Source: Escherichia phage vB_EcoM-UFV09. Taken from it: a DNA stretch of 64,000 nucleotides. Shown in pieces: positions 1-64,000 of this stretch (positions are counted from its first letter, which is position 1; each line of letters begins with the position of its first letter). Location of the stretch: the sequence record MZ291552.2. One strand, written 5' to 3'. The position numbers and the translations under genes were made by a program. The notes beneath the pieces were generated by a model. The model had not been told where the DNA came from, ran no database searches, and saw nothing but the letters and a program-made list of their open reading frames with translations.

Positions 1-1
1 G

Positions 2-961
2 TCTGGTGGATTATCATCAAATGCTGAAGTAACAGCAGGAGATTTGATGGAAGCTTGGGACTTCTTTGCTGACCGTGAATCTGTTGACGTTCAACTGTTT
101 ATTGCGGGTTCTTGTGCTGGTGAATCTTTAGAAACAGCATCTACTGTCCAAAAACACGTCGTTTCAATTGGTGATGCTCGCCAGGATTGCTTAGTATTGT
201 GCTCACCACCGCGTGAAACTGTAGTTGGAATTCCTGTAACCCGTGCTGTTGATAACTTAGTCAATTGGAGAACTGCAGCAGGTTCATACACTGATAATAA
301 CTTTAATATCAGTTCAACCTACGCAGCAATTGATGGCAACTACAAATATCAGTATGACAAATATAATGATGTGAATCGTTGGGTCCCATTAGCAGCTGAT
401 ATTGCTGGATTGTGTGCAAGAACTGATAACGTATCTCAGACTTGGATGTCTCCAGCTGGTTATAATCGTGGCCAGATTCTTAACGTTATTAAACTTGCTA
501 TTGAAACTCGCCAGGCTCAGCGCGACCGTTTATACCAAGAAGCTATCAACCCGGTAACTGGTACAGGTGGTGATGGTTACGTATTGTATGGTGATAAAAC
601 AGCTACTTCTGTTCCTTCTCCATTTGATCGTATTAACGTTCGTCGTCTGTTTAATATGTTGAAAACGAATATCGGACGTAGTTCAAAATATCGTTTGTTC
701 GAATTAAACAATGCGTTTACTCGTTCATCATTCCGCACAGAAACTGCCCAGTACTTACAGGGAATTAAAGCTCTCGGTGGAATTTATGAATATCGTGTAG
801 TTTGCGATACAACAAATAACACTCCGTCAGTAATTGATAGAAATGAGTTTGTTGCAACATTCTACATCCAACCGGCTAGAAGCATTAACTACATTACCTT
901 AAACTTCGTAGCAACTGCTACCGGTGCAGATTTCGATGAGTTAACTGGTCTTGCAGGTTAA
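2..961 (+). CDS. 18: Tail sheath protein, C-terminal part (gene starts upstream of window)
   Basis: Frame is open to the window edge with no stop; sits immediately upstream of a recognisable gp19; T4 order 18-19-20. Confidence 0.75.
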   Translation, partial: SGGLSSNAEVTAGDLMEAWDFFADRESVDVQLFIAGSCAGESLETASTVQKHVVSIGDARQDCLVLCSPPRETVVGIPVTRAVDNLVNWRTAAGSYTDNNFNISSTYAAIDGNYKYQYDKYNDVNRWVPLAADIAGLCARTDNVSQTWMSPAGYNRGQILNVIKLAIETRQAQRDRLYQEAINPVTGTGGDGYVLYGDKTATSVPSPFDRINVRRLFNMLKTNIGRSSKYRLFELNNAFTRSSFRTETAQYLQGIKALGGIYEYRVVCDTTNNTPSVIDRNEFVATFYIQPARSINYITLNFVATATGADFDELTGLAG

Positions 962-977
962 TACAGTGCATTCTAAA

Positions 978-995
978 GGCCTGTTTCGACAGGCC
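978..995 (+). terminator. Stem-loop with UUCG tetraloop after gene 18 stop
   Basis: ggcctgt-ttcg-acaggcc read directly; no strong U tract, so may be a stability or processing hairpin rather than a terminator. Confidence 0.35.
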
Positions 996-996
996 A

Positions 997-1004
997 TATA
1001 AATA
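997..1004 (+). promoter_or_regulatory. T4-type late promoter box TATAAATA
   Basis: Exact TATAAATA upstream of gene 19. Confidence 0.45.
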
Positions 1005-1055
1005 CACTATATCCTTAATTCTTTAATTCTATATGCCCTAGGTTAAACATAGGGA

Positions 1056-1063
1056 TATAAATA
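1056..1063 (+). promoter_or_regulatory. T4-type late promoter box TATAAATA
   Basis: Exact TATAAATA about 15 bp upstream of the gene 19 start codon. Confidence 0.5.
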
Positions 1064-1077
1064 CTACAGAGGCTAAT

Positions 1078-1569
1078 ATGTTTGTAGATGATGTAACACG
1101 AGCGTTTGAATCTGGTGATTTTGCTCGACCTAACTTATTCCAAGTAGAAATTTCTTATCTTGGACAAAATTTTACGTTCCAATGTAAAGCCACTGCTTTA
1201 CCAGCTGGTATTGTAGAAAAAATTCCAGTCGGATTTATGAACCGTAAAATTAACGTGGCAGGCGATCGTACATTCGATGACTGGACTGTTACAGTAATGA
1301 ACGATGAAGCTCATGATGCTCGCCAGAAGTTTGTTGATTGGCAAAGCATTGCCGCAGGACAAGGAAACGAAATTACTGGTGGAAAACCTGCAGAGTATAA
1401 AAAGAGCGCTATTGTTCGCCAATATGCTCGTGACGCTAAAACAGTAACAAAAGAAATTGAAATTAAAGGTCTATGGCCTACTAACGTGGGTGAACTTCAA
1501 TTAGATTGGGATTCAAACAATGAAATCCAAACATTTGAAGTAACTCTTGCTCTCGATTATTGGGAATAA
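1078..1569 (+). CDS. 19: Tail tube protein
   Basis: 163 aa, same length as T4 gp19; N-terminus MFVDDVTRAFESGDF recognised; synteny. Confidence 0.9.
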   Translation: MFVDDVTRAFESGDFARPNLFQVEISYLGQNFTFQCKATALPAGIVEKIPVGFMNRKINVAGDRTFDDWTVTVMNDEAHDARQKFVDWQSIAAGQGNEITGGKPAEYKKSAIVRQYARDAKTVTKEIEIKGLWPTNVGELQLDWDSNNEIQTFEVTLALDYWE

Positions 1570-1601
1570 AATGAATGGGGAGAAATCCCCATCCTGCTTA
1601 A

Positions 1602-3226
<1,625 letters not shown>

Positions 3227-3227
<1 letters not shown>

Positions 3228-3472
3228 TGGAAGGTTTAATTGAAGCTATTAAATCAAACGACCTCGTAGCCGCTCGTAAATTATTTGCTGAAGCCATGGC
3301 TGCAAGAACGACTGATTTAATTAAAGAAGAAAAAATCACTATCGCTCGTAATTTCTTAATCGAGGGTGAAGAACCTGAAGACGAGGATGAAGATGAAGAT
3401 GATGACGAAGATAGCGATGATAAAGACGACAAAAAAGACAAAGACTCTGACGAAGACGAGGATGATGAATAA
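3227..3472 (+). CDS. 67: Prohead core protein with acidic C-terminal tail
   Basis: 81 aa; TAATG overlap with gene 20; Asp/Glu-rich tail; position between genes 20 and 68. Confidence 0.8.
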
Positions 3473-3897
3473 TGATTCTAATCCCTGAAACTCATGAATT
3501 AGTTCTCGAGAATGTCGAAGCACTTATTCCTGAAGCACAGGGTCGCTTTGACGAGTTGTCTTCTGCTTTAAATAAAGACGATATAAATAAAATTATCGAG
3601 AATATGCTTGATGATGAAACTGATTTAGCGGTTGCATTAGCTTCTATTAATGAAAATATGCCGTTAAATGAATTTATCGTTAAACATGTTTCTGCCCGTG
3701 GTGAAATTACTCGCACTAAAGATCGCAAAACCCGCGAACGTAATGCATTTCAAACTACCGGGTTGTCTAAAGCAAAACGTAGACAAATTGCTCGTAAAGC
3801 TACCAAAACGAAGATTGCCAATCCAGCAGGTCAATCTCGTGCTCAGCGTAAGCGTAAAAAAGCTCTCAAACGCCGTAAAGCATTAGGATTAAGCTAA
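3472..3897 (+). CDS. 68: Prohead core protein
   Basis: 141 aa, same as T4 gp68; basic C-terminus; synteny. Confidence 0.8.
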
Positions 3898-4535
3898 TGA
3901 ATGAACCCCAATTACTAATTGAAACTTGGGGTCAACCTGGCGAAATTATTGATGGCGTACCAATGCTTGAATCCCATGATGGAAAAGACTTAGGTTTAAA
4001 ACCTGGTTTATACATCGAAGGAATATTCATGCAAGCGGAAGTCGTCAATAGAAATAAACGTCTTTATCCAAAACGTATATTAGAAAAAGCGGTAAAAGAC
4101 TATATCAATGAGCAAGTTTTAACTAAACAAGCTCTCGGAGAATTAAATCATCCTCCACGCGCTAATGTTGACCCGATGCAAGCCGCTATCATTATAGAAG
4201 ATATGTGGTGGAAAGGAAATGACGTATACGGACGAGCTCGTGTTATTGAAGGTGACCATGGTCCTGGAGATAAATTAGCAGCTAATATTCGTGCCGGATG
4301 GATTCCAGGAGTTTCTTCTCGTGGATTAGGTTCATTGACTGACACAAATAAAGGTTATCGTATCGTAAACGAAGGATTCAAATTAACTGTAGGTGTTGAT
4401 GCAGTATGGGGTCCAAGTGCTCCAGATGCATGGGTAACTCCTAAGGAAATTACAGAATCACAGACGGCGGAAGCCGATACAAGTGCCGATGACGCCTATA
4501 TGGCTCTCGCAGAGGCCATGAAAAAAGCGTTATAA
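3897..4535 (+). CDS. 21: Prohead core scaffold protease
   Basis: 212 aa, same as T4 gp21; position between 68 and 22. Confidence 0.85.
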   Translation: MNEPQLLIETWGQPGEIIDGVPMLESHDGKDLGLKPGLYIEGIFMQAEVVNRNKRLYPKRILEKAVKDYINEQVLTKQALGELNHPPRANVDPMQAAIIIEDMWWKGNDVYGRARVIEGDHGPGDKLAANIRAGWIPGVSSRGLGSLTDTNKGYRIVNEGFKLTVGVDAVWGPSAPDAWVTPKEITESQTAEADTSADDAYMALAEAMKKAL

Positions 4536-4538
4536 ATA
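4531..4538 (+). promoter_or_regulatory. T4-type late promoter box TATAAATA
   Basis: Exact TATAAATA overlapping the gene 21 stop, about 28 bp upstream of gene 22. Confidence 0.5.
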
Positions 4539-4565
4539 TTATTATCTAAACAACAGGACTACAAA

Positions 4566-5375
4566 ATGCTTAAAGAACAACTGATTGCCGAAGCGCAGAA
4601 AATTGATGCTTCCGTTGCTCTTGATAGTATTTTCGAATCAGTTAATATTTCTCCGGAAGCAAAAGAAACTTTCGGCACTGTATTCGAAGCTACCGTCAAG
4701 CAGCACGCCGTTAAATTAGCTGAATCTCATATCGCTAAAATTGCTGAAAAAGCAGAAGAAGAAGTAGAAAAAAATAAAGAAGAAGCAGAAGAAAAAGCTG
4801 AGAAGAAAATCGCTGAGCAAGCTTCTAAATTCCTTGACCATCTTGCAAAAGAATGGCTCACTGAAAATAAATTAGCAGTAGATAAAGGTATCAAAGCCGA
4901 ACTGTTTGAATCCATGCTTGGTGGATTGAAAGAGCTCTTCGTTGAACACAACGTTGTTGTTCCAGAAGAATCAGTTGATGTTGTAGCTGAAATGGAAGAA
5001 GAACTGCAAGAACATAAAGAAGAATCAGCTCGTCTGTTCGAAGAACTCAATAAGCGTGACGCATATATCAATTATGTGCAGCGTGAAGTGGCATTGAGCG
5101 AAAGTACTAAAGATCTGACTGAGTCTCAAAAAGAAAAAGTCTCTGCTCTGGTCGAAGGTATTGATTATTCAGATGCATTCTCAAGCAAATTGAGTGCCAT
5201 CGTAGAAATGGTGAAGAAATCTAATAAAGATGAAAGCACTATTACTGAGAGTATAAATACTCCTGATACTGAAGCAGCCGGACTGAATTTCGTCACTGAA
5301 GCTGTAGAAGATAAATCTGCGCAAGGTGCAGAAGATATTGTAAGTGTATATGCGAAAGTCGCATCTCGTTTCTAA
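4566..5375 (+). CDS. 22: Major prohead scaffolding core protein
   Basis: 269 aa, same as T4 gp22; Glu/Lys-rich coiled-coil-like composition; synteny. Confidence 0.85.
   Translation: MLKEQLIAEAQKIDASVALDSIFESVNISPEAKETFGTVFEATVKQHAVKLAESHIAKIAEKAEEEVEKNKEEAEEKAEKKIAEQASKFLDHLAKEWLTENKLAVDKGIKAELFESMLGGLKELFVEHNVVVPEESVDVVAEMEEELQEHKEESARLFEELNKRDAYINYVQREVALSESTKDLTESQKEKVSALVEGIDYSDAFSSKLSAIVEMVKKSNKDESTITESINTPDTEAAGLNFVTEAVEDKSAQGAEDIVSVYAKVASRF
5252..5259 (+). promoter_or_regulatory. Candidate late promoter for gene 23, inside the 3' end of gene 22
   Basis: Exact TATAAATA about 135 bp upstream of the gene 23 start. Confidence 0.4.
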
Positions 5376-5393
5376 TTTTAAAGGTTAACACAA

Positions 5394-6959
5394 ATGACTA
5401 TCAAAACTAAAGCTGAACTTTTGAACAAATGGAAGCCATTACTGGAAGGTGAAGGTTTACCGGAAATTGCTAATAGCAAACAAGCGATTATCGCTAAAAT
5501 CTTTGAAAACCAGGAAAAAGATTTCCAGACAGCTCCGGAATATAAAGACGAAAAAATTGCTCAGGCATTCGGTTCTTTCTTAACAGAAGCTGAAATCGGT
5601 GGTGACCACGGTTACAATGCTACCAACATCGCTGCAGGTCAGACTTCTGGCGCAGTAACCCAGATTGGCCCGGCTGTTATGGGTATGGTACGTCGTGCTA
5701 TTCCTAACCTGATTGCTTTCGATATTTGTGGTGTTCAGCCAATGAACAGCCCGACTGGTCAGGTATTCGCACTGCGCGCAGTATATGGTAAAGATCCAAT
5801 CGCTTCCGGCGCTAAAGAAGCATTCCACCCAATGTATGGTCCAGATGCAATGTTCTCTGGTCAGGGTGCTGCTAAGAAATTCGCTGCTTTGAAAGCAAGT
5901 GATACTCTTGAAGTTGGAACTATTTACACCCACTTCTTCCAGGACACTGGTACAGTATATCTGCAAGCTACAGAAGCTAAACAAATTGATTCAGGCGCAT
6001 CTGACGCAGCTAAATTAGATGCTGAAATTAAGAAACAAATGGAAGCAGGTGTACTGGTAGAAATCGCTGAAGGTATGGCTACTTCTATCGCTGAACTTCA
6101 GGAAGGTTTTAACGGTTCTACCGATAACCCATGGAATGAAATGGGCTTCCGTATCGATAAGCAAGTTATCGAAGCTAAATCTCGTCAGCTGAAAGCTGCT
6201 TACTCTATTGAATTAGCACAAGACCTCCGCGCTGTTCACGGTATGGATGCTGATGCTGAACTGTCTGGTATTCTGGCTACAGAAATTATGCTGGAAATCA
6301 ACCGTGAAGTTGTTGATTGGATTAACTACTCCGCTCAGGTTGGTAAATCTGGTATGACCCTGACTCCGGGTTCTAAAGCTGGTGTATTCGACTTCCAGGA
6401 CCCAATCGATATTCGTGGTGCTCGCTGGGCGGGTGAATCCTTTAAAGCTCTGTTGTTCCAGATTGACAAAGAAGCAGTTGAAATTGCTCGTCAGACCGGT
6501 CGTGGTGAAGGTAACTTCATTATTGCTTCCCGTAACGTAGTTAACGTTCTGGCTTCAGTTGATACCGGCATTTCTTATGCTGCACAGGGTCTGGCTACCG
6601 GCTTTAACACTGATACTACCAAGTCAGTATTTGCTGGTGTTCTGGGTGGTAAATACCGTGTATATATCGACCAGTATGCTAAACAGGATTATTTCACTGT
6701 AGGTTATAAAGGTCCGAACGAAATGGATGCTGGTATTTACTACGCTCCATATGTAGCTCTGACTCCACTGCGTGGTTCTGATCCGAAGAACTTCCAACCG
6801 GTAATGGGGTTCAAAACTCGTTACGGTATCGGTATCAACCCATTTGCAGAATCCGCTGCTCAGGCTCCGGCTTCTCGCATTCAGAGTGGTATGCCTTCTA
6901 TCCTGAACAGCCTTGGTAAGAACGCTTACTTCCGCCGTGTATATGTTAAAGGTATCTAA
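5394..6959 (+). CDS. 23: Major capsid protein
   Basis: 521 aa; N-terminus MTIKTKAELLNKWKPLLEGEG recognised as T4 gp23; strong codon bias typical of a highly expressed gene. Confidence 0.95.
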   Translation: MTIKTKAELLNKWKPLLEGEGLPEIANSKQAIIAKIFENQEKDFQTAPEYKDEKIAQAFGSFLTEAEIGGDHGYNATNIAAGQTSGAVTQIGPAVMGMVRRAIPNLIAFDICGVQPMNSPTGQVFALRAVYGKDPIASGAKEAFHPMYGPDAMFSGQGAAKKFAALKASDTLEVGTIYTHFFQDTGTVYLQATEAKQIDSGASDAAKLDAEIKKQMEAGVLVEIAEGMATSIAELQEGFNGSTDNPWNEMGFRIDKQVIEAKSRQLKAAYSIELAQDLRAVHGMDADAELSGILATEIMLEINREVVDWINYSAQVGKSGMTLTPGSKAGVFDFQDPIDIRGARWAGESFKALLFQIDKEAVEIARQTGRGEGNFIIASRNVVNVLASVDTGISYAAQGLATGFNTDTTKSVFAGVLGGKYRVYIDQYAKQDYFTVGYKGPNEMDAGIYYAPYVALTPLRGSDPKNFQPVMGFKTRYGIGINPFAESAAQAPASRIQSGMPSILNSLGKNAYFRRVYVKGI

Positions 6960-6974
6960 TCTTTGACGATTTAA

Positions 6975-7005
6975 GGGACCTTCGGGTCCCTTTAGTTGTT
7001 TTTAT
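6975..7005 (+). terminator. Rho-independent terminator after gene 23
   Basis: gggacc-ttcg-ggtccc hairpin followed by a T-rich tract. Confidence 0.7.
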
Positions 7006-7007
7006 GG

Positions 7008-7015
7008 TATAAATA
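7008..7015 (+). promoter_or_regulatory. T4-type late promoter box TATAAATA
   Basis: Exact TATAAATA about 28 bp upstream of gene 24. Confidence 0.5.
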
Positions 7016-7042
7016 AATCATATAAACTGAAAGGAAAGCGCA

Positions 7043-8326
7043 ATGGCTAAAATCAACGAACTTCTGCGCGAATCAACCACAACGAATAGCAACTCAATCG
7101 GTCGCCCAAATCTCGTTGCTTTGACTCGCGCTACCACTAAATTAATATATTCTGACATTGTAGCAACGCAAAGAACTAATCAACCTGTTGCTGCTTTTTA
7201 TGGTATCAAATACCTTAACCCAGACAACGAATTTACATTTAAAACTGGTGCTACTTATGCTGGCGAAGCTGGATATGTAGACCGAGAACAAATCACAGAA
7301 TTAACAGAAGAGTCTAAATTAACTCTCAATAAAGGCGATTTATTCAAATATAATAATATCGTTTATAAAGTATTAGAAGATACACCATTTGCTGATATTG
7401 AAGAAAGTGATTTAGAATTAGCTCTTCAGATTGCAATTGTTCTTTTAAAGGTTCGTCTATTTTCTGACGCAGCGTCAACAAGCAAATTTGAAAGCTCTGA
7501 TAGTGAAATTGCGGATGCTAGATTCCAGATTAATAAATGGCAAACCGCAGTTAAATCTCGCAAACTTAAAACTGGTATCACAGTTGAATTAGCACAAGAT
7601 TTAGAAGCAAACGGATTCGATGCTCCTAATTTCTTAGAAGATTTGCTTGCAACCGAAATGGCAGATGAAATCAATAAAGATATTCTGCAGTCTTTGATTA
7701 CAGTATCAAAACGTTATAAAGTTACAGGAATTACTGATACTGGATTCATTGATTTGAGTTATGCATCTGCACCTGAAGCTGGTCGTTCATTATACCGAAT
7801 GGTATGCGAAATGGTTTCACATATCCAGAAAGAATCAACTTATACTGCAACGTTCTGTGTTGCTTCAGCTCGTGCTGCTGCGATTCTTGCTGCATCAGGT
7901 TGGTTAAAACATAAACCAGAAGATGATAAATATCTTTCACAAAATGCCTATGGGTTCTTAGCTAATGGTTTGCCGCTTTATTGCGATACTAACAGCCCAT
8001 TAGATTATGTAATCGTTGGCGTAGTAGAAAATATCGGTGAAAAAGAAATTGTTGGATCAATTTTCTATGCTCCATATACAGAAGGTCTCGACTTAGATGA
8101 CCCTGAACATGTAGGTGCATTTAAAGTTGTGGTTGATCCAGAAAGCTTACAACCGTCTATCGGTTTATTAGTTAGATATGCTTTATCTGCAAATCCTTAC
8201 ACCGTAGCAAAAGATGAAAAAGAAGCAAGAGTAATTGATGGTGGAGACATGGATAAAATGGCGGGTCGTTCAGATTTGTCTGTTTTATTAGGTGTTAAGC
8301 TACCGAAAATTATCATTGATGAATAA
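7043..8326 (+). CDS. 24: Capsid vertex protein
   Basis: 427 aa, same as T4 gp24; follows gene 23. Confidence 0.9.
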   Translation: MAKINELLRESTTTNSNSIGRPNLVALTRATTKLIYSDIVATQRTNQPVAAFYGIKYLNPDNEFTFKTGATYAGEAGYVDREQITELTEESKLTLNKGDLFKYNNIVYKVLEDTPFADIEESDLELALQIAIVLLKVRLFSDAASTSKFESSDSEIADARFQINKWQTAVKSRKLKTGITVELAQDLEANGFDAPNFLEDLLATEMADEINKDILQSLITVSKRYKVTGITDTGFIDLSYASAPEAGRSLYRMVCEMVSHIQKESTYTATFCVASARAAAILAASGWLKHKPEDDKYLSQNAYGFLANGLPLYCDTNSPLDYVIVGVVENIGEKEIVGSIFYAPYTEGLDLDDPEHVGAFKVVVDPESLQPSIGLLVRYALSANPYTVAKDEKEARVIDGGDMDKMAGRSDLSVLLGVKLPKIIIDE

Positions 8327-8332
8327 AACAAA

Positions 8333-8357
8333 GGGACCGAAAGGTCCCTTTTTATTT
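8333..8357. terminator. Bidirectional hairpin terminator between convergent genes 24 and rnlB
   Basis: gggacc-gaaa-ggtccc flanked by A tract on one side and T tract on the other. Confidence 0.65.
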
Positions 8358-9360
8358 AGCTCACCAACTCAATCCAAGCCGGACGAAGTACATCTTGTAC
8401 CATTTTAACTAATTCCTTTTTAACCAAAGAAGGATTATCCGCTTGAGTTAGAGTAATACCTTCACGAGAAGTTTCTTCCAAAATATCTTGAACAGTTAAT
8501 CCCATCACCTTTCCAAAATCTTTTGGACCAATTTCGCCAATTTTGGAAATAACGTTATTTACTCGGTTCAATGTAACATAACAAGCTAAAATTCCAACCA
8601 ATTTATTATCAGCTTCTGACAATTCAACTTTAGCTTTAATAGGCTTATCAGACTTTTTCTTTTCACTAAATTTAGAGTTCTTGCATTTGATGGCCACACG
8701 ATTGCGATTAGGCAGCCAAGAAGGATAACAAGGTTTCAATACATATCCTTCAGCAGTAAATACTTCGCCTTTTGCTTCGGCATTCCAAACGCATTTATTT
8801 GCATCAACTAATCCAGCATGGTCTACTGTAAAATTATAATCTTGGACGACAGAATCTAAATCATTTGGCAATTTAATAAGCTCTTCAAATTTACCGCGAC
8901 CTAAAAGTGGAGCCATTTTAAATTTAAATGTATTACAGAATGATTCCATCATATAATCATCGACATAAGTCACATCACCACTTTCTGTAGTGACAATAAT
9001 GTCAAATACATAAAAATCTTTATCACCATAATCAACATTCTTCTGAATGCCAGGACCAGCGAATTCGCCAAATACCTGATAAGTCACAACAGCTGAAGTT
9101 TCCATAATATCTTGTACTGCTTTAATGGAATCAGCGTAATTCTTTAGAATAATTTCATACCCAAAGAAATCTTCAGCAGGAAGAATCGGTCCAGTACGTT
9201 TAGCGCAAGTTAATTTATCACGCTCAATAATCAATGAGAAATTTGTGCCGTGAATCTTTTCACGAGCTACCCATTCGCCGCCAGTCAATCCCAAGCTATA
9301 AAGTTTTTCAATAAATTTAGAGTTGTAATGATTTTCAAGACTGCTATACTTTTTAAACAT
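8356..9360 (-). CDS. rnlB: RNA ligase 2
   Basis: 334 aa, same as T4 Rnl2; nucleotidyltransferase motif I KIHGTN present; synteny after gene 24. Confidence 0.85.
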
Positions 9361-9369
9361 AATTAATCC

Positions 9370-9648
9370 TCAAAATGTAATTTCTAACCAATCACCATCA
9401 CGCTGATCACTATTGACTTTAAAATTAAATCCTTCTTTTCTCAACCAATCACCAATTTCTTCAGTAATCAATTTATCGCGAGCAGTACAATAATAACTAA
9501 AATATGTTTTACCTTGTTCAGCTGCTTTATTAGCAAGTTCTGAAAAATCTTTAATAAAGCACTCTAGCTTAAACTGTTTGCTTTTTAATGCTTTTTCGCG
9601 TAATTGATTAGCAAAAGATTCATTTTCATAAAGATCATACTGTTCCAT
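9370..9648 (-). CDS. Hypothetical protein (T4 24.2 position)
   Basis: 92-aa ORF in a packed operon; no motif recognised. Confidence 0.6.
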   Translation of the reverse strand: MEQYDLYENESFANQLREKALKSKQFKLECFIKDFSELANKAAEQGKTYFSYYCTARDKLITEEIGDWLRKEGFNFKVNSDQRDGDWLEITF

Positions 9649-9850
9649 TTTTCACCTTTTTATTGATATGTCTTTTTCTATAGACAACTTTTTCTCGAGT
9701 TTCAAATTTATTCTTAGCAGTCATAGCTCGAGCCCATAATACAGCCACTTCTTTTGCCTGTAAGTTCAATTCACGAGCAATTTCAATGAATGACTTTCCA
9801 GACTCATGAAGAGTAAACACCACAACCTCAGTTCTCATAATCAATCTCAT
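9635..9850 (-). CDS. Hypothetical small protein with possible helix-turn-helix (T4 24.3 position)
   Basis: 71-aa ORF; segment SFIEIARELNLQAKEVA looks like an HTH (inference only). Confidence 0.5.
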   Translation of the reverse strand: MRLIMRTEVVVFTLHESGKSFIEIARELNLQAKEVAVLWARAMTAKNKFETREKVVYRKRHINKKVKNGTV

Positions 9851-9904
9851 GTTATTGAGTTGGTGCCATTATATACATCGTTTTCTGATTGTGTTTTGTG
9901 TGCT

Positions 9905-9938
9905 TTCAAAATGAAGAAAGGGGCCGAAGCCCCTTACG
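9905..9938 (-). terminator. Rho-independent terminator downstream of hoc
   Basis: ggggc-cgaa-gcccc hairpin; on the minus strand it is followed by a U-rich tract. Confidence 0.6.
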
Positions 9939-9939
9939 A

Positions 9940-11358
9940 TTATGGATAGGTATAGATGATACCAGTTTCTAAAGCTGTTTTGTGAATGATGTATCCATTA
10001 CGCGATTCTTGGACATCAACTTCTGGATAGTCTTTCATCATCTTCTGAAGCGTATAACGATGCAAGTAGTACTTACTATCTGGGTCGTCAGTTTTCCAAT
10101 CTTTACCTTCTTCAGTCATTTTTTGGATTTCATCCATAACCCACCAACCGCACCAGATATAAGCTGAAGTACGGTGCGGAAGAGGATGAACATAAGGCAA
10201 TTCACCTTCTGGTTCTGGAGCAACTTTATCAGTCACTTGAACTTGACCTGTTGTTTTAACTGTTTTGCTATCATAATCAGTTGCTGTAACGACAGCAGTA
10301 ACTTCAATAGTTTGACTTCCAACAGATGAGGTATCGACAGTATATACGTTAGTTGACCCTTCTACAGGAGAAGAATCTTTCTTCCACGAGTAAGTAATTT
10401 GTGCTTCTTCTGGAGCATCCGTAACATTAGCAGTAAATGTAGCCGAAGCATCTTGCTGAACGTTAATAGAAGGAGGAGTCAATGTAACCTGTGGATTCAT
10501 TGTCTTCTTATTAACTGTCAATGATACTTCATTAGAAGTAACTTCCTTTTCATTGTAATTTTCTGCTGTTACTTGGGCTACGCATTTAATTCTTTTTACT
10601 CCACTTGTAGTTGGAGTATAGCTAAATGTAGAGTTAGTTTCTCCACCAACTTGTGAATCATCTACATACCATTTATATGTAGCAGACGCTCCATCAGGTT
10701 GAGAAGCTAAGGCAGCAGTAAATTGAACTGGGGTTCCAATTACTCCAGCTGAAGGACTAGCAGGAGTTACTGCCAATGTAGTTGTCTGTGTCTTTTTATT
10801 AACAGTCAGTGATACTTCATTCGAAGTAACGGTTTTTTCATCATAATTTGTCGCGGTTACTTGAGCTACACACTTGATTTTTTTAACTCCGCTTGCGGCA
10901 GGAGTGTAATTGAATGTAGCAGAAGTCGCTTCGTCTACAGGAGAACTGTCAACGTACCATTGATACGTAGCAGATGCACCTGATGGCTGCGAAGCTAAAG
11001 CAGCGGTAAATTTAACAGCTGTTCCAATTACTCCTGCTGGAGGACTATTGGGAGTTACGGCTAAGGTAGTCGTCTGAGTTTTGTTTTTGACTGTGATAGT
11101 TGTAGTAGCTTCTGCTGTTTCAGCTTCAGATTCTGGAACTGTATTTGTTGCAACAACTTTAATAGTCTTTTAACCAGCAGGACCTTTTAATACATAATCA
11201 AAAGTTGCTTCAGACCCATCTTGTGGAGCATTATCTACACTCCAAGCATAAGTAATAGTTCCACCTCCAGTTTCACCACTGGGTGCAGCAGTAAACTGCT
11301 TGGTTTCATCAATAACTCCTGACGGTGCTTTAGGAGTTATATCAACTGTAAAAGCCAT
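9940..11358 (-). pseudogene. hoc: Highly immunogenic outer capsid protein Hoc, interrupted by one in-frame TAA (plus 11170-11172); about 472 codons if read through
   Basis: N-terminal piece MAFTVDITPKAPSGVIDETKQF...LKGPAG then TAA; the same frame continues KTIKVVATN... with no further stop to 9940 (hand translation); Ig-like repeats and C-terminal capsid-binding region recognised. Confidence 0.8.
10500..11080 (-). repeat. Tandem duplicated Ig-like domain coding units inside hoc (two units of about 290 bp)
   Basis: The two DNA units align with frequent substitutions; encoded peptides LAVTPNSPPAGVIGTAVKFTAALASQPSGASATYQWYVD and LAVTPASPSAGVIGTPVQFTAALASQPDGASATYKWYVD. Confidence 0.7.
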
Positions 11359-11367
11359 AAGTTATCC

Positions 11368-12048
11368 TTATTTTAATGTTACGAAAGAAGAATTGCGTGT
11401 TTCACGAATTAAAACTGATCCGTCGCGATTAATGTAATAAATTAAGCTAAACAAAGTTTGGTGTGCTGACGCGTGTTCAAAACTAGTTGGATGAGATTTC
11501 CAATCAGGAGTTTCAGCGATCCATTGATAAATCCACCAAGGAACCGTACAGAATCCTGGATTTTTCCCCAATAATTGAAGATTCGGGCTAAAGTTTTCCG
11601 GAAGAGTAAATACAGACGGCTTTTCAGATTCAATAATCTCAGCTACAGCTTGTTCAAACTTTTCTTCAACAAAAGGAGTGTCTTCAATCAAAACATCAGT
11701 ATTTTCAGGAATTTTATCCGTTTCTACAACTTCAATTTTAATATCAGATTTAACTGGAGAATCAATCAGAAGCGCTGCTTCTGGATTAACTTCTTCATCG
11801 TCATATTTTAATCCCTCTGCAGCATCAGCAGCATCAATTAAGTCTTTAATAGATAACCCATCAGTCTCTGGCATAGGTTCACTAGCGAGCTTCTGGAGGG
11901 CTTCTTCAATATCAACAACGATATTATCAAAAGATTTATTCTTTTTGACCTTTATACCAAACTGTTCAGCATATTCAGCTAATTTAGCTTTAGCTTCTTT
12001 ATTATCATCAAGAGCCTTCAGCTCTGCAATATAATCTTTATCTATCAT
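11368..12048 (-). CDS. inh: Inhibitor of prohead protease
   Basis: 226 aa, same as T4 Inh; adjacent to hoc. Confidence 0.7.
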   Translation of the reverse strand: MIDKDYIAELKALDDNKEAKAKLAEYAEQFGIKVKKNKSFDNIVVDIEEALQKLASEPMPETDGLSIKDLIDAADAAEGLKYDDEEVNPEAALLIDSPVKSDIKIEVVETDKIPENTDVLIEDTPFVEEKFEQAVAEIIESEKPSVFTLPENFSPNLQLLGKNPGFCTVPWWIYQWIAETPDWKSHPTSFEHASAHQTLFSLIYYINRDGSVLIRETRNSSFVTLK

Positions 12049-12098
12049 AATATTTCCTCAGTATAAATATAGATATATTTATTACATGGTATTTAGAC

Positions 12099-13610
12099 AT
12101 GACTGACATTAAAGTACATTTTTATGATTTTAGTCACGTGAGAATTGATTGTGAAGAAAGTACATTTCATGAACTCCGTGATTTCTTTTCGTTTGAGGCC
12201 GATGGATATAGATTTAACCCTCGCTTCAGATATGGCAACTGGGATGGACGAATCCGTCTTTTAGATTATAATCGCCTTCTTCCATTCGGCTTAGTCGGGC
12301 AAATTAAAAAGTTCTGTGATAACTTTGGCTATAAAGCCTGGATTGACCCACAAATTAACGAAAAAGAAGAATTATCAAGAAAAGATTTTGATGAATGGCT
12401 TTCTAAATTAGAAATCTATTCAGGAAATAAAAGAATTGAACCACACTGGTATCAAAAAGATGCAGTGTTCGAAGGATTAGTTAATCGTCGTAGAATTCTT
12501 AATCTTCCAACATCTGCAGGTAAATCTTTAATTCAAGCTTTGCTTGCACGTTATTATTTGGAAAATTATGAAGGTAAAATTCTTATCATTGTTCCAACAA
12601 CTGCTCTGACAACTCAGATGGCTGATGACTTTGTTGACTATCGTTTATTCAGTCATGCAATGATAAAGAAAATTGGTGGCGGAGCATCAAAAGATGATAA
12701 ATATAAAAATGATGCACCAGTCGTTGTTGGTACATGGCAAACTGTAGTAAAACAACCAAAAGAATGGTTCTCACAATTTGGAATGATGATGAATGATGAA
12801 TGTCATCTTGCTACAGGAAAAAGTATTTCATCTATCATATCAGGTTTAAATAACTGCATGTTCAAATTTGGTCTATCAGGTTCATTACGTGATGGCAAAG
12901 CCAATATCATGCAGTATGTTGGAATGTTCGGTGAAATATTTAAGCCAGTAACGACTTCTAAATTAATGGAAGATGGGCAAGTAACTGAGCTAAAAATTAA
13001 TAGTATTTTTCTTCGTTATCCTGATGAGTTCACTACTAAATTAAAGGGAAAAACTTACCAAGAAGAAATAAAAATTATTACTGGGCTCAGTAAAAGAAAT
13101 AAATGGATCGCTAAATTAGCTATTAAGCTTGCGCAAAAAGATGAAAACGCTTTTGTCATGTTTAAACATGTATCGCACGGTAAAGCTATTTTCGATTTAA
13201 TTAAAAATGAATACGATAAAGTTTATTACGTATCAGGGGAAGTTGATACCGAAACCCGCAATATAATGAAAACCTTAGCTGAAAATGGTAAAGGAATAAT
13301 TATAGTAGCTAGTTATGGTGTATTTTCTACTGGTATTTCAGTTAAAAATCTGCATCACGTTGTTTTAGCGCACGGTGTTAAATCAAAAATCATTGTATTA
13401 CAAACAATCGGTCGTGTATTACGTAAGCATGGTTCTAAAACAATCGCAACTGTCTGGGACCTCATAGATGATTGTGGTGTTAAGCCAAAATCTGCTAATA
13501 CGAAAAAGAAATATGTTCATTTGAACTATCTTTTAAAACACGGCATTGATCGTATTCAGCGCTACGCAGATGAAAAATTCAATTACGTAATGAAAACAGT
13601 TAATTTATAA
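12099..13610 (+). CDS. uvsW: UvsW ATP-dependent DNA helicase
   Basis: 503 aa; Walker A-like PTSAGKS and DECH box (MMNDECH); T4 synteny. Confidence 0.9.
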   Translation: MTDIKVHFYDFSHVRIDCEESTFHELRDFFSFEADGYRFNPRFRYGNWDGRIRLLDYNRLLPFGLVGQIKKFCDNFGYKAWIDPQINEKEELSRKDFDEWLSKLEIYSGNKRIEPHWYQKDAVFEGLVNRRRILNLPTSAGKSLIQALLARYYLENYEGKILIIVPTTALTTQMADDFVDYRLFSHAMIKKIGGGASKDDKYKNDAPVVVGTWQTVVKQPKEWFSQFGMMMNDECHLATGKSISSIISGLNNCMFKFGLSGSLRDGKANIMQYVGMFGEIFKPVTTSKLMEDGQVTELKINSIFLRYPDEFTTKLKGKTYQEEIKIITGLSKRNKWIAKLAIKLAQKDENAFVMFKHVSHGKAIFDLIKNEYDKVYYVSGEVDTETRNIMKTLAENGKGIIIVASYGVFSTGISVKNLHHVVLAHGVKSKIIVLQTIGRVLRKHGSKTIATVWDLIDDCGVKPKSANTKKKYVHLNYLLKHGIDRIQRYADEKFNYVMKTVNL

Positions 13611-13623
13611 GGGCTTCGGCCCT

Positions 13624-13869
13624 TTGGAGAAAAAGATGTTACTAGAATTTAAACAATTTCTTTATGAAGCTTCTATTGATGAATTTATGGGTAAAATTGC
13701 CTCTTGTCAAACATTAGAAGGTTTAGAAGAACTTGAAGCTTATTATAAGAAAAGAGTCAAAGAAACTGAATTAAAAGATACTGATGACATCTCTGTGAGA
13801 GATGCTTTGGCAGGAAAAAGAGCTGAATTAGAAGATTCAGACGATGATGAAGTAGAAGAAAGTTTTTAA
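13624..13869 (+). CDS. Small acidic protein (T4 uvsW.1 position)
   Basis: 81-aa ORF directly after uvsW; acidic C-terminus. Confidence 0.6.
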   Translation: MEKKMLLEFKQFLYEASIDEFMGKIASCQTLEGLEELEAYYKKRVKETELKDTDDISVRDALAGKRAELEDSDDDEVEESF

Positions 13870-13924
13870 ATAAAAAAGGCCCAACCAAAAAAGGAAGGGC
13901 CAAAACTATAGACTAAAGGTCACA

Positions 13925-14155
13925 CTATAGCAAAAGTTGTGTTTCATTTAATTGTTCTTCCGAACTTTCTGAAACTGGTAGTTCTTTAATGTAATTATAG
14001 CAAGGCCCAGGATGTACAGGACCTTTGTCTGTTTCAACAACCAATGCAGAATCGATTGGAGTTTTACAGACAACACAAATCTTATCTGACATGATTGTCT
14101 CCTTTTGAATATAGTAATATTTATAAACCCATTTTAATCCGCATTTCTTGTACAC
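13925..14155 (-). CDS. Hypothetical small protein (uvsY-adjacent)
   Basis: 76-aa ORF; true start may be the internal Met (MSDKICVVCK...). Confidence 0.5.
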   Translation of the reverse strand: MYKKCGLKWVYKYYYIQKETIMSDKICVVCKTPIDSALVVETDKGPVHPGPCYNYIKELPVSESSEEQLNETQLLL

Positions 14156-14215
14156 GGATTAAGCAAGCTTCCATCTCTGCTAATAGTCGAAATACTTCTT
14201 TATAATCTGTCATAT

Positions 14216-14443
14216 TTACCCCATATCTCTCATATGCATATCAATGCCCATATCTTTAGAATAAAAATATTCATCAAGATATCCGGCAAATTTTCCTTTA
14301 ATATAAAGAACATCTTCACCACATGGGTGGTCGGCCAGGATACGAATATCCTGACGCTTAAGATTATGCTTTTTCATTAAGAATTGAATTTCCGTTTCAA
14401 ATTCTTCTTCATAATTAAAAGCATCATCAATGCTATATCTCAT
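14216..14443 (-). CDS. Hypothetical small protein (uvsY-adjacent)
   Basis: 75-aa ORF abutting uvsY. Confidence 0.6.
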   Translation of the reverse strand: MRYSIDDAFNYEEEFETEIQFLMKKHNLKRQDIRILADHPCGEDVLYIKGKFAGYLDEYFYSKDMGIDMHMRDMG

Positions 14444-14856
14444 TATTTTCCAGCCTCAAATGCTCGCATGTCTTGAATATGCTTAATAGCAAATCCACGT
14501 GATTTAATAGCATCAAGAGCTCCGCTACAGAAATCTAATAAAATTCCCCAATATTGTAATGAAGTATCAACCTTTAAAACATCCTTATCAGCTGATAGGA
14601 CTGTCTTCATTTCTGATTTCTCGTAACGATCCATACTAAATTCATCACCATCTCCTCGTCCCGAGTAGTAATCTAATTTAGCTTTAAGAGCAACTTTTTT
14701 CTGTGCTTCAATTCTAAGCATTTCCTTTTTAATACTTGAATGCTTATTAAGCCATTTACTATATAACATCACATTATTAGCTGCTTCATACTGTAATTTA
14801 GTCGAATCTATAAACACATCTTTCTTCAATTCTTCTTGAAGATCTTCTAATCTCAT
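14443..14856 (-). CDS. uvsY: UvsY recombination mediator protein
   Basis: 137 aa, same as T4 UvsY; position between uvsW and gene 25. Confidence 0.85.
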   Translation of the reverse strand: MRLEDLQEELKKDVFIDSTKLQYEAANNVMLYSKWLNKHSSIKKEMLRIEAQKKVALKAKLDYYSGRGDGDEFSMDRYEKSEMKTVLSADKDVLKVDTSLQYWGILLDFCSGALDAIKSRGFAIKHIQDMRAFEAGK

Positions 14857-14922
14857 ATTGTTCTCTATTCAATTGTTATTGGATGGACTTAGATTCATTA
14901 TACCACGTTTTAACGTGAAGCA

Positions 14923-15321
14923 TTATACCCTATTACTGGAAGCCAGTTGCAGTTTTATCTGCTCAATATCATCAGGATTATCGATGACCGAAAAGCGTAT
15001 TTCTACTATCAGAGTATAATCATCATAAACCGGTATTACATTAACTGCTAATTTATCAATACGTGGCTCATAGTTTCTTACTGCGCTTTCGATATTGCGC
15101 TCAACCGTGTCAGCAGTAAGAGGAGTCATATTCTCAAAAAGCTGGTCAGATAAATCACATCCAAATTCAGGGTCAAACGGTCTTGAACCTTTTCTTGTTG
15201 TAATAATTCCTAAAAGACTATTTTTAATTGACCTTAATCCAAGTGATCTTGAAACGTCTTTGTTCCAATCCATTTTCATCTCTGGGTCAATATCAGAATA
15301 AAGCTTATTAATATTTGCCAT
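14923..15321 (-). CDS. 25: Baseplate wedge subunit
   Basis: 132 aa, same as T4 gp25; synteny. Confidence 0.85.
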   Translation of the reverse strand: MANINKLYSDIDPEMKMDWNKDVSRSLGLRSIKNSLLGIITTRKGSRPFDPEFGCDLSDQLFENMTPLTADTVERNIESAVRNYEPRIDKLAVNVIPVYDDYTLIVEIRFSVIDNPDDIEQIKLQLASSNRV

Positions 15322-15947
15322 TACAATAGCTCAAAGAATTCTTTGAGTCCTCTTATTACATGAGCGTGAGTTTTTCCACACTCTGGACATTTAATTGGAA
15401 CAGCCAAATAAACAGTAGGCTTTAAAAGAATATCTTTTATAGCTACAATATCTGACTCTGTGATGATAGAATATAAATCTTCCAACTCTTTTTCATTCAA
15501 GTCTTCAACTGGAATGCTTTCCCCGTTAGCGTGAATCGTTTCTATACATGATACTATCATGTGGGCTATATTTTTATCATCAAAAATTTTAGGGTAATGG
15601 AATTTAATTTTAATGTCACCCAGTGTATACCAGAGGTCTTCTGGTGCATCTATTTGTGTATGTAATAGATTTATATGGGTTGGTATTTCAGTTCCGCAGG
15701 TGCACTTCCAGGAGTTTTCGTGATTAACTTCGCCAAGAGAATGTGCCCATAAATGAATCAACAATAGTTCTGATTCTTGACGATTTAAATCTTTTGCATT
15801 TGTGCAGTCTTTGATTAGCTTTTTAACAATTACTTCTACGGAACCATTATTTTTGGCAGTAATAAGTTCTAGATATTCTTTAAGCGTGAATGCGCGACAA
15901 TTGATTATTTTAGAACCAACTCTCACATCAAATTTGTATTCATACAT
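15321..15947 (-). CDS. 26: Baseplate hub subunit
   Basis: 208 aa, same as T4 gp26; C-terminal CxxC pair; synteny. Confidence 0.8.
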
Positions 15948-15968
15948 ATTTAGCTCCTTTATTTATCA

Positions 15969-15980
15969 TATTTATAAATA
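15969..15980. promoter_or_regulatory. Palindromic late promoter element TATTTATAAATA serving divergent genes 26 (minus) and 51 (plus)
   Basis: The 12-mer is its own reverse complement and contains TATAAATA on both strands, between divergent late genes. Confidence 0.55.
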
Positions 15981-15997
15981 GAATAAAAGGAGCATCT

Positions 15998-16750
15998 ATG
16001 GCAAACATTATTCGTTGTAAATTACCAGATGGTGTTCATCGTTTTAAACCATTTACGGTAGAAGATTATCGAGATTTTTTGTTAGTTCGAAACGATATAG
16101 AACATCGGTCACCACAAGAACAAAAAGAAGTAATTGCTGATTTAATTGCTGATTATTTTGGAGACTATCCAAAGACTTGGCAACCATTTATATTTTTGCA
16201 GGTATTTGTAGGTTCAATAGGTAAAACTAAAGTACCAGTCACATTTGTATGTCCAAAATGTAAAAAAGAAAAGACAGTTCCATTTGAAATATATCAAAAA
16301 GAATTAAAGGAACCTATTTTTGATGTAGCTAATGTTAAAATTAAATTAAATTTTCCTTCTGAGTTTTATGAAAATAAAGCAAAGATGATTACTGAAAATA
16401 TTCATTCTGTTCAAGTAGATGAAATGTGGTATGATTGGAAGGAAATTAGTGAATCAAGTCAAATAGAACTTGTTGACGCCATCGAGATAGAAACATTAGA
16501 AAAAATTCTCGATGCAATGAATCCTATTAATTTAACATTGCACATGTCGTGTTGCGATAAGTACATTAAAAAATACACTGATATAGTAGATGTGTTTAAG
16601 CTATTAGTTAATCCAGATGAGATATTTACTTTTTATCAAATCAATCACACGCTTGTAAAAAGTAATTATAGCTTAAATTCAATAATGAAAATGATTCCTG
16701 CCGAGCGCGGATTCGTATTAAAACTGATTGAGAAGGATAAACATCAATGA
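15998..16750 (+). CDS. 51: Baseplate hub assembly catalyst
   Basis: 250 aa (T4 gp51 249 aa); synteny. Confidence 0.8.
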
Positions 16751-17919
16751 GTATGTTACAACGTCCTGGATATCCAAATCTCAGCGTTAAATTATTTGAG
16801 AGTTATGACGCTTGGAGTAATAATAGATTTGTTGAATTAGCTGCTACTATTACCACATTAACTATGCGTGACTCTCTTTATGGTCGAAATGAAGGAATGC
16901 TGCAGTTTTATGATTCTAAAAACATCCATACAAAAATGGATGGAAATGAAATAATTCAGATTTCTGTAGCTAATGCAAACGATATTAATAATGTTAAAAC
17001 ACGAATTTATGGATGCAAGCATTTTTCCGTGTCAGTAGATTCAAAAGGCGATAACATCATTGCTATTGAATTGGGAACTATTCATTCTATAGAAAATCTT
17101 AAATTTGGTAGACCATTTTTCCCTGATGCCGGTGAATCTATAAAGGAAATGCTTGGCGTAATTTATCAAGATCGTACATTATTAACTCCAGCGATAAATG
17201 CTATTAATGCTTATGTTCCTGATATTCCATGGACTAGCACATTTGAAAACTATTTGTCATATGTAAGAGAAGTTGCTCTAGCGGTAGGAAGCGATAAGTT
17301 CGTGTTTGTATGGCAAGACATCATGGGAGTTAACATGATGGACTATGATATGATGATAAATCAAGAACCATATCCAATGATTGTCGGTGAGCCAACTTTA
17401 ATAGGTCAATTCGTCCAAGAATTGAAATATCCATTAGCATATGATTTTGTTTGGTTGACTAAATCAAACCCGCATAAACGCGATCCAATGAAAAATGCTA
17501 CTATCTATGCTCATTCATTTTTAGATTCTTCATTACCAATGATTACTACAGGAAAGGGTGAAAACTCTATTGTAGTGTCAAGGTCAGGTGCTTATTCTGA
17601 AATGACTTATAGAAATGGATATGAAGAAGCTATTCGTCTTCAGACTATGGCGCAGTATGATGGTTACGCTAAATGTTCTACTGTCGGTAATTTTAACTTG
17701 ACTCCTGGCGTTAAAATTATTTTTAATGATAGTAAAAACCAATTTAAAACAGAATTTTACGTTGATGAAGTTATTCACGAATTATCAAATAATAATTCCG
17801 TAACTCATCTTTATATGTTCACTAATGCAACGAAACTGGAAACAATCGACCCAGTTAAGGTTAAAAATGAATTTAAAACTGATACTACCACTGAAGAAAG
17901 TAGTTCTTCCGATAAGTAA
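16747..17919 (+). CDS. 27: Baseplate hub subunit
   Basis: 390 aa (T4 gp27 391 aa); synteny. Confidence 0.85.
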
Positions 17920-18400
17920 TAAAGAAGTTTCTATTCCTAAGATGGGTCTTAAACATTATAACATTTTAAAAGATGTTAAAGGTCCTGATGAAAATTTAAA
18001 GCTTCTTATTGATTCTATTTGTCCAAATTTATCACCGGCAGAAGTTGATTTCGTTTCTATTCATTTGCTAGAATTTAATGGAAAGATTAAATCTCGTAAA
18101 GAAATAGATGGTTATACTTATGATATTAATGACGTTTATGTATGTCAAAGATTGGAATTTCAATACCAAGGAAATACATTTTATTTTAGACCTCCTGGAA
18201 AATTTGAACAATTTTTAACTGTAAGCGATATGTTATCCAAATGCTTGCTTAAGGTCAATGATGAAGTTAAAGAAATTAATTTTCTTGAGATGCCAGCATT
18301 TGTTTTAAAATGGGCAAATGATATTTCTACAACTTTAGCAATTCCTGGCCCTAATGGTCCAATAACCGGAATTGGCAATATTATTGGATTATTTGAATGA
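17867..18400 (+). CDS. 28: Baseplate hub distal subunit
   Basis: ATG at 17867 gives 177 aa as in T4 gp28; overlaps the 3' end of gene 27 in another frame. Confidence 0.75.
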
Positions 18401-20169
18401 AAAAGCCACAAGAAATGCAAACGATGCGTAGAAAAGTTATTTCAGATAATAAACCAACACAGGAAGCGGCTAAATCCGCTTCTAATACTTTATCTGGTCT
18501 TAATGACATTTCTACAAAATTAGATGATGCTCAAGCTGCCTCTGAATTAATAGCTCAAACTGTCGAAGAAAAATCGAATGAAATAGTTGGAGCAATTGAT
18601 AACGTTGAAAGCGCAGTAAGTGATACTACTGCCGGTTCTGAGTTAATTGCTGAAACTGTTGAAATTGGCAACAATATTAATAAAGAAATCGGTGAATCGC
18701 TCGGAAGCAAATTAGATAAATTAACAAGTTTACTGGAACAAAAAATTCAGACAGCTGGAATTCAGCAAACTGGAACGAGTTTAGCAGTAGTCGAAAATGC
18801 TATTCCTGTTAAAGTCGTCGAGGATGATACAGCTGAATCTGTGGGTCCTTTATTACCGGCTCCTGAAGCAGTTAATAATGATCCTGATGCTGATTTTTTC
18901 CCTACTCCTCAGCCAATTGAACAAAAACAAGAGTCTCCAGAAGAGAAGCAAAAAAGAGACGCATTTAACTTAAAAATATCTAATGCATTAGATAAATTAA
19001 CAAAGACAGTTGATTTCGGATTTAAGAAATCTATTTCAATTACTGATAAAATATCTAGTATGCTATTTAAGTATACCGTCAGTGCTGCTATTGAAGCTGC
19101 TAAAATGGTTGCATTGATAATGGCTGTTGTTATTGGAATAGACCTGCTGATGGTTCATTTTAAATACTGGTCAGATAAATTTTCAAAAGCCTGGGATTTA
19201 TTTGGTACTGATTTTACTAAATTCTCTAGCGAAACCGGAACATGGGGTCCTTTATTACAGAGCATCTTTGATTCTATTGATAAAATTAAACAACTTTGGG
19301 AAGCTGGAGATTGGGGCGGATTAACAGTAGCTATTGTTGAAGGGCTTGGAAGTGTTCTTTATAATTTAGGAGAGCTTATTCAATTAGGTATGGCTAAATT
19401 ATCTGCAGCAATTCTTCGAGTCATTCCTGGCATGAAGGATACTGCTGATGAAGTAGAAGGAAGAGCATTAGAAAATTTCCAAAATTCTACTGGAGCATCT
19501 CTTAATAAAGAAGACCAAGAAAAAGTAGCAAATTATCAAGATAAACGAATGAATGACGATCTTGGCCCAATAGCAAAAGGATTAGACAAAATTGCGAACT
19601 GGAAAACTCGTGCATCTAACTGGATTCGTGGTGTAGATAATAAAGAAGCATTGACTACTGACGAAGAACGTGCAGCAGAAGAAGAAAAATTAAAACAACT
19701 TTCACCGGAAGAAAGAAAAAATGCTTTAATGAAAGCTAATGAAGCTCGTGCTGCGATGATTCGTTTTGAAAAATACGCTGATTCAGCTGATATGAGCAAA
19801 GACTCGACAGTTAAATCAATTGAAGCTGCTCATGAAGACCTTAAAAAACGAATGAATGATCCGGATTTAAATAATTCACCAGCGGTTAAAAAAGAACTTG
19901 CTTCTAGATTTGCTAAAATTGATGCCACTTATCAAGAGCTCAAGAAAAATCAACCTGAAGCAAAACCTGAAACTTCTGCTAAATCACCAGAAGCAAAACA
20001 GGTCCAGGTGATTGAAAAGAACAAAGCACAACAAGCTCCTGTTCAACAAGCATCTCCTTCAATCAATAATACTAATAATGTTATTAAGAAAAATACTGTC
20101 GTTCATAACATGACACCTGTCACAAGCACAACTGCTCCTGGTGTATTTGGCGCGACGGGAGTTAATTAA
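18397..20169 (+). CDS. 29: Baseplate hub subunit and tail length determinant
   Basis: 590 aa, same as T4 gp29; synteny. Confidence 0.85.
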   Translation: MKKPQEMQTMRRKVISDNKPTQEAAKSASNTLSGLNDISTKLDDAQAASELIAQTVEEKSNEIVGAIDNVESAVSDTTAGSELIAETVEIGNNINKEIGESLGSKLDKLTSLLEQKIQTAGIQQTGTSLAVVENAIPVKVVEDDTAESVGPLLPAPEAVNNDPDADFFPTPQPIEQKQESPEEKQKRDAFNLKISNALDKLTKTVDFGFKKSISITDKISSMLFKYTVSAAIEAAKMVALIMAVVIGIDLLMVHFKYWSDKFSKAWDLFGTDFTKFSSETGTWGPLLQSIFDSIDKIKQLWEAGDWGGLTVAIVEGLGSVLYNLGELIQLGMAKLSAAILRVIPGMKDTADEVEGRALENFQNSTGASLNKEDQEKVANYQDKRMNDDLGPIAKGLDKIANWKTRASNWIRGVDNKEALTTDEERAAEEEKLKQLSPEERKNALMKANEARAAMIRFEKYADSADMSKDSTVKSIEAAHEDLKKRMNDPDLNNSPAVKKELASRFAKIDATYQELKKNQPEAKPETSAKSPEAKQVQVIEKNKAQQAPVQQASPSINNTNNVIKKNTVVHNMTPVTSTTAPGVFGATGVN

Positions 20170-20177
20170 GGAATAAT

Positions 20178-21272
20178 ATGGCAATTGTTAAAGAAATAAC
20201 TGCTGATTTAATTAAAAAGTCCGGTGAAACAATTTCAGCCGGACAGAGTACTAAATCAGAAGTAGGAACTAAAACATACACAGCCCAGTTTCCAACTGGG
20301 CGTGCTAGTGGTAATGACACTACAGGGGACTTCCAGGTAACAGATCTATATAAGAATGGATTATTATTTACTGCATACAATATGTCATCTAGGGATTCTG
20401 GAAGTCTTAGAACGATGAGATCTAACTACTCTTCTTCATCTTCGAGTATTTTACGTACAGCCAGAAACACTATCAGTAATACAGTATCAAAACTATCAAA
20501 TGGACTAATATCAGATAATAATTCAGGAACAATAAGTAAAGTTCCTGTTGCAAATATTCTTTTACCTAGATCTAAATCTGACGTCGATACGTCATCACAT
20601 AGATTTAATGATGTTCAAGATAGTCTTATTACAAAAGGCGGAGGTACTGCTACTGGTGTGCTAAGCAATATGGCTTCAACCGCAGTATTTGGAGCGTTGG
20701 AAAGTATAACACAAGGTATAATGGCTGATAATAATGAACAGATCTATACAACAGCCAGAAGCATGTACGGCGGTGCTGAAAATAGAACAAAAGTGTTCAC
20801 TTGGGATTTGACTCCACGCTCAACAGAAGATTTAATGGCTATTATTAATATCTATCAGTATTTTAACTATTTTTCTTACGGTGAAACTGGTAAATCTCAA
20901 TATGCTGCTGAAATAAAAGGATATTTAGATGAGTGGTATCGTTCTACATTTATTGAACCATTAACGCCAGAAGACGCGATTAAAAACAAGACGTTATTTG
21001 AAAAAATGACATCGAGTTTAACGAACGTTCTTGTAGTTTCAAACCCGACAATTTGGATGGTGAAAAACTTTGGTGCAACTTCTAAATTTGATGGAAAGAC
21101 TGAAGTATTCGGTCCATGCCAAATACAGAGTATTAGATTTGATAAAACACCAAATGGTAACTTTAATGGATTAGCTATTGCTCCTAACCTTCCAAGTTCT
21201 TTTACACTCGAGATTACTATGAGAGAGATTATTACGTTAAACCGTGCTTCTTTATATACGGGGACTTTCTAA
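20178..21272 (+). CDS. 48: Baseplate tail tube cap
   Basis: 364 aa, same as T4 gp48; synteny. Confidence 0.85.
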   Translation: MAIVKEITADLIKKSGETISAGQSTKSEVGTKTYTAQFPTGRASGNDTTGDFQVTDLYKNGLLFTAYNMSSRDSGSLRTMRSNYSSSSSSILRTARNTISNTVSKLSNGLISDNNSGTISKVPVANILLPRSKSDVDTSSHRFNDVQDSLITKGGGTATGVLSNMASTAVFGALESITQGIMADNNEQIYTTARSMYGGAENRTKVFTWDLTPRSTEDLMAIINIYQYFNYFSYGETGKSQYAAEIKGYLDEWYRSTFIEPLTPEDAIKNKTLFEKMTSSLTNVLVVSNPTIWMVKNFGATSKFDGKTEVFGPCQIQSIRFDKTPNGNFNGLAIAPNLPSSFTLEITMREIITLNRASLYTGTF

Positions 21273-22237
21273 TGTATTCTTTAGAGGAATTTAATAATCA
21301 AGCAATAAACGCAGACTTCCAACGTAATAATATGTTCAGCTGTGTTTTTGCTACAACTCCATCAACTAAAAGCTCATCGTTAATAAGCTCAATTAGTAAC
21401 TTTGCTTATAATAACTTGGGTCTAAATTCAGATTGGTTGGGATTAACTCAAGGTGATATTAATCAGGGAATTACCACGCTAATTACTGCTGGCACACAAA
21501 AACTAATAAGAAAATCGGGAGTCAGTAAATATCTTATTGGCGCTATGAGTCAGCGTACTGTTCAGAGTTTATTAGGCTCATTTACAGTTGGTACATATTT
21601 AATTGACTTCTTTAACATGGCATATAACTCATCTGGATTGATGATATACTCTGTAAAAATGCCAGAGAATAGATTATCCTATGAAACTGACTGGAACTAT
21701 AATTCTCCTAATATTCGTATAACTGGAAGAGAATTAGACCCTTTGGTTATTTCATTCAGAATGGATTCAGAAGCTTGTAACTATCGTGCAATGCAAGACT
21801 GGGTTAACGCTGTTCAAGACCCAGTAACTGGATTGCGTGCTTTGCCGCAAGATGTCGAGGCAGATATTCAGGTTAATCTTCATTCTCGCAATGGATTACC
21901 TCATACTGCGGTGATGTTCACTGGATGCATTCCAATATCAGTGAGCGCTCCTGAGTTATCATATGATGGAGATAACCAAATAACTACATTTGACGTTACT
22001 TTTGCGTATAGAGTGATGCAGGCTGGAGCAGTTGATAGACAAGCTGCCCTTGAATGGCTTGAATCTGCTACTATAAATGGTATTCAAAGCGTTCTCGGAA
22101 ATAGTGGAGGTGTTACTGGACTATCTAATTCGCTTTCACGACTTAGTAGATTAGGGGGAACTGCAGGAAGCATTTCAAATATTAATACTATGACAGGAAT
22201 TGTCAATTCGCAAAGTAAAATATTAGGAGCAATATAA
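21272..22237 (+). CDS. 54: Baseplate tail tube initiator
   Basis: 321 aa (T4 gp54 320 aa); synteny. Confidence 0.85.
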   Translation: MYSLEEFNNQAINADFQRNNMFSCVFATTPSTKSSSLISSISNFAYNNLGLNSDWLGLTQGDINQGITTLITAGTQKLIRKSGVSKYLIGAMSQRTVQSLLGSFTVGTYLIDFFNMAYNSSGLMIYSVKMPENRLSYETDWNYNSPNIRITGRELDPLVISFRMDSEACNYRAMQDWVNAVQDPVTGLRALPQDVEADIQVNLHSRNGLPHTAVMFTGCIPISVSAPELSYDGDNQITTFDVTFAYRVMQAGAVDRQAALEWLESATINGIQSVLGNSGGVTGLSNSLSRLSRLGGTAGSISNINTMTGIVNSQSKILGAI

Positions 22238-22241
22238 CAAT

Positions 22242-22270
22242 GGGGACCGAAAGGTCCCCATATTTTTATT
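22242..22270. terminator. Bidirectional hairpin terminator between gene 54 and the convergent minus-strand ORF
   Basis: ggggacc-gaaa-ggtcccc followed by a T tract. Confidence 0.65.
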
Positions 22271-22556
22271 TACGGAATGAAATAAAAGCAGCAACTGAAG
22301 CAACAGAGGTTTCTTCAATATAAACCTCAATTTTTACCGGAGCTTCTGACTCAAATTTACCTGTTACTACACCTTGGAAAATACTTTCAGTCTGTTCTGG
22401 CTTTGAAAAATTTTCAGAAGGAAAAATTCCAAACTTTTTATCGGTTCCGAAAATTTTAATAAATTCATCATAAACTGCTTCATTGAAAGCGTTATCAGCG
22501 GGAATAACGCCTTCAACGACGAGTTCTTGACCTAAAAAGCGCAAAGAAGATTTCAT
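22266..22556 (-). CDS. Hypothetical protein downstream of the Alt paralog
   Basis: 96-aa ORF preceded by an early-promoter and RBS cassette. Confidence 0.6.
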   Translation of the reverse strand: MKSSLRFLGQELVVEGVIPADNAFNEAVYDEFIKIFGTDKKFGIFPSENFSKPEQTESIFQGVVTGKFESEAPVKIEVYIEETSVASVAAFISFRK

Positions 22557-22563
22557 TTTGTGT

Positions 22564-22617
22564 TCCTCATGTTATGTCAGTAAGATTATTATAACACAAC
22601 ACGAGGGACTTGTAAAC
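22564..22617 (-). promoter_or_regulatory. Sigma70-type early promoter and leader: -35 TTTACA, 17-bp spacer, -10 TATAAT, then GAGGA RBS (copy 1 of a 54-bp exact repeat)
   Basis: Minus strand reads GTTTACA-17 nt-TATAAT; the identical 54-mer recurs at 37872-37925. Confidence 0.65.
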
Positions 22618-24674
22618 TACATTTTGAACTTTTTAGACATTCCGTTGATGTTAACCAAAGAAGCTAAGATTTGAGAAACTTCGTTTTCCTCTTCTTTTGA
22701 TTCTTCTACAAGGAATTGATTAAATCCAGCCATTGGACGAACTTCACCAGTTTCCATCAGATGGTCGCCATCATATACTGATTCTTCTAATTGTTCAGAA
22801 GGAGGAACGATTGTACCTTCGATTAGATACTTGTTATAAGCAGTTTCTTTCATCATGTACGTACTTACTTTATTAATCTTCAGTAAAATTCCACGCGGCA
22901 AAATAACTTCAGCTTCGGATGGAAATCCTGATAAATGACCTGGAACGATAACTTTAACTCGTTCAGCTCCTTTAATTACCATACCTACATTAGTTTCAGC
23001 GTCTTCATTCGCATATGTAGAATGACTACCCATATGCATTAAATCTTCAGCATCAACTGAACCTTCTCCTTCACCAGAAAATACTGCTCCGGAATCATCT
23101 AAGGCCATATAATTTTTACCATATTCACCGAAGATATTTGGCTTGAGTGAAGTAGATACAAAGTTCTTGAAATAGAACATTTTATTTTCTATATTATGAC
23201 GTAAAGTTTTAAAGGTAACTTCTTGCCCACGATAAAGAGTAGTTCCTGGAGGAAGAACTGAACCTTTAGAAAATGCAGAATCCAGCGTCTCAATATGTTT
23301 AATAGCTCGTTCCATATATTCTTCACGGGTAGAATCAGGTTTACCTAGAAGGAACGAGTTCATTTCAACATATGAATCTGCGCAATAATCTTCAATTACA
23401 TCAGACTCAGCCTGAGTTAATCCTTTTGGAGTTACTTCAGTGCTTGCATATTCATATGCCTGAGCAGCAGATTCATCAATTAATTTATAAATTCCATTCA
23501 TTACAAATTGAATAATAGCTGTCTTTTCATCTGGTGTAGCTTTAGAACCTTTAACTAAATCATTGACAATTTTCTTAATAACATCAAAGCTATTAGAAAT
23601 ATTAATGTCAGCAAGATCGCTTAAAATTTTATCAGTTTTATAATCAAAGAATTCTTTATTCTTTAAATATTCTTGAGAACCTTGATATGTTATATCGCTC
23701 TGCAGCTTGATAGATGGATCGCGTAAACGTGCATGGGCCAATGCAATATGATTTCGGAAGCTTTCGAGTTCATAATCACTAGATTTAAAACGAGAAGCAC
23801 TTCTCATACCACCGATAGCTCCTTTGCTAAAGTTTGAACCAACCTGAATAACGCCAGAGTTCATTGGTCCTTCTGCTTTATATACCGGAACTTTAGATTC
23901 AAACTCTTGATATTTCTTAGCAGCGAAGCTATCACCCTGAAGTGAAGCATCAACAGTAGAATATTGAGCTTGTGCTGCTAATCGACGACTAATTTTAGTT
24001 TTCTGAATAACAGCTTGATCCGTGCGCTTATCATTTTCTAAAGCAATAGAAGCAGCAACAGCAACAGCTTTAGGAACAGCATTACCTGTTTTAACGTCTA
24101 CATAAACATCACCAACCTTTGATTCAACTTTTGTGAATAACTCGGTTGAAATAGGAGGTACACCTGGAATGTCTTCTAAATTGGCATTTTTACGGTAAAC
24201 CATAATATATGCGTACTTTTTATCATAATCCCAGATTTCCTTTAAAAGAACATATCGACCTGCTCCTTTAGTACGTACTAAACGGTCAGCAATAACTTGC
24301 ATTTGCCGAGCAGCGCCATTTGTTTTACTTTTTAGTACGCGGAATAAGCATGCATCAATTTTATACTGTTTCATTGTTTGAAGAGCAGTATCAAAAACAG
24401 CATTAATGACGCCAATTGGATTTCCACCCAAGTTTTTAAGCTTAACTAATGATAGTTTCTCATTAACGCCTATCATTACGATATGCATCATTTTGTCGCC
24501 TGGCTTAACGTTTTTATTCGTATCACCGCCAGAGGTGTATGTACAAAATCTAAATCCAGGAAGCACGCTTTCTTCACCTGCTTGAATAGCAAAAATTTGA
24601 GGTATTTTATGCTTAGGATTTAAGTTAACAACCGGCGCCGAAGCGCCGTCAAATAATTCTGTAATAAGTTCCAT
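22617..24674 (-). CDS. Alt-family ADP-ribosyltransferase paralog (internal head protein-like)
   Basis: 685 aa; N-terminus MELITELFD shared with the adjacent Alt; C-terminal R (LYRGQ), STS (NFVSTSL) and E-x-E (EAEVILPRG) motifs. Confidence 0.75.
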   Translation of the reverse strand: MELITELFDGASAPVVNLNPKHKIPQIFAIQAGEESVLPGFRFCTYTSGGDTNKNVKPGDKMMHIVMIGVNEKLSLVKLKNLGGNPIGVINAVFDTALQTMKQYKIDACLFRVLKSKTNGAARQMQVIADRLVRTKGAGRYVLLKEIWDYDKKYAYIMVYRKNANLEDIPGVPPISTELFTKVESKVGDVYVDVKTGNAVPKAVAVAASIALENDKRTDQAVIQKTKISRRLAAQAQYSTVDASLQGDSFAAKKYQEFESKVPVYKAEGPMNSGVIQVGSNFSKGAIGGMRSASRFKSSDYELESFRNHIALAHARLRDPSIKLQSDITYQGSQEYLKNKEFFDYKTDKILSDLADINISNSFDVIKKIVNDLVKGSKATPDEKTAIIQFVMNGIYKLIDESAAQAYEYASTEVTPKGLTQAESDVIEDYCADSYVEMNSFLLGKPDSTREEYMERAIKHIETLDSAFSKGSVLPPGTTLYRGQEVTFKTLRHNIENKMFYFKNFVSTSLKPNIFGEYGKNYMALDDSGAVFSGEGEGSVDAEDLMHMGSHSTYANEDAETNVGMVIKGAERVKVIVPGHLSGFPSEAEVILPRGILLKINKVSTYMMKETAYNKYLIEGTIVPPSEQLEESVYDGDHLMETGEVRPMAGFNQFLVEESKEEENEVSQILASLVNINGMSKKFKM

Positions 24675-24677
24675 GAT

Positions 24678-26771
24678 TTATCCTTGAACGAACTTGTAAG
24701 GCATGTTTGTAATATCTATGCAAGACGCAATAATTCCAAGAGATGATTCTACTTTCTGTTTAATATTTGATGAAACAAATGATGCAAAGTCAACTCTGTC
24801 TTCTATTTCAATATCACCTGTCATTGCAACCAATTCACCAGTTTCCATTAAATGGTCTCCATCATAGATTACCGATTCGGTGAGCTCTTCCGTGGTCATA
24901 ACTTCAGCTTGAATGAGTTTTGTATTATTAGATGTTGTTCCGTCATTATTAGAAGCATCGATTATTTTATTAACTTTGACCATCAATCCACGCGGTAGAA
25001 TAACTTCAGCTTCTGTTGCTATTCCGAGACTTCCTGGATATACAACATTAACTTTATGAGCTCCATCAATTGCCCATCCTATTTGAACTTTAACATATTC
25101 AGGATTTTCTTTATACGCTCTTATTTCGTTTGGATTAATAGTTATTCCTTCTTCATTTTTATCAACTGTTAATTCATTGCGAGCTTCTGGTTCTAAAAGA
25201 CCAATACCAGCATGTGTGATTCCAAAACGTCCAAAAATGATAGGAGTTAAAGAAGTAGATACAAAATTTCTGAAGTAGAACACTTTATTTTTAACTAACG
25301 CTTCATATATAGGAGCAGTCATACTTTGAGCACGATAAACTGTAATGCCTTCTGGTATACGGTCACCATTTTCAAAAGCTGAATCTAAGTTATTTATAGC
25401 AGATTCAATTTCTTTTTCACTCATTACATCGTATCGTTCTGGATTGTAACGACCTAAAAGAAGATTATTGATGTCAGTATATCCTGAACCGCAATATTCT
25501 CTAATGCCACGCTTTTGTGATGGAGTATATTTAGAACCATCGCGGGCAATAGTAATATCAATCATTGGACCAGCACCAATTCCAGAAAAACTGTAAATCA
25601 TTCGTTTGAGGAATTTAGTTTTTGCTGCGTTCCAGGAATTTTTAGTTATTTCTTCCCAGACTTCATCTGGTTGTCCTTTACGATTTTTATTATGATTAGC
25701 AAGCCATTTATCTTTATAATCTTCAAAGAATTGATTTACAGCTGCTGCGTATTTCTCTAAACATTTTATTGAAGTAGTTGGTTCATTTTTAATTGCATTA
25801 AAAATTACTTCTTTAATTTTTTCTGAAACTTCACCGACTTGACTCATTGGAAAGAATTTATAATCATAGTGAAGTTCATCTGCCGTTCCTTCAGCAATAA
25901 TTTTTGCTGCCTTTGTTTTAGAAGCTAATGAATTAATTCCAATTTTCATTTCTTCTGCTTCGGGAATTAAAGGTGCAGTAGCTGGTTTATTAAAATTAGC
26001 TGCTGTAGATTCATACTTCTGGAATAATTCACTTTCAAATCTAGAAGATTCCAATGACTGACTTTGTGCAATTGCTCTACGGGAAATTTTAACTTTAACG
26101 ATTACAGCTTGGTCAGAACGTTTATCATTTTCTTGCGCAATAGATGCTGCAATTGCTTCATTTTTAGTTACTTGAGCTCCAGTATCTTTATTGATATAAA
26201 CATCACCGACCTTCGATTCAACTTTAGTAAAGAGTTCAGTGCTAATTTCTGGAACTCCTGGAATGTCTTCTAATGATACATTTTTGCGATGTATAAGAAT
26301 ATATGCATACTTTTTATCGTAATCCCAGAGTTCCTTAAGAAGGACGTATCTGCCACCTGAACGACTACGGATAAGTCTATCAGCAATAACTTGAATTTGT
26401 CGAGCTTGGCCAGCAGTTTTAGACTTAAGAATACGAAGCATGCAGGCATCAATTTTATATTGACGCATCGTTTGCATTGCAACAGTAAAAACTGAATTGA
26501 TATAATTAATTGGGCTTGGACCAAGACCTTTTAATTTAGCAATTGAGCCTTTAGCAGTTAATGTAAAAGGAACAATATGCATCATTTTATCGCCCATCTT
26601 TAAATCGCGATTAGTATCACCTCCAGATGTATAGGTACATAAACGAAAGCCTGGTTGTTCAATTGCATCATCAACATGAACTGAAAAAATTTGTGGTATT
26701 TTCTTCTTTGGATTTAAGTTTGTAATCGGAAGAGTAGTATCTTCGTCAAATAATTCTGTAATAAGTTCCAT
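24678..26771 (-). CDS. alt: ADP-ribosyltransferase Alt (packaged, injected RNAP-modifying enzyme)
   Basis: 697 aa; N-terminus MELITELFDEDTTLPITNL recognised as T4 Alt-like; VYRAQ, NFVSTSL and EAEVILPRG motifs; position next to gene 30. Confidence 0.8.
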   Translation of the reverse strand: MELITELFDEDTTLPITNLNPKKKIPQIFSVHVDDAIEQPGFRLCTYTSGGDTNRDLKMGDKMMHIVPFTLTAKGSIAKLKGLGPSPINYINSVFTVAMQTMRQYKIDACMLRILKSKTAGQARQIQVIADRLIRSRSGGRYVLLKELWDYDKKYAYILIHRKNVSLEDIPGVPEISTELFTKVESKVGDVYINKDTGAQVTKNEAIAASIAQENDKRSDQAVIVKVKISRRAIAQSQSLESSRFESELFQKYESTAANFNKPATAPLIPEAEEMKIGINSLASKTKAAKIIAEGTADELHYDYKFFPMSQVGEVSEKIKEVIFNAIKNEPTTSIKCLEKYAAAVNQFFEDYKDKWLANHNKNRKGQPDEVWEEITKNSWNAAKTKFLKRMIYSFSGIGAGPMIDITIARDGSKYTPSQKRGIREYCGSGYTDINNLLLGRYNPERYDVMSEKEIESAINNLDSAFENGDRIPEGITVYRAQSMTAPIYEALVKNKVFYFRNFVSTSLTPIIFGRFGITHAGIGLLEPEARNELTVDKNEEGITINPNEIRAYKENPEYVKVQIGWAIDGAHKVNVVYPGSLGIATEAEVILPRGLMVKVNKIIDASNNDGTTSNNTKLIQAEVMTTEELTESVIYDGDHLMETGELVAMTGDIEIEDRVDFASFVSSNIKQKVESSLGIIASCIDITNMPYKFVQG

Positions 26772-26794
26772 GTTATCCTCTCTAGTGTTTATTC

Positions 26795-26802
26795 TATTTA
26801 TA
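26795..26802 (-). promoter_or_regulatory. T4-type late promoter box (TATAAATA on minus strand) upstream of alt
   Basis: TATTTATA on plus strand, about 24 bp upstream of the alt start. Confidence 0.45.
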
Positions 26803-26827
26803 AAATTAAAGGCCCGAAGGCCTTTAA

Positions 26828-27013
26828 TTAATAGAGAGCTAAAAGAGTACGATATACTTCAAACTTTGGACCTTTTTCATATGGATCAAATCTTTCCGTG
26901 AATTCATCATATGCTAGTTTATCTGGGAATTCAAGAATAACCTGCGATACCGCAGTGGAAACATCTCCACCTTCTTTTTGAGCCACGACAATTGTTTCTA
27001 AGTAAGCTTTCAT
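26828..27013 (-). CDS. Hypothetical small protein between gene 30 and alt
   Basis: 61-aa ORF overlapping the gene 30 stop. Confidence 0.55.
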   Translation of the reverse strand: MKAYLETIVVAQKEGGDVSTAVSQVILEFPDKLAYDEFTERFDPYEKGPKFEVYRTLLALY

Positions 27014-28473
27014 AAACCAGTTACCTCATGAAAATCGCCAAATACATCTTCGAACGTATTAGCTTTAGTTTTATCTTCACGTAAACGAATTGCAATTGGA
27101 AGAAATAGCTTAACGTAATCAGTACGTCCATCTAATTTTACCCAGCCGTTGCATTCGCACTCTAGAATTTTTCCAATATAATAATTTTGGTTTTCCATAA
27201 TGCGAGTACGATCAAGTTCATGCGATTTTATACCGGCTTTATCTTTTAAGCCTGAACCAGCATTTACTTTAATTTTTCCACACTCTGATTCAAGAATGAA
27301 ACCACCTGCTTTAGTAGGGTCTTTACGGTGAGGATAAATTCCTACAATTTTTAAATCAACATCAATTACTTCTTTAAATTTATAAAGATTTTTTGAACGA
27401 GCATTTTCCCATAATCCATCGATATTTTTGAGAATAATACCTTCAAGACCTTGGTCAATATACTTTTTATAAATTACCTTAGCTTCATCTAGGTTATTTA
27501 CTATCTGGTTTTCAATTAAAATTACTTTATCATAGCCTGATGTCATTTGTTCTAGTTTAGAAAAACGTACATCATATTTTAAACGAAATGCTGGAAGACC
27601 ATATATTTCTACTAATGGAACATAGTCCCAGACCTGAAACTTCATGCATTGTGCTTCTTTTTCCGAAATGGTTCCCTTTAAAGATTTATTAGCGATTCCA
27701 TTAGAAGTAGTACGTGATTCAGCTACTTCGGCGAATTCTTTAGCTTTACTAATTTCAGGATAAGCATCAAAAAGAAAATCTAGGCCTTCTGGCTCCTTTT
27801 TAACCTGCTCATGGTATACCAATTCGCCATCAATTAACACACCTTCTGGATGAATCTGGCGAGCTTCTGCAGTCATTTTGATTAACTCTTCTTTAAGAAG
27901 ATCTAATCCTAGATATTCATTGCCAGCTCGTGATAAAAGACGAACATCATCTAATTCATCACCTCTGACTTCAGCAAAACAGCGAGCTCCATCAGCTTTT
28001 AGCTGTGCAAAGGCTGGAAATTTGATATTCTTATTAATGCCTTTTTCGTCATAAGAACTTGCTAGCATTTGAGGTTGTTCAGGAATTAAACCTGGCCAAA
28101 CTTTGTTTGCAATAGATACTGATGCACCGCATTCAAGGTCTCGCATCATCACCCGACGCAAAACTTCAACATCATCTTTTTTACCATCGGTGATATATCC
28201 GATTAATTCCTCAATTGCCGCATTTCCAGTCAATTTCCGAGTAGCTAACGTGAATTCAATGAAGTCAAGCATATCGGTAAGAGTCAACATTCCAAAACTC
28301 TGGGTAGTAATACCCGGTTTAGGCCATTTCTTGATATAATACTGTAACCCACGAGAATAAGTCAGACGATATACTCGTTTAAGCAATTCATTATCTTTAT
28401 TCTTTTCAAGAATTGCTTGCTTCTGCTTAGTTGAACCAATAGATGCTATTTCGTTCAGAATTTTAAGAATCAT
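27010..28473 (-). CDS. 30: ATP-dependent DNA ligase
   Basis: 487 aa, same as T4 ligase; adenylation motif KADG (AQLKADGARCF); N-terminus MILKILNEIASIGSTKQKQAILEKNK. Confidence 0.95.
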   Translation of the reverse strand: MILKILNEIASIGSTKQKQAILEKNKDNELLKRVYRLTYSRGLQYYIKKWPKPGITTQSFGMLTLTDMLDFIEFTLATRKLTGNAAIEELIGYITDGKKDDVEVLRRVMMRDLECGASVSIANKVWPGLIPEQPQMLASSYDEKGINKNIKFPAFAQLKADGARCFAEVRGDELDDVRLLSRAGNEYLGLDLLKEELIKMTAEARQIHPEGVLIDGELVYHEQVKKEPEGLDFLFDAYPEISKAKEFAEVAESRTTSNGIANKSLKGTISEKEAQCMKFQVWDYVPLVEIYGLPAFRLKYDVRFSKLEQMTSGYDKVILIENQIVNNLDEAKVIYKKYIDQGLEGIILKNIDGLWENARSKNLYKFKEVIDVDLKIVGIYPHRKDPTKAGGFILESECGKIKVNAGSGLKDKAGIKSHELDRTRIMENQNYYIGKILECECNGWVKLDGRTDYVKLFLPIAIRLREDKTKANTFEDVFGDFHEVTGL

Positions 28474-28739
28474 TGTTCATCCTTTAGAGTTTGGTTTACA
28501 GCTCTATTATAAATCAATTCATCATTAAGCTCAGTCAAAGACCTGTGGTACGTGGTTCTAACTTTATTTCCTTGCATCCAGTGCTTGACGTAAATGAAAC
28601 CTTGCTCTACACATTTTTTAAAAATTCGTTCGTCTTTTTGAGCTCGGAATTCTGGATTGCATCTAAAAAATTGATTTACGTGACCGTAATCACGTGTAGT
28701 ATTACCTTCATTTTCATAAATAGTATGAACAACAAACAT
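28470..28739 (-). CDS. Hypothetical protein (T4 30.1 position)
   Basis: 89-aa ORF overlapping neighbours by a few nt. Confidence 0.6.
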   Translation of the reverse strand: MFVVHTIYENEGNTTRDYGHVNQFFRCNPEFRAQKDERIFKKCVEQGFIYVKHWMQGNKVRTTYHRSLTELNDELIYNRAVNQTLKDEQ

Positions 28740-29581
28740 TAGAATGCTCCTTGTAAAATATTATCACCACTAGTAGGTCTATTATACAAATACTCTATGC
28801 CACCGGGTTTAATATAATTCCATGTCTGAAACGGATACACATGATATGGATGTGTATAATATGGATGGTATGGATTTAATCCAGGAGTTCTCCAGGTAGT
28901 GTTCCAAGGAAAAGAATCGTTTTTAATCATCTTTTCAATTACATCTTTTATAGCTTTTTCACTATCAAAACTTTCTTTATTTTCCTTCGATGGAAAAAGC
29001 TTATTCTCTACATCATTCCATGTATAAACTCGCTGTGCAGTTTTTGGAATACTGTCACGCTCCCCTCGAGCCATCCAATAAACAGGAACATTTAATATTT
29101 CACTCGCATGATCGCAGTGGTGAGCGAGATCGTCAATATAACAAATTACGTTATATTTCTCTTTTGCCTTTTTGAATAACTCTTCTTTTGAAGAATCATG
29201 ACCACACATCAATACTTCTGAGAAGGCACCAGGAAAAAGAGCATTCAAATTAAATTGACGATTCAGCAGAGCGTCAATAGAATCACCCAGTGCTGTAACA
29301 GCTACAAAATTATAATCTTCTTTTAATTTGTTAATTACACACAGGGCATCTTTATATGGAGACAAATAGCGAATAAAATCTGAACGATTATACTTTTCGA
29401 TTAATTTAACACCAAGTTCTTCATCGCAATTAAAGAGCTTACCAGGAGAAATAAATTTTTCATCCTGAATCATTTTTAAAATATGTTCTAACGGAAGATT
29501 ATATTTTTGGGCAAAATAAGGAAGGCCTGATTGCCAGCTTAAACACACCCCGTCAATATCAGTCAAAATAGTAGGCTTCAT
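28739..29581 (-). CDS. HAD-superfamily hydrolase-like protein (T4 30.2 position)
   Basis: 280 aa; N-terminal LTDIDGV (DxD nucleophile motif) and a later YIDD acidic motif; inference from motifs. Confidence 0.55.
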   Translation of the reverse strand: MKPTILTDIDGVCLSWQSGLPYFAQKYNLPLEHILKMIQDEKFISPGKLFNCDEELGVKLIEKYNRSDFIRYLSPYKDALCVINKLKEDYNFVAVTALGDSIDALLNRQFNLNALFPGAFSEVLMCGHDSSKEELFKKAKEKYNVICYIDDLAHHCDHASEILNVPVYWMARGERDSIPKTAQRVYTWNDVENKLFPSKENKESFDSEKAIKDVIEKMIKNDSFPWNTTWRTPGLNPYHPYYTHPYHVYPFQTWNYIKPGGIEYLYNRPTSGDNILQGAF

Positions 29582-30042
29582 AGAGAGTCTCTTAATAGGT
29601 TTAACACATCAATAAATTCAGCTTCGGTTAGTATTGTATCATCTTTTGTTAGACCACTAGCCATGCTGTGCTTCAAAACTTTTCCTTTTGAGGCTTGTAA
29701 GGCATCACGAAACCCCTTGTTTTGAATCGCTGCTTCAAAATATGCATTTGTATACAACTCTTTCCATGCTGCAGAGTATCTTGAAAAGGGAATTCCAAGC
29801 CAGAAAAGCGTCCCACGGTCCGCAGCTCTTGCATAAGCTCTTCCACTTTGCTGGGCGGCCAAGCCGGAGAGCCTAAATATACGACGTTGTTGTTCAACAT
29901 TTTTCACCTTGCATCCTTGGAGGAATCCTTCAAGACCTCCGAATTGAATACCATCCATGACGAAAGGCCATTGGGCGAAATTACTTAATGCACACGATGG
30001 CCATCTAAAATTGCTTCTAATCTCTAACTCAGACATTTTCAA
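29578..30042 (-). CDS. YbiA/NADAR (DUF1768)-like protein (T4 30.3 position)
   Basis: 154 aa; segment SNFAQWPFVMDGIQF resembles the YbiA signature FSNFAAWPIKVDGKTW recalled from memory. Confidence 0.5.
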   Translation of the reverse strand: MKMSELEIRSNFRWPSCALSNFAQWPFVMDGIQFGGLEGFLQGCKVKNVEQQRRIFRLSGLAAQQSGRAYARAADRGTLFWLGIPFSRYSAAWKELYTNAYFEAAIQNKGFRDALQASKGKVLKHSMASGLTKDDTILTEAEFIDVLNLLRDSL

Positions 30043-30235
30043 TACTTATAATTTCAACATCAGCCCAATGACCATAGCAAGGAAGACGAAATTCAACTGG
30101 CCAGTTAGGGTCCTTTTCTAATATAATAGACTTAACTTGTGGTTCTTCATGTTCATCAGTATATGGATTTTTATCTGTTACTTTATATGTGACCTTAATG
30201 TATTGAATTCCAAAAATCTTATTAATTATATTCAT
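30029..30235 (-). CDS. Hypothetical small protein
   Basis: 68-aa ORF in the operon. Confidence 0.5.
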   Translation of the reverse strand: MNIINKIFGIQYIKVTYKVTDKNPYTDEHEEPQVKSIILEKDPNWPVEFRLPCYGHWADVEIISIENV

Positions 30236-30429
30236 ACTAATTCCTTTAATCCGTAAATAGGAGACAATTCATCACCCATACGAAGGTCTTCATTTCCATC
30301 TACCCAGGAAACAATATAAGCCTCTTTTATTTGAACACCACTCCATTTAAACGGAGGTAGAACCTTAGAAATTAATCCAGGTATACCAACTCCCTTTAAT
30401 TCAACAGTTTGACCTAAAAAGAATTTCAT
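30232..30429 (-). CDS. Hypothetical small protein
   Basis: 65-aa ORF, overlap-coupled to neighbours. Confidence 0.5.
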   Translation of the reverse strand: MKFFLGQTVELKGVGIPGLISKVLPPFKWSGVQIKEAYIVSWVDGNEDLRMGDELSPIYGLKELV

Positions 30430-30716
30430 TAGAACCTCATCTGAAAACCATGCGATTTAACATTACCGCCGCCAATATCAGAAATATTAATTTCACGCGC
30501 AATCGAAGGATCGATGTCAATTTCACGATTAAGTTTAGCGATAGCTAAAGTATCACGCCCATTTACAGTACGGAACTCTAAAGGACAAACCACATCAACG
30601 TAATTTTTAATCGATTCACTGGTAGGTTGCAAATGAGCAGGAAGGTCTTTGGGCGCCTTTGAGAAAACCACTTCACAGAAATTTTTGCGGGTGTCAAAAT
30701 AAGTAGTCATAAACAT
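30429..30716 (-). CDS. Hypothetical protein
   Basis: 95-aa ORF. Confidence 0.55.
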   Translation of the reverse strand: MFMTTYFDTRKNFCEVVFSKAPKDLPAHLQPTSESIKNYVDVVCPLEFRTVNGRDTLAIAKLNREIDIDPSIAREINISDIGGGNVKSHGFQMRF

Positions 30717-30757
30717 AATATTTTCCTCAGTAAGGGGCCGAAGCCCCTCATTTATTT

Positions 30758-31123
30758 TTAAATATCAAATTCGTTAAGAACTACATCAAAGATTGCTTCA
30801 AGATGCTCAGGTTTAGCTCTGTTACTCAGAATATGACGAATCCAAGTTTTAACCAAAAGCTTACGATTATCACCATTCCAGCAAGGATGAGTCCCTAAAT
30901 CGCGTTGACGAAAATCATCATCCAAAGCGATTTTGAAGTTGGAACCTTCCATTGTGATTGAAACCGTGATGCCATTTTCAAATCGCATATAAACATAATT
31001 AGGAGTCATATACTGTTCAATTTCGCATACTGATCCATTTTGATGTTTCCAAAGGCAAATAGTATCAATAGAACCTGCAATACCATTAGAAACATATTTA
31101 CGTTCAAAGTTGATGTAGTTCAT
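30758..31123 (-). CDS. Hypothetical protein
   Basis: 121-aa ORF. Confidence 0.55.
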   Translation of the reverse strand: MNYINFERKYVSNGIAGSIDTICLWKHQNGSVCEIEQYMTPNYVYMRFENGITVSITMEGSNFKIALDDDFRQRDLGTHPCWNGDNRKLLVKTWIRHILSNRAKPEHLEAIFDVVLNEFDI

Positions 31124-31191
31124 TTTTGTTCTCCGAGATGTTTAATTGCGGTACAGGTATATAATATCATATCCTGTACCAAAGTAAACAA

Positions 31192-31524
31192 TTATTTTAC
31201 TACTTTCCAGTGCTGCATGTCAAGTTTACCGACTTTTTTCATCTTCTCAATTAAGCGTTCGGCACGTTGGCGAGCTGTAACATAATACCATTCACCTAAT
31301 TCATTTTGTTCAATTTTTCCAACGATTACTGTATTCAATTCATAAATCCAACCAGTAAAGAAATTATGAACTTGAATTGTAAAGGTGAAATCTGTTCCCA
31401 TACCTTCTGTTGTTTCTACTTCAATAATATCACCTTCAACTGCCATTAAGAACCACATAGTTTCGTTATATTCACCATTGAAGCATTTAGCTTTAACTGA
31501 AGCGTTCAGATTAATCGTTTTCAT
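31192..31524 (-). CDS. Hypothetical protein
   Basis: 110-aa ORF with AAGGAG RBS. Confidence 0.55.
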   Translation of the reverse strand: MKTINLNASVKAKCFNGEYNETMWFLMAVEGDIIEVETTEGMGTDFTFTIQVHNFFTGWIYELNTVIVGKIEQNELGEWYYVTARQRAERLIEKMKKVGKLDMQHWKVVK

Positions 31525-31551
31525 TTTATTCTCCTTTGTTTGTGTAAGATA

Positions 31552-31580
31552 ATACTATCACAAAGGAACCATACTGTAAA
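31552..31580 (-). promoter_or_regulatory. Candidate early promoter (-35 TTTACA, 17 bp, -10 TAGTAT) upstream of the 110-aa ORF
   Basis: Minus-strand pattern TTTACA-17 nt-TAGTAT read from sequence. Confidence 0.35.
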
Positions 31581-31599
31581 CAACTTTATGCAATCGTTG

Positions 31600-31629
31600 G
31601 AAAATAAAAAAGGACTCCCGAAGGAGTCC
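31600..31629 (-). terminator. Rho-independent terminator after the small basic protein gene
   Basis: ggactcc-cgaa-ggagtcc hairpin followed on the minus strand by UUUUUUAUUUU. Confidence 0.65.
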
Positions 31630-31634
31630 TCAAC

Positions 31635-31811
31635 TTATGCTTTCTGCTTACCAAAACGAGAAGCATCATCTCGAAGAACCGCACGTGCTCGGCGCATGAT
31701 CTTCTCAACAGTTTGATTGATACGAGAGTTCGACCCACGCTTGTAGCCAGCGCGTTTAGAATCACCAACTTTCTTTTCAACTGCTTTCTTTGCTTTAACT
31801 TGTTTTGCCAT
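31635..31811 (-). CDS. Small basic protein (T4 30.9 region); start uncertain (31811 or 31853)
   Basis: Lys/Arg-rich ORF MAKQVKAKKAVEKK...; the track ORF extends 14 codons upstream. Confidence 0.5.
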   Translation of the reverse strand: MAKQVKAKKAVEKKVGDSKRAGYKRGSNSRINQTVEKIMRRARAVLRDDASRFGKQKA

Positions 31812-32056
31812 TATAAATTCTCTTTTAAATGAAAATGCAGGACTTATTGGCATTGCCTGCGCAAGCCCTCAAGGGGAACATAGGTTTTTGGGTATTTAAC
31901 GACCAGGATAACCATAAACCCGTCATCATTCACATTCAAGAGGTACACCATAAAACTGCCGGGGTCTTAAAACTATAATGATTCGCAAATCATTAATCAG
32001 ACAGTTCGATGGCTCCTCGATTTTAGCTCACACTAAGGCAGTGAATCTCCAATAAA

Positions 32057-32305
32057 TTACTTCAATGTTACCACAAAGTGACGAACTGCTTTTCGTGCAG
32101 CAGAAGCCAGAGGCTTAGCATACTTAAGTTCATCTTTTTCCTGAAGCTCAGCAGCTAATGCAGTTTGAGCAGGATTTAGATGTTTGAAATAACGCAGGAT
32201 TTCAAGAGCTTCGGCTTCAACATCAATAGATGCGCCATAGTTTTCGTGACCATTATTCCATGCGTTTCGTTGCAGTTCAAGAGCGTGTTGTAATTGTTTA
32301 ATCAT
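32057..32305 (-). CDS. rIII: rIII lysis inhibition accessory protein
   Basis: 82 aa, same as T4 RIII; position next to gene 31. Confidence 0.8.
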   Translation of the reverse strand: MIKQLQHALELQRNAWNNGHENYGASIDVEAEALEILRYFKHLNPAQTALAAELQEKDELKYAKPLASAARKAVRHFVVTLK

Positions 32306-32452
32306 TTAAAAATTCTCGTTAGAGATTAAAACTCGGTAGTCACGTTCTTCTGAATTTCATCTTCTTTCGACAGATCTCTCAGTTGTAGACTACCACATAG
32401 AATTGTTCGGTTAACTTATTATTCCGACACCCAATTCATATTATTATTTATA

Positions 32453-32788
32453 TCACTTATAAAGACATGGAATAGCTTTATAGTGACAAGTAACGAATTT
32501 TTGTTTAATTTCTTTTGGCTGCTTAAGACCCAGAGCTACAAAAGGATGCGGAACATTTCGAATTTGACCAACTGGAAGAGAAGTCAAATCACCGACTTCG
32601 CAGAAACCTTCAGGAACATCAGGACCAACAGAGTGAACTACACACAGTTCAGGAACTTCACCTTGAACACGTTTACCGATAATAAGTCCTGATTCTGTAA
32701 CTTCTTCATCACCAGCCTGTGCAGGTTCAGAAACTAAAATAACATATTCACCGACAGCACGAATTGGTAGCTGTTGTACTTCAGACAT
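32453..32788 (-). CDS. 31: Co-chaperonin for GroEL (GroES-like)
   Basis: 111 aa, same as T4 gp31; N-terminus [19 protein letters not shown]. Confidence 0.85.
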
Positions 32789-32844
32789 CGTTTTTCCTTT
32801 TTGTTAACAGATGAATTAATAATAACAAATAATTCTTAAAGCAT

Positions 32845-33153
32845 TTATTTACCAATAAATTGAAGCAAATGCTCAACTTTCATACCATTAACAGAAATCA
32901 ATTTGTCAATAGAAAAACCTCGCCATGCGCCAAGTTCAACATCAAATATCGGAATCATATCAGTAGATTCTTTCCGAGTAGATTCAGTCAATTTACCAGT
33001 TTGCATGGTTGGCATAAAGTCTGCATCACGAGTACCTTTCATAATACGAATAGTACCATCAGATTTTTCAAAAACTACGTTTGAAACACCCATGGACAAT
33101 TTGGTTTTCAAAATTTCGCGAATTGCTACTTTCTGCTCAGTTGTCAGTTTCAT
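32845..33153 (-). CDS. Hypothetical protein (T4 31.1 position)
   Basis: 102-aa ORF. Confidence 0.6.
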   Translation of the reverse strand: MKLTTEQKVAIREILKTKLSMGVSNVVFEKSDGTIRIMKGTRDADFMPTMQTGKLTESTRKESTDMIPIFDVELGAWRGFSIDKLISVNGMKVEHLLQFIGK

Positions 33154-33390
33154 TTATTTACCTATTACAGTTTTAATATGAGTTGTTCCACGTTCTTTAA
33201 GGGTGGAAAGTAATTTTTGGCATTTTTCTAAATCAGATTTCCAACTATATGGTCTATCAATACTAGTCCAATCAGTTTTATAATACTGTTTCCATTTAGA
33301 GAAAAAATATTTCTTATACTCTACAGCAAACGAGATGTTCTCGTTAGAATAAGAACTAATTGCTGTGAGCTTTACCAAACGAAATTTCAT
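33154..33390 (-). CDS. Hypothetical protein (T4 31.2 position)
   Basis: 78-aa ORF. Confidence 0.55.
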   Translation of the reverse strand: MKFRLVKLTAISSYSNENISFAVEYKKYFFSKWKQYYKTDWTSIDRPYSWKSDLEKCQKLLSTLKERGTTHIKTVIGK

Positions 33391-33971
33391 TATTCACCAC
33401 AGAATTCGTTGATATTTTCCCAGTTTAACTTATTCAAGTTTTTCTTAGGAACATTAAACACTTCAATACCTGCATTTCGCAGAATATCATCCCAGCCAGG
33501 TTTATTTTTATCGTATGTTTCACAATAAACCAACTTTTTAATTCCAGATTGAGCTATTGCTTTTGCACAATCTGGGCAAGGAGAAAGTGTTACATACATA
33601 GTAGCACCTTCAATTGAAGAACCATTTCGTGCAGCAAACAAAATCGCATTTAGTTCAGCATGAATTTCATTTTTAGACGACCATTCAGAGTGAGCGCTAC
33701 GATGTTCTTTCGCCAAGACAAAACGATCAGTTGAACCAAATGATACACATTCAGGCTTATGACCTTGAATGATAGTATGTTTAGGTTTATTCAGCAACCA
33801 ACCTTGCTCAGCGGCATAATCACAACAGTTCACACCACCAGCAGGTGAACCGTTATATCCAGTAGAAATAATACGTCCATTCTTTTCAATTACTGCTCCT
33901 ACCTTCCAGGAGCAACATTTTGATTCTTGTGATACTAAATATGCAATTTGAAGTACTGTACTCGCTTTCAT
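33390..33971 (-). CDS. cd: dCMP deaminase
   Basis: 193 aa; zinc-binding motifs HAELNA and PCPDC. Confidence 0.9.
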   Translation of the reverse strand: MKASTVLQIAYLVSQESKCCSWKVGAVIEKNGRIISTGYNGSPAGGVNCCDYAAEQGWLLNKPKHTIIQGHKPECVSFGSTDRFVLAKEHRSAHSEWSSKNEIHAELNAILFAARNGSSIEGATMYVTLSPCPDCAKAIAQSGIKKLVYCETYDKNKPGWDDILRNAGIEVFNVPKKNLNKLNWENINEFCGE

Positions 33972-34306
33972 TTCATAATCACCAGATAAGCAGATTTAGC
34001 AGTTTCAACACGATAAATTTCATGACGAAGTTTAGTTATACTTTTAATAACAGAACTAATTATATTCTGTCCGTCTTTAAAGCGGTTTTTCTTATCAATA
34101 AAAATTGCACCAACCATCTTTTTGTGAAGCTCAACTGGATACTTCGTCACAATAATAGCATCATACACAGAAGGATGAATACTATTCACCAGAGTGTCAT
34201 TCATTAAAGTTATTCTAATGAACTGCGCTGTTTCAGAGTCAAGCGCTCTATGATCGCCAGTATCATTTTCAAGACAATTATCAATTATATCAGTTAAATT
34301 CATCAT
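33968..34306 (-). CDS. Hypothetical protein (cd.1 position)
   Basis: 112-aa ORF. Confidence 0.55.
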   Translation of the reverse strand: MMNLTDIIDNCLENDTGDHRALDSETAQFIRITLMNDTLVNSIHPSVYDAIIVTKYPVELHKKMVGAIFIDKKNRFKDGQNIISSVIKSITKLRHEIYRVETAKSAYLVIMK

Positions 34307-34542
34307 AGTACGCCATACACCCTTTGTGCTTCAACTAATCCATCAAAATCTAATTTAAGATGCGATATTTGATCGCCATCACCTGGATTCACAATTACTA
34401 ATACTGAACGAGGAATTTCGGTAATAACACGAACCGATGTTTCTGGAAATCGTTCAGAAACCTTATTTACCAATTCCTGAGCAAATAGTTTAACTTTTTC
34501 TTGGAATTCTTTAACAGTAATTGGTTTTTCACTTAGCAGCAT
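34303..34542 (-). CDS. Hypothetical protein (cd.2 position)
   Basis: 79-aa ORF. Confidence 0.55.
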   Translation of the reverse strand: MLLSEKPITVKEFQEKVKLFAQELVNKVSERFPETSVRVITEIPRSVLVIVNPGDGDQISHLKLDFDGLVEAQRVYGVL

Positions 34543-34603
34543 TTTGTTTTCCTCATTTATTTGGTAGAGCTATAATATCACAACTCTACCGTAAAGTAAA
34601 CTA

Positions 34604-34885
34604 TTAAATTGCTTTGAATTCTGCTGTCTGCGATTCAAAACGAATATCGCCTTTGATGACTAGCTCAGCATCAAGACCGAATACGACAATGATATGTGCG
34701 GAACCTGGATACAGCGTAATTGCAATAGAATCCACCTGGTCTGGAAGCAAAGTGTTCAATACATGAGTCACTTGAGCATGAATTCGAAGCTCGGCTGCGT
34801 TATCAAGCTTTTCAAACATATTATTAGCGATAATTTGACTAAACACTACTTCTACGATTTTAGAATAAGTCGGAAACATATTCAC
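34604..34885 (-). CDS. Hypothetical protein (cd.3 position)
   Basis: 93-aa ORF. Confidence 0.55.
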   Translation of the reverse strand: MNMFPTYSKIVEVVFSQIIANNMFEKLDNAAELRIHAQVTHVLNTLLPDQVDSIAITLYPGSAHIIVVFGLDAELVIKGDIRFESQTAEFKAI

Positions 34886-35082
34886 CTCACATAATTTTCT
34901 TCAAGCCAATTAATAACATCCAACGCATTATCAAAAGTTGAACCATCTACTATGTCTTCTGTTTCATAATCAAGAATATCTAAGTCTACTCTTCCATCAA
35001 CAATAGGCCATAAACAAAATAGATATTTCTTTTCTTTTTCAATTTTATCACAAAGTTGATAAATCTTTTCTATGTTATTCAT
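34882..35082 (-). CDS. Hypothetical protein (cd.4 position)
   Basis: 66-aa ORF. Confidence 0.5.
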   Translation of the reverse strand: MNNIEKIYQLCDKIEKEKKYLFCLWPIVDGRVDLDILDYETEDIVDGSTFDNALDVINWLEENYVR

Positions 35083-35271
35083 AAGTTTTCCATGGTAAAG
35101 GCAGTTTAGTTTTCTTTACTGTTAGTTCAACATCAGGATTCTTTTCTCTTAATTTAAGACATTCCTCCCAAGCTCTGATTTCACTAGTGAATACACAAAA
35201 TTGCCCATTACTAGTACCAACTAAACCACTATTTACAATAACAATAGACCAAGTTTCATGATGCCACGCCA

Positions 35272-35272
<1 letters not shown>
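35075..35272 (-). CDS. Hypothetical protein (cd.5 position)
   Basis: ATG at 35272 overlaps the pseT stop (TAATG); 65 aa. Confidence 0.5.
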
Positions 35273-36493
<1,221 letters not shown>

Positions 36494-36497
<4 letters not shown>

Positions 36498-36724
36498 TTA
36501 TTTTTCTCAACTAATGATTGAATATAATCATGCAGATCTTTAGACGCCTTAGCCCAATTATTTTGATATTCATTTTTAAGATTAGCACGTGATTGAGCTA
36601 ATAAAACATCATTAGTTGGAGGTAAAGATTCTAACCGCTGAATCTGGCGTCCGTAAATCATTGCAGCCATCTCGGATTCATAAATCAATCCTTTGAGATG
36701 TTCAAATTGATGCCATGAAATCAT
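36494..36724 (-). CDS. Hypothetical protein
   Basis: 76-aa ORF. Confidence 0.55.
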
Positions 36725-37020
36725 TTACATTTATCCTCTTTTAACTCTTGACGATAATAACATATCATAGTTTTTTGATCATGTACATATCGTTTTACAT
36801 CATTAAGCCAAATACGAAATTCCTGGGAATCTTCAAATGGCATACCGACCCAAGCTTTACCATCAATAACTTTAACTTGCCAAGATAGTTTAGCTTCGTC
36901 ATATGACTTTATTTGTACAGGCCAATTAGGATGAACTGTTTCTTTCTTTACTTCTAGAGGCTTTGTCGAACAACCAACTAGAAGACCAATAGATAATATT
37001 ACTGCTGATAGTTTAATCAT
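36721..37020 (-). CDS. Outer-membrane spanin (Rz1-like lipoprotein)
   Basis: 99 aa; lipoprotein signal MIKLSAVILSIGLLVGC with lipobox LVGC; adjacent to an i-spanin-like gene. Confidence 0.6.
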   Translation of the reverse strand: MIKLSAVILSIGLLVGCSTKPLEVKKETVHPNWPVQIKSYDEAKLSWQVKVIDGKAWVGMPFEDSQEFRIWLNDVKRYVHDQKTMICYYRQELKEDKCK

Positions 37021-37370
37021 TTAGAAAGGTCCTGGATGTCTTCTGCGAACTTGTTGAAGGAGTTGTTGATTTGTTTTTCAACCAATCCTGGCTTACGAGC
37101 CACCACATCCGCCTTCTTTGCGTCTTTGCGCAGCTTTTCATTTTCACGCTCAATAGCAGCAATTGCCTCACGATTTTTATTATTCATCGCGTCAATATAA
37201 TTATACTGAATTCGCAAATTATTTAATGCTAAGGCGTTTTCATTGGCCGTTTTTGTAATTTCAGTAACTGATGTTTCTAATCTTTCTACCTTATTTTTTA
37301 AAATAATAGATGTTCCGCCTAATGCTATTACAATTAATAGCAAACCTGCTGTAGTATTACTTAATTGCAT
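37017..37370 (-). CDS. Inner-membrane spanin (Rz-like)
   Basis: 117 aa; N-terminal transmembrane segment then coiled-coil-like periplasmic domain. Confidence 0.6.
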   Translation of the reverse strand: MQLSNTTAGLLLIVIALGGTSIILKNKVERLETSVTEITKTANENALALNNLRIQYNYIDAMNNKNREAIAAIERENEKLRKDAKKADVVARKPGLVEKQINNSFNKFAEDIQDLSK

Positions 37371-37864
37371 AAAGTTTTAATAACCTCTACAATATCATCT
37401 TGAGAAAGACCGTTAATTAAAATATGATGTTCAGCCGGAGATTTAGAAATTTTAAAGCATGCCTCAACATCTTCTGCCATATCCGATGCACTACGATTTG
37501 GATTACTAATTCCAAGACGATGCTTTCCAGTCAAAGGATTAACGATGATATAGCATTTACAGCTATTGATATGAACATTGGGCTGAGTCTGATTAATGAA
37601 CACTTCGCACTCATACTTAGCGAGTTGATTTTCTAAAAAGACTTTCATCTCTTCAACCGCATCAGGAAGCATATCGCGGGCTTGCTCAAGACGACGATTT
37701 CGATATTCTTTAATGGTAGTTTTCCGCTTGACTTGCTTAGCTAAATCTTTCTTAAGATCGGTGATATATCCAACTCGACGATTTCCTTTGAATACAGAAA
37801 TCCCATCTGTAGTATCACCGTATGCTTCAACGACCATCTCAGTAGTAATAAGCTGCAAATCCAT
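37361..37864 (-). CDS. alc: Alc, inhibitor of host transcription
   Basis: 167 aa, same as T4 Alc; position between pseT region and rnlA; early promoter upstream. Confidence 0.7.
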   Translation of the reverse strand: MDLQLITTEMVVEAYGDTTDGISVFKGNRRVGYITDLKKDLAKQVKRKTTIKEYRNRRLEQARDMLPDAVEEMKVFLENQLAKYECEVFINQTQPNVHINSCKCYIIVNPLTGKHRLGISNPNRSASDMAEDVEACFKISKSPAEHHILINGLSQDDIVEVIKTLCN

Positions 37865-37871
37865 TATAAAG

Positions 37872-37925
37872 TCCTCATGTTATGTCAGTAAGATTATTAT
37901 AACACAACACGAGGGACTTGTAAAC
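37872..37925 (-). promoter_or_regulatory. Sigma70-type early promoter and leader upstream of alc (copy 2 of the 54-bp exact repeat)
   Basis: Identical 54-mer to 22564-22617; -35 TTTACA, 17 bp, -10 TATAAT, GAGGA RBS. Confidence 0.65.
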
Positions 37926-37928
37926 AGC

Positions 37929-39516
<1,588 letters not shown>

Positions 39517-39543
39517 AATAAAATGGGCCTTGCGGCCCACTCC

Positions 39544-40722
39544 TTAAAAATATTTTTTAAAACTCATCATAACTTTATCATCAACATCATTATCAATCTG
39601 TGCAACAAGATAAGATGACAGTTCTACTTCTTGCGGCGCGGATTGAACATTATCAGAATTAAGGTATTCACGAATCCAAGGATATGGATGTTTAACCGGA
39701 GCATCGGTAATTGGGCATGGAAGACCGCACTGTTTCATACGAGATACAGTTAAGTAATCAATAAAACTCCACATGCTATTTGTATTTAATCCAGGAACAT
39801 CGCCATCTTTAAATAAATGAACTGCCCAATCTTTTTCTTGGCGGTTAACTTCCATGAAAATATCAACTGCTTCTTGTTCACACTCTTGAGCAATTTTAAC
39901 CCATTCATCGCCATCAGTGCCAAGTTGAAGTTGACGAATAATATATTGGGTGCCTTTAAGGTGAAGCTGCTCATCACGTGCAATGAACTTCATAATCTTG
40001 GCATTACCTTCCATGATTTCCATGTTTTTATGGAAGTTAAAGGTACATGCGAAAGATACATAAAAACGAATAGCTTCCAATGCGTTGATTACATGAAGGC
40101 AAAGATAAAGAGATTTCATTAGCTCACGCTTCCAATATGTCTCATGCTCAATAGCATCTTCAATAACGTCTTCGTCTGCATTAATTTCTTTTTGGTATTC
40201 GATATCAGCTTTAGCATTTTCCCAATAACGAGTTTTAGTCAGAACATCATCATAATAGCGTCCAATAGATTCGGCTCGTTTCATGATTGCTTCATCTAAT
40301 ACAATCTCATCAAATACCTTTGACGGATCAGTATAAAGATTTCGCATGATATGTGTATATGAACGACTGTGAATAGTTTCACTAAAAGTCCATGTAGCAA
40401 CCCATGTATCAAGGCTAGGGTCTGAAATTAATGACATAAGTACAGCAGATGGCGCACGACCCTGAATGCTATCCAAAAGTGATTGATACTTCAAGTTATT
40501 AGTAAAAATATTCTGCTGATACTGAGGAAGCTTATTAAACTGTGCAGCATCCATCATTAAGTTTACTTCTTCGGGACGCCAGAAAAATGATAAGGACTTC
40601 TCTGTAAGTTCTTCAAATACTCGATGCCGTTGAATATCATAACGCGCAATACCAAGACCTGAACCAAAAAACATAGGTTCTTTTAAAACATCAACTGGAT
40701 TTGTATTAAAAACTGTGCTCAT
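39544..40722 (-). CDS. nrdB: Ribonucleotide reductase small subunit, uninterrupted
   Basis: 392-aa continuous ORF; iron/radical site motifs; follows nrdA. Confidence 0.9.
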   Translation of the reverse strand: MSTVFNTNPVDVLKEPMFFGSGLGIARYDIQRHRVFEELTEKSLSFFWRPEEVNLMMDAAQFNKLPQYQQNIFTNNLKYQSLLDSIQGRAPSAVLMSLISDPSLDTWVATWTFSETIHSRSYTHIMRNLYTDPSKVFDEIVLDEAIMKRAESIGRYYDDVLTKTRYWENAKADIEYQKEINADEDVIEDAIEHETYWKRELMKSLYLCLHVINALEAIRFYVSFACTFNFHKNMEIMEGNAKIMKFIARDEQLHLKGTQYIIRQLQLGTDGDEWVKIAQECEQEAVDIFMEVNRQEKDWAVHLFKDGDVPGLNTNSMWSFIDYLTVSRMKQCGLPCPITDAPVKHPYPWIREYLNSDNVQSAPQEVELSSYLVAQIDNDVDDKVMMSFKKYF

Positions 40723-40773
40723 AAATTTTCCACTTAGTTAATAGTTGGTGACTCGTCCGTGAGTCAAATTATA

Positions 40774-43038
40774 TCATAATTTACAGGATGAACAATCTTC
40801 AGCTTTAGGAGTTTCTATTTCATAATCATCAGTACCAGAACCATCACGGGTATTATGATAATAGAAATTTTTAATGCCATAATACCATCCGTATAGCATG
40901 TCATCAATCATTATTGACATTGGAACCTTTCCTTTTGGAAAAATCTGTGGGTCATAATATGTATTCGCTGAAGCTGATTGACATACCCATTTCAGCATAA
41001 TAGCTACCTGCGTAAGATAAGGTTTATTACCTTTCTTAGCTAATTTCCATGTATAATCATAGAGGTCTATGTTATGCTCAATATTGGGCACGACTTGATT
41101 AAAGGAACCCTCTTTTGATTCTTTAACAGAGACTGGTCCACGTGGAGGCTCGATACCGTTTGTACTGTTAGAAACTTGGGAAGATGACTCACATGGCATA
41201 AGTGCTGATAATGTGCTATTACGGATGCCAAAGAGCTTAAGGTCTTCCCGCAGCGACGACCAGTCACAAACGTATTTTGGAGCTGCGATTTGGTCAATCT
41301 TTTTATTGTACCAGTCGATAGGTAATTCGCCTCGAGACCAACGAGTGTCTGAATAATATTCACAAGGTCCTTTTTCTTTGGCGAGCTTAATGGATGCTTT
41401 AATGAGTCCATACTGTAATCTCTCAAATAGTTCATGTGTTAAATCGTTAGCATCTTCATAAGAAGCAAAGTTACTTGCCAGCCAAGCTGCATAGTTAGTA
41501 ACACCTACACCGAGGTTACGACGCTTTTTAGCTTTTTCTGCTTCAGGAACTGGATATCCTTGGTAATCCAAAAGATTATCAAGAGCACGAACTTGGACTT
41601 CTGCCAATTCATTAATTTTATCTTGGTCTTGCCAATCGAAGTTATCCAGCACAAATGCAGATAACGTGCACAATCCAATTTCAGCATCAGGACTATTCAC
41701 ATCATTTGTTGGAATAGCAATTTCACAACACAAGTTACTCTGACGAATAGGTGCCTTTTCACGAATAAACGGAGTATAGTTATTCGTATTATCAATGAAC
41801 TGTACATAAATCCTTGCTGTTCCTGAACGTTCAGTCATGAGCAATTCAAATAGTTCACGGGCTTTAATACGCTTTTTACGAATATTAGGGTCTTTTTCTG
41901 CTGCTTCGTATAATTCACGGAAACGGTCTTGGTCTTTAAAATAAGAATAATAAAGCTCTCCACCCATTTCATGCGGACTGAACAAAGTAATGTAATCGTT
42001 CTTTCCAAAACGTTCCATCATCAAATCATTCAGCTGGACGCCATAATCCATATGACGGATACGGTTTTCTTCTACACCTTTGTTATTTTTCAAAACGAGA
42101 AGATTTTCAACTTCCAAATGCCAAATAGGATAATAAGCAGTAGCAGCGCCGCCCCGAATTCCACCTTGTGAGCATGATTTAACAGCAGTCTGAAAATGTT
42201 TCCAAAAAGGAATAACACCAGTATGGCGTACTTCACCCATGCCAATCTTAGAACCTTCGGCACGAATCATACCAACGTTAATACCAATTCCAGCACGTTT
42301 GGAGATATATTCAACAATTGAAGCGGAAGCCTTATTGATAGACTTTAATGAATCACCTGCCTCAATAACAACACATGAACTAAACTGTCGAGTCGGAGTA
42401 CGACAACCAGCCATAATAGGAGTTGGTAATGAAATCTGTCGAGTAGATACTGCTTCATAAAAATGAATAACATGTTTTAATCTATCAACAGGTTCATCTT
42501 GATGCAATGCCATTCCAATAGTCATAAATGCAAACTGAGGAGTTTCATAAATTTGACCAGTGGTTTTATCTTTAACTAGATATTTTTCTTTTAATTGCAT
42601 CGCCCCGGAATAAGTAAATTCCATATCCCGCTCGTGCTTAATTTTTGATTCTAAAAATGTAATTTCTTCTGCTGAATATTTTGACAATAATTCAGGGTCA
42701 TATTTACCTGCATTTACACAATAAGAAATATGGTCAATAAATGAACGCGGTTCATACTGCCCATAAACATGCTTACGAAGAGCGAACATTAGACAACGTG
42801 CAGCTACATATTGATAATCAGGCTCTTCAACCGAAATAGAATTCGCAGCGGCCTTAATGACAATAGTCTGAATATCATCAGTTGTCATTCCATCACGGAG
42901 ATAAGATTTAATATTTTCATATAATTCATAAGGATCGACTGATGTTCCTTCAGCTGCCCAAGATAAAACTTTAATAATTTTTTGTGGGTCAAAGCTCTGA
43001 GAAACACCACTACTTTTGATAACATTAATTAATTGCAT
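40774..43038 (-). CDS. nrdA: Ribonucleotide reductase large subunit
   Basis: 754 aa, same as T4 NrdA; ATP-cone N-terminus; catalytic NLCCEI motif. Confidence 0.9.
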   Translation of the reverse strand: MQLINVIKSSGVSQSFDPQKIIKVLSWAAEGTSVDPYELYENIKSYLRDGMTTDDIQTIVIKAAANSISVEEPDYQYVAARCLMFALRKHVYGQYEPRSFIDHISYCVNAGKYDPELLSKYSAEEITFLESKIKHERDMEFTYSGAMQLKEKYLVKDKTTGQIYETPQFAFMTIGMALHQDEPVDRLKHVIHFYEAVSTRQISLPTPIMAGCRTPTRQFSSCVVIEAGDSLKSINKASASIVEYISKRAGIGINVGMIRAEGSKIGMGEVRHTGVIPFWKHFQTAVKSCSQGGIRGGAATAYYPIWHLEVENLLVLKNNKGVEENRIRHMDYGVQLNDLMMERFGKNDYITLFSPHEMGGELYYSYFKDQDRFRELYEAAEKDPNIRKKRIKARELFELLMTERSGTARIYVQFIDNTNNYTPFIREKAPIRQSNLCCEIAIPTNDVNSPDAEIGLCTLSAFVLDNFDWQDQDKINELAEVQVRALDNLLDYQGYPVPEAEKAKKRRNLGVGVTNYAAWLASNFASYEDANDLTHELFERLQYGLIKASIKLAKEKGPCEYYSDTRWSRGELPIDWYNKKIDQIAAPKYVCDWSSLREDLKLFGIRNSTLSALMPCESSSQVSNSTNGIEPPRGPVSVKESKEGSFNQVVPNIEHNIDLYDYTWKLAKKGNKPYLTQVAIMLKWVCQSASANTYYDPQIFPKGKVPMSIMIDDMLYGWYYGIKNFYYHNTRDGSGTDDYEIETPKAEDCSSCKL

Positions 43039-43355
43039 AAGTCCTCAACTTGAAAATCGTCTTTAAACAATCGGTTAACTATATGAGCTATTATATCACC
43101 ATGACACGGCTTTGGTTTACATGTGCATCCTAGCCTCATTCCACGTAAAGGCTCTAAATGTGCTTTAGTTATTTCTCCGGATTTAATTCGACGTATAAAA
43201 TCTTTTTTGAATAATTCAATGGCAGCCTCCCGGCTGCCAGCATCTTTACCGACGTAATTTCCCCAAAATGTACCACGGTGAATATTAACATCAAAGTCGG
43301 ATTTATATTTATTCACTACCCGGCATAGACGGCCCGCGCGGTTGTAGGTGTTCAT
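43029..43355 (-). CDS. Hypothetical protein (nrdA.1 position)
   Basis: 108-aa ORF with a [11 protein letters not shown] Cys/His cluster. Confidence 0.55.
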
Positions 43356-43584
43356 ATTGTTCTTCCGTTAAAACAGTAATATCGTAGTAACAGTCAGAAG
43401 AAGTTTTAACTGTGGAAATTTTATTATCAAAATACTCACGAGTCATTTTATGAGTATAATATTTTTTGCCATAAATGATAATAGGCTGATTTGGTCCTGG
43501 AACTTCTAACTCACTTGGATTAGGAAGTGTAAAAAGAACGGCACCAGAAGTATCTTTAAATCGTAAAATCATATATCCTCTCAA
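43309..43584 (-). CDS. Hypothetical protein (nrdA.2 position)
   Basis: 91-aa ORF. Confidence 0.55.
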
Positions 43585-43595
43585 TTAAATTAAAA

Positions 43596-44456
43596 TTATA
43601 CCGCCATCTTTCCTTTAATTGACGGATGAGATACATAGTTATTAAGAACAAAATTATGAGGCTTTGCAAATTGACTCAACCAAAATACCTGCGATTCTGT
43701 GTCCCATTCATCAAATTCATCTGGAAATTTTAATTGTAATTCGCATAAATCCATAGGTTCACGGCGTAAAATTTCTTTACATTGTTCTACGTGATTCATA
43801 TAGATATGAGTATTACCACCAGAAAATATCAAATCTCCAGGAATAAGATTACACATTTTAGCTACAATATGAACTAACGTAGCATATGATGCAATATTAA
43901 ATGGAAGACCGAGGAAAACATCTACCGAACGTTGATACCACTGCAAATCCAAATAGCCATTACGCACATTAAACTGATAGAACATATGACAAGGCGGTAA
44001 TGCCATATATTTAAGTTCAGCTGGATTCCATGCAGAAACAATTTGACGCCTATCATTTGGCAGTTTTTTAATACGATCAATAACTTCTATAATTTGGTCT
44101 ACACCGCCAAAATCACGCCACTGTTTTCCATAAATTGGACCAAGTTCACCACTATGGTATCCTAAATCTTTTGCTTGATTTTCGTAATTTTCATCCCAGA
44201 CTGTTTTGCCTTGAATTAATGAATCATGTTGAATTAATCGTAAATCATTGACATTTGTGCTTCCTGATAAAAACCATATTAGCTCAGCAATGCATGCATT
44301 CCAGGCGAGCTTTTTAGTTGTTACTGCAGGAAAGCCTTTAGTTAAATCCCAACGCAATTTAGTACCGAACAGAGCAATTGTTCCTGTGCCCGTTCGGTCA
44401 TCGGTTTCATAGCCATTTTCAAAAATGTCTTTAATTAAATCTTGGTATTGTTTCAT
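43596..44456 (-). CDS. td: Thymidylate synthase, intron-less
   Basis: 286-aa continuous ORF; N-terminus MKQYQDLIKDIFENGYETDDRTGTGT; active-site region PPCH. Confidence 0.9.
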   Translation of the reverse strand: MKQYQDLIKDIFENGYETDDRTGTGTIALFGTKLRWDLTKGFPAVTTKKLAWNACIAELIWFLSGSTNVNDLRLIQHDSLIQGKTVWDENYENQAKDLGYHSGELGPIYGKQWRDFGGVDQIIEVIDRIKKLPNDRRQIVSAWNPAELKYMALPPCHMFYQFNVRNGYLDLQWYQRSVDVFLGLPFNIASYATLVHIVAKMCNLIPGDLIFSGGNTHIYMNHVEQCKEILRREPMDLCELQLKFPDEFDEWDTESQVFWLSQFAKPHNFVLNNYVSHPSIKGKMAV

Positions 44457-44501
44457 TTAGTACCTTATATAAATTATAATACATTTTATGAAGCTAAATA
44501 A

Positions 44502-44849
44502 TCAATACGGTTTAGCATCAAATTTTCTCTCAATTTCAGGCGTGAAATATAATTCTTTACCGCGTTTGGAAAAGCGACCAATAATATGATAATTATTCTC
44601 ATCAAACGTGATATTACCAATATCCATAGCTTTCAACCAAATATCGATATTTCTATCCAGCTTTATGTCAAAATTCCAATATGGAGAACTATTACCGAAA
44701 ATACTGCAAGCGGATTCAGTGAAACAACTGCTATAAATCTTGTCTTTAGGAACTACTAATTGATAGACACCTTTAATAAACTGAGGACCCTGCCACTTTG
44801 GCTGTTTCTCGTCTTTTTCTAATAGAATAGGGTAATAATTAAAATTCAT
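44502..44849 (-). CDS. Hypothetical protein encoded between frd and td
   Basis: 115-aa ORF filling a roughly 410-bp gap where T4 has frd and td overlapping. Confidence 0.55.
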   Translation of the reverse strand: MNFNYYPILLEKDEKQPKWQGPQFIKGVYQLVVPKDKIYSSCFTESACSIFGNSSPYWNFDIKLDRNIDIWLKAMDIGNITFDENNYHIIGRFSKRGKELYFTPEIERKFDAKPY

Positions 44850-44868
44850 ATTTCCGCCACGCGTTATT

Positions 44869-45694
<826 letters not shown>

Positions 45695-45710
<16 letters not shown>

Positions 45711-46054
45711 TGAAAAGAGTCATGAGCATATCCGCTAGCGTCAATCATTTTAACTAAAGTTACCATTCCTCTGTTAACTGCTTGTGCGATTTCATCAAAA
45801 ACTTCATCACTATCATCGTAAAGATCATTAAAAAGTTCTAACACGTTCTTCTGAACTTTTAATTTACGGCCGACAATTTCCCCTACAGTAAATTCGTTTC
45901 CGCCAAATCCAGCGTAAAATGTAATTACACCCATTAACTGGCTTTCACGGGAATCTATGTCGTGTGATAAATTAATAAAAGCCGTCCCAGGCGCGGTTTT
46001 AAGTTGGCAACGAATTTTTACTTGGGTAATTCCAGTTATATGAATGTTAGACAT
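45695..46054 (-). CDS. Hypothetical protein (frd.2 position)
   Basis: 119-aa ORF. Confidence 0.55.
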
Positions 46055-46064
46055 AATATTTTCC

Positions 46065-46307
46065 TCAGACAGACTTTTTCACAATTTTCCAATCAGCTTT
46101 AAACTGATCAACATCAGAATGATAAATCCAGAATCCTGCGCTTTCTCCATCTTCATAAAGAGGACATCCATCGCATTCATCTTCCCATCCCATATCACGT
46201 AAAAGATGTTCAGCTTTTTCAATGAGTTCAGAATCTTTACCGATGATATTAAAATACCATTTACCTCTAACTTCCGAATCTTTGATGCTCTGGCGTTGTA
46301 ATCTCAT
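46065..46307 (-). CDS. Hypothetical protein (frd.3 position)
   Basis: 80-aa ORF with GAGGAG RBS. Confidence 0.55.
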   Translation of the reverse strand: MRLQRQSIKDSEVRGKWYFNIIGKDSELIEKAEHLLRDMGWEDECDGCPLYEDGESAGFWIYHSDVDQFKADWKIVKKSV

Positions 46308-46335
46308 TTTATTCTCCTCAGTAGTTGATAGGGTA

Positions 46336-46364
46336 ATAGTATCACACTACTACCCTGTTGTAAA
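46336..46364 (-). promoter_or_regulatory. Candidate early promoter (-35 TTTACA, 17 bp, -10 TACTAT)
   Basis: Pattern read on the minus strand upstream of the 80-aa ORF. Confidence 0.35.
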
Positions 46365-46367
46365 CAA

Positions 46368-46670
46368 TTATTTTTGAATTTTATCTAGCCACTTACCAAG
46401 CTTAATCATTTCTTTAGTAGCCTTTTCCATACTTCTGAACTTAACCAATAGAGGATAGGTATCGACACTCATAACTAAATTGGTTGCAAGACTGTGTTCA
46501 CCCACAAGCCATAACGAATACGTTTGAATATCGAGTCCGTAATTTCTGTCTTTATGGACCCGTACACCCATCACTTCAAATTTCTCACTAGCTTTTTCTA
46601 CCGCATCCAGGAAATCATCTTTAGTCATATTAGGCCTTAAAAGTTTTTCGCAAAAGTTCAATGATTTCAT
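46368..46670 (-). CDS. Hypothetical protein
   Basis: 100-aa ORF. Confidence 0.5.
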   Translation of the reverse strand: MKSLNFCEKLLRPNMTKDDFLDAVEKASEKFEVMGVRVHKDRNYGLDIQTYSLWLVGEHSLATNLVMSVDTYPLLVKFRSMEKATKEMIKLGKWLDKIQK

Positions 46671-47016
46671 CTACATTGTTTTCGTCAACAATACAGTGAA
46701 TTTTTGTTACGCCAGAAACTATACCTTCATTAGCGGATTGAGGCTTTTCTAAAGTTACCTCAGTAAAGTATTTGAATTCTTCAGGGTAAATCTCAAAATA
46801 CGTCTCAAGTGGGCCACCCGCCATGTATTCAGTGCCATCTTCCATAGTTACACGTACCACACATTCACCAGTACAATCATCACTTTCCATTTCATCTACA
46901 ACAAAACTAGGTCCGTGCTTCTCTATTAAATTTAGCATCATTACATTGCAACGGCACTCGTTAGCAAAGTCATTTTTAAATAAAGGGTTAATGATATAAG
47001 TTTTTCCAACTTCCAT
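46630..47016 (-). CDS. Hypothetical protein
   Basis: 128-aa ORF. Confidence 0.5.
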   Translation of the reverse strand: MEVGKTYIINPLFKNDFANECRCNVMMLNLIEKHGPSFVVDEMESDDCTGECVVRVTMEDGTEYMAGGPLETYFEIYPEEFKYFTEVTLEKPQSANEGIVSGVTKIHCIVDENNVDEIIELLRKTFKA

Positions 47017-47061
47017 TTTGATTTCCTCATTTTAACGGGGCTATTATAGCCCCCTTGATAA

Positions 47062-47292
47062 TTATTGTTCAATCAATCCCATGTAAAATTCTGCGTCTTC
47101 AGAATCCATACCATCACAATATTCATTAGCCATAAAGCGGGTGAGGTCTTCAAGAGGACCTTCAATGACAATAGAAAAATTGCAATAATTGGGATCATCA
47201 TGAATACTTGTGATACTAAGTTCAGGATAACGATTACGAATAGTCTCTTCAATATATTCAAAATCAACGATGTCAATATCAACTTTAGCCAT
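47062..47292 (-). CDS. Hypothetical acidic small protein
   Basis: 76 aa from MAKVDIDIV with AGAGGA RBS; the track ORF extends upstream. Confidence 0.5.
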
Positions 47293-47384
47293 ATTATTTT
47301 CCTCTTTAATCATCAGCAGTATTGCCGATAGTTGTATAGTACCATGGAAGGACAAGGATGTAAACAGTTTTGTGAAAAATTTTT

Positions 47385-47415
47385 GAAATAAAAAAAGGGG
47401 ACCTCTAGGGTCCCC
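47385..47415 (-). terminator. Rho-independent terminator downstream of gene 32
   Basis: ggggacc-tctag-ggtcccc hairpin followed on the minus strand by a long U tract. Confidence 0.7.
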
Positions 47416-47437
47416 AATTAATTAGTAATATAATCTA

Positions 47438-48346
47438 TTAAAGGTCATTCAAAAGGTCATCCAGGTCCGTGTCATCAGCACTAGATGAACTGCCAGAGCT
47501 TGAGCTCATAAAATCATCTTCAGTTTTTGTTTTGAAGTCATCAACATTGAATGCATCCAAATCATCAGCAACTTTATCAGCTTTCTTAGCAGCAGTTGCA
47601 GCGGCACCGCCCATCACAGCAGTTCCCATAACTTGACCGAATTTAGTATTCAGTTCTTCAAACGATTTGAATTTATCTTTAGAAGTCATTTCAGAAAGGT
47701 CAACCATTTGTTCGAACAGTTCTTTCTGGAAAGATTCATCGTCAATGTTTGGAATCGCAGATTGATTCAGGAATTTAGATTCGTCGTAGTTACTAAATCC
47801 AGAAACTTGTTTAACTTTCAATACAAAGTTAGCACCTTCCCACGGACAAGTTACATCAACCGGAGTTTCACCCATTTCAACATCAACTGCAATCATTGCA
47901 TTGATTTTATCCCAGATTTTCTTACCGAAACGGTATTTAAATACTTTACCTTCATTTTCTGGAGCAGCTGGGTCTTTTACTACAAGAATGTTAGCCCAGT
48001 AAGAAGTTTTACGTTTAACAAGACCGTACTCTTTATTGTCAGTGTTGTACAAATCATTTTTACTGATGTACTGACATACTGGACAAGAATCGTAATCACC
48101 GTGTGTAGATGAACAGTTTTCAATATACCATTTACCATTTTTCTTGAAACCGTGATTTACAAGAATTGCGAATGGTGCTTGTTCATCATTTTTAGACGGA
48201 AGAAAACGAATTACTGCTTGACCGTTACCCGCATTGTCGAGTTTCAGTTTCCACTCGCCTTTATCTTCAGAAGAAAAACCACCTTTATTTCCAGCCAGTT
48301 TAGCCATTTGTGCAGCGAGTTCAGCAGTAGATTTACGTTTAAACAT
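47438..48346 (-). CDS. 32: Single-stranded DNA-binding protein
   Basis: 302 aa; N-terminus [17 protein letters not shown]; Ser/Asp-rich acidic C-terminus. Confidence 0.95.
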
Positions 48347-48430
48347 TTTTATTTCCTTTTTAATTTAATTAACAGTTGGTGCTATGACGATGTATGACCT
48401 CATAGCTGGTCAGTGAGATAATTATAATCT
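48347..48430 (-). promoter_or_regulatory. Gene 32 autoregulatory translational operator (A/U-rich site plus upstream pseudoknot-forming leader)
   Basis: mRNA-sense sequence UUAAUUAAAUUAAAAAGGAAAUAAAAAUG directly before the start codon, with GC-containing complementary segments upstream. Confidence 0.65.
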
Positions 48431-48445
48431 ATTTATAATAAGCAA

Positions 48446-49099
48446 TTAATACTTGCAAGATTTCACAGTTTCAATAAAAACTTTTTTAGCTTCCTGTGAA
48501 TCAATATTTAAAATTTTTCTATAAGCCTTTAACTTTATAGAATAATTATTCCAGACTAAATTATCAGTCTGTTCATCATGTTTATCGATTATATTTAAAA
48601 ACGAATCAAGCAAGATAAACGTCTCAAACGAAATTATATTCGATTGAAGTAGTTTAAAAATATAACTTGACTGAACTTTTGGATTATAATCAAAGATTTC
48701 TTTAAAAGCAGAAACTTCAACTTTTTTACTAAAATAATAAATGTTGCGAATATCTTCTTCAAACTTAAATTTAATTTGCTTTAAGCGTCCGATATATTCA
48801 CGATAAAACACAAGTGCATCAGCGTCAGAGATGTCACCAATCCAAGCATCCTGGTTAGCAACCAGATTGCTTATAAAGATTAAAGCAAGTTCCTTTAATT
48901 TATATTTTTCTGATAACTTCTGAAAAAAATACTTATCCCTTCGCTTTTGATAAGCGGCATCAGACACCCGCATGCACCAATTATACTTAATAACATCATA
49001 CTTTCCATTCATATGTTGTTTTATCATTAAGTATAATTTATAAACTGATTTACCATCAATATATCTTTCACCACCAGCAGGCATGCGGAGTTTAATCAT
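48446..49099 (-). CDS. 59: Helicase loader
   Basis: 217 aa, same as T4 gp59; position between genes 33 and 32. Confidence 0.8.
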   Translation of the reverse strand: MIKLRMPAGGERYIDGKSVYKLYLMIKQHMNGKYDVIKYNWCMRVSDAAYQKRRDKYFFQKLSEKYKLKELALIFISNLVANQDAWIGDISDADALVFYREYIGRLKQIKFKFEEDIRNIYYFSKKVEVSAFKEIFDYNPKVQSSYIFKLLQSNIISFETFILLDSFLNIIDKHDEQTDNLVWNNYSIKLKAYRKILNIDSQEAKKVFIETVKSCKY

Positions 49100-49434
49100 A
49101 GCAGAAAGTCTAACGTATTTGTTTTTTCACAACGAACAACAGAAGGACGTAAAAGATTTTCGTCAATAGCTTCTGACTGAATTTTTTCAATTATACCCGA
49201 AGGAATAAATTTAGCAAATTGAGTTTCAGGAATAGAGTTTTCTTCCAAGAATGCTGTCGTAGCTTCAAGATAACTCATTCCAAACTCTTCTACCATTTTT
49301 TCAATAATAAATCCATTTTCTTGACGATCAAGAAGCTTTGCTATTTCATCCTTTTCTTTCTTAATTGAAAGTTCTTTTTCTGAAAGACCGGTCTCATCGA
49401 CCGGACGAATATCATTTAGAGAAAACTGTGTCAT
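49096..49434 (-). CDS. 33: Late transcription co-activator
   Basis: 112 aa from MTQFSLNDIRPV; synteny. Confidence 0.75.
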   Translation of the reverse strand: MTQFSLNDIRPVDETGLSEKELSIKKEKDEIAKLLDRQENGFIIEKMVEEFGMSYLEATTAFLEENSIPETQFAKFIPSGIIEKIQSEAIDENLLRPSVVRCEKTNTLDFLL

Positions 49435-49681
49435 AAAGTTCAACTACCTCTTCGGTTTCAGCTTCAAACACATCACGGTTATCTTTATGATACAAAGCTA
49501 ATAGACGATTAAACATCTTACCATCAACGCCAAGTTCATCTTTGGCACGAATTCGAATATCTTTAATCAGTTCATTATAACCGGAAATTTTCAGTTTATG
49601 ATCAGATGCTTCTTTGATAAATTTAGCCAAGTCTTCGCCATGGATAGCTTCATCAAATTCAACCATTTCTTTTTTAGCCAT
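49412..49681 (-). CDS. dsbA: Double-stranded DNA-binding protein
   Basis: 89 aa, same as T4 DsbA; position between rnh and gene 33. Confidence 0.7.
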   Translation of the reverse strand: MAKKEMVEFDEAIHGEDLAKFIKEASDHKLKISGYNELIKDIRIRAKDELGVDGKMFNRLLALYHKDNRDVFEAETEEVVELYDTVFSK

Positions 49682-49689
49682 TATTCACC

Positions 49690-50607
49690 TCAAAATTCAT
49701 TAATGCTGTTAGTTAATTTAGAAAGACCAGATTTTACAAAATAAGAATAAATTTTGCCACGCGGTGGTAATTTATATGAATTATAGTAATTCACAATGTT
49801 TGAAGCAATATTATCAGGAATATAATCAAAATCAATTAGAACTAAATTTTCTTTATAACGATTATATTCAGATTCTGTGAGAAGCACCTTAGCTTGTTCA
49901 CGGTCATTAGCAATAGCTTCAACGATTGAAGTTTTCATTGAAGGGGTTCGTTCACCTTCAACTTTGGTAAACCAAAAGTCAGATCGTACTTTAACTGAAG
50001 CAACGTTATCCTTTTTGTCACCTTTAAGGATTTTAGTCATACAGTCAATTTCAGCAGAACCGCTTTTAATTTTAACCCATTTCTTATGCATCGGTGACCA
50101 TTGCTTAACATTTGGATATTTGTGAAGTTGAGTAAAGTCACCATCCGATGAAATGATTAAAATCTTGTGTCCTTCTAAAGAGAACTTTTTAACAAGAACA
50201 GCAATATGGTCATCTGCTTCATACTTATCAATATCCATAACAATGTATGGCATATAAGCTTTCAATTCATCTATAACTTTATGGCTGGATTCAAAATAAC
50301 CTTCCCAGTCCCAAGTTGATTCTTCTCGTGCTTTTCCACGGTTTTTCTTATAATAATACGCGAAATCACGACGCCAGTATCCAGATTTCGCATTATCAAT
50401 ACACAGTACAATTTTAGTGTATCCAAGAGTTTTTGCTTTTTTGACATTAAACTTAATTGAGTTCAATATCAAATGACGAACCATTGATAAATTAATTTTT
50501 TCTTTATCTGGGAAGTTTACCAGAGCAGTTGAAAGCGCAATTTGACTAAAGTCAATAAAGCAAATTCCTTCTTTGTAATCTTCATCCAGCATCATTTCTA
50601 AATCCAT
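49690..50607 (-). CDS. rnh: RNase H / 5'-3' exonuclease (FEN-like)
   Basis: 305 aa from the internal Met; synteny before gene 34. Confidence 0.8.
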   Translation of the reverse strand: MDLEMMLDEDYKEGICFIDFSQIALSTALVNFPDKEKINLSMVRHLILNSIKFNVKKAKTLGYTKIVLCIDNAKSGYWRRDFAYYYKKNRGKAREESTWDWEGYFESSHKVIDELKAYMPYIVMDIDKYEADDHIAVLVKKFSLEGHKILIISSDGDFTQLHKYPNVKQWSPMHKKWVKIKSGSAEIDCMTKILKGDKKDNVASVKVRSDFWFTKVEGERTPSMKTSIVEAIANDREQAKVLLTESEYNRYKENLVLIDFDYIPDNIASNIVNYYNSYKLPPRGKIYSYFVKSGLSKLTNSINEF

Positions 50608-50669
50608 ATGAACCTCGTTCAATTAGTGAGATTTCTATTATATACCATCCAAATCTTAAAGTAAACAAG

Positions 50670-50677
50670 TATAAATA
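50670..50677 (+). promoter_or_regulatory. T4-type late promoter box TATAAATA upstream of gene 34
   Basis: Exact TATAAATA about 35 bp upstream of the gene 34 ATG. Confidence 0.5.
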
Positions 50678-50711
50678 CTTATTATTGAAAACACAATAGG
50701 AGCCCGGGAGA

Positions 50712-53700
50712 ATGGCCGAGATTAAAAGAAAGTTCAGAGCAGAAGACGGTCTGGACGCAGGTGGTGATAAAATAATCAACGTAGCTTTAGCTGATCGTAC
50801 CGTAGGAACTGACGGTGTTAACGTTGATTACTTAATTCAAGAAAACACAGTTCAACAATATGATCCAACTCGTGGATATTTAAAAGATTTTGTAATCATT
50901 TATGATAACCGCTTTTGGGCTGCTATAAATGATATTCCAAAACCAGCAGGAGCTTTTAATAGCGTACGATGGAGAGCGTTACGTACTGATGCAAACTGGA
51001 CAACTGTTTCGTCAGGACCTTATCAATTAAAATCAGGCGAATCGATTTCAGTTAACACTGCAGCGGGTAATGACATTACATTTACTTTGCCATCTTCTCC
51101 AATTGATGGTGATACTATCGTTCTCCAAGATATTGGAGGAAAACCTGGAGTTAACCAGGTTTTAATTACAGCTCCGGTACAAAGCATTGTAAACTTTAGA
51201 GGTCAACAAGTACGCTCAGTACTAATGACTCATCCAAAATCACAGATAGTTTTAATTTTTAGTAATCGTCTGTGGCAAATGTATGTTGCTGATTATAGCA
51301 GAGAAGCGGCAGTTGTAACGCCAGCGAGTCTTTATCAAGCGCAATCAAACGATTTTATCGTGCGTAGATTTACTTCTGCTTCAGCAATTAATATTAAACT
51401 TCCTAGATTTGCTAATCATGGGGATATTATTAATTTTGTTGATTTAGATAAATTAAATCCGTTATATCATACTATCGTTACTACATACGATGAAACGACT
51501 TCAGTACAAGAAGTTGGAACTCATTCCATTGAAGGCCGTACATCTATTGATGGTTTCTTAATGTTTGATGATAATGAGAAATTGTGGAGATTATTTGACG
51601 GTGATAGTAAAGCGCGTTTACGCATTATAACAACTAATTCAAACATTCGTCCAAATGAAGAAGTCATGGTATTTGGCGCGAATAATGGAACAACTCAAAC
51701 GATTGAACTTCAGCTTCCAACTGATATTTCTATCGGTGATACTGTTAAGATTTCCATGAATTACATGAGAAAAGGACAAACAGTTAAAATCAAAGCTGCC
51801 GGTGAAGATAAAATTGCTTCTTCAGTTCAATTGTTGCAATTTCCAAAACGTTCAGAATACCCACCTGAAACTAAATGGGTGACTGTTCAAGAATTAGTTT
51901 TTAACGGCGAAACTAATTATGTTCCAGTTTTACAGCTTGCTTATATCGAAGATTCCGATGGAAAATATTGGGTTGTACAGCAAAACGTTCCAACAGTTGA
52001 AAGAGTAGACTCTTTAAATAATTCTACTAGAGCAAGATTAGGTGTAATTGCATTAGCTACACAGGCTCAAGCTAATGCAGATTTAGAAAATTCTCCACAA
52101 AAAGAATTGGCAATTACTCCAGAAACGTTAGCTAATCGTACTGCTACAGAAACTCGTAGAGGTATTGCAAGAATAGCAACAACTGCGCAAGTAAACCAGG
52201 ATACCACATTCTCTTTTGCAGATGACCTTATCATCACTCCTAAAAAGTTGAATGAAAGAACTGCTACAGAAACTCGCAGAGGTGTCGCAGAAATTGCTAC
52301 GCAGCAGGAAACTAATACAGGTACTGATGATACTACAATCATTACTCCTAAAAAGCTTCAAGCTCGCCAAGGTTCTGAATCATTATCTGGTATTGTAACT
52401 TTTGTATCTACTGCAGGAGCTACTCCAGCTTCTAGCCGCGAATTAAATGGTACGAATGTTTATAATAAAAACACTAATAACTTAGTTGTTTCACCTAAAG
52501 CCTTGGATCAGTATAAAGCTACTCCAACACAGCAAGGTGCGGTAATTTTAGCAGTTGAAAGTGAAGTAATTGCTGGACAAAGTCAAGAAGGATGGGCAAA
52601 TGCGGTTGTAACGCCAGAAACGTTACATAAAAAGACATCAACTGATGGAAGAATTGGTTTAATTGAAATTGCTACTCAAAGTGAAGTTAATACAGGAACT
52701 GATTATACTCGTGCAGTCACTCCTAAAACTTTAAATGACCGTAGAGCAACTGAAAGTTTAAGTGGTATAGCTGAAATTGCTACACAAGTTGAATTCGACG
52801 CAGGCGTCGACGATACTCGTATCTCTACACCATTAAAAATTAAAACTAGATTTAATAGTACTGATCGTACTTCAATTGCTACACAAGTTGAATTCGACGC
52901 AGGCGTCGACGATACTCGTATCTCTACACCATTAAAAATTAAAACTAGATTTAATAGTACTGATCGTACTTCTGTTGTTGCTCTATCTGGATTAGTTGAA
53001 TCAGGAACTCTCTGGGACCATTATACCCTTAATATTCTTGAAGCAAATGAGACACAACGTGGTACACTTCGTGTGGCTACACAAGTTGAAGCTGCTGCCG
53101 GAAAATTAGATAATGTTTTAATAACTCCTAAAAAGCTTTTAGGTACTAAATCTACCGAATCGCAAGAAGGTGTTATTAAAGTTGCAACTCAGTCTGAAAC
53201 TGTGGCTGGAACGTCAGTAAACACTGCTGTATCTCCAAAAAATTTAAAATGGATTGTACAGAGTGAACCTACCTGGGCAGCTACTACTGCGATAAGAGGT
53301 TTTGTTAAAACTTCATCTGGTTCAATTACATTTGTCGGTAATGATACAGTCGGTTCTACCCAAGATTTAGAACTGTATGAGAAAAATAGCTATGCAGTAT
53401 CACCATATGAATTAAACCGTGTATTAGCAAATTATTTGCCATTAAAAGCAAAAGCTGCAGATAGTAATTTATTGGATGGTCTAGATTCATCTCAGTTCAT
53501 TCGTAGGGACATTGCGCAGACGGTTAATGGTTCACTAACCTTAACCCAACAAACGAATCTGAGTGCCCCTCTTGTATCATCTAGTACTGCTACGTTTGGT
53601 GGATCAGTTTCAGCAAATAGTACATTAACTATTTCTAATACTGGAACAGCAACTCGATTGATTTTTGAGAAAGGACCTCAAACTGGAACAAACCCAGCCC

Positions 53701-54680
53701 AAACGATGACTGTTAGAGTGTGGGGAAATCAATTTAGTGGGGAATTAGATACAACACGTTCTACCGTATTTGAAGTTAGTGATGAAACATCTAGTCATTT
53801 TTATTCTCAGCGCAATAAAGCCGGAAATATAACATTTAATATCAACGGTACAGTAACACCGATAAATGTTAATGCTTCAGGAACATTGAATGCAAATGGC
53901 GTAGCAACATTTGGTAATTCAGTCACTGCAACTGGTGAAATTATTTCTCGAAGCGCAAATGCTTTCCGTGCTATTAACGGAAATTATGGTTTCATTGTTC
54001 GCAATGATGGATCAGTAACGAATTTTATGCTTACTGCATCGGGTGATCAGACTGGTGGATTTAACGGATTACGTCCTTTGGCTATTAATAATGCATCTGG
54101 TCAAGTAACGATTGGTGAAAGCTTAATCATCGCCAAAGGTGCTACTATAAATTCTGGTGGTTTAACTGTTAATTCGAGAATTCGTTCTCAAGGTACTAAA
54201 ACTTCTGATTTATATACCCGTGCGCCAACATCTGATACTGTAGGATTCTGGTCAATTGATATTAATGATTCAGCTACTTATAACCAGTTCCCCGGTTATT
54301 TTAAAATGGTTGAAAAAACTAATGAAGTGACTGGACTTCCGTACTTAGAACGTGGCGAAGAAGTTAAATCTCCTGGTACACTGACACAGTTTGGTAACAC
54401 ACTTGATTCGCTTTACCAAGATTGGATTACTTATCCAACGACACCAGAAGCGCGTACCACTCGTTGGACCCGCACATGGCAGAAAACCAAAAATTCTTGG
54501 TCAAGTTTTGTTCAGGTATTTGATGGAGGTAACCCTCCTCAACCGTCTGATATCGGTGCTTTACCATCTGATAATGCTACAATGGGGAATCTTACTATTC
54601 GTGATTTCTTACGAATTGGTAATGTTCGCATTATTCCTGACCCAGTGAATAAAACTGTTAAATTTGAATGGGTTGAATAA
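50712..54680 (+). CDS. 34: Long tail fibre proximal subunit
   Basis: 1322 aa (T4 gp34 1289 aa); characteristic repeated ITPK/ATE-RRG-A-IAT motifs; starts the tail fibre operon. Confidence 0.9.
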   Translation: MAEIKRKFRAEDGLDAGGDKIINVALADRTVGTDGVNVDYLIQENTVQQYDPTRGYLKDFVIIYDNRFWAAINDIPKPAGAFNSVRWRALRTDANWTTVSSGPYQLKSGESISVNTAAGNDITFTLPSSPIDGDTIVLQDIGGKPGVNQVLITAPVQSIVNFRGQQVRSVLMTHPKSQIVLIFSNRLWQMYVADYSREAAVVTPASLYQAQSNDFIVRRFTSASAINIKLPRFANHGDIINFVDLDKLNPLYHTIVTTYDETTSVQEVGTHSIEGRTSIDGFLMFDDNEKLWRLFDGDSKARLRIITTNSNIRPNEEVMVFGANNGTTQTIELQLPTDISIGDTVKISMNYMRKGQTVKIKAAGEDKIASSVQLLQFPKRSEYPPETKWVTVQELVFNGETNYVPVLQLAYIEDSDGKYWVVQQNVPTVERVDSLNNSTRARLGVIALATQAQANADLENSPQKELAITPETLANRTATETRRGIARIATTAQVNQDTTFSFADDLIITPKKLNERTATETRRGVAEIATQQETNTGTDDTTIITPKKLQARQGSESLSGIVTFVSTAGATPASSRELNGTNVYNKNTNNLVVSPKALDQYKATPTQQGAVILAVESEVIAGQSQEGWANAVVTPETLHKKTSTDGRIGLIEIATQSEVNTGTDYTRAVTPKTLNDRRATESLSGIAEIATQVEFDAGVDDTRISTPLKIKTRFNSTDRTSIATQVEFDAGVDDTRISTPLKIKTRFNSTDRTSVVALSGLVESGTLWDHYTLNILEANETQRGTLRVATQVEAAAGKLDNVLITPKKLLGTKSTESQEGVIKVATQSETVAGTSVNTAVSPKNLKWIVQSEPTWAATTAIRGFVKTSSGSITFVGNDTVGSTQDLELYEKNSYAVSPYELNRVLANYLPLKAKAADSNLLDGLDSSQFIRRDIAQTVNGSLTLTQQTNLSAPLVSSSTATFGGSVSANSTLTISNTGTATRLIFEKGPQTGTNPAQTMTVRVWGNQFSGELDTTRSTVFEVSDETSSHFYSQRNKAGNITFNINGTVTPINVNASGTLNANGVATFGNSVTATGEIISRSANAFRAINGNYGFIVRNDGSVTNFMLTASGDQTGGFNGLRPLAINNASGQVTIGESLIIAKGATINSGGLTVNSRIRSQGTKTSDLYTRAPTSDTVGFWSIDINDSATYNQFPGYFKMVEKTNEVTGLPYLERGEEVKSPGTLTQFGNTLDSLYQDWITYPTTPEARTTRWTRTWQKTKNSWSSFVQVFDGGNPPQPSDIGALPSDNATMGNLTIRDFLRIGNVRIIPDPVNKTVKFEWVE
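52775..52972 (+). repeat. Perfect 99-bp in-frame tandem duplication inside gene 34 (33 aa duplicated)
   Basis: Two identical 99-nt units; encoded IATQVEFDAGVDDTRISTPLKIKTRFNSTDRTS appears twice in succession. Confidence 0.85.
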
Positions 54681-54688
54681 GAGGTATT

Positions 54689-55804
54689 ATGGAAAAATTT
54701 ATGGCAGAGTTTGGACAAGGATATGTCCAAACGCCATTTTTATCGGAAAGCAATTCAGTAAGATATAAAATAAGCATAGCGGGTTCTTGCCCGCTTTCTA
54801 CAGCAGGATCATACGTTAAATTTCAGGATAATCCTGTAGGAAGTCAAACATTTAGTGCAGGTCTTCATTTAAGAGTTTTTGACCCTTCCACGGGAGCATT
54901 GGTTGATAGTAAGTCATATGTTTTTTCTACTTCAAATGATACAACATCTGCTGCTTTTGTTAGTTTCATGAATTCTTTTTCAAGCAATAGACTTGTTGCC
55001 ATATTAACTAGCGGAAAGGTTAATTTTCCTCCTGAAGTAGTATCTTGGTTAAGAACGGCAGGAACATCTGCTTTTCCATCTGATTCTTTATTGTCAAGAT
55101 TTGATGTATCATATGCTGCCTTTTACACTTCTTCTAAAAGAGCTATCGCACTAGAGCATGTTAAACTGAGTAACAGAAAAAGCACAGATGACTATCAAAC
55201 TATATTAGATGTAGTATTTGACAGTTTAGAAGATGTTGGAGCGACAGGATTTCCTAAAAGAACATATGAAAGCGTTGAGCAATTTATGTCAGCTGTTGGT
55301 GGAACTAATAACGAAATTGCACGTCTACCTACAGCATCTGCAATAAGTAAACTTTCTGACTATAATTTAATTCCTGGAGATGTTCTTTATCTTAAAGCAC
55401 AACTATATGCTGATGCTGATTTACTTGCTCTTGGAACTACAAATATATCTATCCGTTTTTATAATGCGTCGAATGGATATATTTCCTCGACACAAGCTGA
55501 GTTTACCGGACAAGCTGGGTCTTGGGAATTAAAGGAAGATTATGTAGTTGTTCCTGAAAATGCAGTTGGATTTACGATATATGCACAGAGAACTGCTCAA
55601 GCGGGACAAGGCGGTATGCGAAATTTAAGCTTTTCTGAAGTATCAAGAAACGGCGGTATTTCAAAACCTGCTGAATTTGGCGTCAATGGTATTCGTGTTA
55701 ATTATATCTGTGAATCTGCTTCACCTCCGGATATAATGGTACTTCCTACGCAAGCATCGTCTAAAACTGGTAAAGTGTTTGGACAGGAATTTAGAGAAGT
55801 TTAA
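54689..55804 (+). CDS. 35: Long tail fibre hinge connector
   Basis: 371 aa (T4 gp35 372 aa); synteny. Confidence 0.85.
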   Translation: MEKFMAEFGQGYVQTPFLSESNSVRYKISIAGSCPLSTAGSYVKFQDNPVGSQTFSAGLHLRVFDPSTGALVDSKSYVFSTSNDTTSAAFVSFMNSFSSNRLVAILTSGKVNFPPEVVSWLRTAGTSAFPSDSLLSRFDVSYAAFYTSSKRAIALEHVKLSNRKSTDDYQTILDVVFDSLEDVGATGFPKRTYESVEQFMSAVGGTNNEIARLPTASAISKLSDYNLIPGDVLYLKAQLYADADLLALGTTNISIRFYNASNGYISSTQAEFTGQAGSWELKEDYVVVPENAVGFTIYAQRTAQAGQGGMRNLSFSEVSRNGGISKPAEFGVNGIRVNYICESASPPDIMVLPTQASSKTGKVFGQEFREV

Positions 55805-55809
55805 ATTGA

Positions 55810-55836
55810 GGGAGCCTTCGGGTTCCCTTTTTCTTT
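55810..55836 (+). terminator. Hairpin terminator after gene 35
   Basis: gggagcc-ttcg-ggttccc followed by a T tract. Confidence 0.6.
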
Positions 55837-55843
55837 ATAAATA
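55836..55843 (+). promoter_or_regulatory. T4-type late promoter box TATAAATA upstream of gene 36
   Basis: Exact TATAAATA about 24 bp upstream of the gene 36 ATG. Confidence 0.5.
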
Positions 55844-55866
55844 CTATTAAAATAAAGGGGCATACA

Positions 55867-56523
55867 ATGGCTGATTTAAAAGTAGGTTCAACAACCGGAG
55901 GCTCTGTCATTTGGCATCAAGGAAATTTTCCATTGAATCCAGCCGGTGACGATGTACTCTATAAATCATTTAAAATATATTCAGAATATAATAAACCACA
56001 AGCAACTGATAACGATTTCGTTTCTAAAGCTAATGGTGGTACTTATTTAAATAAAGTAATTTTTAATAAAGGAATGACTGTTCCTGGTGCTGGGTCAGGT
56101 GACAACGGTATTTTTGCCGGTCCTGGTGATAATGCCACATATGATACTACAAATATGGATATTGTTTCATGGTATGGTATCGGCTTTAAATCATCACAAG
56201 GAGCAGCAGGTAGAACTGTAGTAATTAACACACGAAACGGAGATATTAGCTCAAAGGGTGTAATTGAAGCATCACAAATACGCGCAACTTCGTTATCACC
56301 AGTAAATAATTATGACCTTACGAGAAAAGATTATGTTGATGGAGCAATAAATATTGTTACAACAAATGCAAACTCTAGAGTATTACGCTCTGGAGACACT
56401 ATGACAGGAAATTTAACTGCGCCAAACCTTTTTTCACAGAATCCTGCATCTCAACCCTCGCATGTTCCGCGATTTGACCAAATCGTAATTAAGGATTCTG
56501 TTCAAGATTTCGGCTATTATTAA
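55867..56523 (+). CDS. 36: Long tail fibre distal connector
   Basis: 218 aa (T4 gp36 221 aa); synteny. Confidence 0.85.
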   Translation: MADLKVGSTTGGSVIWHQGNFPLNPAGDDVLYKSFKIYSEYNKPQATDNDFVSKANGGTYLNKVIFNKGMTVPGAGSGDNGIFAGPGDNATYDTTNMDIVSWYGIGFKSSQGAAGRTVVINTRNGDISSKGVIEASQIRATSLSPVNNYDLTRKDYVDGAINIVTTNANSRVLRSGDTMTGNLTAPNLFSQNPASQPSHVPRFDQIVIKDSVQDFGYY

Positions 56524-56531
56524 GAGGACTT

Positions 56532-59500
56532 ATGGCTACTTTAAAACAAATACAATTTAAAAGAAGCAAAACGGCAGGTCAACGTCCAGCTGCTTCAGTA
56601 TTAGCCGAAGGTGAATTGGCTATAAACTTAAAAGACCGTGTACTTTTTACTAAAGATGACCAGGGAAATATTATTGATTTAGGTTTTGCTAAAGGCGGTA
56701 GTATTGACGGGAATGTTATTCATAAAGGCAATTATAACCAAACTGGAGATTATACTTTAAACGGTACATTCACCCAGACTGGTAATTTTAATTTAACCGG
56801 TATTGCTCGAGTAACTCGTGATATTATTGCTGCTGGGCAGATTATGACTGAAGGCGGAGAACTTATTACAAAAAGTTCAGGTACATCACATGTTCGTTTT
56901 CATGATTCAGCTGACCGTGAACGCGGTATTATTTTTTCTCCTGCTAATGATGGATTAACTACACAAGTAATTAACATCAGAGTTCAAGATTACAAAGCCG
57001 GTTCAGAAAATACTTTTTCTTTTAGCGGTAGTGGTCTTTTCACATCGCCGGAAGTTTCTGCATGGAAATCTATGTCAACCCCCCAGATTTTGACTAACAA
57101 AGTCATTACTAATAATAAATCTACGAGTGATTATGACATTTATTCGATGGCAGACAATGTTCCATTGTCTGAAAGCACTACTGCTATTAATCATCTTCGT
57201 GTTATGCGTAATGCAGTTGGTTCTGGTATTTTTCATGAAGTTAAAGATAATGATGGAATAACATGGTATAGTGGAGATGGATTAGATGCTTATCTGTGGT
57301 CATTTACCTGGAGCGGCGGAATTAAATCAAGTCACTCAATTTCCATCGGTTTAACACCCGGACCTAAGGATTACTCAATATTAGGACCGTCTAGTATCGC
57401 TTTAGGAGATAATGATACTGGATTTAAATGGCATCAAGACGGATATTATTTCAGTGTTAACAATGGCACAAAAACGTTTTTATTTAGTCCCAGCGAAACA
57501 ACTAGCCTAAGAAAATTTGTAGCTGGATATTCTACTAACGGAACCGATTTAACTACTCCTCCAACTGAAAATTATGCTCTTGCTACTGTAGTGACATACC
57601 ACGATAATAACGCGTTTGAAGATGGTCAGACTCTTTTAGGATATTATCAAGGCGGTAATTATCATCACTATTTCCGCGGTAAAGGTACTACAAACATTAA
57701 TACTCACGGTGGTTTGTTAGTTACTCCTGGTAATATTGACGTTATTGGTGGTTCTGTTAATATCGATGGTAGAAATAATGCTTCTACACTGATGTTTAGA
57801 GGTAACACAACTGGTAGTAGTTCAGTTGATAATATGACAATTTCCGTTTGGGGCAATACGTTTACTAATCCTAGTGTAGGTAATCGTAAAAACGTCATGG
57901 AAATTTCTGATGCAACTAGTTGGATGAGCTATATTCAAAGACTTACAACAGGTGAAGTAGAAATGAACGTTAACGGTTCATTTGAATCATCTGGTGTTAC
58001 TGCTGGAAATAGAGGAGTTCACACAACAGGCGAAATTTCATCTGGAGCAGTGAATGCGCTTCGTATTTGGAACGCAGATTATGGAGCCATTTTTAGACGT
58101 TCAGAAGGTAGTCTTCATATTATTCCGACTGCTTATGGTGAAGGCAAAAATGGTGATATCGGTCCACTTCGTCCATTTAGTATTGCTTTGGATACTGGTA
58201 AGGTTGTTATTCCAGATTTAGAATCAAGTTATAACACGTTTGCTGCAAATGGCTACATTAAATTTGCTGGTCATGGCGCGGGTGCAGGTGGTTATGATAT
58301 TCAGTATTCACAAGCTGCTCCTATTTTCCAAGAAATCGATGATGCTGCTGTAAGCAAATATTATCCTATTGTTAAACAGAAGTTTTTAAATGGTAAAGCT
58401 GTCTGGTCTTTGGGTACTGAAATTAATTCTGGTACATTTGTTTTACATCATTTGAAAGAAGATGGTTCACAAGGCCATACATCAAGATTTAATGCTGATG
58501 GTACAGTCAATTTCCCCGATAACGTTCAAGTCGGTGGTGGTGAAGCTACTATTGCTCGTAATGGTAATATTTTCTCAGATATTTGGAAATCGTTTACTTC
58601 TGCGGGAGAAACCACAAATATTCGCGATGCAATAGCTACTCGTGTTGCCAAAGAAGGCGATACGATGACTGGCAAATTAATCGTTAAAAGAGGCTCTGAC
58701 GCTATTAACATTGCTGCCGATGAAAATGATTCTTGCTATTTACTTGGAACATCGGGTGGAGCGAATTCATGGTACATTGGTAAAGGAGGAGCAGATGACA
58801 CTGCTTCATTTTATAATTTCAAAACTACCGCAGGAATTACTCTTAATAGTGTTGGTGATATTGATTTTAACGTTAAAAATCAAGCTACTGCAGCTTCATT
58901 AAATTTTTATCGTTTATATTTAAATGGAAGACAGTGGACAGCTACACAAGGACATGGATATAATAATCAATGGCAAACAGAAGCCCCATTCTTCGTTGAC
59001 TTTGGCGAATCTGTTCCGAAAGATAGTTATATGCCTATAATTAAAGGAAGAAGCCAAATCATTAACGAAGGATATGCCACAAAGGCAGATTTTGGTATTA
59101 TTCGATTAGGCGGAAATGCTACTTGGGGAAATGCAGTAATTCGTGTTGGTTCTGCAGAAAGCGGAGATAGCAGTCATCCTAATGCAATATTTGTGTTTCA
59201 GGCTAATGGCGATTTTAAAGCTCCGGCTGGCCTTCGTGCTGGTGTTAACTTGGGCGTCGGCACAATTCCAGTATGGGGCGGAGCATCTATCGCCATCGGT
59301 GATGATGATACCGGTTTAGTTCATGGCGGCGATGGTCGAATTAATATGTATGCTAACGCGCAGCATATTGCATCATGGGGCACGATGTATCAATCTCATC
59401 CAGGCCTTTGGGATTCATATGGAGCTTTTTGGACAGAAGTTGGCAAAGCAATTATTTCTCATGGCCATTTAGTTCAGGCGAATGACAGTTATTCCACATA

Positions 59501-59858
59501 TGTACGCGATGTTTATGTCCGCTCTGATATTCGTGTCAAAAAGGACCTAGTTAAATTTGAAAATGCTTCTGAGAAGCTTTCAAAAATTAACGGTTACACT
59601 TATATGCAGAAGCGAGGTCTAGATGAAGAAGGTAATCAAAAATGGGAACCTAACGCAGGTTTAATTGCTCAAGAAGTTCAAGCTATTTTACCTGAATTAG
59701 TTGAAGGCGATCAGGATGGTGAAGCACTACTTCGTTTGAACTACAACGGTGTAATCGGTTTAAATACAGCTGCAATCAATGAGCATACTGCAGAAATTGC
59801 AGAACTTAAGTCAGAGATTGAAGAGCTTAAAAAATTAGTCAAATCATTGTTAAAATAA
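56532..59858 (+). CDS. 37: Long tail fibre distal subunit with C-terminal chaperone-like domain
   Basis: 1108 aa; synteny; C-terminal [26 protein letters not shown]...[14 protein letters not shown] followed by a coiled-coil tail. Confidence 0.85.
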
Positions 59859-59863
59859 AATGA

Positions 59864-59877
59864 GGGGCTTCGGCCCC
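59864..59877 (+). terminator. Stem-loop with UUCG tetraloop directly after the gene 37 stop
   Basis: ggggc-ttcg-gcccc; weak U tract, so may be an attenuator or stability element. Confidence 0.4.
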
Positions 59878-59889
59878 TTGGAGGTTTAT

Positions 59890-60684
59890 ATGGCAGTTGA
59901 AGGACCGTGGGTAGGATGGTCTGCGAGGGTACAAACTGGAGACCCTTGGATGGGTGGTGCCGCGCAGAGATTGAGAATGGGAATTCCGTTTTGGATGAGT
60001 AATATGATAGGTCGATCTGTTGAAGTAATTCACACACTTGGAGCGGACCATAACTTCAATGGTCAATGGTTCCGAGATAGATGTTTTGAGGCAGGTAGTG
60101 CACCTATAGTGTTTAATATTACCGGAAATTTGGTATCATATTCTAGAGACGTTCCTTTATTCTTTATGTATGGAGATACACCTAATGAATATGTTCAGTT
60201 GAATATTGGTGGCGGCGTCCATATGTGGGGTAGAGGTGGACAAGGTGGATGGACTCATTCCGGCGGAGATGGTAATGGTCAACAAGGTGGTCATTGTATT
60301 CAAAATGACATCGGTGGACGATTAAGAATTAATAACGGTGGAGTAATTTGCGGTGGAGGTGGAGGTGGAGGTGGTATCGCTTATCGTCCTCGCTCTGGCG
60401 CAAAATGGCAAGATATTGGTGGTGGCGGTGGAAGACCATTTGGCCCAGGAGGTGGCGGCGGTTACTCGGGTGGCGCAGCTTCATACGACGGTCCAGGAGG
60501 TGGTTATCAATACGGAAATGCTCACTCCGGCCAGGGTGGCGATGCCGGAGGAAATGGACAAAATGCCTGGTCGGATGGCGGTAAAGTTCTAAAAGTTGGA
60601 GCTGGTGGCGCTGCCGGATATGCTGTTATAGGATCCGCTCCAACATGGCAAAATGTTGGAGTAATATATGGTCCAAGGGTATAA
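59890..60684 (+). CDS. 38: T2-type receptor-recognising adhesin with glycine-rich motifs
   Basis: 264 aa from MAVEGPW with GGAGG RBS; poly-Gly tracts separated by short variable segments; conserved C-terminus [22 protein letters not shown]. Confidence 0.8.
60352..60375 (+). repeat. (GGTGGA)x4 microsatellite encoding a poly-Gly tract in gene 38
   Basis: ggtggaggtggaggtggaggtggt read directly. Confidence 0.8.
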
Positions 60685-60714
60685 TTTGAATAAATATCCT
60701 TAAAAGGAGGGTCT

Positions 60715-61371
60715 ATGGCAGCACCTAGAATATCATTTTCGCCCTCTGATATTCTATTTGGTGTTCTAGATCGCTTGTTCAAAGATAACGCTACCGGGAA
60801 AGTTCTTGCTTCCCGGGTAGCTGTCGTAATTCTTTTATTTATGATGGCGATTGTTTGGTATAGGGGAGATAGTTTCTTTGAGTACTATAAGCAATCAAAG
60901 TATGAAACATACAGTGAAATTATTGAAAAGGAAAGAAATGCACGCTTTGAATCTGTCGCCCTGGAACAACTCCAGATAGTTCACATATCATCTGAGGCAG
61001 ACTTTAGTGCGGTGTATTCTTTCCGCCCTAAAAACTTAAACTATTTTGTCGATATTATAGCATATGAAGGAAAATTACCTTCAACAATAAGTGAAAAATC
61101 ACTTGGAGGATATCCTGTTGATAAAACTATGGATGAATATGCAGTTCATTTAAATGGACGTCATTATTATTCCAACTCAAAATTTGCTTTTTTACCAACT
61201 AAAAAGCCTACTCCCGAAATAAACTACATGTACAGTTGTCCATATTTTAATTTGGATAATATCTATGCTGGAACGATAACCATGTACTGGTATAGAAATG
61301 ATCATATAAGTAATGACCGCCTTGAATCAATATGCGCCCAGGCGGCCAGAATATTAGGAAGGGCTAAATAA
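60715..61371 (+). CDS. t: Holin
   Basis: 218 aa, same as T4 T; N-terminal TM segment; sequence MAAPRISFSPSDILFGVLDRLFKDNATGKVLASR. Confidence 0.9.
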   Translation: MAAPRISFSPSDILFGVLDRLFKDNATGKVLASRVAVVILLFMMAIVWYRGDSFFEYYKQSKYETYSEIIEKERNARFESVALEQLQIVHISSEADFSAVYSFRPKNLNYFVDIIAYEGKLPSTISEKSLGGYPVDKTMDEYAVHLNGRHYYSNSKFAFLPTKKPTPEINYMYSCPYFNLDNIYAGTITMYWYRNDHISNDRLESICAQAARILGRAK

Positions 61372-61644
61372 TTATTTGTTCGTATACATCTCTAGATATC
61401 GATATACACCCTCAAAACCCTCGTTGAATTCGTCGATGAGGGTTTTCTTATCTTCTTGAGTTAATTCAGAAACAATTTTACGGAATGAATTCTGATTTAA
61501 TTTTCTACCTTCATGTGTTACTCCAATCTCATTCAGAAATGCAATAAAATTAGCACGATTTTCAACAATATCTTCTCTGGAAAATTTAATCAAAATAGAC
61601 GCAACAGTAATAATTTCACGAACTGTATCAATATTTTTATTCAT
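61372..61644 (-). CDS. asiA: Anti-sigma70 factor
   Basis: 90 aa; sequence MNKNIDTVREIITVASILIKFSREDIVENRANFIAF recognised as T4 AsiA. Confidence 0.9.
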   Translation of the reverse strand: MNKNIDTVREIITVASILIKFSREDIVENRANFIAFLNEIGVTHEGRKLNQNSFRKIVSELTQEDKKTLIDEFNEGFEGVYRYLEMYTNK

Positions 61645-61656
61645 TAACTATACCAC

Positions 61657-61809
61657 TCAATTAGTTGACTTTGTTATAATATCATCAGACGCTTGATTTG
61701 TAAACTGGTCTGTGTTATTTTCTTCAAAAATTTTTTCTACGAATTCCTTGAACGACTTACGTTCCTGAGCTACATTATGCTCGATTACTTTTTCAAGATT
61801 ATGACTCAT
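61657..61809 (-). CDS. Unlisted small acidic ORF (50 aa) between asiA and arn
   Basis: Hand-translated MSHNLEKVIEHNVAQERKSFKEFVEKIFEENNTDQFTNQASDDIITKSTN; its ATG overlaps the upstream stop as ATGA. Confidence 0.4.
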   Translation of the reverse strand: MSHNLEKVIEHNVAQERKSFKEFVEKIFEENNTDQFTNQASDDIITKSTN

Positions 61810-62084
61810 TCGAAATAATCTTCAATTTCATAATCATGGACGTAAATCATTATAGTTTTTAATACATCATCAATACTTTTTCCTGGAGCTGGAATTACGT
61901 AGAAATATCCTGCTTTTGAGAGGTCTTTATAAGTTCCAATCAGGAAATCATTATTCTCGAGATGTAGTTCTTCAACTAATTCATTAACAATTGAGTGGTA
62001 TAAATTTGGTAGAAACTTATGTAGCTTTTCTAGAATATCAATTTTGATTGTGTATTGAACCACAGACTGAGAATCAATAATCAT
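61806..62084 (-). CDS. arn: Anti-restriction nuclease (candidate DNA-mimic inhibitor of McrBC)
   Basis: 92 aa, same as T4 Arn; acidic C-terminus; position next to asiA. Confidence 0.6.
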   Translation of the reverse strand: MIIDSQSVVQYTIKIDILEKLHKFLPNLYHSIVNELVEELHLENNDFLIGTYKDLSKAGYFYVIPAPGKSIDDVLKTIMIYVHDYEIEDYFE

Positions 62085-62167
62085 AGACCTTCCCCTTATG
62101 TTTCTGTTTACGATTAGAATCTTTAAACGCTTTCTTCTTATCTTTATGAACAGAAGCTTTATTAAAA

Positions 62168-62386
62168 TTATGTTTTGCGACTAAATTGTTCATAGTGCTG
62201 AATTACCTCTCTTAAACATTTGCATGTGAATGAGAACTTTTTAGCTACACCACATTCAAATATATGTTCTCTTAAATCACGTGTATCAGTATATCCCATC
62301 TCAACAATAAAATGCCTTATTAGATTTTTATCTTTATCATTGAGAGAATTAAAATAATCAGATTTTGAATTAATTTCCCTGGCCAA
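62168..62386 (-). CDS. Hypothetical small protein
   Basis: 72-aa ORF with a Cys cluster. Confidence 0.5.
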   Translation of the reverse strand: MAREINSKSDYFNSLNDKDKNLIRHFIVEMGYTDTRDLREHIFECGVAKKFSFTCKCLREVIQHYEQFSRKT

Positions 62387-62582
62387 ATTGAATCACCTTC
62401 AGTTGACGTTTTAATTCTTTTATCATTTCTTCGTTCATCGCAATATAAAGATCGCGTAAAGCAGGTTTTAGCATTCCATTTACCGGAGAACTAAATGGGC
62501 ATACATAATCTTTTCCTACAAGCTTTTTGGTAAATTCCATATCACAAAATTTAAATGCTGGCTCATTCGCATAAATCCCCAA
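62370..62582 (-). CDS. Hypothetical small protein; may be the 3' part of a frameshifted gene extending to 62664
   Basis: 70-aa ORF; a 49-aa ORF in another frame lies directly upstream and the two join if one G is added to a GGGG run. Confidence 0.45.
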   Translation of the reverse strand: MGIYANEPAFKFCDMEFTKKLVGKDYVCPFSSPVNGMLKPALRDLYIAMNEEMIKELKRQLKVIQFGQGN

Positions 62583-62664
62583 TTAGTTGACATCATTTTA
62601 TTGGCATATTCCAGTGCCTGAATTTGATTCATAATTCCATCAATTTGAAACTTTTTAATATTCA

Positions 62665-63126
62665 TTAGTAAAGGTCCTCAGAGTAAAGTTCTTTTTCACT
62701 ACCACCACGTTCAATACGTACTTGTCCAGCGTAAGTTGCAATAATCATTGCTTCTTCGCGTGTCCAATAATTACTGTATTGGTCAATAAACCCTTGGTCA
62801 TCATCACAAACTTGTTGAGTAACTAATTGAGGTTTAACTACATCTAAAACTTCTGCCATATCTTTAGAATAATGACGAGCACCTGGAATAACGAGAGTTC
62901 GTCCATCTTTTAATTTAAAACGGTTGGCTGCACAGACAATTCGTCGTTGATACTTTTGGTTTTCATCCCAATACGCAGTCTGCCAACATATTTCAGGAAC
63001 TTCATCTAAAACATTTTGTTCTGTATATTCACCGCCGTAAGAAGCTAATTTAGCAGCCAGACTTTCCGGAGTCTCACGTAACAAAGCTTTATCTAACAGA
63101 GCTAAACGTTCTTTAAAAGTTTTCAT
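62665..63126 (-). CDS. Hypothetical protein
   Basis: 153-aa ORF. Confidence 0.55.
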
Positions 63127-63452
63127 TTAAACCATCCTTTAATACGTTGCCACAAAGTTTTCTGTTGAGCTTTGTTAACACCAATTGAGCGAATAACCGG
63201 TTGAGATTCCTGGAATTCTTTATAATCAGCAAGATAAATTTCGTAAGCTGCATCTGTAAAGGAACTTATCGCTGCCATAAAATTATTACGAATACCTACT
63301 GGAGCATCTTTACTTTCACGAATAATCATGTATTTACCAGTCTTAATCTTTACGATAGTTCCAAGATAAGCTCCATGATACCAGATGTCCCAACCCTCTT
63401 GAGTAGGTTCTGCACAACGACGAAGTTCATTGACAATTTCTAACTTGTTCAT
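63123..63452 (-). CDS. Hypothetical protein
   Basis: 109-aa ORF overlapping the neighbour stop. Confidence 0.55.
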
Positions 63453-63462
63453 TATTTATTCC

Positions 63463-64000
63463 TCACAGTTCAGATGCTACAGTTATTACTGCTTCAATGT
63501 TTTCTGCTGAGCGTTTAATGTCAAGATACACATTACCGTTTTTAGCGATTTTACATGACATTCCGATGTCAGTAAATTTCTGAATATGATGTTCCATCAT
63601 TTTGTATCCAAAAATTCGCATGTTTCCATTATTGTTAATTTCAAAATTGCGAATTCCGTGAGTGCGTTTTTCTAAAATAGCAAGATAGTTACTGCGGTAA
63701 GTTTCAACCTTTTTAAGAACAAATCCATTTTCATCTAAAAGTTTTAACATGAGGTCTTTATCTTCTTCCATATCGGAAGTAATTTCGCGAGCTTTACGAG
63801 TTGCTCGTTTTTTCAGCAGTTCGGGAGCATTTTCCTGTGCATATAAAGTTGCTGCATTTGAAATAATATCCTGAGCTTCACCAGTAATGATTAATCCATC
63901 ACCAGATTTCTCTACCAGGCCTTTTTTAATCAATACCCCAATATTATTATTAACTACTGCGTTACCTAAATCTGGATGCACCTCACGAACTTCTGCAGCT
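63463..64000 (-). CDS. motA: MotA middle-transcription activator, truncated at window end (N-terminus outside window)
   Basis: Sequence HPDLGNAVVNNNIGVLIKKGLVEKSGDGLIITGEAQDI recognised as T4 MotA; frame open to the window edge. Confidence 0.85.
   Translation of the reverse strand, partial: AAEVREVHPDLGNAVVNNNIGVLIKKGLVEKSGDGLIITGEAQDIISNAATLYAQENAPELLKKRATRKAREITSDMEEDKDLMLKLLDENGFVLKKVETYRSNYLAILEKRTHGIRNFEINNNGNMRIFGYKMMEHHIQKFTDIGMSCKIAKNGNVYLDIKRSAENIEAVITVASEL

Follow-up and report, generated by a model that had tools for sequence, protein, structure and literature searches.

A premature ochre codon very probably inactivates hoc in the T4-like Escherichia phage vB_EcoM-UFV09

Hoc is a dispensable head-decoration fibre of T4-like phages. 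It is thought to tether these phages to mucus, and it serves as the main scaffold for phage display and vaccines in T4. Phage T2 has classically been described as being without Hoc. A loss of Hoc through a single base change is known from T4 HAP1 (T4-delta-Hoc, Dabrowska laboratory), in which codon 166 of hoc changed spontaneously from CAA to TAA and no Hoc was detected by ELISA (PMC10580926). When hoc was removed from T4, the latent period and the burst size were normal (PMC9271167).

The locus described here lies in a stretch of 64,000 nucleotides of Escherichia phage vB_EcoM-UFV09 (MZ291552.2), the whole of which is referred to as the window. Megablast placed the locus in Tequatrovirus, with 100% identity to vB_EcoM-UFV10 and vB_EcoM-UFV11 (T4-like Escherichia phages from Brazilian wastewater), 99.9% to UFV05 and UFV06, and 98.6% to ECP52, in which the gene is annotated as an intact head decoration protein of 472 aa. 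The gene order is the one found at T4 hoc, i.e., uvsW, inh, hoc, two small genes, RNA ligase 2, gp24 and gp23. The inh gene (226 aa) adjoins hoc upstream on the same strand, and the DUF2774 gene, the Y10B gene and Rnl2 are located downstream, which matches the T4 arrangement. The hoc frame runs on the minus strand from the ATG at 11358 to the natural TAA at 9942..9940. The entire reading frame (9940..11358) is 1419 nt long and contains 473 codons with the natural stop, which would correspond to a protein of 472 aa if codon 63 were Gln. The Shine-Dalgarno sequence AAGGA of hoc (11365..11369, minus strand) is located just past the inh stop codon, and its pairing with the tail of the 16S rRNA was calculated at -6.0 kcal/mol.

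The conceptual Hoc protein showed a Pfam match to PKD (E = 4e-10) and weaker matches to Ig. It contains four Ig domains and the binding domain (472 aa), compared with three Ig domains in T4 (376 aa), and the 1419-nt and 1131-nt length forms of hoc are each common among related phages. Two adjacent Ig-like domains are encoded by two tandem units of 288 nt (96 codons) at 10501..11076 on the minus strand, and the units are 75% identical. The C-terminal capsid-binding region was located at 9943..10230 (minus strand) by comparing the translation with T4, with the definition and limits of the domain taken from PMC10385173. The last ~94 residues (VAPEPEGELPYVHPLPHR...IIYTYP) are almost the same as in the T4 capsid-binding domain.

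In the frame, ...FDYVLKGPAG is followed by TAA (11172..11170) and then by KTIKVVATN..., and this ochre codon at position 63 (11170..11172, minus strand) is the sole internal stop, far upstream of the capsid-binding region. A preliminary description of the window, made from its letters, had reported a single in-frame TAA at hoc codon 63 in an otherwise intact frame that stays open to the natural end at 9940. The coordinates, the codon number, the flanking peptides and the gene end were all correct, and 409 sense codons follow the TAA with no other stop. Since stops are expected about every 15 codons at the composition of hoc, and 410 stop-free codons would occur by chance with a probability of ~1e-12, the stretch after the TAA is real coding sequence.

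Codon 63 is CAA in T4, as the preliminary description had stated, as well as in ECP52, UFV05, UFV06, FN, SfPhi01 and UPWr_E2, and it is ACA in JK42. Read on the plus strand, the window has A at position 11172, where UFV05 and UFV06 have G. Since CAA was found in every intact relative compared, the lesion is a C-to-T transition that created an ochre TAA, and the single C-to-T ochre mutation suggested earlier was thus supported. Apart from this lesion and a second one carried by the siblings UFV05 and UFV06, hoc is identical to that of the siblings, and the ochre lesion is therefore evolutionarily very young. The exact 35-mer containing the TAA version was not found in IMG/VR or in the JGI metagenomes. 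With the variable position left free, the 35-mer matches only one IMG/VR contig, which has C there and thus CAA at codon 63; with a single contig of this kind, the absence of the TAA version is uninformative on whether the allele is of natural or laboratory origin.

As in HAP1, a single C-to-T change turned a Gln codon, CAA, into TAA in hoc, and the sense codon from which it departs is that of the closest intact relatives; HAP1 is viable. The two alleles differ in position, since the stop is at codon 166 of 376 in HAP1 and at codon 63 of 472 in the window. They also differ in origin, HAP1 having been selected in the laboratory from T4, whereas the window allele is found in wastewater isolates with a hoc of four Ig domains. 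While the Hoc-less phenotype was demonstrated for HAP1, it is predicted for the window. The intact four-Ig Hoc of ECP52/ECO4 (472 aa) has 98.6% DNA identity to the window, with equal length, domain layout and neighbouring genes, but with CAA instead of TAA at codon 63 and ~20 scattered substitutions. In the window the frame is closed at codon 63 and a full-length protein is not encoded. Judged from its sequence, the locus is best classed as a hoc null allele or a young pseudogene, and not as a functional member of the family.

In GenBank, the automatic annotation breaks hoc up into four ORFs, one of 62 aa, one of 278 aa and two that are tiny. The 62-aa product is labelled 'capsid and scaffold protein' in UFV10. 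The 278-codon ORF (9940..10776, minus strand), which has its own annotation as a 'capsid and scaffold protein', begins at a TTG that has no Shine-Dalgarno sequence, with a pairing energy of -0.9 kcal/mol compared with -6.0 kcal/mol at the genuine start of hoc. The GenBank records also list 'hypothetical proteins' at 11061-11156 (minus strand, 31 aa) and 10861-10983 (plus strand, 40 aa). The 278-codon ORF and these two ORFs are most likely artefacts of ORF calling on the broken hoc frame.

The simplest objection to a genuine stop is that the true codon is CAA, that the T arose in sequencing or assembly, and that normal Hoc is produced. The assemblies do contain artefacts, since every record that was examined has a perfect 99-bp tandem duplication of its own, each located elsewhere in the genome, and the annotation of the record is fully automatic. 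However, an exact-sequence look-up showed that the identical 62-aa product was deposited for UFV09, UFV10 and UFV11, so the T recurs in three separately deposited genomes, at least two of which differ elsewhere. As UFV10 and UFV11 differ elsewhere and are distinct assemblies, the base call was reproduced across separate assemblies. The three phages may derive from one stock, in which case the recurrence confirms the base call and does not imply three independent biological events. In addition, there is no homopolymer at the site, a C-to-T substitution is atypical as a systematic error, and the different lesion in the siblings indicates that hoc is truly being hit within the group. A sequencing error, which the preliminary description had kept as an option, is thus very unlikely. 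An edited-in stop codon was ruled out as well, because the TAA stands in the GenBank records themselves. With a real stop, useful amounts of full-length Hoc could still be made if the codon were bypassed by readthrough or by an ochre suppressor of the host or the phage. The frame beyond the TAA is perfectly intact, as such a bypass would have it, and T-even phages are able to evolve suppressor tRNAs; the suppressors of T4 psu mutants evolved from the phages' own tRNA genes. The youth of the lesion nevertheless accounts for the intact frame, as hoc shows no further difference from the siblings. The tRNA scan covered the genome apart from ~20 kb and took in the tRNA cluster of UFV10 and the window. 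None of the 11 tRNAs of the UFV10 cluster has the ochre suppressor anticodon UUA, the tRNA-Gln has UUG, and no tRNA gene is present within the 64-kb window. A phage-encoded ochre suppressor was rejected, since all 11 anticodons of the cluster are ordinary. The stop context is UAA followed by A, and UAA, which is recognised by both release factors, shows the lowest readthrough of the stop codons in E. coli. A 96-nt fold around and after the TAA was no better than those of shuffled sequences (z = 0.05), providing no sign of an RNA structure that stimulates readthrough. The TAA is also unconserved, with a sense codon (CAA, or ACA in JK42) in every relative compared. Programmed readthrough or recoding at this site was rejected on the basis of the unconserved stop and the lack of a stimulatory fold. 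Moreover, HAP1 has an ochre codon in the same gene and is without Hoc. These results make a productive bypass extremely improbable.

Translation might instead resume downstream of the TAA and yield a C-terminal part of Hoc. The capsid-binding domain is C-terminal and modular, Hoc proteins that are naturally short, having one or two Ig domains, are known (PMC10385173), and the depositors annotated the 278-aa ORF from the TTG at 10776. All in-frame starts were scanned for pairing with the 16S rRNA tail, and none was convincing, so that internal re-initiation was rejected. There is no in-frame ATG, GTG or TTG across the 131 codons following the TAA. The pairing energies of TTG195 and ATG287 are -0.9 and -1.5 kcal/mol, respectively, values that do not stand out from the rest of the gene (mean -1.4 kcal/mol) and are far from the -6.0 kcal/mol of the true start. 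Better-paired starts were found at codons 387 and 408, but they fall within the capsid-binding domain or on its border, and initiation there would truncate it. In HAP1 the stop at codon 166 is upstream of the Met that matches ATG287, and yet no Hoc was found on the capsids. We consider that there is very little chance of a C-terminal Hoc being made in this way. Weighing these alternatives, we propose that the locus carries a genuine and very recent loss-of-function allele of hoc, produced by the ochre codon at position 63, and we regard this reading as very probable.

According to this proposal, one C-to-T transition would have changed the Gln codon 63 from CAA to the ochre TAA. Ribosomes would initiate normally at the intact hoc start and halt after 62 residues. 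The part of hoc expected to be translated (11170..11358, minus strand) comprises these 62 codons and the stop; it covers about two thirds of the first Ig-like domain and does not reach the capsid-binding domain. The remainder (9940..11169, minus strand) is open, and its 409 sense codons, which are followed by the natural stop, would presumably be left untranslated. The resulting virions would be viable and Hoc-less, with empty hexamer centres. Their surface charge and clustering would be altered, and the adherence to mucus mediated by the Ig domains would be lost. Hoc-less virions are the most likely outcome, considering that the 62-residue fragment is without the capsid-binding domain. Since no phage ochre suppressor, no readthrough structure and no usable restart were found in the regions scanned, a Hoc-less capsid is expected. 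A strong intrinsic terminator hairpin, GGGGC-TTCG-GCCCC with a T-rich tail (9908..9935, minus strand), lies directly after hoc, where 'terminator' is annotated in related records. Because of this terminator, the downstream genes should escape the effect of the premature stop. The soc homologue of UFV10 was uninterrupted in a tblastn search with an approximate T4 Soc query; as a lead based on this query, Hoc alone appears to be lost and Soc to be kept.

The siblings UFV05 and UFV06 have CAA at codon 63, but their hoc carries a 1-bp deletion at codon 27, CCCAGTGGT to CCCGTGGT, which causes a -1 frameshift. The base deleted in these phages corresponds to position 11280 (minus strand) and is intact in the window. 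Since each lineage and all outgroups are wild type at the lesion of the other lineage, the hoc of their ancestor was intact and the gene was inactivated twice. This second, independent knockout makes a real and possibly selected null likelier than an accident or an error.

The number of differences within the clone is small. The window differs from UFV06 by six point differences across 64 kb, and six further differences between UFV10 and UFV06 were found in the first 96 kb of the records. The total between UFV10 and UFV06 is therefore 12 differences in ~160 kb, two of which are in hoc, a gene that makes up 0.86% of the genome. The chance that at least two of 12 changes of any kind fall in hoc is P = 0.0046, or 0.0062 when 14 events are counted. 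Nonsense changes are 4.6% of the possible substitutions in hoc. No null mutation in any other gene was seen among the differences between UFV10 and UFV06 over the ~160 kb. Eight point differences were found in the window region among UFV05, UFV06, the UFV10-like window and UFV11, and seven of the eight are non-synonymous or knockouts: two hoc knockouts, four amino-acid changes in gp37 and one change in motA, the last difference being synonymous. The differences in gp37 (gene 37, distal long tail fibre, plus strand) are located at window positions 57619, 59361, 59379 and 59418. An E-to-G change sets UFV10 and the window apart, Q-to-E and G-to-S are private to UFV05, and UFV06 alone has Y-to-N, so that every sibling has a gp37 change of its own; of the four changes, three are grouped close to the tip that binds the receptor. 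Outside the window, UFV10 and UFV06 differ at two points in gp12, the short tail fibre, both towards its C-terminus (88495 and 88501 in the UFV10 record). The change in motA (minus strand, window 63947) is N-to-S near the N-terminus of MotA, and the synonymous change (GGC/GGT) is in an alt-like gene (minus strand, window 24468); both separate the UFV10/UFV11 lineage from the UFV05/UFV06 lineage.

The changes in gp37 and gp12 among the siblings suggest host-range selection. The pattern of differences is the one expected from selection on the virion surface, and it could reflect host-range adaptation that took place either in the source population or later, while the phages were isolated and propagated. 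Because the sister lineage independently destroyed hoc, the loss of Hoc may have been favoured in this lineage and not just tolerated, whether in the source water or in the course of isolation and propagation; we consider the arguments for and against this to be evenly balanced. On the other side, the mutations are few and hoc is a large non-essential target, so that chance together with relaxed constraint may suffice. Hoc has been credited with benefits, i.e., dispersion of virions and adherence to mucus (PMC10385173), and no demonstrated advantage of Hoc loss was found in published work. The stronger proposal, that Hoc loss was positively selected here and perhaps commonly is in T4-like phages outside mucosal settings, is put forward tentatively and is rather less probable. 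If it were true, the presence or absence of Hoc would be a surface trait that is subject to a trade-off and is switched rapidly, and an A7 tract in hoc could be a slippage-prone switch.

This A7 tract, GTTAAAAAAATC, encodes part of an SGVKKIKC motif in an Ig domain and is located at window positions 10884..10878 on the minus strand (hoc nt 475-481), where it is intact. The tract is shortened to A6 in T2 and UPWr_E2 and lengthened to A8 in vB_EcoM_FN, and each of these changes is a frameshift in hoc. The tract may be a hot spot of slippage or a hot spot of sequencing error, and it could conceivably act as an on/off switch of Hoc.

Fragmented annotation of hoc was found in four of 60 records (UFV10, T2, JK42 and vB_EcoM_FN) taken as an evenly spaced sample of the 678 matching phage records, and it was also found in SfPhi01 and UPWr_E2, which came from among the best matches and stand outside the 60-record sample. 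Like the window, UFV05/UFV06, UPWr_E2, vB_EcoM_FN, SfPhi01 and JK42 have a broken hoc in an otherwise complete T4-like genome. The lesions in these relatives are indels of 1-2 bp, several of them in the A7 tract, for which sequencing error is a real alternative, whereas the lesion of the window is a base substitution. In T2 (PV958097.1, 162447-163863), hoc has decayed to a pseudogene whose frame is disrupted at least three times, and it is annotated as three 'Hoc-like' fragments. As in the window, an inactivated gene stands in a Tequatrovirus genome with its neighbouring genes intact. The T2 gene is, however, old and decayed, its disruptions including the A7-to-A6 change, while the window has a single lesion and no other decay.

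No paper on the UFV05, UFV06, UFV09, UFV10 and UFV11 phages was found in the literature searched, and the window allele and the parallel knockout in the siblings appear to be undescribed there. The event itself is of a known kind, concerning a well-known gene and a well-known type of mutation, with published (HAP1) and natural (T2) analogues. A Hoc-less phage in a wild-type background with a hoc of four Ig domains might be used as a control in display or adherence experiments. If the UFV phages were used in therapy or biocontrol, their capsids would probably be without Hoc, and aggregation, immunogenicity and retention in mucus would be changed. The repeated and independent loss of hoc in isolates, twice within one clone, argues that Hoc is costly in some environments. 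Hoc is nevertheless conserved across hundreds of phages despite this repeated loss, and the broader argument on cost needs a proper survey and competition experiments.

Apart from hoc, the window contains a perfect 99-bp tandem duplication at 52775-52972, which adds 33 codons in frame to gene 34 (the proximal subunit of the long tail fibre, plus strand). The duplication is missing from UFV10, UFV11, UFV06 and UFV05, although the window and UFV10 are otherwise 100% identical. Private perfect tandem duplications of the same length were observed in the ADP-ribosyltransferase gene of UFV10 at ~11.8 kb and, within the first 96 kb compared, in gp8 of UFV06 at ~83.5 kb. These duplications look like an end overlap of the assembler k-mer (k = 99) that was kept when the circular contigs were rotated, and not like biology.

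Follow-up and report, generated by a model that had tools for sequence, protein, structure and literature searches.

Hoc is a decoration fibre located at the centre of every capsid hexamer (gp23) in T4-like phages, where it mediates phage adherence to mucus, and T4 nanoparticle vaccines use it as their main platform for display. In Escherichia phage vB_EcoM-UFV09 (sequence record MZ291552.2), the 64,000-nucleotide stretch of DNA analysed here (hereafter the window) carries a hoc locus that was proposed, from a reading of its letters alone (the sequence-only reading), to contain an extra, tandemly duplicated Ig-like domain when compared to T4 hoc. This raises the question of whether the extra module is indeed a duplication particular to this phage, and whether the phage can be expected to display the longer Hoc that such a gene would encode.

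Identity and annotation of the hoc locus

Translation of positions 9940–11358 on the minus strand yielded a Hoc-like protein of 472 codon positions (Table 1). In a phmmer search against PDB sequences this conceptual protein matched T4 Hoc (5vf3_Z, with an E-value of 4e-219), and it also matched PHROG 1149 ("Hoc-like head decoration", with an E-value of 4e-144). The gene order in the window (i.e., RNA ligase, two small ORFs, hoc, an Inh-like ORF of 226 aa, and helicase) is annotated alike in phage ECP52 and puts hoc in the conserved T4-like position (rnlB – 24.2/24.3 – hoc – inh – uvsW). Moreover, several related records annotate a "terminator" at the place of the hairpin that directly follows the hoc stop codon, and no exact match to the late promoter TATAAATA was found on the minus strand upstream of inh-hoc (positions 11359–12100).

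The 1501-nt locus is 100% identical to that in the vB_EcoM-UFV10 and UFV11 records (Tequatrovirus from wastewater in Brazil, according to these records) and 99.9% identical to that of UFV05 and UFV06. Its closest intact relative is ECP52 (98.5% nucleotide identity across the whole locus), in which hoc is one 1419-nt gene annotated as "head decoration protein", and ECO4 is 98.2% identical to the window across the same locus. The annotation of the UFV records breaks hoc up into several small and seemingly unrelated CDSs, with UFV10 having a 189-nt CDS for the N-terminal piece. Likewise, the program-made list of open reading frames contained a 62-aa ORF (11170–11358) and a separate 278-aa ORF starting from an arbitrary TTG (9940–10776), and no single gene.

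Table 1. Features of the hoc locus and their positions in the window (all on the minus strand).
Feature	Position	Strand	Basis or remark
hoc, four-Ig "472-aa class" allele with an in-frame ochre codon	9940..11358 (terminal stop included)	–	Translation and homology
Sole segment of Hoc for which translation is predicted (first 62 residues, covering some two thirds of Ig domain 1)	11173..11358	–	
Premature TAA (ochre) at hoc codon 63	11170..11172	–	CAA (Gln) in UFV05, ECP52, and T4
Repeat unit A (alpha type), Ig-like module extra to T4 Hoc, codons 95–190	10789..11076	–	
A7 homopolymer in unit A (GTT AAA AAA ATC, encoding VKKI), intact in the window	10878..10884	–	
Repeat unit B (beta type), codons 191–286, orthologous to Ig domain 2 of T4 Hoc	10501..10788	–	
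Last Ig-like domain, orthologous to domain 3 of T4 Hoc, residues ~289–378	10225..10494	–	T4 alignment, Pfam, and structural model
C-terminal capsid-binding domain, residues ~379–472	9943..10224	–	Near-identity to T4 Hoc 283–376
Terminator-like stem-loop AAGGGGC-TTCG-GCCCCTT, followed by a T run	9918..9935	–	Directly after the hoc stop

Two 288-nt units encode consecutive Ig-like domains

The sequence-only reading had placed two adjacent units of about 290 bp at 10500–11080, and these were confirmed. A repeat finder revealed a single direct-repeat family of 2 × 288 nt with 75% identity, the two members of which are units A and B of Table 1, and Tandem Repeats Finder recovered the same array (10501–11076) with a period of 288, 2.0 copies, 76% matches, and a score of 663. 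The units form an exact tandem, are equal in length and in frame, and the peptides LAVTPNSPPAGVIGTAVKF... and LAVTPASPSAGVIGTPVQF..., with which their domains had been introduced, were both found in the minus-strand translation.

Alignment to T4 Hoc by phmmer paired query residues 1–103 with T4 residues 1–103, and query residues 189–472 with T4 residues 93–376, which amounts to a clean insertion of 96 residues. The proposed conceptual lengths (472 vs. 376 aa) and the presence of one Ig-like module more than in T4 are therefore correct. Unit A on its own matched PHROG 1149 as well (E-value of 8.5e-15).

The Ig-like nature of these modules was supported by domain and fold prediction. On the conceptual translation, the Pfam PKD family scored 39.9 bits (vs. 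a gathering cut-off of 23.5), and sub-threshold matches were obtained for Ig_2, Ig_3, and I-set, with those to Ig_3 and I-set located at residues 289–356. An AlphaFold2 model covering residues 93–472 only, and built from an alignment of 20 sequences (mean pLDDT of 81), displayed three consecutive all-beta sandwich units with a pLDDT above 90, unit A being one of them; the C-terminal domain was modelled poorly. When this model was compared to the PDB via Foldseek, the top matches were NCAM Ig1-3 (Ig1-2-3) and RB49 Hoc (3SHS, its N-terminal domains), and the C-terminus retrieved the capsid-binding domain of T4 Hoc (8t1x_X) at 99% identity. The latter domain also matched phrog_21694 (E-value of 9e-42). 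The conceptual protein hence combines the two hallmarks of Hoc, i.e., an N-terminal string of Ig-like domains and a C-terminal capsid-binding domain homologous to residues ~281–376 of T4 Hoc, with which conceptual residues 377–472 are nearly identical in the alignment.

While the claim of Ig-like domains stood, that of their near-identity did not, since units A and B share 74–76% of their DNA and 74 of their 96 residues (77%). By the Nei-Gojobori method, their synonymous divergence is close to saturation (dS of 1.33), with a dN of 0.157 and a dN/dS of 0.12.

The four-Ig allele is widespread and its units are of distinct types

In a search of about 5.8 billion proteins, 895 homologues were found at E < 1e-10. 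Among the best 120 clusters of these homologues, 80 were 376–379 aa, 30 were 468–472 aa, nine were 567–570 aa, and one was 365 aa in length. Hoc size classes are thus spaced by one unit of 96 residues, corresponding to 376 aa (three Ig-like domains, as in T4), 472 aa (four), and 568–570 aa (five), and the comparison with related phages that the sequence-only reading had called for came out in whole-module steps of 376, 472, and 568 aa. All 29 clusters with a length of 472 aa are uninterrupted.

At the nucleotide level, records were sampled at even spacing through the ranking of 678 matching phage records, and 51 of those sampled spanned the whole locus. The span was ~1212 nt in 30 of them (including T4, RB3, RB55, and RB68), ~1500 nt in 20 (including RB27), and 1801 nt in one (YUEEL01, encoding 568 aa). 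The four-Ig allele of 472 aa thus accounts for 20 of the 51 full-length records sampled, or about 39% of the sampled Tequatrovirus, and the four-Ig (472-codon) hoc is, as far as these records go, a widespread allele rather than a peculiarity of the phage in the window.

Clustering of 163 middle units, cut from Hoc proteins, yielded three types (alpha, beta, and gamma) at 15% distance. The alpha type, to which unit A of the window belongs, is seen at position 1 in all eight 568/570-aa forms and in 29 of the 30 with 472 aa. The beta type is mostly found at position 2 and includes both unit B of the window and domain 2 of T4 Hoc, and most five-Ig forms have the gamma type at position 3. Among the 376-aa forms, 35 have an alpha-like, 42 a beta-like, and two a gamma-like single unit. 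Scoring of these units at seven diagnostic positions showed many to be mosaic, with patterns such as "aaaaabb" (10 cases), "baaaabb" (23 cases), and the T4 pattern "bbbbabb" (11 cases), and it was always the beta-type end of the mosaic that abutted the last Ig-like domain.

Two further observations concern the three-Ig forms. Ig domain 2 of T4 is itself a mosaic, being beta overall with an alpha-like "ATDYDALSV" patch, and among 79 Hoc proteins of 376 aa the single-unit alleles comprise alpha-core, beta, and mosaic classes.

These distributions bear on the age of the extra module. If unit A had arisen by a recent tandem duplication private to this phage, or by misassembly of a repeat, the exact adjacency of two in-frame units of 288 nt each would be readily accounted for. 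However, ~25% of the bases differ between the units and their synonymous divergence is saturated (dS of ~1.3), so that an assembler could not have created such copies, nor would they be expected from a recent duplication. Moreover, about 20 of the 51 independent genomes sampled, RB27 and PP01 among them, have two units arranged alike, with alpha and beta orthologues. Unit divergence and distribution among relatives hence led us to reject both a recent duplication and an assembly artefact, the probability of which we consider to be close to nil. Because of the high dS between the units and the existence of positional orthologues in many phages, units A and B are best regarded as old paralogues under purifying selection, and not as a fresh duplication. 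The tandem, in-frame units proposed for hoc were thus confirmed, and the interpretation placed on them was supported in part.

Since the size classes are spaced by whole units of exactly 96 codons and many single units are alpha/beta mosaics, we infer that copy number changes via in-register unequal homologous recombination between the 288-nt repeats. Such recombination would predict loss as well as gain of a unit, and its direction could have been either, i.e., a deletion in the T4 lineage or a gain in the lineage of the window phage. The alpha/beta/gamma analysis in this way offers a simple picture of how alleles with three, four, and five modules may interconvert.

A premature ochre codon interrupts hoc at codon 63

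In an alignment of four loci, codon 63 of hoc reads TAA in the window and in UFV10, and CAA in UFV05 and ECP52. T4 and every other locus that was fetched have Gln at this codon, whereas the T at window position 11172 (position 107260 of the record) is identical in the UFV10 and UFV11 records. A single C-to-T change would thus have turned the Gln63 codon CAA into TAA in the allele shared by the window, UFV10, and UFV11, and the stop lacks the conservation in relatives by which a read-through codon might be recognised.

A phage-encoded ochre suppressor was considered as well, and rejected. No tRNA genes are present within the window, and the tRNA cluster of UFV10 (located outside the window) comprises 11 ordinary tRNAs, among which there is a Gln(TTG) and no ochre suppressor or TTA anticodon. 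Because of the TAA at codon 63 and this lack of a phage ochre suppressor, only a fragment of 62 aa is to be expected from the locus. This product would correspond to part of domain 1 without the capsid-binding domain, as the latter lies downstream of the premature stop and hence outside translation from the hoc start. In other words, there is no intact frame in the window that joins the Ig-like string to its capsid anchor.

Downstream of codon 63, no in-frame restart was found that has a convincing Shine-Dalgarno sequence and keeps both units. Past the stop, an in-frame start is first encountered at codon 195, a TTG that has no Shine-Dalgarno sequence and is the sole one upstream of unit B. 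Later candidates would yield at most the last Ig-like domain and the anchor, and a TTG at codon 387, preceded by GAAGGTGAA, would give the capsid-binding domain alone. Internal re-initiation that would display the duplicated units therefore seems unlikely.

It could still be argued that hoc is functional and that a full-length four-Ig Hoc of 472 aa is displayed, with the TAA being a sequencing or consensus error, or being read through efficiently. Apart from codon 63, the hoc frame is indeed fully open and 93–98% identical to intact orthologues, and all that lies beyond the stop retains the look of a functional gene. However, the very same T occurs in two records (UFV10 and UFV11), a substitution is atypical for homopolymer error, and the siblings UFV05 and UFV06 carry another knockout in hoc. 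Moreover, the phage provides no ochre suppressor tRNA, and an analogous ochre mutation in T4 hoc results in particles without Hoc: the T4 mutant HAP1 (T4 delta-Hoc) has a spontaneous C496T mutation in hoc, changing CAA to TAA, and its capsid is devoid of Hoc (PMC10580926). We consequently deem display of a full-length Hoc by the window phage highly improbable, although some low-level read-through of the ochre codon by the host may occur. Because the rest of the frame is open and this similar to intact orthologues, the lesion itself is probably very recent.

As sequenced, the hoc of the window is thus a null allele or pseudogene and not a working hoc; full-length Hoc is probably not made, and virions are predicted to be devoid of it by analogy with T4. 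Taken together, we hold with considerable confidence that this locus comprises old paralogous units within a common four-Ig allele that has become null in the window phage by an ochre mutation at Gln63. The sequence-only reading had made the 472-aa product dependent on the gene being read through and had left the stop unmentioned, and it is precisely this reading through that the in-frame TAA at codon 63, with no ochre suppressor at hand, prevents. Since hoc cannot be read through, the further suggestion that the extra module may change the reach of the capsid surface does not apply to the window phage, the gene of which is broken at codon 63. For phages with an intact allele, the number of Ig modules would set the reach of the fibre and the glycans it can bind, with an expected gain of about 45 Å per module, given a length of 180 Å for the T4 fibre with its four domains (PMC10385173).

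Parallel loss of hoc in sibling isolates

Codon 63 is still CAA in UFV05 and UFV06. Their ORF is truncated after 40 codons by the deletion of 1 nt at window position 11280 (codon 27). Over 64.2 kb, only six positions distinguish UFV10 from UFV06. Two are the hoc lesions, gene 37 accounts for two more, and motA and an alt-like gene have one each. The near-clonal set of four isolates as a whole differs at about 6–7 positions per 64 kb. As each lineage is intact at the site of the other's lesion, it follows that hoc was working in their common ancestor and that the gene was lost twice.

Given that hoc makes up 2.2% of the window, the binomial probability of finding at least two of six differences within it is ~0.007, a value that ignores the fact that both are knockouts. 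This suggests that the UFV lineage has recently been under selection for, or has at the least wholly tolerated, the loss of Hoc, as judged from four closely related records of one laboratory. Speculatively, Hoc might plausibly have been lost during isolation or propagation. These paired independent knockouts in siblings are the sole mildly unexpected element of the locus. A search for papers on UFV05, UFV06, UFV10, and UFV11 or on their hoc lesions found none, and the papers found on UFV13 do not mention hoc. In practice, the split annotation as small CDSs in the UFV records conceals the loss of hoc, and UFV10/UFV11 and UFV05/UFV06 should be treated as Hoc-negative in work on biofilms, mucus, and immunology.

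Split hoc genes in other Tequatrovirus records

At least six further Tequatrovirus records (SfPhi01, UPWr_E2, GEC_SH_GT, FN, ACG-C40, and BYEP02) have hoc annotated in pieces. In UPWr_E2, FN, and ACG-C40, a +1 or –1 frameshift is located in the A7/A8 run encoding SGVKKIKC, which accounts for three of the five simple frameshifts, and SfPhi01 and GEC_SH_GT have single-base insertions at other hoc sites. In BYEP02, a junction segment where the capsid-binding domain at the C-terminus starts is duplicated. These split hoc records may reflect sequencing errors.

One reading of this pattern is that hoc is a contingency (on/off) locus, in which mutation-prone sites such as the A7 run switch Hoc display, and that the UFV null alleles represent the "off" state as sampled. 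The existence of further split hoc genes, the share of them that falls in the A7/A8 run, and the occurrence of two independent knockouts inside one clonal group would all be in line with such switching. Nevertheless, both UFV lesions are located away from homopolymers, frameshifts at homopolymers are among the classic sequencing errors of deposited genomes, and no hoc revertants are known. In addition, exact-match scans of IMG/VR retrieved four contigs with the in-frame A7 run and none with A6 or A8, in a sample so tiny that the comparison is underpowered. We therefore give very little credence to on/off switching as the origin of the UFV null alleles.

A broader reading starts from the two knockouts in four near-clonal isolates and the split hoc genes in other genomes. 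On these grounds, Hoc display could be under recurrent negative selection in some common condition, with hoc (and notably the four-Ig form with its A7 run) behaving in a contingency-like manner and often being switched off, rather than being kept stably as a decoration gene. Conditions that might select against Hoc include plaque picking, stickiness to the host surface, and the cost of 155 long fibres per head. We regard this recurrent selection as rather unlikely, and retain the reading of a common four-Ig allele made null by the ochre codon in the window phage.

Other features of the window

Apart from hoc, the window has a number of features that merit description. In gene 34 (encoding the proximal subunit of the long tail fibre; plus strand), a perfect in-frame tandem duplication of 99 nt (2.0 copies, 33 aa) is present at 52775–52972, and apart from this 99-nt copy, the window and the GenBank record of UFV10 are the same throughout the 64 kb. 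Among 511 matching records, the duplication is absent from UFV05, UFV06, UFV10, UFV11, and seven others listed (with spans of 350–352 nt, corresponding to one copy). It would stem from one of three sources: a duplication of very recent date, two sequence versions that disagree, or an artefact or edit within the window.

A perfect direct repeat of 54 nt is located in two intergenic regions 15 kb apart (22564–22617 and 37872–37925). It contains GTTTACA and TATAAT separated by 17 nt, and looks like a duplicated early promoter of the T4 type. At the position of T4 alt, two large genes are adjacent to each other on the minus strand (22617–24674 and 24678–26771, encoding about 685 and 697 aa), one of which is annotated as RNA polymerase ADP-ribosyltransferase and the other as hypothetical. 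This pair may consist of tandem alt paralogues.

The remaining differences among UFV05, UFV06, and UFV10 are located at 57619, 59361, 59379, and 59418 (gene 37), 24468 (the alt-like gene), and 63947 (motA), with UFV05 and UFV06 differing from each other at three gene 37 sites and one further site. The differences concentrate in the C-terminal part of gene 37, i.e., the receptor-binding tip of the distal tail fibre, and those in gene 37 look like micro-adaptation of host range.

Comparison with known Hoc systems

Variation in the number of Hoc modules has been explicitly described (PMC10385173; PMC11853027; PMC11150434). Fokine et al. (2023) identified 650 Hoc homologues, most of which are strings of one to ten Ig-like domains on a conserved C-terminal anchor, and the Hoc of Serratia phage Muldoon (1174 aa) has ten of these domains (PMC10385173), whereas that of phiPNJ-9 is without domain 3 (PMC11853027). 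It is hence well known that Hoc varies in its number of domains, and annotations of the 472-aa form are routine and present in hundreds of genomes. The Hoc proteins of Muldoon and phiPNJ-9 resemble that of the window in having Ig-like domains strung onto a conserved capsid anchor at the C-terminus, but they are far more divergent, while variation of the type found in the window occurs within one genus and involves units of near-identical length.

When compared to T4 Hoc (376 aa; PDB 5VF3 and 8T1X), the gene of the window likewise lies between inh and the 24.3/rnlB block, and domain 1, the beta unit, the last Ig-like domain, and the capsid-binding domain are collinear and near identical. T4 has one middle unit (beta with an alpha-like patch) where the window has two (alpha followed by beta), and T4 hoc is intact where the window has a TAA at codon 63. 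The 472-aa Hoc proteins of ECP52, ECO4, RB27, PP01, and numerous further Tequatrovirus phages have the same four-Ig architecture and unit order as the window, and are encoded by intact 1419-nt ORFs instead of one with a nonsense codon. The five-Ig Hoc proteins of YUEEL01 and UGKSEcP1/2 (568–570 aa) share the 96-residue units of the window and their register, and have one unit more, of the gamma type and at position 3.

The closest parallel to the lesion itself is that of HAP1, in which a CAA codon of hoc was likewise spontaneously changed to TAA. HAP1 virions were reported to lack Hoc. The ochre codon of HAP1 is at codon 166 of a 376-aa allele, whereas that of the window is at codon 63 of a 472-codon allele in the deposited genome of an environmental isolate.

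Follow-up and report, generated by a model that had tools for sequence, protein, structure and literature searches.

Tandem Alt and Alt2 ADP-ribosyltransferase genes in Escherichia phage vB_EcoM-UFV09, a catalogued and probably non-redundant pair

The 64,000 nucleotides of Escherichia phage vB_EcoM-UFV09 analyzed here (the window) contain two adjacent paralogs of T4 Alt, AltA and AltB, which in all likelihood are functional, non-redundant and encoded in one late operon. The window belongs to a Tequatrovirus and is 100% identical to phage vB_EcoM-UFV10 over the compared 4.9 kb. The span given for the pair in an earlier note, 22617-26771, agrees exactly with the list of open reading frames, and the observation is confirmed as real and correctly read. 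The novelty that the note implied is unsupported, however, as hundreds of phage genome records already list the tandem pair, under the names Alt/Alt2 in BASEL phages, and duplications of alt were reported in 2006 (PMC1524935).

24678..26771, minus strand: AltA, 697 aa, positional ortholog of T4 alt, with a central cassette of the window/T2/T6 type.
26058..26771, minus strand: AltA N-module (residues 1-238), an alpha/beta domain containing the ITE-6 gp21 site.
24891..26057, minus strand: exchangeable body of AltA, helical center (239-412) and ART domain (413-627).
25332-25334, 25251-25259 and 25005-25013, minus strand: catalytic codons of the AltA triad, R480, S505-S507 and E587-E589.
22617..24674, minus strand: AltB, 685 aa, "Alt2" of BASEL phages and "alt.-2" of T6 and RB33; intact form of T4 alt.-1 + alt.-2.
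23961..24674, minus strand: AltB N-module (residues 1-238), containing ITE-6 and all A/B chimera crossovers.
22791..23960, minus strand: AltB body, helical center (239-420) and ART domain (421-628), with an aromatic ARTT residue (SGFPSEAE).
23229-23231, 23148-23156 and 22908-22916, minus strand: catalytic codons of the AltB triad, R482, S507-S509 and E587-E589.

Both proteins start with MELITELFD, as the earlier note had stated, and align over their full length with 42% identity (BLASTP, E 2e-160), far beyond chance. Identity is 68% in residues 1-238, 16% in the center (239-412), 35% in the ART domain (413-627) and 42% in the C-tail. The close likeness claimed for the first ~220 residues was thus right in extent, but at 68% it is moderate; the strong divergence claimed for the central regions was borne out, and the two centers, taken as the target-recognition region, are clearly not identical. 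Synonymous sites are saturated everywhere between the two genes, and the N-modules differ with dN 0.28 and dS 1.46.

Every catalytic motif quoted for the pair was found, YRAQ (R480), FVSTSL (S505-T-S507) and EAEVILPRG (E587/E589) in AltA and YRGQ (R482), FVSTSL (S507-T-S509) and EAEVILPRG (E587/E589) in AltB. The AltB triad is intact on alignment, and the arginine, both serines and both glutamates are invariant in a family alignment of 23 sequences. PF03496 scores 126.9 bits for AltA and 73.5 bits for AltB, both above the Pfam gathering cutoff of 23.4, and phrog_802 ("Alt-like RNA polymerase ADP-ribosyltransferase") matches both over their whole length (E 2e-272 and 5e-257, respectively). Structure prediction, which the earlier note had proposed as a check, gave a C3/VIP2/Vis-type ART fold for both proteins, with Foldseek matches to Vis/C3/CDTa/VIP2 at a probability of 1.00; model confidence is medium (pLDDT 73-74) and lowest in the most divergent loops. 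Pfam, phrog_802, the triad and the modelled fold together support the assignment of both proteins to the Alt family.

The two catalytic domains are not alike in detail. The ARTT loop carries an aromatic residue in the B clade and none in the A clade, and AltB has a large acidic insert between STS and E-x-E. In C3-like toxins the aromatic ARTT residue is a determinant of substrate choice, and it may be one in Alt as well. Because the centers, the insert and the ARTT loops all differ, different target sets are expected, as the earlier note had suggested. In the host cell, AltA and AltB would then each carry out NAD+-dependent mono-ADP-ribosylation of arginines (E-x-E type), on separate sets of host proteins.

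The following elements lie at the borders and junction of the pair.

26808..26825, minus strand: G+C-rich, terminator-like hairpin AAAGGCCTTCGGGCCTTT, lying between alt.1 and the late promoter and ending the upstream transcript.
26795..26802, minus strand: match to the T4 late-promoter consensus, TATAAATA, with the ATG of AltA 24 nt downstream.
24681..24685, minus strand: AAGGA Shine-Dalgarno of AltB within the last AltA codons, followed by TAA, a 3-nt gap and ATG.
22588..22616, minus strand: sigma-70-type promoter TTTACA-17-TATAAT (11/12, with TG) directly after the AltB stop, driving alt.-3.
22266..22556, minus strand: alt.-3 homolog, 96 aa, DUF5498 (PF17602, E 3e-62), a neighboring gene that is not an ART.
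22240..22261, no strand assigned: bidirectional intrinsic terminator in the gene 54/alt.-3 gap, with a 9-bp stem and 6 G-C pairs, found on both strands.

TATAAATA is likely the promoter of both alt genes, so that the pair would be transcribed from one late promoter ahead of AltA; the consensus matches 18 times in the window against 8.55 expected. The late promoter of the diverged contig L016 is also TATAAATA, and that of JS10, annotated as a Dhakavirus, is the near-consensus CATAAATA. The AAAGGCCTTCGGGCCTTT hairpin likewise precedes the first alt gene of JS10 and L016, and a conserved terminator upstream of alt has been described (Nolan 2006). The position of the AltB ribosome-binding site inside the end of AltA indicates that the two genes are probably translationally coupled, and the CAAGG(A/G)TAA-3nt-ATG junction recurs in JS10 and L016. 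The only strong terminator lies at 22240-22261 and marks the end of the alt unit.

Each protein would consist of four parts, an N-module of ~238 residues that tracks the phage, the helical center, the ART domain and, last, a propeptide at the C-terminus. Mass spectrometry has mapped two cleavage sites in T4 Alt, ITE-6 and LTE-619, which leave a 68.2 kDa protein (PMC5694885), so that the N-terminal (L/I)xE motif singled out in the earlier note as typical of gp21 processing coincides with an experimentally mapped site. This mass was reproduced by calculation, and the same calculation places the gp21 motifs at ITE-6/LTE-632 in AltA and ITE-6/LEE-631 in AltB.

24681..24875, minus strand: predicted C-terminal propeptide of AltA (residues 633-697) after LTE-632, aligned to T4 LTE-619; the model is of low confidence from residue 652.
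22620..22781, minus strand: predicted C-terminal propeptide of AltB (residues 632-685) after LEE-631; model pLDDT is <50 at residues 630-662.

In the family alignment (23 sequences) E6 and E631 are invariant, and (L/I/M)-x-E is present at both cleavage positions in all lineages. By analogy with T4 Alt, both proteins would enter the prohead core, be cut by the gp21 protease behind ITE-6 and behind the L-x-E at 631/632, which would leave about 69-70 kDa of each, and be injected along with the DNA. For AltB/Alt2, motif conservation and the shared N-module suggest such packaging. In a scan of 1.84 billion proteins, the Alt N-module was almost only joined to ART or ART-derived bodies, indicating that it is not a general adaptor.

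Comparison of AltA with T4 Alt reveals a mosaic. The N-module is identical at 237/238 residues and the C-tail at 96%, whereas the center is 32% and the ART domain 66% identical; dS is 0.12 in the N-module, 0.07-0.12 in the flanks and 1.2-1.3 in the body. Synonymous sites of the body are therefore saturated between young flanks, the mark of a cassette swap. The AltA ART domain is 93% identical to that of the upstream Alt of JS10, and the AltA-type allele occurs in 326 phage records at ≥80% coverage versus 175 for the T4 allele. These sequence comparisons indicate that the A slot holds a cassette that can be exchanged, with T4-type and window-type alleles, the latter shared with JS10. The A-then-B order is itself old, as JS10 and L016 also have an A-clade gene upstream and a B-clade gene downstream, with the 3-nt gap and the same junction of Shine-Dalgarno and stop codon. 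The tandem repeat appears to be unstable. Crossovers of A-head/B-body chimeras all fall within the N-module, and deletions between the shared N-modules would repeatedly have produced such single genes, while T4 lost the B body through an illegitimate deletion. The natural loss of one or the other body in T4, ECML-134-type chimeras and phage sutha indicates that either is dispensable for viability.

AltB is the full-length form, or intact ancestor, of the gene broken into T4 alt.-1 and alt.-2, which answers the question whether the second copy matches an alt-adjacent T4 ORF. The T4 fragments are 89%-90% identical to AltB versus 57%-59% to AltA; alt.-1 (61 aa) and alt.-2 (67 aa) match AltB residues 1-54 and 62-116, and the T4 record itself annotates them as an ancient duplicate of the beginning of alt. 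Relative to AltB, T4 carries a 1-nt frameshift and a 1,690-bp deletion, and alt.-2 ends in 12 residues read out of frame through the AltB 3′ end and the alt.-3 promoter.

22637..24326, no strand assigned: segment deleted in T4, 1,690 bp, AltB nt 349-2038, with a 9-nt overlap at the junction.

About 400 phage records retain this segment (≥90% identity). At ≥80% coverage, 401 phage records contain the AltB body, those of T2 and T6 among them, and the 90%-identity cluster of AltB has 772 member sequences. BASEL "Alt2" (bas37_0032, bas38_0034, bas41_0031, bas42_0031) is 98.4%-99.9% identical to AltB, of 685 aa and in the same position; it equals "alt.-2" of T6 and RB33 and shows no difference of substance from AltB. 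The name Alt2 was found in records and one supplement; a literature search for Alt2 as a phage ADP-ribosyltransferase found no functional study. Purifying selection on AltB is strong (dN/dS 0.03-0.06 at dS 0.10-0.25); the gene is kept in most Tequatroviruses, and its ORF is intact in every sampled two-gene phage. Although most of the gene is gone in T4 and sutha, decay of AltB toward the T4 state, as a pseudogene or pseudoenzyme, is thus effectively refuted by the selection analysis and extremely improbable, given also the invariant triad and the retention of the B clade in other genera.

Whether AltB is a back-up or dosage copy, injecting more ART against the same host targets as AltA, can be weighed with published HIDEN-SEQ transposon data for Bas37, whose Alt and Alt2 are 97.4% and 98.4% identical to AltA and AltB. 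The reference library classes Alt2 as "Intermediate", with insertions at 116/164 TA sites, and Alt as "Non-essential" (164/179), and mean counts on K-12 are 44.5 and 203.6, respectively; on isolate CFE331, Alt has a log2FC of -1.56 (adjusted p 0.00000) and Alt2 of +0.12 (p 0.66). On CFE331, then, Alt2 does not make up for the loss of Alt, and on K-12 insertions in Alt2 are depleted despite the presence of Alt, so that the two genes are not redundant or interchangeable. The low insertion density of Alt2 might have other causes, such as toxic truncated fragments or uneven transposon insertion, and need not reflect loss of function; co-transcription might also predict a polar effect of Alt insertions on Alt2, whereas on K-12 such insertions are neutral. 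In Mokosh type I evasion, T4 Alt but not Bas37 Alt restores the function, which makes the role of the A slot allele-specific. The shared family, triad, E-x-E type, N-module and processing motifs, and the natural loss of either body, would suit a back-up copy, but ART domains of the A and B clades are only 34%-41% identical, their centers about 15%, their ARTT loops consistently unlike, and different genera retain both lineages together, in an unchanged order, at saturated synonymous divergence. We consider a mere back-up role quite unlikely.

It is also unlikely that AltB is made late but neither packaged nor injected, with a role instead in the cell that produces it, as a late counterpart of ModA/ModB, or in head assembly. 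A literature search found no virion proteomics for Alt2, and the reduced fitness on K-12, measured in a pooled lytic assay, would fit an assembly or late-infection role too. Against this stand the conservation of both gp21 motifs with their invariant glutamates and of the entire N-module, the late promoter and location among baseplate/head genes as for Alt, the lack of similarity to ModA or ModB, and the viable and common A-head/B-body chimeras, which show that the heads are interchangeable. A main substrate other than protein arginine, either nucleic acid or, as for ModB, NAD-capped RNA attached to proteins, is very doubtful. The R-S-E clade includes ModB, which RNAylates proteins (10.1101/2021.06.04.446905; PMC9503650), and the acidic insert of AltB is absent from solved toxins; however, the E-x-E motif and the nearest structures (Vis, C3, iota/CDTa, VIP2, SpvB) are those of protein-modifying ARTs, and the AltB sequence bears no sign of nucleic-acid binding. 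Two packaged arginine-specific paralogs with separate targets remain the preferred reading.

Among known systems the closest is T4 Alt (gpAlt, NP_049811), a head-packaged, injected arginine mono-ADP-ribosyltransferase. It occupies the same locus as AltA and shares its length, domain order, triad, ITE-6 and L-x-E motifs and late promoter with both AltA and AltB, but is about 43% identical to AltB overall, which belongs to a separate clade. T4 ModA and ModB are likewise phage-encoded R-S-E ARTs directed at host transcription and translation proteins. In contrast, they are about 200 aa long, early, not packaged and without the N-module, and BLASTP of AltA/AltB against them gave no significant similarity (best E 0.5-3). 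C3-like and binary-toxin ARTs (Vis, C3bot, iota Ia / CDTa / CPILE-a, VIP2, Certhrax, SpvB) are 15%-26% identical; unlike these, Alt has no secretion or translocation partner, being delivered by ejection from the phage head, and its N-module is not a second ART-like domain. In MuF-fused or "polyvalent" head-packaged effectors, a head-associated N-terminal part brings a C-terminal enzyme into the next host (PMC5512222, PMC9503650), and although the Alt N-module is not MuF, their delivery logic is like that of Alt.

The two adjacent genes that an earlier note had described as Alt-type paralogs lie 3 nt apart on the same strand, and the ORF list reproduces exactly the span (22617-26771) and sizes (697 and 685 aa) claimed for them. 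The upstream gene, AltA, is the positional ortholog of T4 alt; the downstream gene, AltB, is of the type called Alt2. The locus contains the following features.

22240-22261: strong terminator, the sole one
22266..22556 (-): alt.-3 homolog, 96 aa, DUF5498, adjoining AltB
22588..22616: strong sigma-70-type promoter directly after the AltB stop, serving alt.-3 as its own
22617..24674 (-): AltB, 685 aa
inside the final codons of AltA: ribosome-binding site of AltB, AAGGA
24678..26771 (-): AltA, 697 aa
24 nt upstream of the AltA ATG: T4 late-promoter consensus TATAAATA, directly after a G+C-rich hairpin
26828..27013 (-): alt.1 homolog, 61 aa, PF24647 'Phage blade protein' (E 7e-28), with a 4-nt overlap between it and the end of the ligase gene

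Both proteins start with MELITELFD, as had been noted, and pairwise alignment gives 42% identity over the full length (BLASTP, E 2e-160). The close similarity previously assigned to the first ∼220 residues holds and extends further, to residue 238, forming a shared N-module; the central regions are as strongly divergent as had been claimed.

Identity between AltA and AltB by region (AltA numbering)
N-module, residues 1-238: 68%
Centre, residues 239-412: 16%
ART domain, residues 413-627: 35%
C-tail, residues 628-697: 42%

All the quoted R, STS, and E-x-E motifs are found in both proteins. The catalytic residues are R480 (in YRAQ), S505-T-S507 (in FVSTSL), and E587-A-E589 (in EAEVILPRG) in AltA and R482 (in YRGQ), S507-T-S509, and E587-A-E589 in AltB. 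The triad is thus intact in the second paralog, and R482, S507, S509, E587, and E589 are invariant in an alignment of 23 sequences with identity down to 43%. The PHROG 802 profile (phrog_802), annotated as 'Alt-like RNA polymerase ADP-ribosyltransferase', matches both proteins end-to-end (AltA residues 1-696 on profile positions 2-674 of 674, E 2.4e-272; AltB residues 1-685, E 4.5e-257). PF03496 (ADPrib_exo_Tox) scores 126.9 bits for AltA and 73.5 bits for AltB against a gathering cutoff of 23.4, and the C-terminal domain has the ART fold. Membership of the N-terminal Tevenvirinae_ADPRT family was read through precomputed PF26846 assignments on relatives and through an N-module profile. PF26846 is assigned to P0001, a collection protein 98% identical to AltB, and to all full-length relatives; it is missing from P0008 and P0010, both N-terminally truncated. 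No NCBIfam model matches AltA or AltB. A search by sequence for a solved Alt structure found none: AltA gave only weak matches, to CDTa and iota Ia, and AltB gave none at E ≤ 0.01. Profiles, triad, ART fold, locus, and gp21 motifs together place AltA and AltB in the T4 Alt family.

T4 Alt is a prohead-core protein, present in ∼40 copies and ejected into the host (PMC9026906), where it ADP-ribosylates RNA polymerase alpha and other host proteins in an NAD+-dependent manner; this activity is known from the literature for T4 Alt only. The protease gp21 cuts it after ITE-6 and LTE-619 to leave 68.2 kDa, as measured by mass spectrometry (PMC5694885), and the mature mass recomputed here, 68.2 kDa, agrees. 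Equivalent sites are predicted in both window proteins: ITE-6 and LTE-632 in AltA (predicted mature mass 70.1 kDa, pI 8.05) and ITE-6 and LEE-631 in AltB (69.1 kDa, pI 6.86). At the sequence level, the glutamates of both motifs (E6 and E631/632) are invariant, and (L/I/M)-x-E is kept at both sites in all lineages examined, so AltB is likely to be packaged and processed by gp21. A search for literature on Alt2 function or virion proteomics returned nothing.

The structure models of AltA and AltB are alike, with an N-module, a long helical centre, an ART domain, and a C-terminal tail of low confidence. The N-module is alpha/beta and spans approximately residues 1-200 in the models; sequence conservation extends its limit to 238. 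Its resemblance to GNAT folds is tentative. The pair has the neighbors of T4 alt: genes 29, 48, and 54 and alt.-3 flank it on one side, and DNA ligase (gene 30) and alt.1 flank it on the opposite side. This location, bounded by gene 54/alt.-3 and by alt.1/gene 30 and including a late promoter, is the one expected of the T4 Alt family. The arrangement of signals suggests that one late transcript would cover AltA and AltB and that the two would be translationally coupled. No promoter specific to AltB was found. An exact internal copy of TATAAATA at 25391..25398 (-), 717 nt upstream of the AltB start, was considered as a separate late promoter for this gene. It encodes A-I-N-N of AltA and is absent from T4-type alleles preceding an intact AltB (PYPS2T), from phage sutha, and from JS10; it was rejected for this reason and is probably a coding coincidence.

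Whether the second copy matches an already catalogued ORF next to T4 alt had been left undecided, and comparison with T4 settles the matter. The T4 record places alt.-1 (61 aa) and alt.-2 (67 aa) after alt (682 aa) and states that the two 'reflect an old duplication of the first part of gene alt'. The two small proteins share 54/61 and 60/67 identities (89-90%) with residues 1-54 and 62-116 of AltB and 36/61 and 38/67 with AltA; identity to AltA or T4 Alt is 57-59%. At the DNA level, the alt.-1/alt.-2 region is 95.4% identical to AltB over 348 nt, with the same flanks. Relative to AltB, T4 is frameshifted by 1 nt and is missing 1,690 bp (window 22637..24326), with a junction overlap of 9 nt, and the odd C terminus of alt.-2 is an out-of-frame readthrough of the last ∼20 nt of AltB and the promoter behind it. 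Because AltB is closer to alt.-1/alt.-2 than to alt, collinear with them, and in the same position, it is the intact gene (Alt2), and the T4 ORFs are its remains.

The two-gene state is the common one, with T4 the exception, since ∼400 records, T2 and T6 among them, carry the AltB body (the segment missing in T4) at ≥90% nucleotide identity. Escherichia phage vB_EcoM-UFV10 and siblings in the genus Tequatrovirus are 100% identical to the window across the 4.9-kb region, and 543 phage records match this region, 356 of these with coverage of at least 80%. About three quarters of the related genomes in the collection retain a second, strongly conserved enzyme of a different clade. One record, PV654520.1 ('Pseudomonas phage vB_PSGBLB0006', 142 kb, labeled P. 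aeruginosa; hits H62 and H112), has this E. coli T4-like alt region at 95-99% nucleotide identity; its host label or assembly may be wrong. The tandem pair is not new. Hundreds of genomes already annotate it, under several names: the 685-aa gene is 'alt.-2; also similar to alt' in T6 and 'alt.-2' in RB33, the BASEL phages have 'ADP-ribosyltransferase Alt' and 'ADP-ribosyltransferase Alt2', and many further records use alt_1/alt_2. The link to T4 is made in the T4 record itself, and Nolan et al. (2006, PMC1524935) noted duplicated alt paralogs among T4-like phages, with alt.-1/alt.-2 of T4 and a second full-length copy in 44RR as cases. What is added here is comparative: the exact T4 lesion, the fixed order of two clades across genera, the cassette swap at the upstream position (the A slot), the recurrence of A/B chimeras, the preservation of both gp21 sites, and the link to published transposon data.

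Both ORFs are intact in T2, T6, RB33, PYPS2T, and Sfk20, and AltB orthologs show a dN/dS of 0.03-0.06 at dS 0.10-0.25. JS10 (EU863409), which we take to be a Dhakavirus, and a diverged metagenomic contig (L016) have the same order: ligase and (alt.1) come first, then two Alt genes, the first encoding 694-697 aa and the second 694-707 aa, separated by a 3-nt gap, and finally DUF5498 and gene 54, with a gene-junction sequence common to all three loci. In the window, JS10, and L016 alike, the upstream gene encodes a member of the AltA/T4-Alt clade (A clade) and the downstream gene a member of the AltB clade (B clade). Identity of the ART domain is 57-93% inside a clade and 34-41% across clades. 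The ARTT loop of C3-like toxins helps substrate recognition. At the corresponding position, four residues ahead of the first catalytic Glu, the B clade has an aromatic residue (SGFPSEAE, TEYSEEAE), which is absent from the A clade (LGIATEAE, LAPSNEME); the clades also differ in the length and sequence of the insert that separates STS from E-x-E.

The N-module tracks the phage, with 65-68% identity between copies in one phage compared with 42-46% across genera. Recent gene conversion was considered as the cause of this resemblance. The dS between AltA and AltB is ∼1-3, saturated throughout, and within the N-module it is 1.46 with a dN of 0.28, so gene conversion was rejected and the similarity is kept by selection. 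The body (centre and ART domain) tracks the clade. The upstream Alt of JS10 and AltA (L017 2913..4997 versus window 24891..26057) are 93% identical in the ART domain, 68% in the centre, and 46% in the N-module, which suggests that effector bodies have moved between phage genera. A swap is also evident within the A slot. Compared with T4 Alt, AltA is young in its N-module and tail (dS 0.12 and 0.07) but saturated in its centre and ART domain (1.31 and 1.24); its body was replaced by recombination. The window-type centre occurs in 326 records of the phage collection and the T4-type in 175, and AltB is found next to either.

In ECML-134 (L007 3478..5538), a single 686-aa gene joins an A-type head to a B-type body, the crossover lying at approximately residues 147-160. 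Four further chimeras of this kind from the protein collection (P0003, P0004, P0005, and P0007) have crossovers near residues 54, 110, 192, and 224. Every crossover falls inside the shared N-module, and all polarities are those expected of deletion between direct repeats. These single-copy genes arose by deletion between the tandem copies and are natural domain swaps, which show that the N-modules are interchangeable. Phage sutha (L009 4978..5094) has an intact AltA and retains downstream only a 38-aa C-terminal remnant ORF of AltB, a third kind of second-gene decay.

Published transposon data bear on the function of the pair. Phage Bas37 (KarlGJung, MZ501089) encodes an Alt (bas37_0033) 97.4% identical to AltA and an Alt2 (bas37_0032) 98.4% identical to AltB. 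In the Bas37 reference library, 116/164 TA sites were hit in Alt2 ('Intermediate') and 164/179 in Alt ('Non-essential'), with mean K-12 insertion counts of 44.5 and 203.6, respectively (HIDEN-SEQ, 10.1101/2025.11.20.689424). The log2FC values for Alt2 and Alt were 0.11 and 0.01 for K-12 versus CFT073, 0.19 and −0.06 versus a further host (from the sheet, presumed to be CFE299), and +0.12 (p 0.66) and −1.56 (adjusted p 0.00000) versus CFE331 (10.1101/2025.11.20.689424). T4 Alt aids evasion of Mokosh type I, and Bas37 Alt cannot substitute for it (10.1101/2025.11.20.689424). Taken together, the transposon and Mokosh results argue that Alt and Alt2, and also the A-slot alleles, are functionally distinct. 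The low insertion density in Alt2 could instead come from toxic truncated products rather than loss of function. As to the adjoining alt.-3, every T4 mutant escaping CmdTAC defence had a lengthened Alt.-3 C terminus (PMC11618068), and its Bas37 ortholog, bas37_0031, was depleted on E. coli CFT073 (log2FC −2.70, adjusted p 0.020; 10.1101/2025.11.20.689424). The alt/alt2/alt.-3 stretch looks like a counter-defence hot spot.

The tandem finding of the earlier note is real, and its interpretation is right. As a sequence feature the pair is ordinary and already catalogued, but it matters modestly, since knowledge of injected phage ADP-ribosyltransferases comes almost wholly from T4, the reduced case. 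Recent transposon data hint that Alt2 is the less dispensable of the pair on K-12, and the A-slot alleles differ in defeating Mokosh defence. We consider it an evenly balanced proposition that Alt2 is a second head-packaged, gp21-processed, and injected arginine ADP-ribosyltransferase, with host targets of its own and more weight in basal fitness than Alt, that was lost from T4. If so, 50 years of work on T4 would have described only half of the ARTs that typical T-even phages inject, and the locus would act as an effector site with two slots, a stable downstream slot and an A slot whose body is swapped between genera to match defences such as Mokosh. Knowing the targets of Alt2 could change how T-even host takeover and counter-defence are understood.

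A scan of 1.84 billion proteins with the N-module profile returned 74 representatives, in all of which the module is N-terminal. A general head-targeting adaptor for varied effectors is unsupported by this set, in which nearly all bodies are ART or ART-derived and P0184 alone has no detectable ART. Some distant members depart from the canonical motifs: P0182 shows LYK together with N-x-E; in P0187 (1142 aa), LYK, NAS, and D-A-E are accompanied by a C-terminal extension of ∼640 residues; and P0188 looks degenerate. These proteins and P0184 (541 aa) may be pseudoenzymes or may have acquired new activities. The possible relation of the pair to ModA and ModB was not borne out, the best BLASTP E values of AltA and AltB being 0.53 for ModA and 2.2-3.2 for ModB, neither significant, and membership of that family was rejected. 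ModA and ModB are single-domain proteins of ∼200 aa, whereas the window proteins, at 685 and 697 aa, have three extra regions. The toxins VIP2, iota Ia, and CDTa carry an N-terminal pseudo-ART adaptor before the catalytic ART, a domain that AltA and AltB do not have.

Follow-up and report, generated by a model that had tools for sequence, protein, structure and literature searches.

A 54-bp early promoter cassette upstream of alc and alt.-3 in a T4-like phage: two old copies probably kept alike by gene conversion, with a predicted hairpin over the SD in read-through RNA

Two unrelated genes of Escherichia phage vB_EcoM-UFV09 (sequence record MZ291552.2) are preceded by the same 54 bases, which raises the question of what this element does and why its two copies, 15.3 kb apart, are identical. 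We addressed this question in the window, by which we mean the whole 64,000-nucleotide stretch of DNA that was analyzed, and by comparison with other phage genomes. The preliminary description of this DNA had reported an identical 54-mer upstream of a 96-aa ORF and upstream of alc, and this proved exact to the base: the minus-strand 54-mer GTTTACAAGTCCCTCGTGTTGTGTTATAATAATCTTACTGACATAACATGAGGA has exactly two occurrences in the window, at 22564-22617 (copy A) and at 37872-37925 (copy B). A search for extra copies, which that description had proposed, found none in the window with up to 3 mismatches, and the number expected by chance is 0 (100 shuffles). The repeat is 54 bp in its full extent, and the bases bordering the two copies differ on either side. 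The window DNA is that of a Tequatrovirus, and both cassette regions are 100% identical to those of Escherichia phages vB_EcoM-UFV05, UFV06, UFV10, and UFV11.

Copy A lies on the minus strand before alt.-3, and its position p (1-54) corresponds to coordinate 22618 - p; copy B has the same 54 bases, lies on the minus strand before alc, and its position p corresponds to coordinate 37926 - p. Each consists of a -35 element, a spacer, an extended -10 element, a leader, and an SD. Base 1 of copy A is the G of the TAG stop codon of a 685-aa Alt-like ADP-ribosyltransferase, the second alt paralogue (22617-24674, minus strand), and the 3' end of this copy is followed by 7 nt and then by the ATG of the 96-aa alt.-3 homologue that it serves (22266-22556, minus strand; DUF5498, Pfam PF17602, 3e-62, and T4 annotation of alt.-3). 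Copy B begins 3 nt past the TAA stop codon of rnlA (RNA ligase 1, gp63; 37929-39053, minus strand) and ends 7 nt ahead of the ATG of the gene served by this copy, alc, which encodes the 167-aa host transcription inhibitor (37361-37864, minus strand; Pfam PF17527, 8e-92, and T4 annotation). Read-through RNA would come from the alt paralogue for copy A and from rnlA for copy B, and the interval between the copies holds the essential genes 30 and 31. We found no similarity between the Alc and Alt.-3 proteins, and the repeat stops short of the spacer before the ATG, which rules out a duplication reaching into the genes. A mini-ORF in the leader (ATGAGGA..., ending over the start codon in both copies) was judged uninformative because an ATG just 5' of the SD is common in T4-type early RBSs and AT-rich DNA has many out-of-frame stops.

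Both copies have the anatomy of a strong sigma-70-like promoter, with GTTTACA, a 17-bp spacer, and TGt-TATAAT, and each scores 11/12 plus the TGn. In the numbering of the 54-mer, the -35 element occupies positions 2-7, the spacer 8-24, the TGn 22-24, and the -10 element 25-30; the predicted +1 is A37 and the SD GAGG is at 50-53. In copy A, the -35 TTTACA (22611-22616, minus strand) comes directly after the TAG stop codon of the upstream alt paralogue, and the -10 TATAAT (22588-22593), with its TGn ahead at 22595-22596, falls at the top of the hairpin described below. In copy B, the -35 TTTACA (37919-37924, minus strand) lies 4 nt past the rnlA TAA stop codon, and the -10 TATAAT (37896-37901) likewise has the TGn ahead. 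We placed the +1 at A37 (22581 in copy A, 37889 in copy B) from its 7-nt distance to the -10 element. The sequence upstream of the -35 element, AAAAAGTTCAAAATGTA in copy A and AAAAATTATAAAAAATTTATCCCAGAAGGATACTAAGCT in copy B, is A-rich coding sequence in both cases. When window positions 22000-40000 were scanned for sigma-70-like promoters, both cassettes were among the three best sites (11/12) and were the sole ones with a TGn; this TGn extended -10 element is absent from the preliminary description. The GTTTACA and the -10 frame are invariant in 26 cassettes from several genera. The consensus -10, near-consensus -35, and 17-bp spacing that had been claimed are thus all present, and the proposed reading as a strong T-even early promoter, complete with leader and RBS, agrees with this anatomy and with the T4 classification of the downstream genes as early RNA and early protein. 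The accessible literature yielded no mapped start for either promoter, and the start site used here is a predicted one; that both cassettes carry an early promoter we regard as highly likely.

The same 54 bases have a second property, which the preliminary description had not seen. As RNA, the 54-mer folds as an 18-bp hairpin in which positions 12-29 pair with 35-53, with C38 bulged and positions 30-34 in the loop; its energy is -20.4 kcal/mol, with z scores of -6.0 (copy A) and -6.5 (copy B), and none of 200 shuffles was as stable. The 5' arm (22589-22606 in copy A, 37897-37914 in copy B, both on the minus strand) opens with an anti-SD, CCTC, which lies inside the spacer between the -35 and -10 elements and upstream of the predicted +1, and the partner of this anti-SD is the SD GAGG (22565-22568 and 37873-37876) in the 3' arm, which is the leader (22565-22583 and 37873-37891, minus strand). 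RNA initiated at the promoter itself cannot form the helix because the 5' arm (12-29, including the -10 element) is upstream of the start at about position 37, within the 3' arm. Modeled accordingly, promoter-initiated 42-nt leaders folded with only -2.2 and -3.2 kcal/mol (z about 0), and in 121-nt models of read-through RNA the SD bases were paired with a probability >0.96. Among 51 promoter-like sites in the window, the folding energy lost on removing the part upstream of the +1 was greatest at both cassettes. The hairpin was also considered as an intrinsic terminator, and this was ruled out: it lacks a U-tract, the stem being followed by AACACAAAAUG or CUUUAUAAUGG, and the terminator scan did not call it. 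Nor did that scan find a terminator-like site between the upstream gene (alt or rnlA) and the cassette. Rfam 15 gave 0 matches in the window at gathering score, the sole hit being to a plant miRNA model at chance level (E = 0.65). Elsewhere in the window, the SD of the minus-strand promoter at 31580, before gene 30.8, likewise pairs with its own spacer, and other early promoters on the minus strand, at 34600, 31188, and 46364, have a hairpin over the -10 element that leaves the SD untouched.

Across phages, pairing of the SD, in full or nearly so, with the segment just past the -35 element was found in 17 of the 22 distinct cassettes upstream of alc, using per-sequence MFE folds. These 17 come from Tequatro-, Karam-, Moon-, Gapriver-, Jiaoda-, and Dhaka-type genera, and their hairpins have energies of -15 to -25 kcal/mol and z scores of -3 to -7 with arm sequences that differ. 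Covariation was assessed in nine Karam-, Moon-, and Gapriver-type cassettes of near-equal length, aligned with one short gap. In this Karam-type set, a 14-bp helix is 97.6% paired, and both partners have changed in compensation at four of the pairs (8 cells), a level that 0 of 500 shuffles reached; in control registers, slid along the alignment, 29-56% of positions were paired and there were zero double changes. One helix position is G-C, C-G, or U-A depending on the phage, and a switch of the SD from GGAG to GAGG is matched by a switch of the anti-SD from CTCC to CCTC. RNAalifold applied to 26 cassettes aligned with plain MAFFT returned no structure, with 3' arms misaligned across groups of unequal stem length. 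Within Tequatrovirus, five pairs of the hairpin vary on one side with pairing kept, and no double compensatory changes occur at a divergence that is too low for them; the variants C12A, T19C, and T27C break pairs. Leader positions 35-54 are invariant in 33 of the 34 Tequatrovirus copies and 12 of positions 1-34 vary (Fisher p = 0.019), in a setting where the flanking coding sequence diverges by 2-4%. The hairpin is absent from the alc cassettes of Mosigvirus and of one other lineage, and in Tegunavirus-type alc cassettes it spans the -10 element and ends short of the SD. Since Mosigvirus does without the hairpin and the Tegunavirus-type hairpin excludes the SD, the device is not indispensable.

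Published expression classes in T4 bear on what the hairpin could do. The supplement of the T4 time course of Wolfram-Schauerte et al. 2022 lists alc and alt.-3 as early RNA and early protein, rnlA as early RNA and late protein, and alt as middle RNA and late protein; alt.-1 and alt.-2 appear there as middle RNA, with the protein class not given. In T4, each cassette thus coincides with a change of class, from middle for alt.-2 to early for alt.-3 in RNA and from late for rnlA to early for alc in protein; this fits, without proving, an early promoter within the cassette and downstream proteins that are not tied to the upstream ones. We suggest that RNA from the cassette's own promoter, beginning at about A37, would contain the 3' arm alone, leaving the RBS open for immediate-early synthesis of Alc and Alt.-3, and that read-through RNA from the later-acting rnlA or alt would contain both arms, locking the SD in a helix of about -20 kcal/mol. 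The upstream stop codon lies 10-14 nt from the 5' arm, and a ribosome that halts there might melt the helix at its base. On balance, we lean slightly toward functional SD sequestration on read-through RNA.

The hairpin could instead act on transcription or on RNA ends, as an attenuator, as an insulator, or as a protective 3' hairpin on the rnlA and alt mRNAs after processing. This is the role that the authors who described PeSL elements (a stop codon in an A/T-rich stretch, a -35 element, a -10 element, a stem-loop between them or over the -10 element, an SD, and an ATG) give their stem-loops, and in phages RB49 and phi1 PeSL stem-loops between the -35 and -10 elements or over the -10 element cut the expression of a downstream reporter as strongly as a terminator (PMC2839356). 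The upstream proteins act late and their mRNAs could gain from stabilization by the hairpin, and the hairpins that cover the -10 element and spare the SD, both at other early promoters of the window (minus strand, 34600, 31188, and 46364) and at alc of Tegunavirus, point the same way. However, there is no U-tract past the stem and the terminator scan was negative, and the most conserved feature is the pairing of SD and anti-SD, kept through the change from GGAG to GAGG by the change from CTCC to CCTC, which a pure terminator or stabilizer would not need. We consider such a role unlikely as the explanation of the hairpin, and it would be compatible with a role in translation. Another reading is translational coupling, in which translation of alc or alt.-3 on read-through RNA would depend on the 5' arm being melted by a ribosome that completes rnlA or alt, so that downstream synthesis would follow upstream translation instead of being shut off. 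The spacing speaks for it, with the upstream stop codon 0-3 nt before the -35 element and about 10 nt before the anti-SD, and with a 5' arm that begins right past the -35 element in Karam-type cassettes. Ribosome footprints place an anti-SD about 10 nt past the stop codon within reach of a terminating ribosome. In Tequatrovirus, however, such a ribosome would reach at most 1-3 of the 18 pairs, and T4 proteomics class Alc and Alt.-3 as early and RnlA and Alt as late, which disfavors tight coupling; we consider this reading quite unlikely and retain SD sequestration on read-through RNA as the preferred one.

Why the two copies are identical is a separate question, to which the preliminary description had given two possible answers, recent duplication or gene conversion. 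A blastn search with the cassette found 997 places in 499 phage records, i.e. two per genome throughout Tequatrovirus; a third cassette match of phage vB_EcoM-G28 was not found within the first 50 kb of its genome, and IMG/VR, with only nine matching stretches, was of little use for population counts. T4 carries the pair too, at these sites, and its copies differ from each other by one base, with TATAGTAGT in both T4 copies vs TATAATAAT in both window copies. The rnlA-alc gap contains an early promoter in Karam-, Moon-, Jiaoda-, Mosig-, and Tegunavirus and in many IMG/VR contigs, and the alt-alt.-3 gap does so in Dhaka-, Mosig-, Marfa-, and Karamvirus, the gap measuring 57-64 nt at either site. 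Because other genera carry an early promoter at both sites, both promoters are old, and what is peculiar to Tequatrovirus is the same sequence at both sites. Recent duplication is contradicted by the two copies at the same sites in about 500 Tequatrovirus genomes, T4 included, and by the promoters in other genera. A further suggestion, that recombination at the repeats shuffles downstream modules, is unsupported at these loci: the orders rnlA-alc-pseT.3 and alt-alt.-3-gene 54 are kept in each Tequatrovirus genome sampled and in five to six further genera, with the same flanking gene order in every genus examined. Comparison of the flanking genes, as had been proposed, revealed no gene gain, loss, or replacement beside either cassette in the genomes compared; it is the cassette or its parts that move instead.

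We compared both copies from 17 genomes, namely the window, T4, 10 GenBank phages chosen to cover the range of identity, and 5 IMG/VR genomes. In these 17 genomes no difference between the loci is fixed, and each locus has ten variable positions, 7 of which agree between the loci in position and in alleles (hypergeometric P = 7e-5 for site overlap alone). Phage U115 has the linked haplotype T11/T15/A16 in its alc copy, an IMG/VR genome has it in the alt.-3 copy, C19 is found in both copies of phage Ec_YwIITB1, T34 is carried by alc of PhiZZ6 and by alt.-3 of Manna, and A29/A32 is present in 6/17 alt.-3 copies vs 2/17 alc copies (the window and PP01). Paralogues differ on average at 1.76 positions within the same genome and at 2.15 between different genomes, and the orthologues at 2.0 and 1.9; the within-genome excess similarity is weak (permutation p = 0.056). 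An exact match to the 58-mer that joins the cassette to its alc flanks was limited to 25/499 records, and one to the 72-mer with the alt.-3 flanks to 12/502. The shared polymorphisms, the multi-site haplotypes, and the zero fixed differences bear out the gene conversion option, and we are confident that gene conversion recurs between both sites and that the two loci probably draw on one variant pool. The exact identity in vB_EcoM-UFV09 is best read as one recent conversion, most likely one in which the alt.-3-type TATAATAAT moved into the alc copy; these conclusions are drawn from the pattern of alleles. For recombination in T4, the homology needed is reported to be about 50 bp (Singer et al. 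1982, cited in PMC2839356).

Related events appear to have taken place in other genera. At least five genera have an alc cassette of the anti-SD type, and the alt.-3 cassette of four other genera is of a different type, which has a small hairpin in the spacer (CCACAAGGATGTGG and variants) and an SD unpaired to the spacer. In Tequatrovirus, alt.-3 carries the alc-type cassette. In Mosigvirus, which has three cassette places per genome, alc carries an alt.-3-type cassette, which shares about 79% identity with its counterpart at alt.-3 in that genome. In one Dhakavirus-like genome, 29 nt of leader, SD, and ATG form an identical module before alc and alt.-3, with promoter halves that differ, and the same 29-nt module stands before a third gene in two other contigs. 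Read as exchanges, these would be a whole cassette in Tequatrovirus, the reverse direction in Mosigvirus, and the leader half in Dhakavirus-like phages. A broader picture can be put forward tentatively, in which the promoter switch would be a conserved one of alc in T-even-type phages, its anti-SD in the spacer limiting translation of Alc, and in Tequatrovirus of Alt.-3 too, to RNA begun at the gene's own early promoter, and alc and alt.-3 would be a privileged exchange pair in at least three genera and in both directions, with co-regulation selected and possibly a factor that reads the invariant leader; we find this picture possible and rather doubtful.

Identity between the copies could also arise without physical exchange, if strong purifying selection acted on each of them independently, e.g. 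through a shared trans-acting factor. Selection clearly acts on part of the cassette, with leader positions 35-54 near-invariant at both loci, but selection alone leaves unexplained why the same derived alleles and haplotypes (T11/T15/A16, A29/A32, C19, and T34) are found at both loci in different phages, why both copies differ jointly between T4 and the window, and why cassette types swap locus in Mosigvirus and in Dhakavirus-like phages, and we hold it to be very unlikely. The exact 54/54 match in vB_EcoM-UFV09 would in itself also suit a cassette that was duplicated recently, or a mobile promoter cassette that inserted at a new site. Such an origin is hardly credible when about 500 genomes have both copies in the same places and an early promoter is already found in the 57-64-nt gaps of other genera, and the scarcity of the 58-mer (25/499) and the greater frequency of A29/A32 at alt.-3 (6/17) fit conversion of an existing cassette.

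The explanation that we propose is therefore one of recurring gene conversion combined with SD sequestration. A strong sigma-70 promoter of the PeSL kind would be packed between the upstream stop codon and the next start codon, together with a translation gate, and two old resident cassettes of this build would be held alike by recurring short-tract gene conversion. We regard this explanation, taken as a whole, as reasonably probable. If it is true, the classic T4 device in which the promoter of an RNA decides its translatability extends to early genes, with the opposite timing, and the confinement of Alc to the first minutes would be explained despite its gene staying on long read-through RNAs. 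The two cassettes would also be a clean natural case of a regulatory element of 54 bp that evolves in concert over a distance of 15 kb in a viral genome, and recombination between them is to be expected when T4-like phages are engineered at alc or alt.-3. The latter gene is dispensable, and mutants with a C-terminal extension escape the CmdTAC defence (PMC11618068), which makes alt.-3 relevant now.

The cassette is of a known kind, a T4-type early promoter or PeSL, with a likely translational gate of known type in a new setting. T4 early promoters (UP/-35/TGn/-10; Hinton 2010, PMC2988021) have in common with it the GTTTACA, the 17-bp spacer, the TGn, the near-consensus -10 element, and an early gene directly 3', and the alc and alt.-3 cassettes do not differ from them in kind. 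The likeness to dispersed repeats under concerted evolution lies in the lack of fixed differences and in the shared polymorphisms, and the 54-bp repeat is about as long as the minimal homology that has been reported; the unit here is a non-coding regulatory cassette common to two unrelated genes.

With PeSL elements, for which the PST/T4 promoter consensus is given as TTTACW-N17-TAYWAT in Comeau et al. 2014 (PMC4122927), the cassettes share a sigma-70-like early promoter, a stem-loop over the -10 element, an SD at the 3' end, and the existence of several similar copies, and they too fill the whole intergenic space (0-3 nt past the stop codon, with the ATG 7 nt on). PeSL copies recombine with one another, with crossovers mapped between the -10 element and the ATG (Arbiol et al. 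2010, PMC2839356). Recombining copies are seen here as a sequence pattern (two per genome, shared polymorphisms), and the partial swaps in Dhakavirus-like phages match the PeSL crossover zone between the -10 element and the ATG (PMC2839356). Unlike PeSLs, which are accompanied by indels or replacement of flanking genes between relatives, the alc and alt.-3 cassettes have syntenic flanks and only the cassette sequence is replaced. Mini-circles, which PeSLs form, would here span 15.3 kb and remove the essential genes 30 and 31; excision would be lethal, and only conversion is seen. In their discussion of the stem-loop, the portions of the PeSL papers available to us (PMC2839356, PMC4122927) do not take up an SD within the 3' arm, which is the feature described here.

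That feature has its closest counterpart in the T4 genes e, soc, 49, and I-TevI, where RNA started upstream hides the RBS in a helix and a promoter inside the helix makes translatable RNA (PMC3014915); alc and alt.-3 are absent from the list of such hairpin genes in the review of Uzan and Miller 2010 (PMC3014915). A stable SD helix in upstream-started RNA, predicted in our case, and a proximal promoter inside the helix are common to both. Those four T4 genes have a late promoter (TATAAATA) inside the helix and are kept silent early, whereas the promoter of alc and alt.-3 is an early sigma-70 promoter. The timing would thus be reversed at these two genes, with translation predicted only in the early burst.

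The anti-SD-in-spacer design, in which a hairpin arm between the -35 and -10 elements pairs with the Shine-Dalgarno (SD) sequence, is not unique to alc and alt.-3, because at an early-promoter-like site before 30.8 (minus strand, -35 at 31580) the SD segment ACAAAGGAG pairs with the spacer TTCCTTTGT. This site has a hairpin across its -10 element, as do minus-strand sites with -35 elements at 34600 (before cd.2), 31188 (before 30.7) and 46364. Downstream of the cassette at alc, we found a single alc start codon in the window (37862-37870; ATAATGG). In most relatives, this position holds a pair of in-frame ATGs (ATGATGG), which accounts for the 168-aa Alc of some annotations.

Between alt.-3 (minus strand) and gene 54 (plus strand) lies a perfect 9-bp G+C-rich hairpin, ATGGGGACC GAAA GGTCCCCAT (22240-22261), with T-runs on both strands, and it is likely a bidirectional terminator separating the two genes. 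On the other side of alt.-3, two paralogues of the ADP-ribosyltransferase gene alt stand in tandem on the minus strand (22617-24674 and about 24678-26772); the pair shares patches of 72-80% nucleotide identity, spaced ~2.1 kb apart, and an exact 29-mer at both N-termini (24647-24675 and 26744-26772). In T4, only remnants of the second copy are present (alt.-1 and alt.-2). Other repeats in the window include a 288-nt unit in two tandem copies of 75% identity (10501-11076) and an exact 99-bp tandem duplication of 33 codons (52775-52972, plus strand), accompanied by diverged 68-nt repeats (52113-52783). The duplication and the 68-nt repeats appear to lie in the gene for the long-tail-fibre proximal subunit; as an exact in-frame duplication in a gene of the receptor-binding apparatus, the 99-bp repeat may be of recent origin.

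When the cassette with its alt.-3 flanks was used as a 72-nt query, Escherichia phage vB_EcoM-G28 (MG867727 / NC_054916) was the only record among those listed with three blast places, which suggests that it may carry a third cassette copy; the third place was not found within the first 50 kb of that genome. A record named Staphylococcus phage SAJK-IND (MG010123.1) contains a T4-type cassette near its end (31824-31877; 98% identity), probably reflecting contamination or chimeric assembly.

Related modules occur in other phages. A Dhakavirus-like genome (IMGVR_UViG_2706795356_000001; L071 and L073) has the identical 29-nt module CCTTACACAAACATGAGGAGAACATTATG ahead of both alc and alt.-3, preceded by promoter halves that differ between the two genes, and the module also stands ahead of a third gene (MINTFRKYGEMK...) in two other contigs (L072 and L075). 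The Mosigvirus alc cassette is found at three places per genome (e.g., MK373778 and OR352940). These early-promoter cassettes are related to one another and make up a small family of the spacer-hairpin type, a type in which a small hairpin lies within the spacer and the spacer does not pair with the SD. Tequatrovirus genomes also carry a single related match of 45 nt, which in T2 lies near 66-68 kb.

Follow-up and report, generated by a model that had tools for sequence, protein, structure and literature searches.

An intact ortholog of the T4 anti-DarTG1 gene adfN (30.3) in Escherichia phage vB_EcoM-UFV09, predicted to encode a NADAR ADP-ribosylglycohydrolase

Introduction

Gene 30.3 is the DarTG1-resistance locus of T-even phages and has been renamed adfN (Johannesman et al., Nat Commun 2025, PMC11825919). 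Its product, gp30.3 or AdfN-T4, was put in the NADAR superfamily on bioinformatic grounds by de Souza and Aravind, as related in PMC11125620 and PMC11543638. The enzymology of gp30.3 was shown in 2024, and its counter-defence role against DarTG1 in 2025. In vitro, T4 gp30.3 hydrolyses the guanosine-ADPr of DNA and leaves thymidine-ADPr intact (PMC11125620); guanosine-ADPr on RNA is a further substrate (PMC11833690). The T4 NADAR is absent from the list of NADARs that reverse cytidine-ADPr (PMC12945103), and the NADAR of E. coli C7 has no activity on phosphate-end RNA ADPr (PMC11833690).

[quoted passage not shown] The purified protein strips ADP-ribose from DarT1-modified DNA, but the E36A variant, which is inactive in vitro and gives weaker counter-defence, does not; the K43A exchange lowers activity (PMC11825919). 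A C-terminal helix is needed for full AdfN activity and is lost by frameshift in the DarTG1-sensitive RB69 allele (PMC11825919). DarTG1 resistance through adfN has been shown for the T4 and T2 alleles (PMC11825919; bioRxiv 10.1101/2025.11.20.689424). A T4 transposon screen gave independent confirmation, as adfN insertions were lost specifically on DarTG1 hosts and T4 did not need the gene on E. coli K-12 without DarTG1 (bioRxiv 10.1101/2025.11.20.689424). The full effect of AdfN-T4 is seen only in T-even infection. Non-T-even phages are partly rescued, and DarT1 toxicity in uninfected E. coli is not rescued (PMC11825919).

Three other kinds of NADAR are relevant here. DarG1 (E. coli C7; Geobacter lovleyi NADAR, PDB 8bat; Schuller et al., Mol Cell 2023, PMC11543638) is the DarT1-associated antitoxin of the BC4488 type. 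The DarG1 gene adjoins that of its toxin, and DarG1 overcomes DarT1 toxicity even in cells that are not infected; AdfN-T4, in contrast, is an orphan that depends on T-even infection to be fully effective. YbiA (PDB 2b3w), the founding member of PF08719, is a housekeeping N-glycosidase of riboflavin metabolism from a LexA-controlled operon and gives no DarT1 protection in vivo (PMC11125620). AdfN-Bas32 (T5-like) and AdfN-Bas60 (Vequintavirinae) are likewise phage orphan NADARs with anti-DarTG1 activity, but they have been assigned to different clades of NADARs (archaeal-like, bacterial stand-alone) and described as independently acquired (PMC11825919). In solved NADAR structures the conserved lysine touches the ADP-ribose phosphate (PMC11543638), and the Glu/Lys pair corresponds to E88/K95 in the E. 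coli C7 NADAR and to E36/K43 in AdfN-T4. The gp30.3 subfamily carries a His in the last strand, instead of the Glu of YbiA-type or the Asp of DarG1-type proteins (PMC11125620, PMC11543638).

The adfN gene and its neighbourhood

In this study, we analysed a stretch of 64,000 nucleotides (the window) from Escherichia phage vB_EcoM-UFV09 (MZ291552.2). The ORF list contains the 154-codon ORF of the initial annotation at 29578-30042 and places it on the minus strand, which had been left unstated. Its first codon is a TTG at 30042. An ATG at 30036, two codons inside the TTG, gives a product of 152 aa and is the start used in the T4 and UFV05 annotations; residue numbers below follow this start. The features are collected in Table 1.

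Table 1. Features of the adfN locus and of the nearby Alt-type genes, in window coordinates; residues are numbered from the ATG.
Feature	Position	Strand	Basis or remark
adfN CDS (T4 gene 30.3 ortholog), 152 aa + stop	29578..30036	-	ORF list, PF08010, T4 identity
N-terminal NADAR motif SNFAQWPFVMDGIQF, aa 18-32	29941..29985	-	aligns to YbiA FSNFAAWPIKVDGKTW
Glu36 codon, predicted catalytic	29929..29931	-	aligns to YbiA E48
Lys43 codon, predicted catalytic	29908..29910	-	aligns to YbiA K55
His123 codon, last beta-strand, mark of the gp30.3-type NADARs of phages	29668..29670	-	family alignment
C-terminal alpha-helix, aa 138-152	29581..29625	-	AF2 helix 138-151; identical to T4
ATGA overlap of adfN stop (TGA) and gene 30.2 ATG	29578..29581	-	sequence, ORF coordinates
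Gene 30.2	28739-29581	-	downstream of adfN
Gene 30.4	30029-30235	-	3' end shares 8 nt with the ATG end of adfN
Distal Alt-like paralog	22617-24674	-	PF03496
Ligase-proximal Alt (T4 Alt ortholog)	24678-26771	-	PF03496

We found that positions 28000-31500 (3.5 kb) are 100% identical to Escherichia phage vB_EcoM-UFV05 (Tequatrovirus, Straboviridae), in which the adfN ortholog is annotated as 'hypothetical protein'. The order of ORFs is that of the T4 map, with alt, alt.1, DNA ligase (gene 30), 30.1, 30.2, 30.3, 30.4 through 30.9, rIII, 31 and cd. By comparison with the T4 and UFV05 annotations, adfN occupies the orthologous slot between 30.4 and 30.2, upstream of the ligase gene 30. It sits within a co-directional, tightly packed string of genes. 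The overlaps at both of its ends match those of T4, where 30.4 ends at 3514, 30.3 spans 3507-3965 and 30.2 starts at 3962 in the annotated coordinates.

The ORF map and the Pfam and PHROG assignments gave no DarT gene beside adfN, the neighbours being 30.4, 30.2 and 30.1. Genes 30.4 and 30.2 have no Pfam family at E<=0.001 and belong to PHROGs of unknown function, and 30.1 is a DUF3045 protein of unknown function. Gene 30.2 (PHROG 420) encodes 280 aa with no known function. Searches of gp30.2 in Pfam (E<=10), PHROGs, PDB and PADLOC yielded no match that could be interpreted, the sole one (TPK_catalytic, E=0.11) being noise. By eye, its N-terminus ILTDIDGV resembles motif I of HAD phosphatases, and a later YIDD resembles motif IV; both are putative. 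A 30.2 homolog also lies directly downstream of the gp30.3 homolog in Acinetobacter Lazarusvirus.

We also observed that adfN encloses, in the +1 frame, an ORF of 75 aa (29673-29900, minus strand). Its T4 counterpart is gene 30.3', annotated as 'internal translation in a different reading frame', and its Pfam match is DUF2883 (PF11097), at E=1e-35. A good putative Shine-Dalgarno sequence, AAGGTG, lies 5 nt 5' of its ATG and contains the K43 codon of adfN. Among four homologs compared, the 30.3' frame is open in T4 and in the window and absent in Klebsiella phage Matisse; the Acinetobacter phage homolog has a +1-frame ORF of similar length at a different offset.

Family membership and predicted fold

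The adfN product matches the Pfam family PF08010, 'Bacteriophage protein GP30.3', over the whole profile (positions 1-138 of 138; E=1.3e-67, 226.4 bits with a cut-off of 36), and PHROG 652 (E=6.6e-50). Homologs of gp30.3 were found by tblastn in 1,509 phage records. Chance cannot account for matches of this strength and number. An exhaustive HMM search with the gp30.3 family returned 1,440 cluster representatives (50% identity) at E<=0.001.

The initial annotation had called the protein YbiA/NADAR-like and proposed a profile search for the NADAR domain. This search divided: the Pfam NADAR model PF08719 gave no match even at E<=1, but profile-profile comparison and structure both pointed to a NADAR relationship. 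NCBIfam and PADLOC models likewise gave no match to the adfN product. The missing PF08719 match arises because gp30.3 proteins have a Pfam family of their own, PF08010, and it does not indicate absence of homology. We considered these empty model searches as an argument against NADAR membership and rejected it, since the fold search and the profile-profile comparison are clear. A first-pass test with the Pfam NADAR model alone would wrongly dismiss the NADAR call, and the refuting condition given with the initial annotation, lack of a significant NADAR profile match, would have misled in the same way.

Profile-profile comparison with YbiA (hhalign) gave 94.4% and E=8.9e-8. Sequence-only searches of the PDB found YbiA at E=0.48 with the single sequence and at E=0.014 with the profile, values that are marginal and not decisive alone. 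A bridging member of the gp30.3 family (P0098) matches PF08719 at E=3.8e-4, below the threshold of that model. In the structure search, the top match of the adfN product was E. coli YbiA. The predicted structure has the YbiA fold, an alpha-helical core with two small flanking beta-sheets, and the predicted catalytic pair is aligned, so that the fold and active-site comparison proposed with the initial annotation agrees with it. Thus, the adfN product is a predicted NADAR-fold protein.

The wider family shows some variety in architecture. NADAR domains of the gp30.3 type also occur in fusions with BspA-type leucine-rich repeats, Lgt (prolipoprotein diacylglyceryl transferase), an FtsW/RodA-like membrane domain or an alpha/beta hydrolase, and other proteins carry two or three tandem NADAR copies (examples among the HMM-search representatives: P0098, P0122, P0103, P0130, P0089, P0024, P0025). 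Some database records name gp30.3 homologs 'YbiA-like' or 'swarming motility YbiA-like protein'. Among close gp30.3 relatives, many public gene calls are either cut short at 89-126 aa or joined to the 30.3' frame or to families of neighbouring genes (P0004-P0006, P0009, P0013-P0017, P0023). On this evidence, adfN alleles that are frameshifted or decayed, as in RB69, are perhaps fairly common in T4-like phages, unless these calls are assembly or annotation artefacts.

Conserved residues and comparison with T4

To the N-terminal side, the YbiA/NADAR-like motif noticed in the initial annotation is present and aligns to the corresponding motif of YbiA (Table 1). We examined conservation in an alignment of 176 diverse family domains. 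N19, within this motif, is found in 158/159 non-gap rows. The position of Glu36 is Glu in 163/169 non-gap rows, and that of Lys43 is Lys in 158/169, with Arg in 6 more. E36 and K43 form the NADAR Glu/Lys pair, seven residues apart on the helix after the first beta hairpin, and their alignment with YbiA shows that the predicted catalytic residues are kept.

His123 marks the gp30.3 subfamily, and its position is His in 162 of the 167 non-gap rows; in alignment A2 of the family it is invariant. H123 faces YbiA E125 if the hhalign alignment is extended by one residue, the register being off by one residue between two runs. This residue also distinguishes the adfN product from YbiA and DarG1: YbiA has Glu in the last strand, and DarG1 has Asp there together with an N-terminal extension, whereas the adfN product consists of the 152-aa core alone.

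The closest described protein is AdfN-T4, which has the same length and is identical at 145/152 aa (95%) and 423/459 nt. Both genes share the slot 30.4/30.3/30.2/30.1/ligase/alt, and both proteins share E36, K43, H123 and the C-terminal helix. The seven substitutions (window residue first) are R55G, S64A, A67S, A72Q, I82V, A89P and M125I. They are conservative to moderate, and all lie outside the invariant family columns; residues 126-152 are identical to T4 gp30.3. Judged by its sequence, the adfN gene of this phage is an intact ortholog of T4 gene 30.3.

The Alt-type ADP-ribosyltransferases

The initial annotation had placed a pair of ADP-ribosyltransferases about 2.8 kb from the ORF. We identified these as two tandem Alt-type genes, both PF03496 and not DarT, the nearer ending 2,807 bp from the adfN ORF. 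The N-terminal 223 aa of the proximal Alt are 100% identical to T4. The distal paralog (42% identity) is named 'Alt-like' in phage RB3, is common in RB3-type Tequatroviruses and has counterparts with >=95% identity in some 400 phage records. The T4 stretch compared has alt alone annotated beside alt.1 and the ligase gene. In the gap between alt and the ligase gene, a 61-aa ORF at the T4 alt.1 position (26828-27013, minus strand) matches PF24647, 'Phage blade protein', at E=6.8e-28.

The distance between adfN and Alt had been taken to carry meaning, and comparison with three distant phages does not support this. Acinetobacter Lazarusvirus keeps the order of gp30.3, 30.2 and ligase, with alt on the opposite strand. 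Neither Klebsiella phage Matisse nor Rhizobium phage RHph_I1_9 has an ADP-ribosyltransferase annotated within 7 kb of its gp30.3 homolog. Since the linkage is lost in the latter two, the proximity of adfN and Alt is synteny of the T4 backbone rather than a conserved module.

Discussion

We conclude, with a probability of roughly 93%, that the adfN product is a minimal single-domain NADAR ADP-ribosylglycohydrolase that reverses DarT1 marks on phage DNA. In a DarTG1 host, DarT1 would ADP-ribosylate guanines of the replicating phage DNA and block replication. AdfN would then cut the N-glycosidic bond between guanine and ADP-ribose, using Glu36, Lys43 and the subfamily-specific His123. Unmodified DNA would be restored and phage replication could proceed, so that AdfN would act in effect as an orphan, phage-borne DarG1-like antitoxin. 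A YbiA/NADAR-like enzyme able to reverse host ADP-ribosylation of phage DNA had been suggested from the start, and this fits the literature on the T4 ortholog (PMC11825919, PMC11125620) as well as our fold and residue tests. For the present allele with its seven substitutions, we infer behaviour like that of AdfN-T4, given that the two proteins are 95% identical, the frame is intact, the conserved residues are in place and a NADAR fold is predicted.

The other function put forward with the initial annotation was that the NADAR erases or processes ADP-ribose attached by the phage's own transferases (Alt, Alt-like, or ModA/ModB). Two Alt-type genes on the same strand 2.8 kb away, an alt gene within about 2.5 kb of the gp30.3 homolog in Acinetobacter Lazarusvirus, and the co-expression of NADARs with ADP-ribosyltransferases noted by Iyer et al. 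2022 speak for it. However, alt is on the opposite strand in the Acinetobacter phage, and the linkage is gone in the Klebsiella and Rhizobium phages. The substrates also diverge. Record annotations and PMC9503650 describe Alt as an NAD+--arginine ADP-ribosyltransferase whose targets are host proteins, among them the RNA polymerase alpha subunit. The substrates reported for the T4 NADAR are guanine-ADPr on nucleic acids (PMC11125620, PMC11833690, PMC12945103), and these papers gave no NADAR assay on protein-linked ADPr. DarTG1, moreover, fully accounts for the adfN phenotype. On synteny and substrate specificity we rejected a functional link between adfN and Alt, and processing of the phage's own products appears very unlikely. 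In a housekeeping role like that of YbiA, the protein would act as an N-glycosidase, or would scavenge soluble molecules derived from ADP-ribose, and would not work on modified DNA; intermediates of the riboflavin pathway, immune signals derived from NAD, or by-products of RNA repair would be candidate substrates. Such a role would suit the structural match to YbiA, the 'YbiA-like' labels and the account of Iyer et al. We consider it highly improbable, as the last-strand Glu signature of YbiA is replaced by His across nearly the whole family, ADP-ribosylated DNA is a substrate of AdfN-T4 in vitro, T4 that has lost AdfN becomes sensitive specifically to DarTG1, and T4 can do without the gene on E. 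coli K-12 that has no DarTG1.

Truncated and chimeric gp30.3 products in public data, together with the frameshift of RB69, raise the further explanation that the present copy is decayed and non-functional. Its full-length ORF, of T4 length, has the C-terminal helix identical to T4 and all conserved residues, which refutes decay at the sequence level and leaves it a practically negligible chance.

With DarT1-mark reversal as the preferred reading, the simple picture of a free enzyme that cleans DNA may still be incomplete, and a T-even factor may be needed, because AdfN-T4 gives no rescue in uninfected E. coli and only partial rescue of non-T-even phages. A candidate for this factor is gp30.2, whose gene is translationally coupled to adfN and keeps its place beside it in T4, UFV05 and Acinetobacter Lazarusvirus. 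However, no profile, PDB or PADLOC match points to any function for it, neither Klebsiella phage Matisse nor the Rhizobium phage has the 30.3-30.2 pairing, and the T4 DarTG1 transposon screen names adfN without mention of 30.2 (bioRxiv 10.1101/2025.11.20.689424). We therefore regard gp30.2 as a very unlikely cofactor. The dependence of AdfN on T-even infection is a question for the whole field and is not peculiar to this phage.

The adfN gene and its function were already known, so that the initial annotation was right and the finding is not new. The phage carries an intact, probably functional adfN and is therefore predicted to resist DarTG1-bearing E. coli, which is relevant to the choice of therapeutic phages.

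Follow-up and report, generated by a model that had tools for sequence, protein, structure and literature searches.

Organization of the frd-td region

We analyzed a stretch of 64,000 nucleotides from Escherichia phage vB_EcoM-UFV09 (sequence record MZ291552.2), hereafter the window, and focused on the genes for dihydrofolate reductase (frd) and thymidylate synthase (td). The two genes are separated by a gap of 412 bp (44457-44868), in agreement with the figure of about 410 bp in a first-pass annotation made from the letters of the sequence. The 115-aa open reading frame (ORF) that the annotation placed in this gap, without giving its strand, lies at 44502-44849 on the minus strand and is here called gene X; the ORF list puts frd and td on the same strand. 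The features of the region, from the gene 32 side toward td, are as follows.

46368-46670, minus strand: ORF between frd and gene 32, 100 aa, no Pfam match, no T4 counterpart
45695-46054, minus strand: ORF between frd and gene 32, 119 aa, DUF7247, no T4 counterpart
45453-45710, minus strand: ORF between frd and gene 32, 85 aa, no Pfam match, no T4 counterpart
44869-45453, minus strand: frd, dihydrofolate reductase, 194 aa (ORF list; annotated so in all matching GenBank records)
44871-44869, minus strand: frd stop codon, TGA
44867-44875, minus strand: upstream copy of the 9-bp direct repeat TAAATGAAA, across the frd stop codon (sequence; T4 comparison)
44850-44868, minus strand: frd-X spacer, 19 nt, with Shine-Dalgarno-like GGCGGA (sequence)
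44502-44849, minus strand: gene X, 115 aa, start MNFNYYPILLEKDEKQPKWQGPQFIKGVYQLVVPKDK / MNFNYYPILLEKDEKQPKWQ (ORF list; phrog_1928)
44457-44501, minus strand: X-td spacer, 45 nt (sequence; consensus scan)
44451-44459, minus strand: downstream copy of the 9-bp direct repeat TAAATGAAA, across the td start codon (sequence)
43596-44456, minus strand: td, thymidylate synthase, 286 aa, uninterrupted (ORF list)

The window td has neither a group I intron nor I-TevI, unlike in T4, whose td consists of two joined pieces with I-TevI between them. Sequences identical to the window segment (100%) were found in Escherichia phages vB_EcoM-UFV05, -06, -10, and -11 and in vB_EcoM_11B_SA_NWU, and the near-identical relatives of the region are Tequatroviruses. 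Two observations concern the flanks. The frd-proximal ORFs, including the one for DUF7247, recur 5′ of frd in phage KarlGJung (as 81-aa and 119-aa ORFs) and in the loci L007 and L008, and among close relatives Td is mosaic in its C-terminal third, with 74% identity for residues 184-286 of locus L015 versus 92% for residues 1-183, and a dN of 0.13 relative to teqskov.

Gene X is a genuine coding gene

The product of X matched the phrog_1928 HMM with an E value of 3.1e-36, residues 4-111 aligning with profile positions 2-125 of 126. Purifying selection on X is strong: in phage pairs drawn from Tequatrovirus and Mosigvirus, its dN/dS, calculated with our own Nei-Gojobori script, was 0.012-0.058 at dS values of 0.26-0.73, and it is more constrained than frd, for which dN/dS was 0.10-0.24 in the same pairs. 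Upstream of the gene, the Shine-Dalgarno-like GGCGGA (44858-44853) is followed by 3 nt (AAT) and then by the start codon, and the block TGGCGGAAA(A)TATG is kept in teqskov, F2, and OLB35 despite a synonymous divergence of 0.3-0.7 in X. When 1.84 billion representative proteins were searched exhaustively with HMMER, approximately 21 related clusters emerged, all of stand-alone proteins of 95-119 aa; two long matches in this search (P0021 and P0024) were set aside as repetitive, unrelated sequences.

Taken together, the phrog_1928 match, the diverged homologs at the same locus described below, the low dN/dS, the confident structural model (mean pLDDT of 90), and the Shine-Dalgarno-like block establish X as a real gene and rule out a chance ORF, and the coding potential and ribosome-binding site on which the first-pass annotation depended are both borne out. 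Two other readings of the 412 bp were discarded. An RNA element was set aside because an Rfam scan of the region gave a single chance-level match and no RNA family, and because both spacers fold no better than shuffled sequence; a segment of foreign composition was set aside because the GC content of X is similar to that of the adjoining genes.

X is not new to the databases. Tequatrovirus records in GenBank contain annotated hypothetical genes that are 100% identical to it, and it is the gene entered as "td.1" in the T6 fragment AY262134 and as RB32ORF229c in RB14, a member of phrog_1928. Its status is thus that of an already catalogued, uncharacterized gene, present in hundreds of GenBank records and nearly always labeled "hypothetical protein." Literature searches found no papers on the ORF, and two reviews, on T4-related genomes and on mobile elements, do not mention it.

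X is the majority state of the frd-td junction

We surveyed the frd-td junction in approximately 540 T4-type records, with the share of bare junctions estimated from evenly sampled rows, and found three states.

X junction: approximately 355-358 records, approximately 65%
Y junction, with a different gene of 68 aa: 137 records, approximately 25%
Bare, T4-type junction: approximately 10% of evenly sampled rows (T4 strains, HY03, G28, F1, G2133)

X is therefore the majority state in Tequatrovirus, whose X-carrying members include the window phage, T6, RB3, and RB14, and the bare junction is the rarest. Protein-level matches to X at 90% identity or more came from 362 records, roughly the number of X-type junctions, which indicates that the gene has no other location in phages whose frd-td junction lacks it. 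X is dispensable, being missing from T4 and about a third of its genus. Linkage of X to the td intron was considered and rejected, as all combinations occur: X without the intron in the window, X with the intron in KarlGJung and L015, and the intron without X in T4.

The junction comparison across T4-like genomes that had been proposed with the first-pass annotation thus gave a divided answer, in that T4 does lack the ORF, as expected there, but X is common at the same junction elsewhere. The description of X as an insertion proved largely wrong, given that X is the majority Tequatrovirus state and occupies the same slot in at least six genera. Absence from T4 does not imply insertion in its relatives. 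As a reference, T4 is here a reduced outlier, lacking X, Y, and the three small ORFs listed above on the gene 32 side of frd; it is reduced across the whole of that interval.

X occupies the same slot across deep divergence and has a tandem paralog

A tblastn search recovered X-like proteins of less than 60% identity in 227 further records, mostly from phages of Klebsiella, Salmonella, Citrobacter, Enterobacter, Serratia, and Erwinia. We inspected 21 loci, comprising Jiaodavirus PKO111, Gelderlandvirus CGG4-1, Moonvirus Merlin, Kanagawavirus IME523, 2 metagenomic loci, and 15 IMG/VR contigs, and X lay directly between frd and td in every one (21/21 loci, at least six genera). Tequatrovirus, Mosigvirus, Jiaodavirus, Gelderlandvirus, Moonvirus, and Kanagawavirus all have X 3′ of frd, as do unclassified metagenomic T4-like phages; phage F2, Mosigvirus OLB35, and teqskov, looked at apart from the 21 loci, showed the same frd-X-td order. 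Across genera the X homologs share 26-66% identity, compared with 43-53% for Frd (the range for the window Frd against those of other genera), 69-78% for Td, and approximately 64-80% for NrdA. Outside Tequatrovirus, the start of X usually overlaps the frd stop.

The details of this overlap vary. In F2 (L011, 894-1511) and OLB35 (L012, 1650-2267), frd encodes 205 aa and shares 11 nt with X; its frame differs close to the usual stop, so that it continues through the stretch that forms the frd-X spacer of the window. In one IMG/VR contig (L021, 2560-3001), approximately 440 bp lie between frd and X and may hold another small ORF or element.

In 14 loci X is followed by a second member of the family, X′, which matched phrog_1928 with an E value of 7.9e-33. 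X and X′ have the motifs Q-K-K-W, H-G-(I/F)-Y, and G-R-F-x-K-x-G in common. The X′ copies formed a separate clade in a neighbor-joining tree drawn without bootstrap support, a pattern suggestive of a duplication that would be older than these genera. X′ proteins are 113-119 aa long, and their QKKW motif is followed by an insertion of about 20 aa (examples at L004 2809-3156, L005 2787-3134, L006 2817-3176, and L007 4332-4673), and they are better conserved across genera than X (44-49% versus 26-45% identity). No paralog of X was found in the window itself, either by hhalign against its 137 ATG-initiated ORFs of at least 50 aa (best non-self probability, 6%) or by an HMM search of its six-frame translation.

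The gene of the Y junctions belongs to phrog_9550 and corresponds to Sf21 gp226, and its start and stop overlap frd and td. Three loci (L007, L018, and L019) have the order frd-X-X′-Y-td. Y is a basic protein of 68-69 aa (L009 600-806, which is Shigella phage Sf21 gp226, and L007 4670-4879); by eye, the Sf21 and L007 copies are about three-quarters identical, far above the conservation of their Frd proteins.

The T4 junction is probably a deletion derivative

The T4 genome (NC_000866) has the frd end at 145109 and the td start at 145112, the two genes overlapping in ATGA within the junction GTATATAAATGAAACAATACC; unlike in the window, td begins inside the 3′ end of frd. The overlap is as the first-pass annotation described it, and the T4 junction indeed holds no X. 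The two copies of TAAATGAAA in the window stand 416 bp apart, which is the length that T4 lacks, and the T4 sequence is an exact recombinant between them. Correspondingly, X-type records span 715-718 bp against the 301-bp T4 junction used as the query. The T4 junction thus looks like exactly the outcome to be expected of a deletion between the 9-bp repeats around X. An insertion at the same microhomology would yield identical sequences, so the direction of the change rests on phylogenetic distribution, which we read by parsimony. On this basis we consider it very probable that the deletion took place in the T4 lineage and that T4 is the derived form.

In the scheme that we propose, the ancestral arrangement would, with high probability, have been frd-X-X′-Y-td with overlapping stop and start codons. 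Differential loss would then have left Tequatroviruses with X, with Y, or, in T4, with nothing, the T4 state arising by recombination or slippage between the TAAATGAAA repeats around X.

The converse would be a true insertion in the lineage of Tequatrovirus and Mosigvirus, in which X came from a T4-like phage resembling L007 or L008 and entered an ATGA junction, duplicating TAAATGAAA. The X proteins of L007 and L008 are 63-66% identical to that of the window, yet their Frd proteins only 46-49%, and this may leave room for horizontal exchange, although uneven evolutionary rates could produce the same pattern. The end of frd in the window still reads ATGAAA, resembling a td start, and it is only in Tequatrovirus that X is spaced from frd and has its own Shine-Dalgarno sequence, as an insertion might leave it. 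However, genes of the X family fill the same site in every other genus examined, the site in Tequatrovirus also holds Y from the same larger cassette, the bare junction that would have received X is the rarest state, and the GC content carries no foreign signal. We therefore regard an insertion as quite unlikely. X is thus very probably an old member of the nucleotide-precursor module formed by frd and td in Tevenvirinae rather than inserted cargo. The fuller reading, which joins this origin to the binding and accessory role of the protein proposed below, is plausible, if somewhat short of probable.

Predicted fold and conserved residues of X

Sequence searches did not place X in a characterized family. 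X, X′, and Y had no match in scans of Pfam (E ≤ 1 for X), NCBIfam, and PADLOC, the last of which covers defense genes and is uninformative as to an antidefense role; in the PDB, neither the single protein sequence nor two profiles found more than chance-level matches. Pfam, NCBIfam, and PDB searches thus uphold the earlier statement that X has no recognizable motif, and across Pfam, NCBIfam, PHROGs, PDB, and BFVD we found no characterized relative.

Structure prediction, one of the checks suggested with the first-pass annotation, gave a confident model. AlphaFold2 with an alignment of 24 sequences reached a mean pLDDT of 90 and a pTM of 0.83, compared with a pLDDT of 61 when only 4 sequences were used. 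The model has strands at residues 6-12, 27-34, and 62-64, a helix at 68-77, and strands at 80-82, 86-96, and 99-104. X is thereby predicted to be a small beta-barrel with one helix, in the order b1-b2-b3-helix-b4-b5-b6, that is weakly OB-fold-like. Foldseek returned nothing significant for the model against the PDB, and matches in BFVD were limited to uncharacterized proteins, the named ones coming from T4-like phages of Pectobacterium, Serratia, Erwinia, and Aeromonas.

Seven residues are invariant across X and X′ (Q16, W19, G27, G91, F93, K95, and G97) and three are nearly so (L9, Y29, and R92). The alignment of X and X′ contains no conserved acidic residue or histidine, that is, no invariant D, E, or H. 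Proteins of the X family are neutral to basic (pI 6.8-9.4), and X itself is approximately 13 kDa. We lean toward the view that X is not an enzyme. It could instead be a noncatalytic binding protein whose OB-like pattern of aromatic and basic residues hints at a nucleic acid or nucleotide ligand, and as such it would bind nucleic acid, a nucleotide, or a partner protein.

These data also bear on the label "putative homing endonuclease," which X carries in the BASEL phages KarlGJung, AdolfPortmann, and AugustSocin. A free-standing homing endonuclease gene, or the remnant of one, would account for a small ORF that sits between two conserved genes and is missing in some close relatives, in the manner of the seg and mob genes. 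Against this, none of the 24 family members matches GIY-YIG, HNH, LAGLIDADG, or any other Pfam nuclease family (E ≤ 1), the homing endonuclease classes considered being these three together with His-Cys box, PD-(D/E)xK, and EDxHD; there is no invariant acidic residue or histidine, and a dN/dS of 0.01-0.06 is unlike that of a decaying selfish gene; moreover, 21 of 21 loci place the gene at one slot while it has diverged to 26% identity, as opposed to the scattered distribution of mobile genes. On motifs, invariant residues, synteny, and selection we rejected this identity, to which we assign next to no probability. The searches reported here back none of the functional names given to X and Y in GenBank records. 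Labels are inconsistent elsewhere as well, X appearing as a putative dihydrofolate reductase or a putative glucose-1-phosphate adenylyltransferase, and Y in PYPS2T as a "flagellar biosynthesis protein."

Spacers and a possible td promoter

The X-td spacer provides the Shine-Dalgarno sequence of td, AAGG at 44466-44463, 6 nt before the ATG. A consensus scan of the spacer region gave a sigma-70-like match consisting of TTGATT (44505-44500), 18 nt, and TATTAT (44481-44476). The spacer also contains TATAAT (44478-44473) and a MotA-box-like TTTAGCTTCA (44498-44489), and 32 nt of it, including TTTAGCTTCA and TATAAT, are absent in F2 and OLB35. The element at 44473-44505 could provide td with a middle or early promoter of its own; matches of this promoter-like kind were no more frequent in the AT-rich spacer region than in shuffled sequence.

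Possible roles of X

In the window, X is probably cotranscribed with frd and td and would be translated from its own Shine-Dalgarno-like site. Our best guess at its role is that of a dispensable, coexpressed accessory of the Frd/Td machinery for dNTP precursors. The suggestion comes from the fixed slot between the two enzymes, the frequent overlap of the X start with the frd stop, and a constraint stronger than that on frd. Overlapping stop and start codons are, however, common between unrelated neighbors in T4-like genomes, so the coupling of X says little about a shared function. No homology ties X to Frd or Td, and what speaks for a physical association with components of the dNTP synthetase, such as Frd, Td, NrdAB, gp42, gp1, or gp32, is synteny together with the shared minus-strand orientation. 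Growth of T4, of approximately 10% of the genus, and of phages with the Y junction does not depend on X, so the gene is not required for thymidylate synthesis, and the uneven identity of X (26-66%) would also suit a host-interaction gene or horizontal exchange. An accessory role of this kind is our leading proposal, though we rate it at well below even odds.

A more specific version, which we consider improbable, is that X and X′ form a noncatalytic subunit or regulator of the thymidylate cycle or of the dNTP-synthetase complex, or else a new class of inhibitor acting against nucleotide-pool defense. As an OB-like adaptor, for example, X might tether Frd and Td to single-stranded DNA, to gp32, or to their own mRNA. 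If this were true, loss of the gene from laboratory T4 would explain how 60 years of T4 genetics missed it.

Alternatively, X may be an accessory host-interaction or antidefense protein that blocks a host factor, its adjacency to frd and td being historical. Its patchy presence within the genus and the ability of T4 to manage without it would fit such a role, as would the tandem X/X′ paralogy, which represents a gene-family expansion, and the rapid and uneven divergence of X between genera (26-66%) while the neighboring enzymes stay constant. X is also small, has no enzyme-like invariant residues, and belongs to a family confined to phages, with approximately 21 clusters among the 1.84 billion representatives. 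Yet the slot is identical in 21 of 21 loci across deep divergence, whereas counter-defense genes of T-even phages lie more often in variable regions, and the strong purifying selection within Tequatrovirus and Mosigvirus is not arms-race diversification; the literature searches offered nothing on X in this regard. We consider this role, the main rival of the accessory one, about as likely, again at well below even odds. The proposal in the first-pass annotation that the gap holds accessory or antidefense cargo survives in part: X is dispensable, and the antidefense role, though conceivable, is unsupported, with no characterized match in the libraries searched and a mildly basic protein that is not like an acidic mimic.

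Among uncharacterized T-even genes, X is one of the more tightly constrained, and it combines a confident predicted fold with the lack of a characterized relative; we consider it worth modest follow-up.

Comparison with known systems

T6 td.1, RB32ORF229c, and phrog_1928 represent the same gene as X, which hundreds of Tequatrovirus records have at this locus with 97-100% identity, and the phrog_1928 family is one without an assigned function, Pfam entry, NCBIfam model, or solved structure. In size, strand, lack of characterization, and variability among relatives, X resembles the small ORFs of the T4 gene 32-frd-td-nrdA cluster, namely, frd.1 (DUF5417), frd.2, frd.3, nrdA.1 (DUF4326), nrdA.2 (DUF5496), and DUF7247. 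The likeness is one of neighborhood, as hhalign detected no relationship between X and the other ORFs of the window.

The seg and mob genes of T-even phages are similar to X in being small ORFs between conserved genes that some relatives have and others lack. X differs from them in having no nuclease motif and no invariants of a catalytic type, in its fixed deep synteny, and in its strong purifying selection. With respect to OB-fold nucleic acid-binding domains, among them SSB, RPA, S1 domains, and telomere-end binders, the predicted strand order of X is the same with one extra strand, the likeness of the model being weak and Foldseek finding no significant PDB match, and the aromatic and basic residues W19, Y29, F93, R92, and K95 make up a set similar to that of OB-type binding sites.
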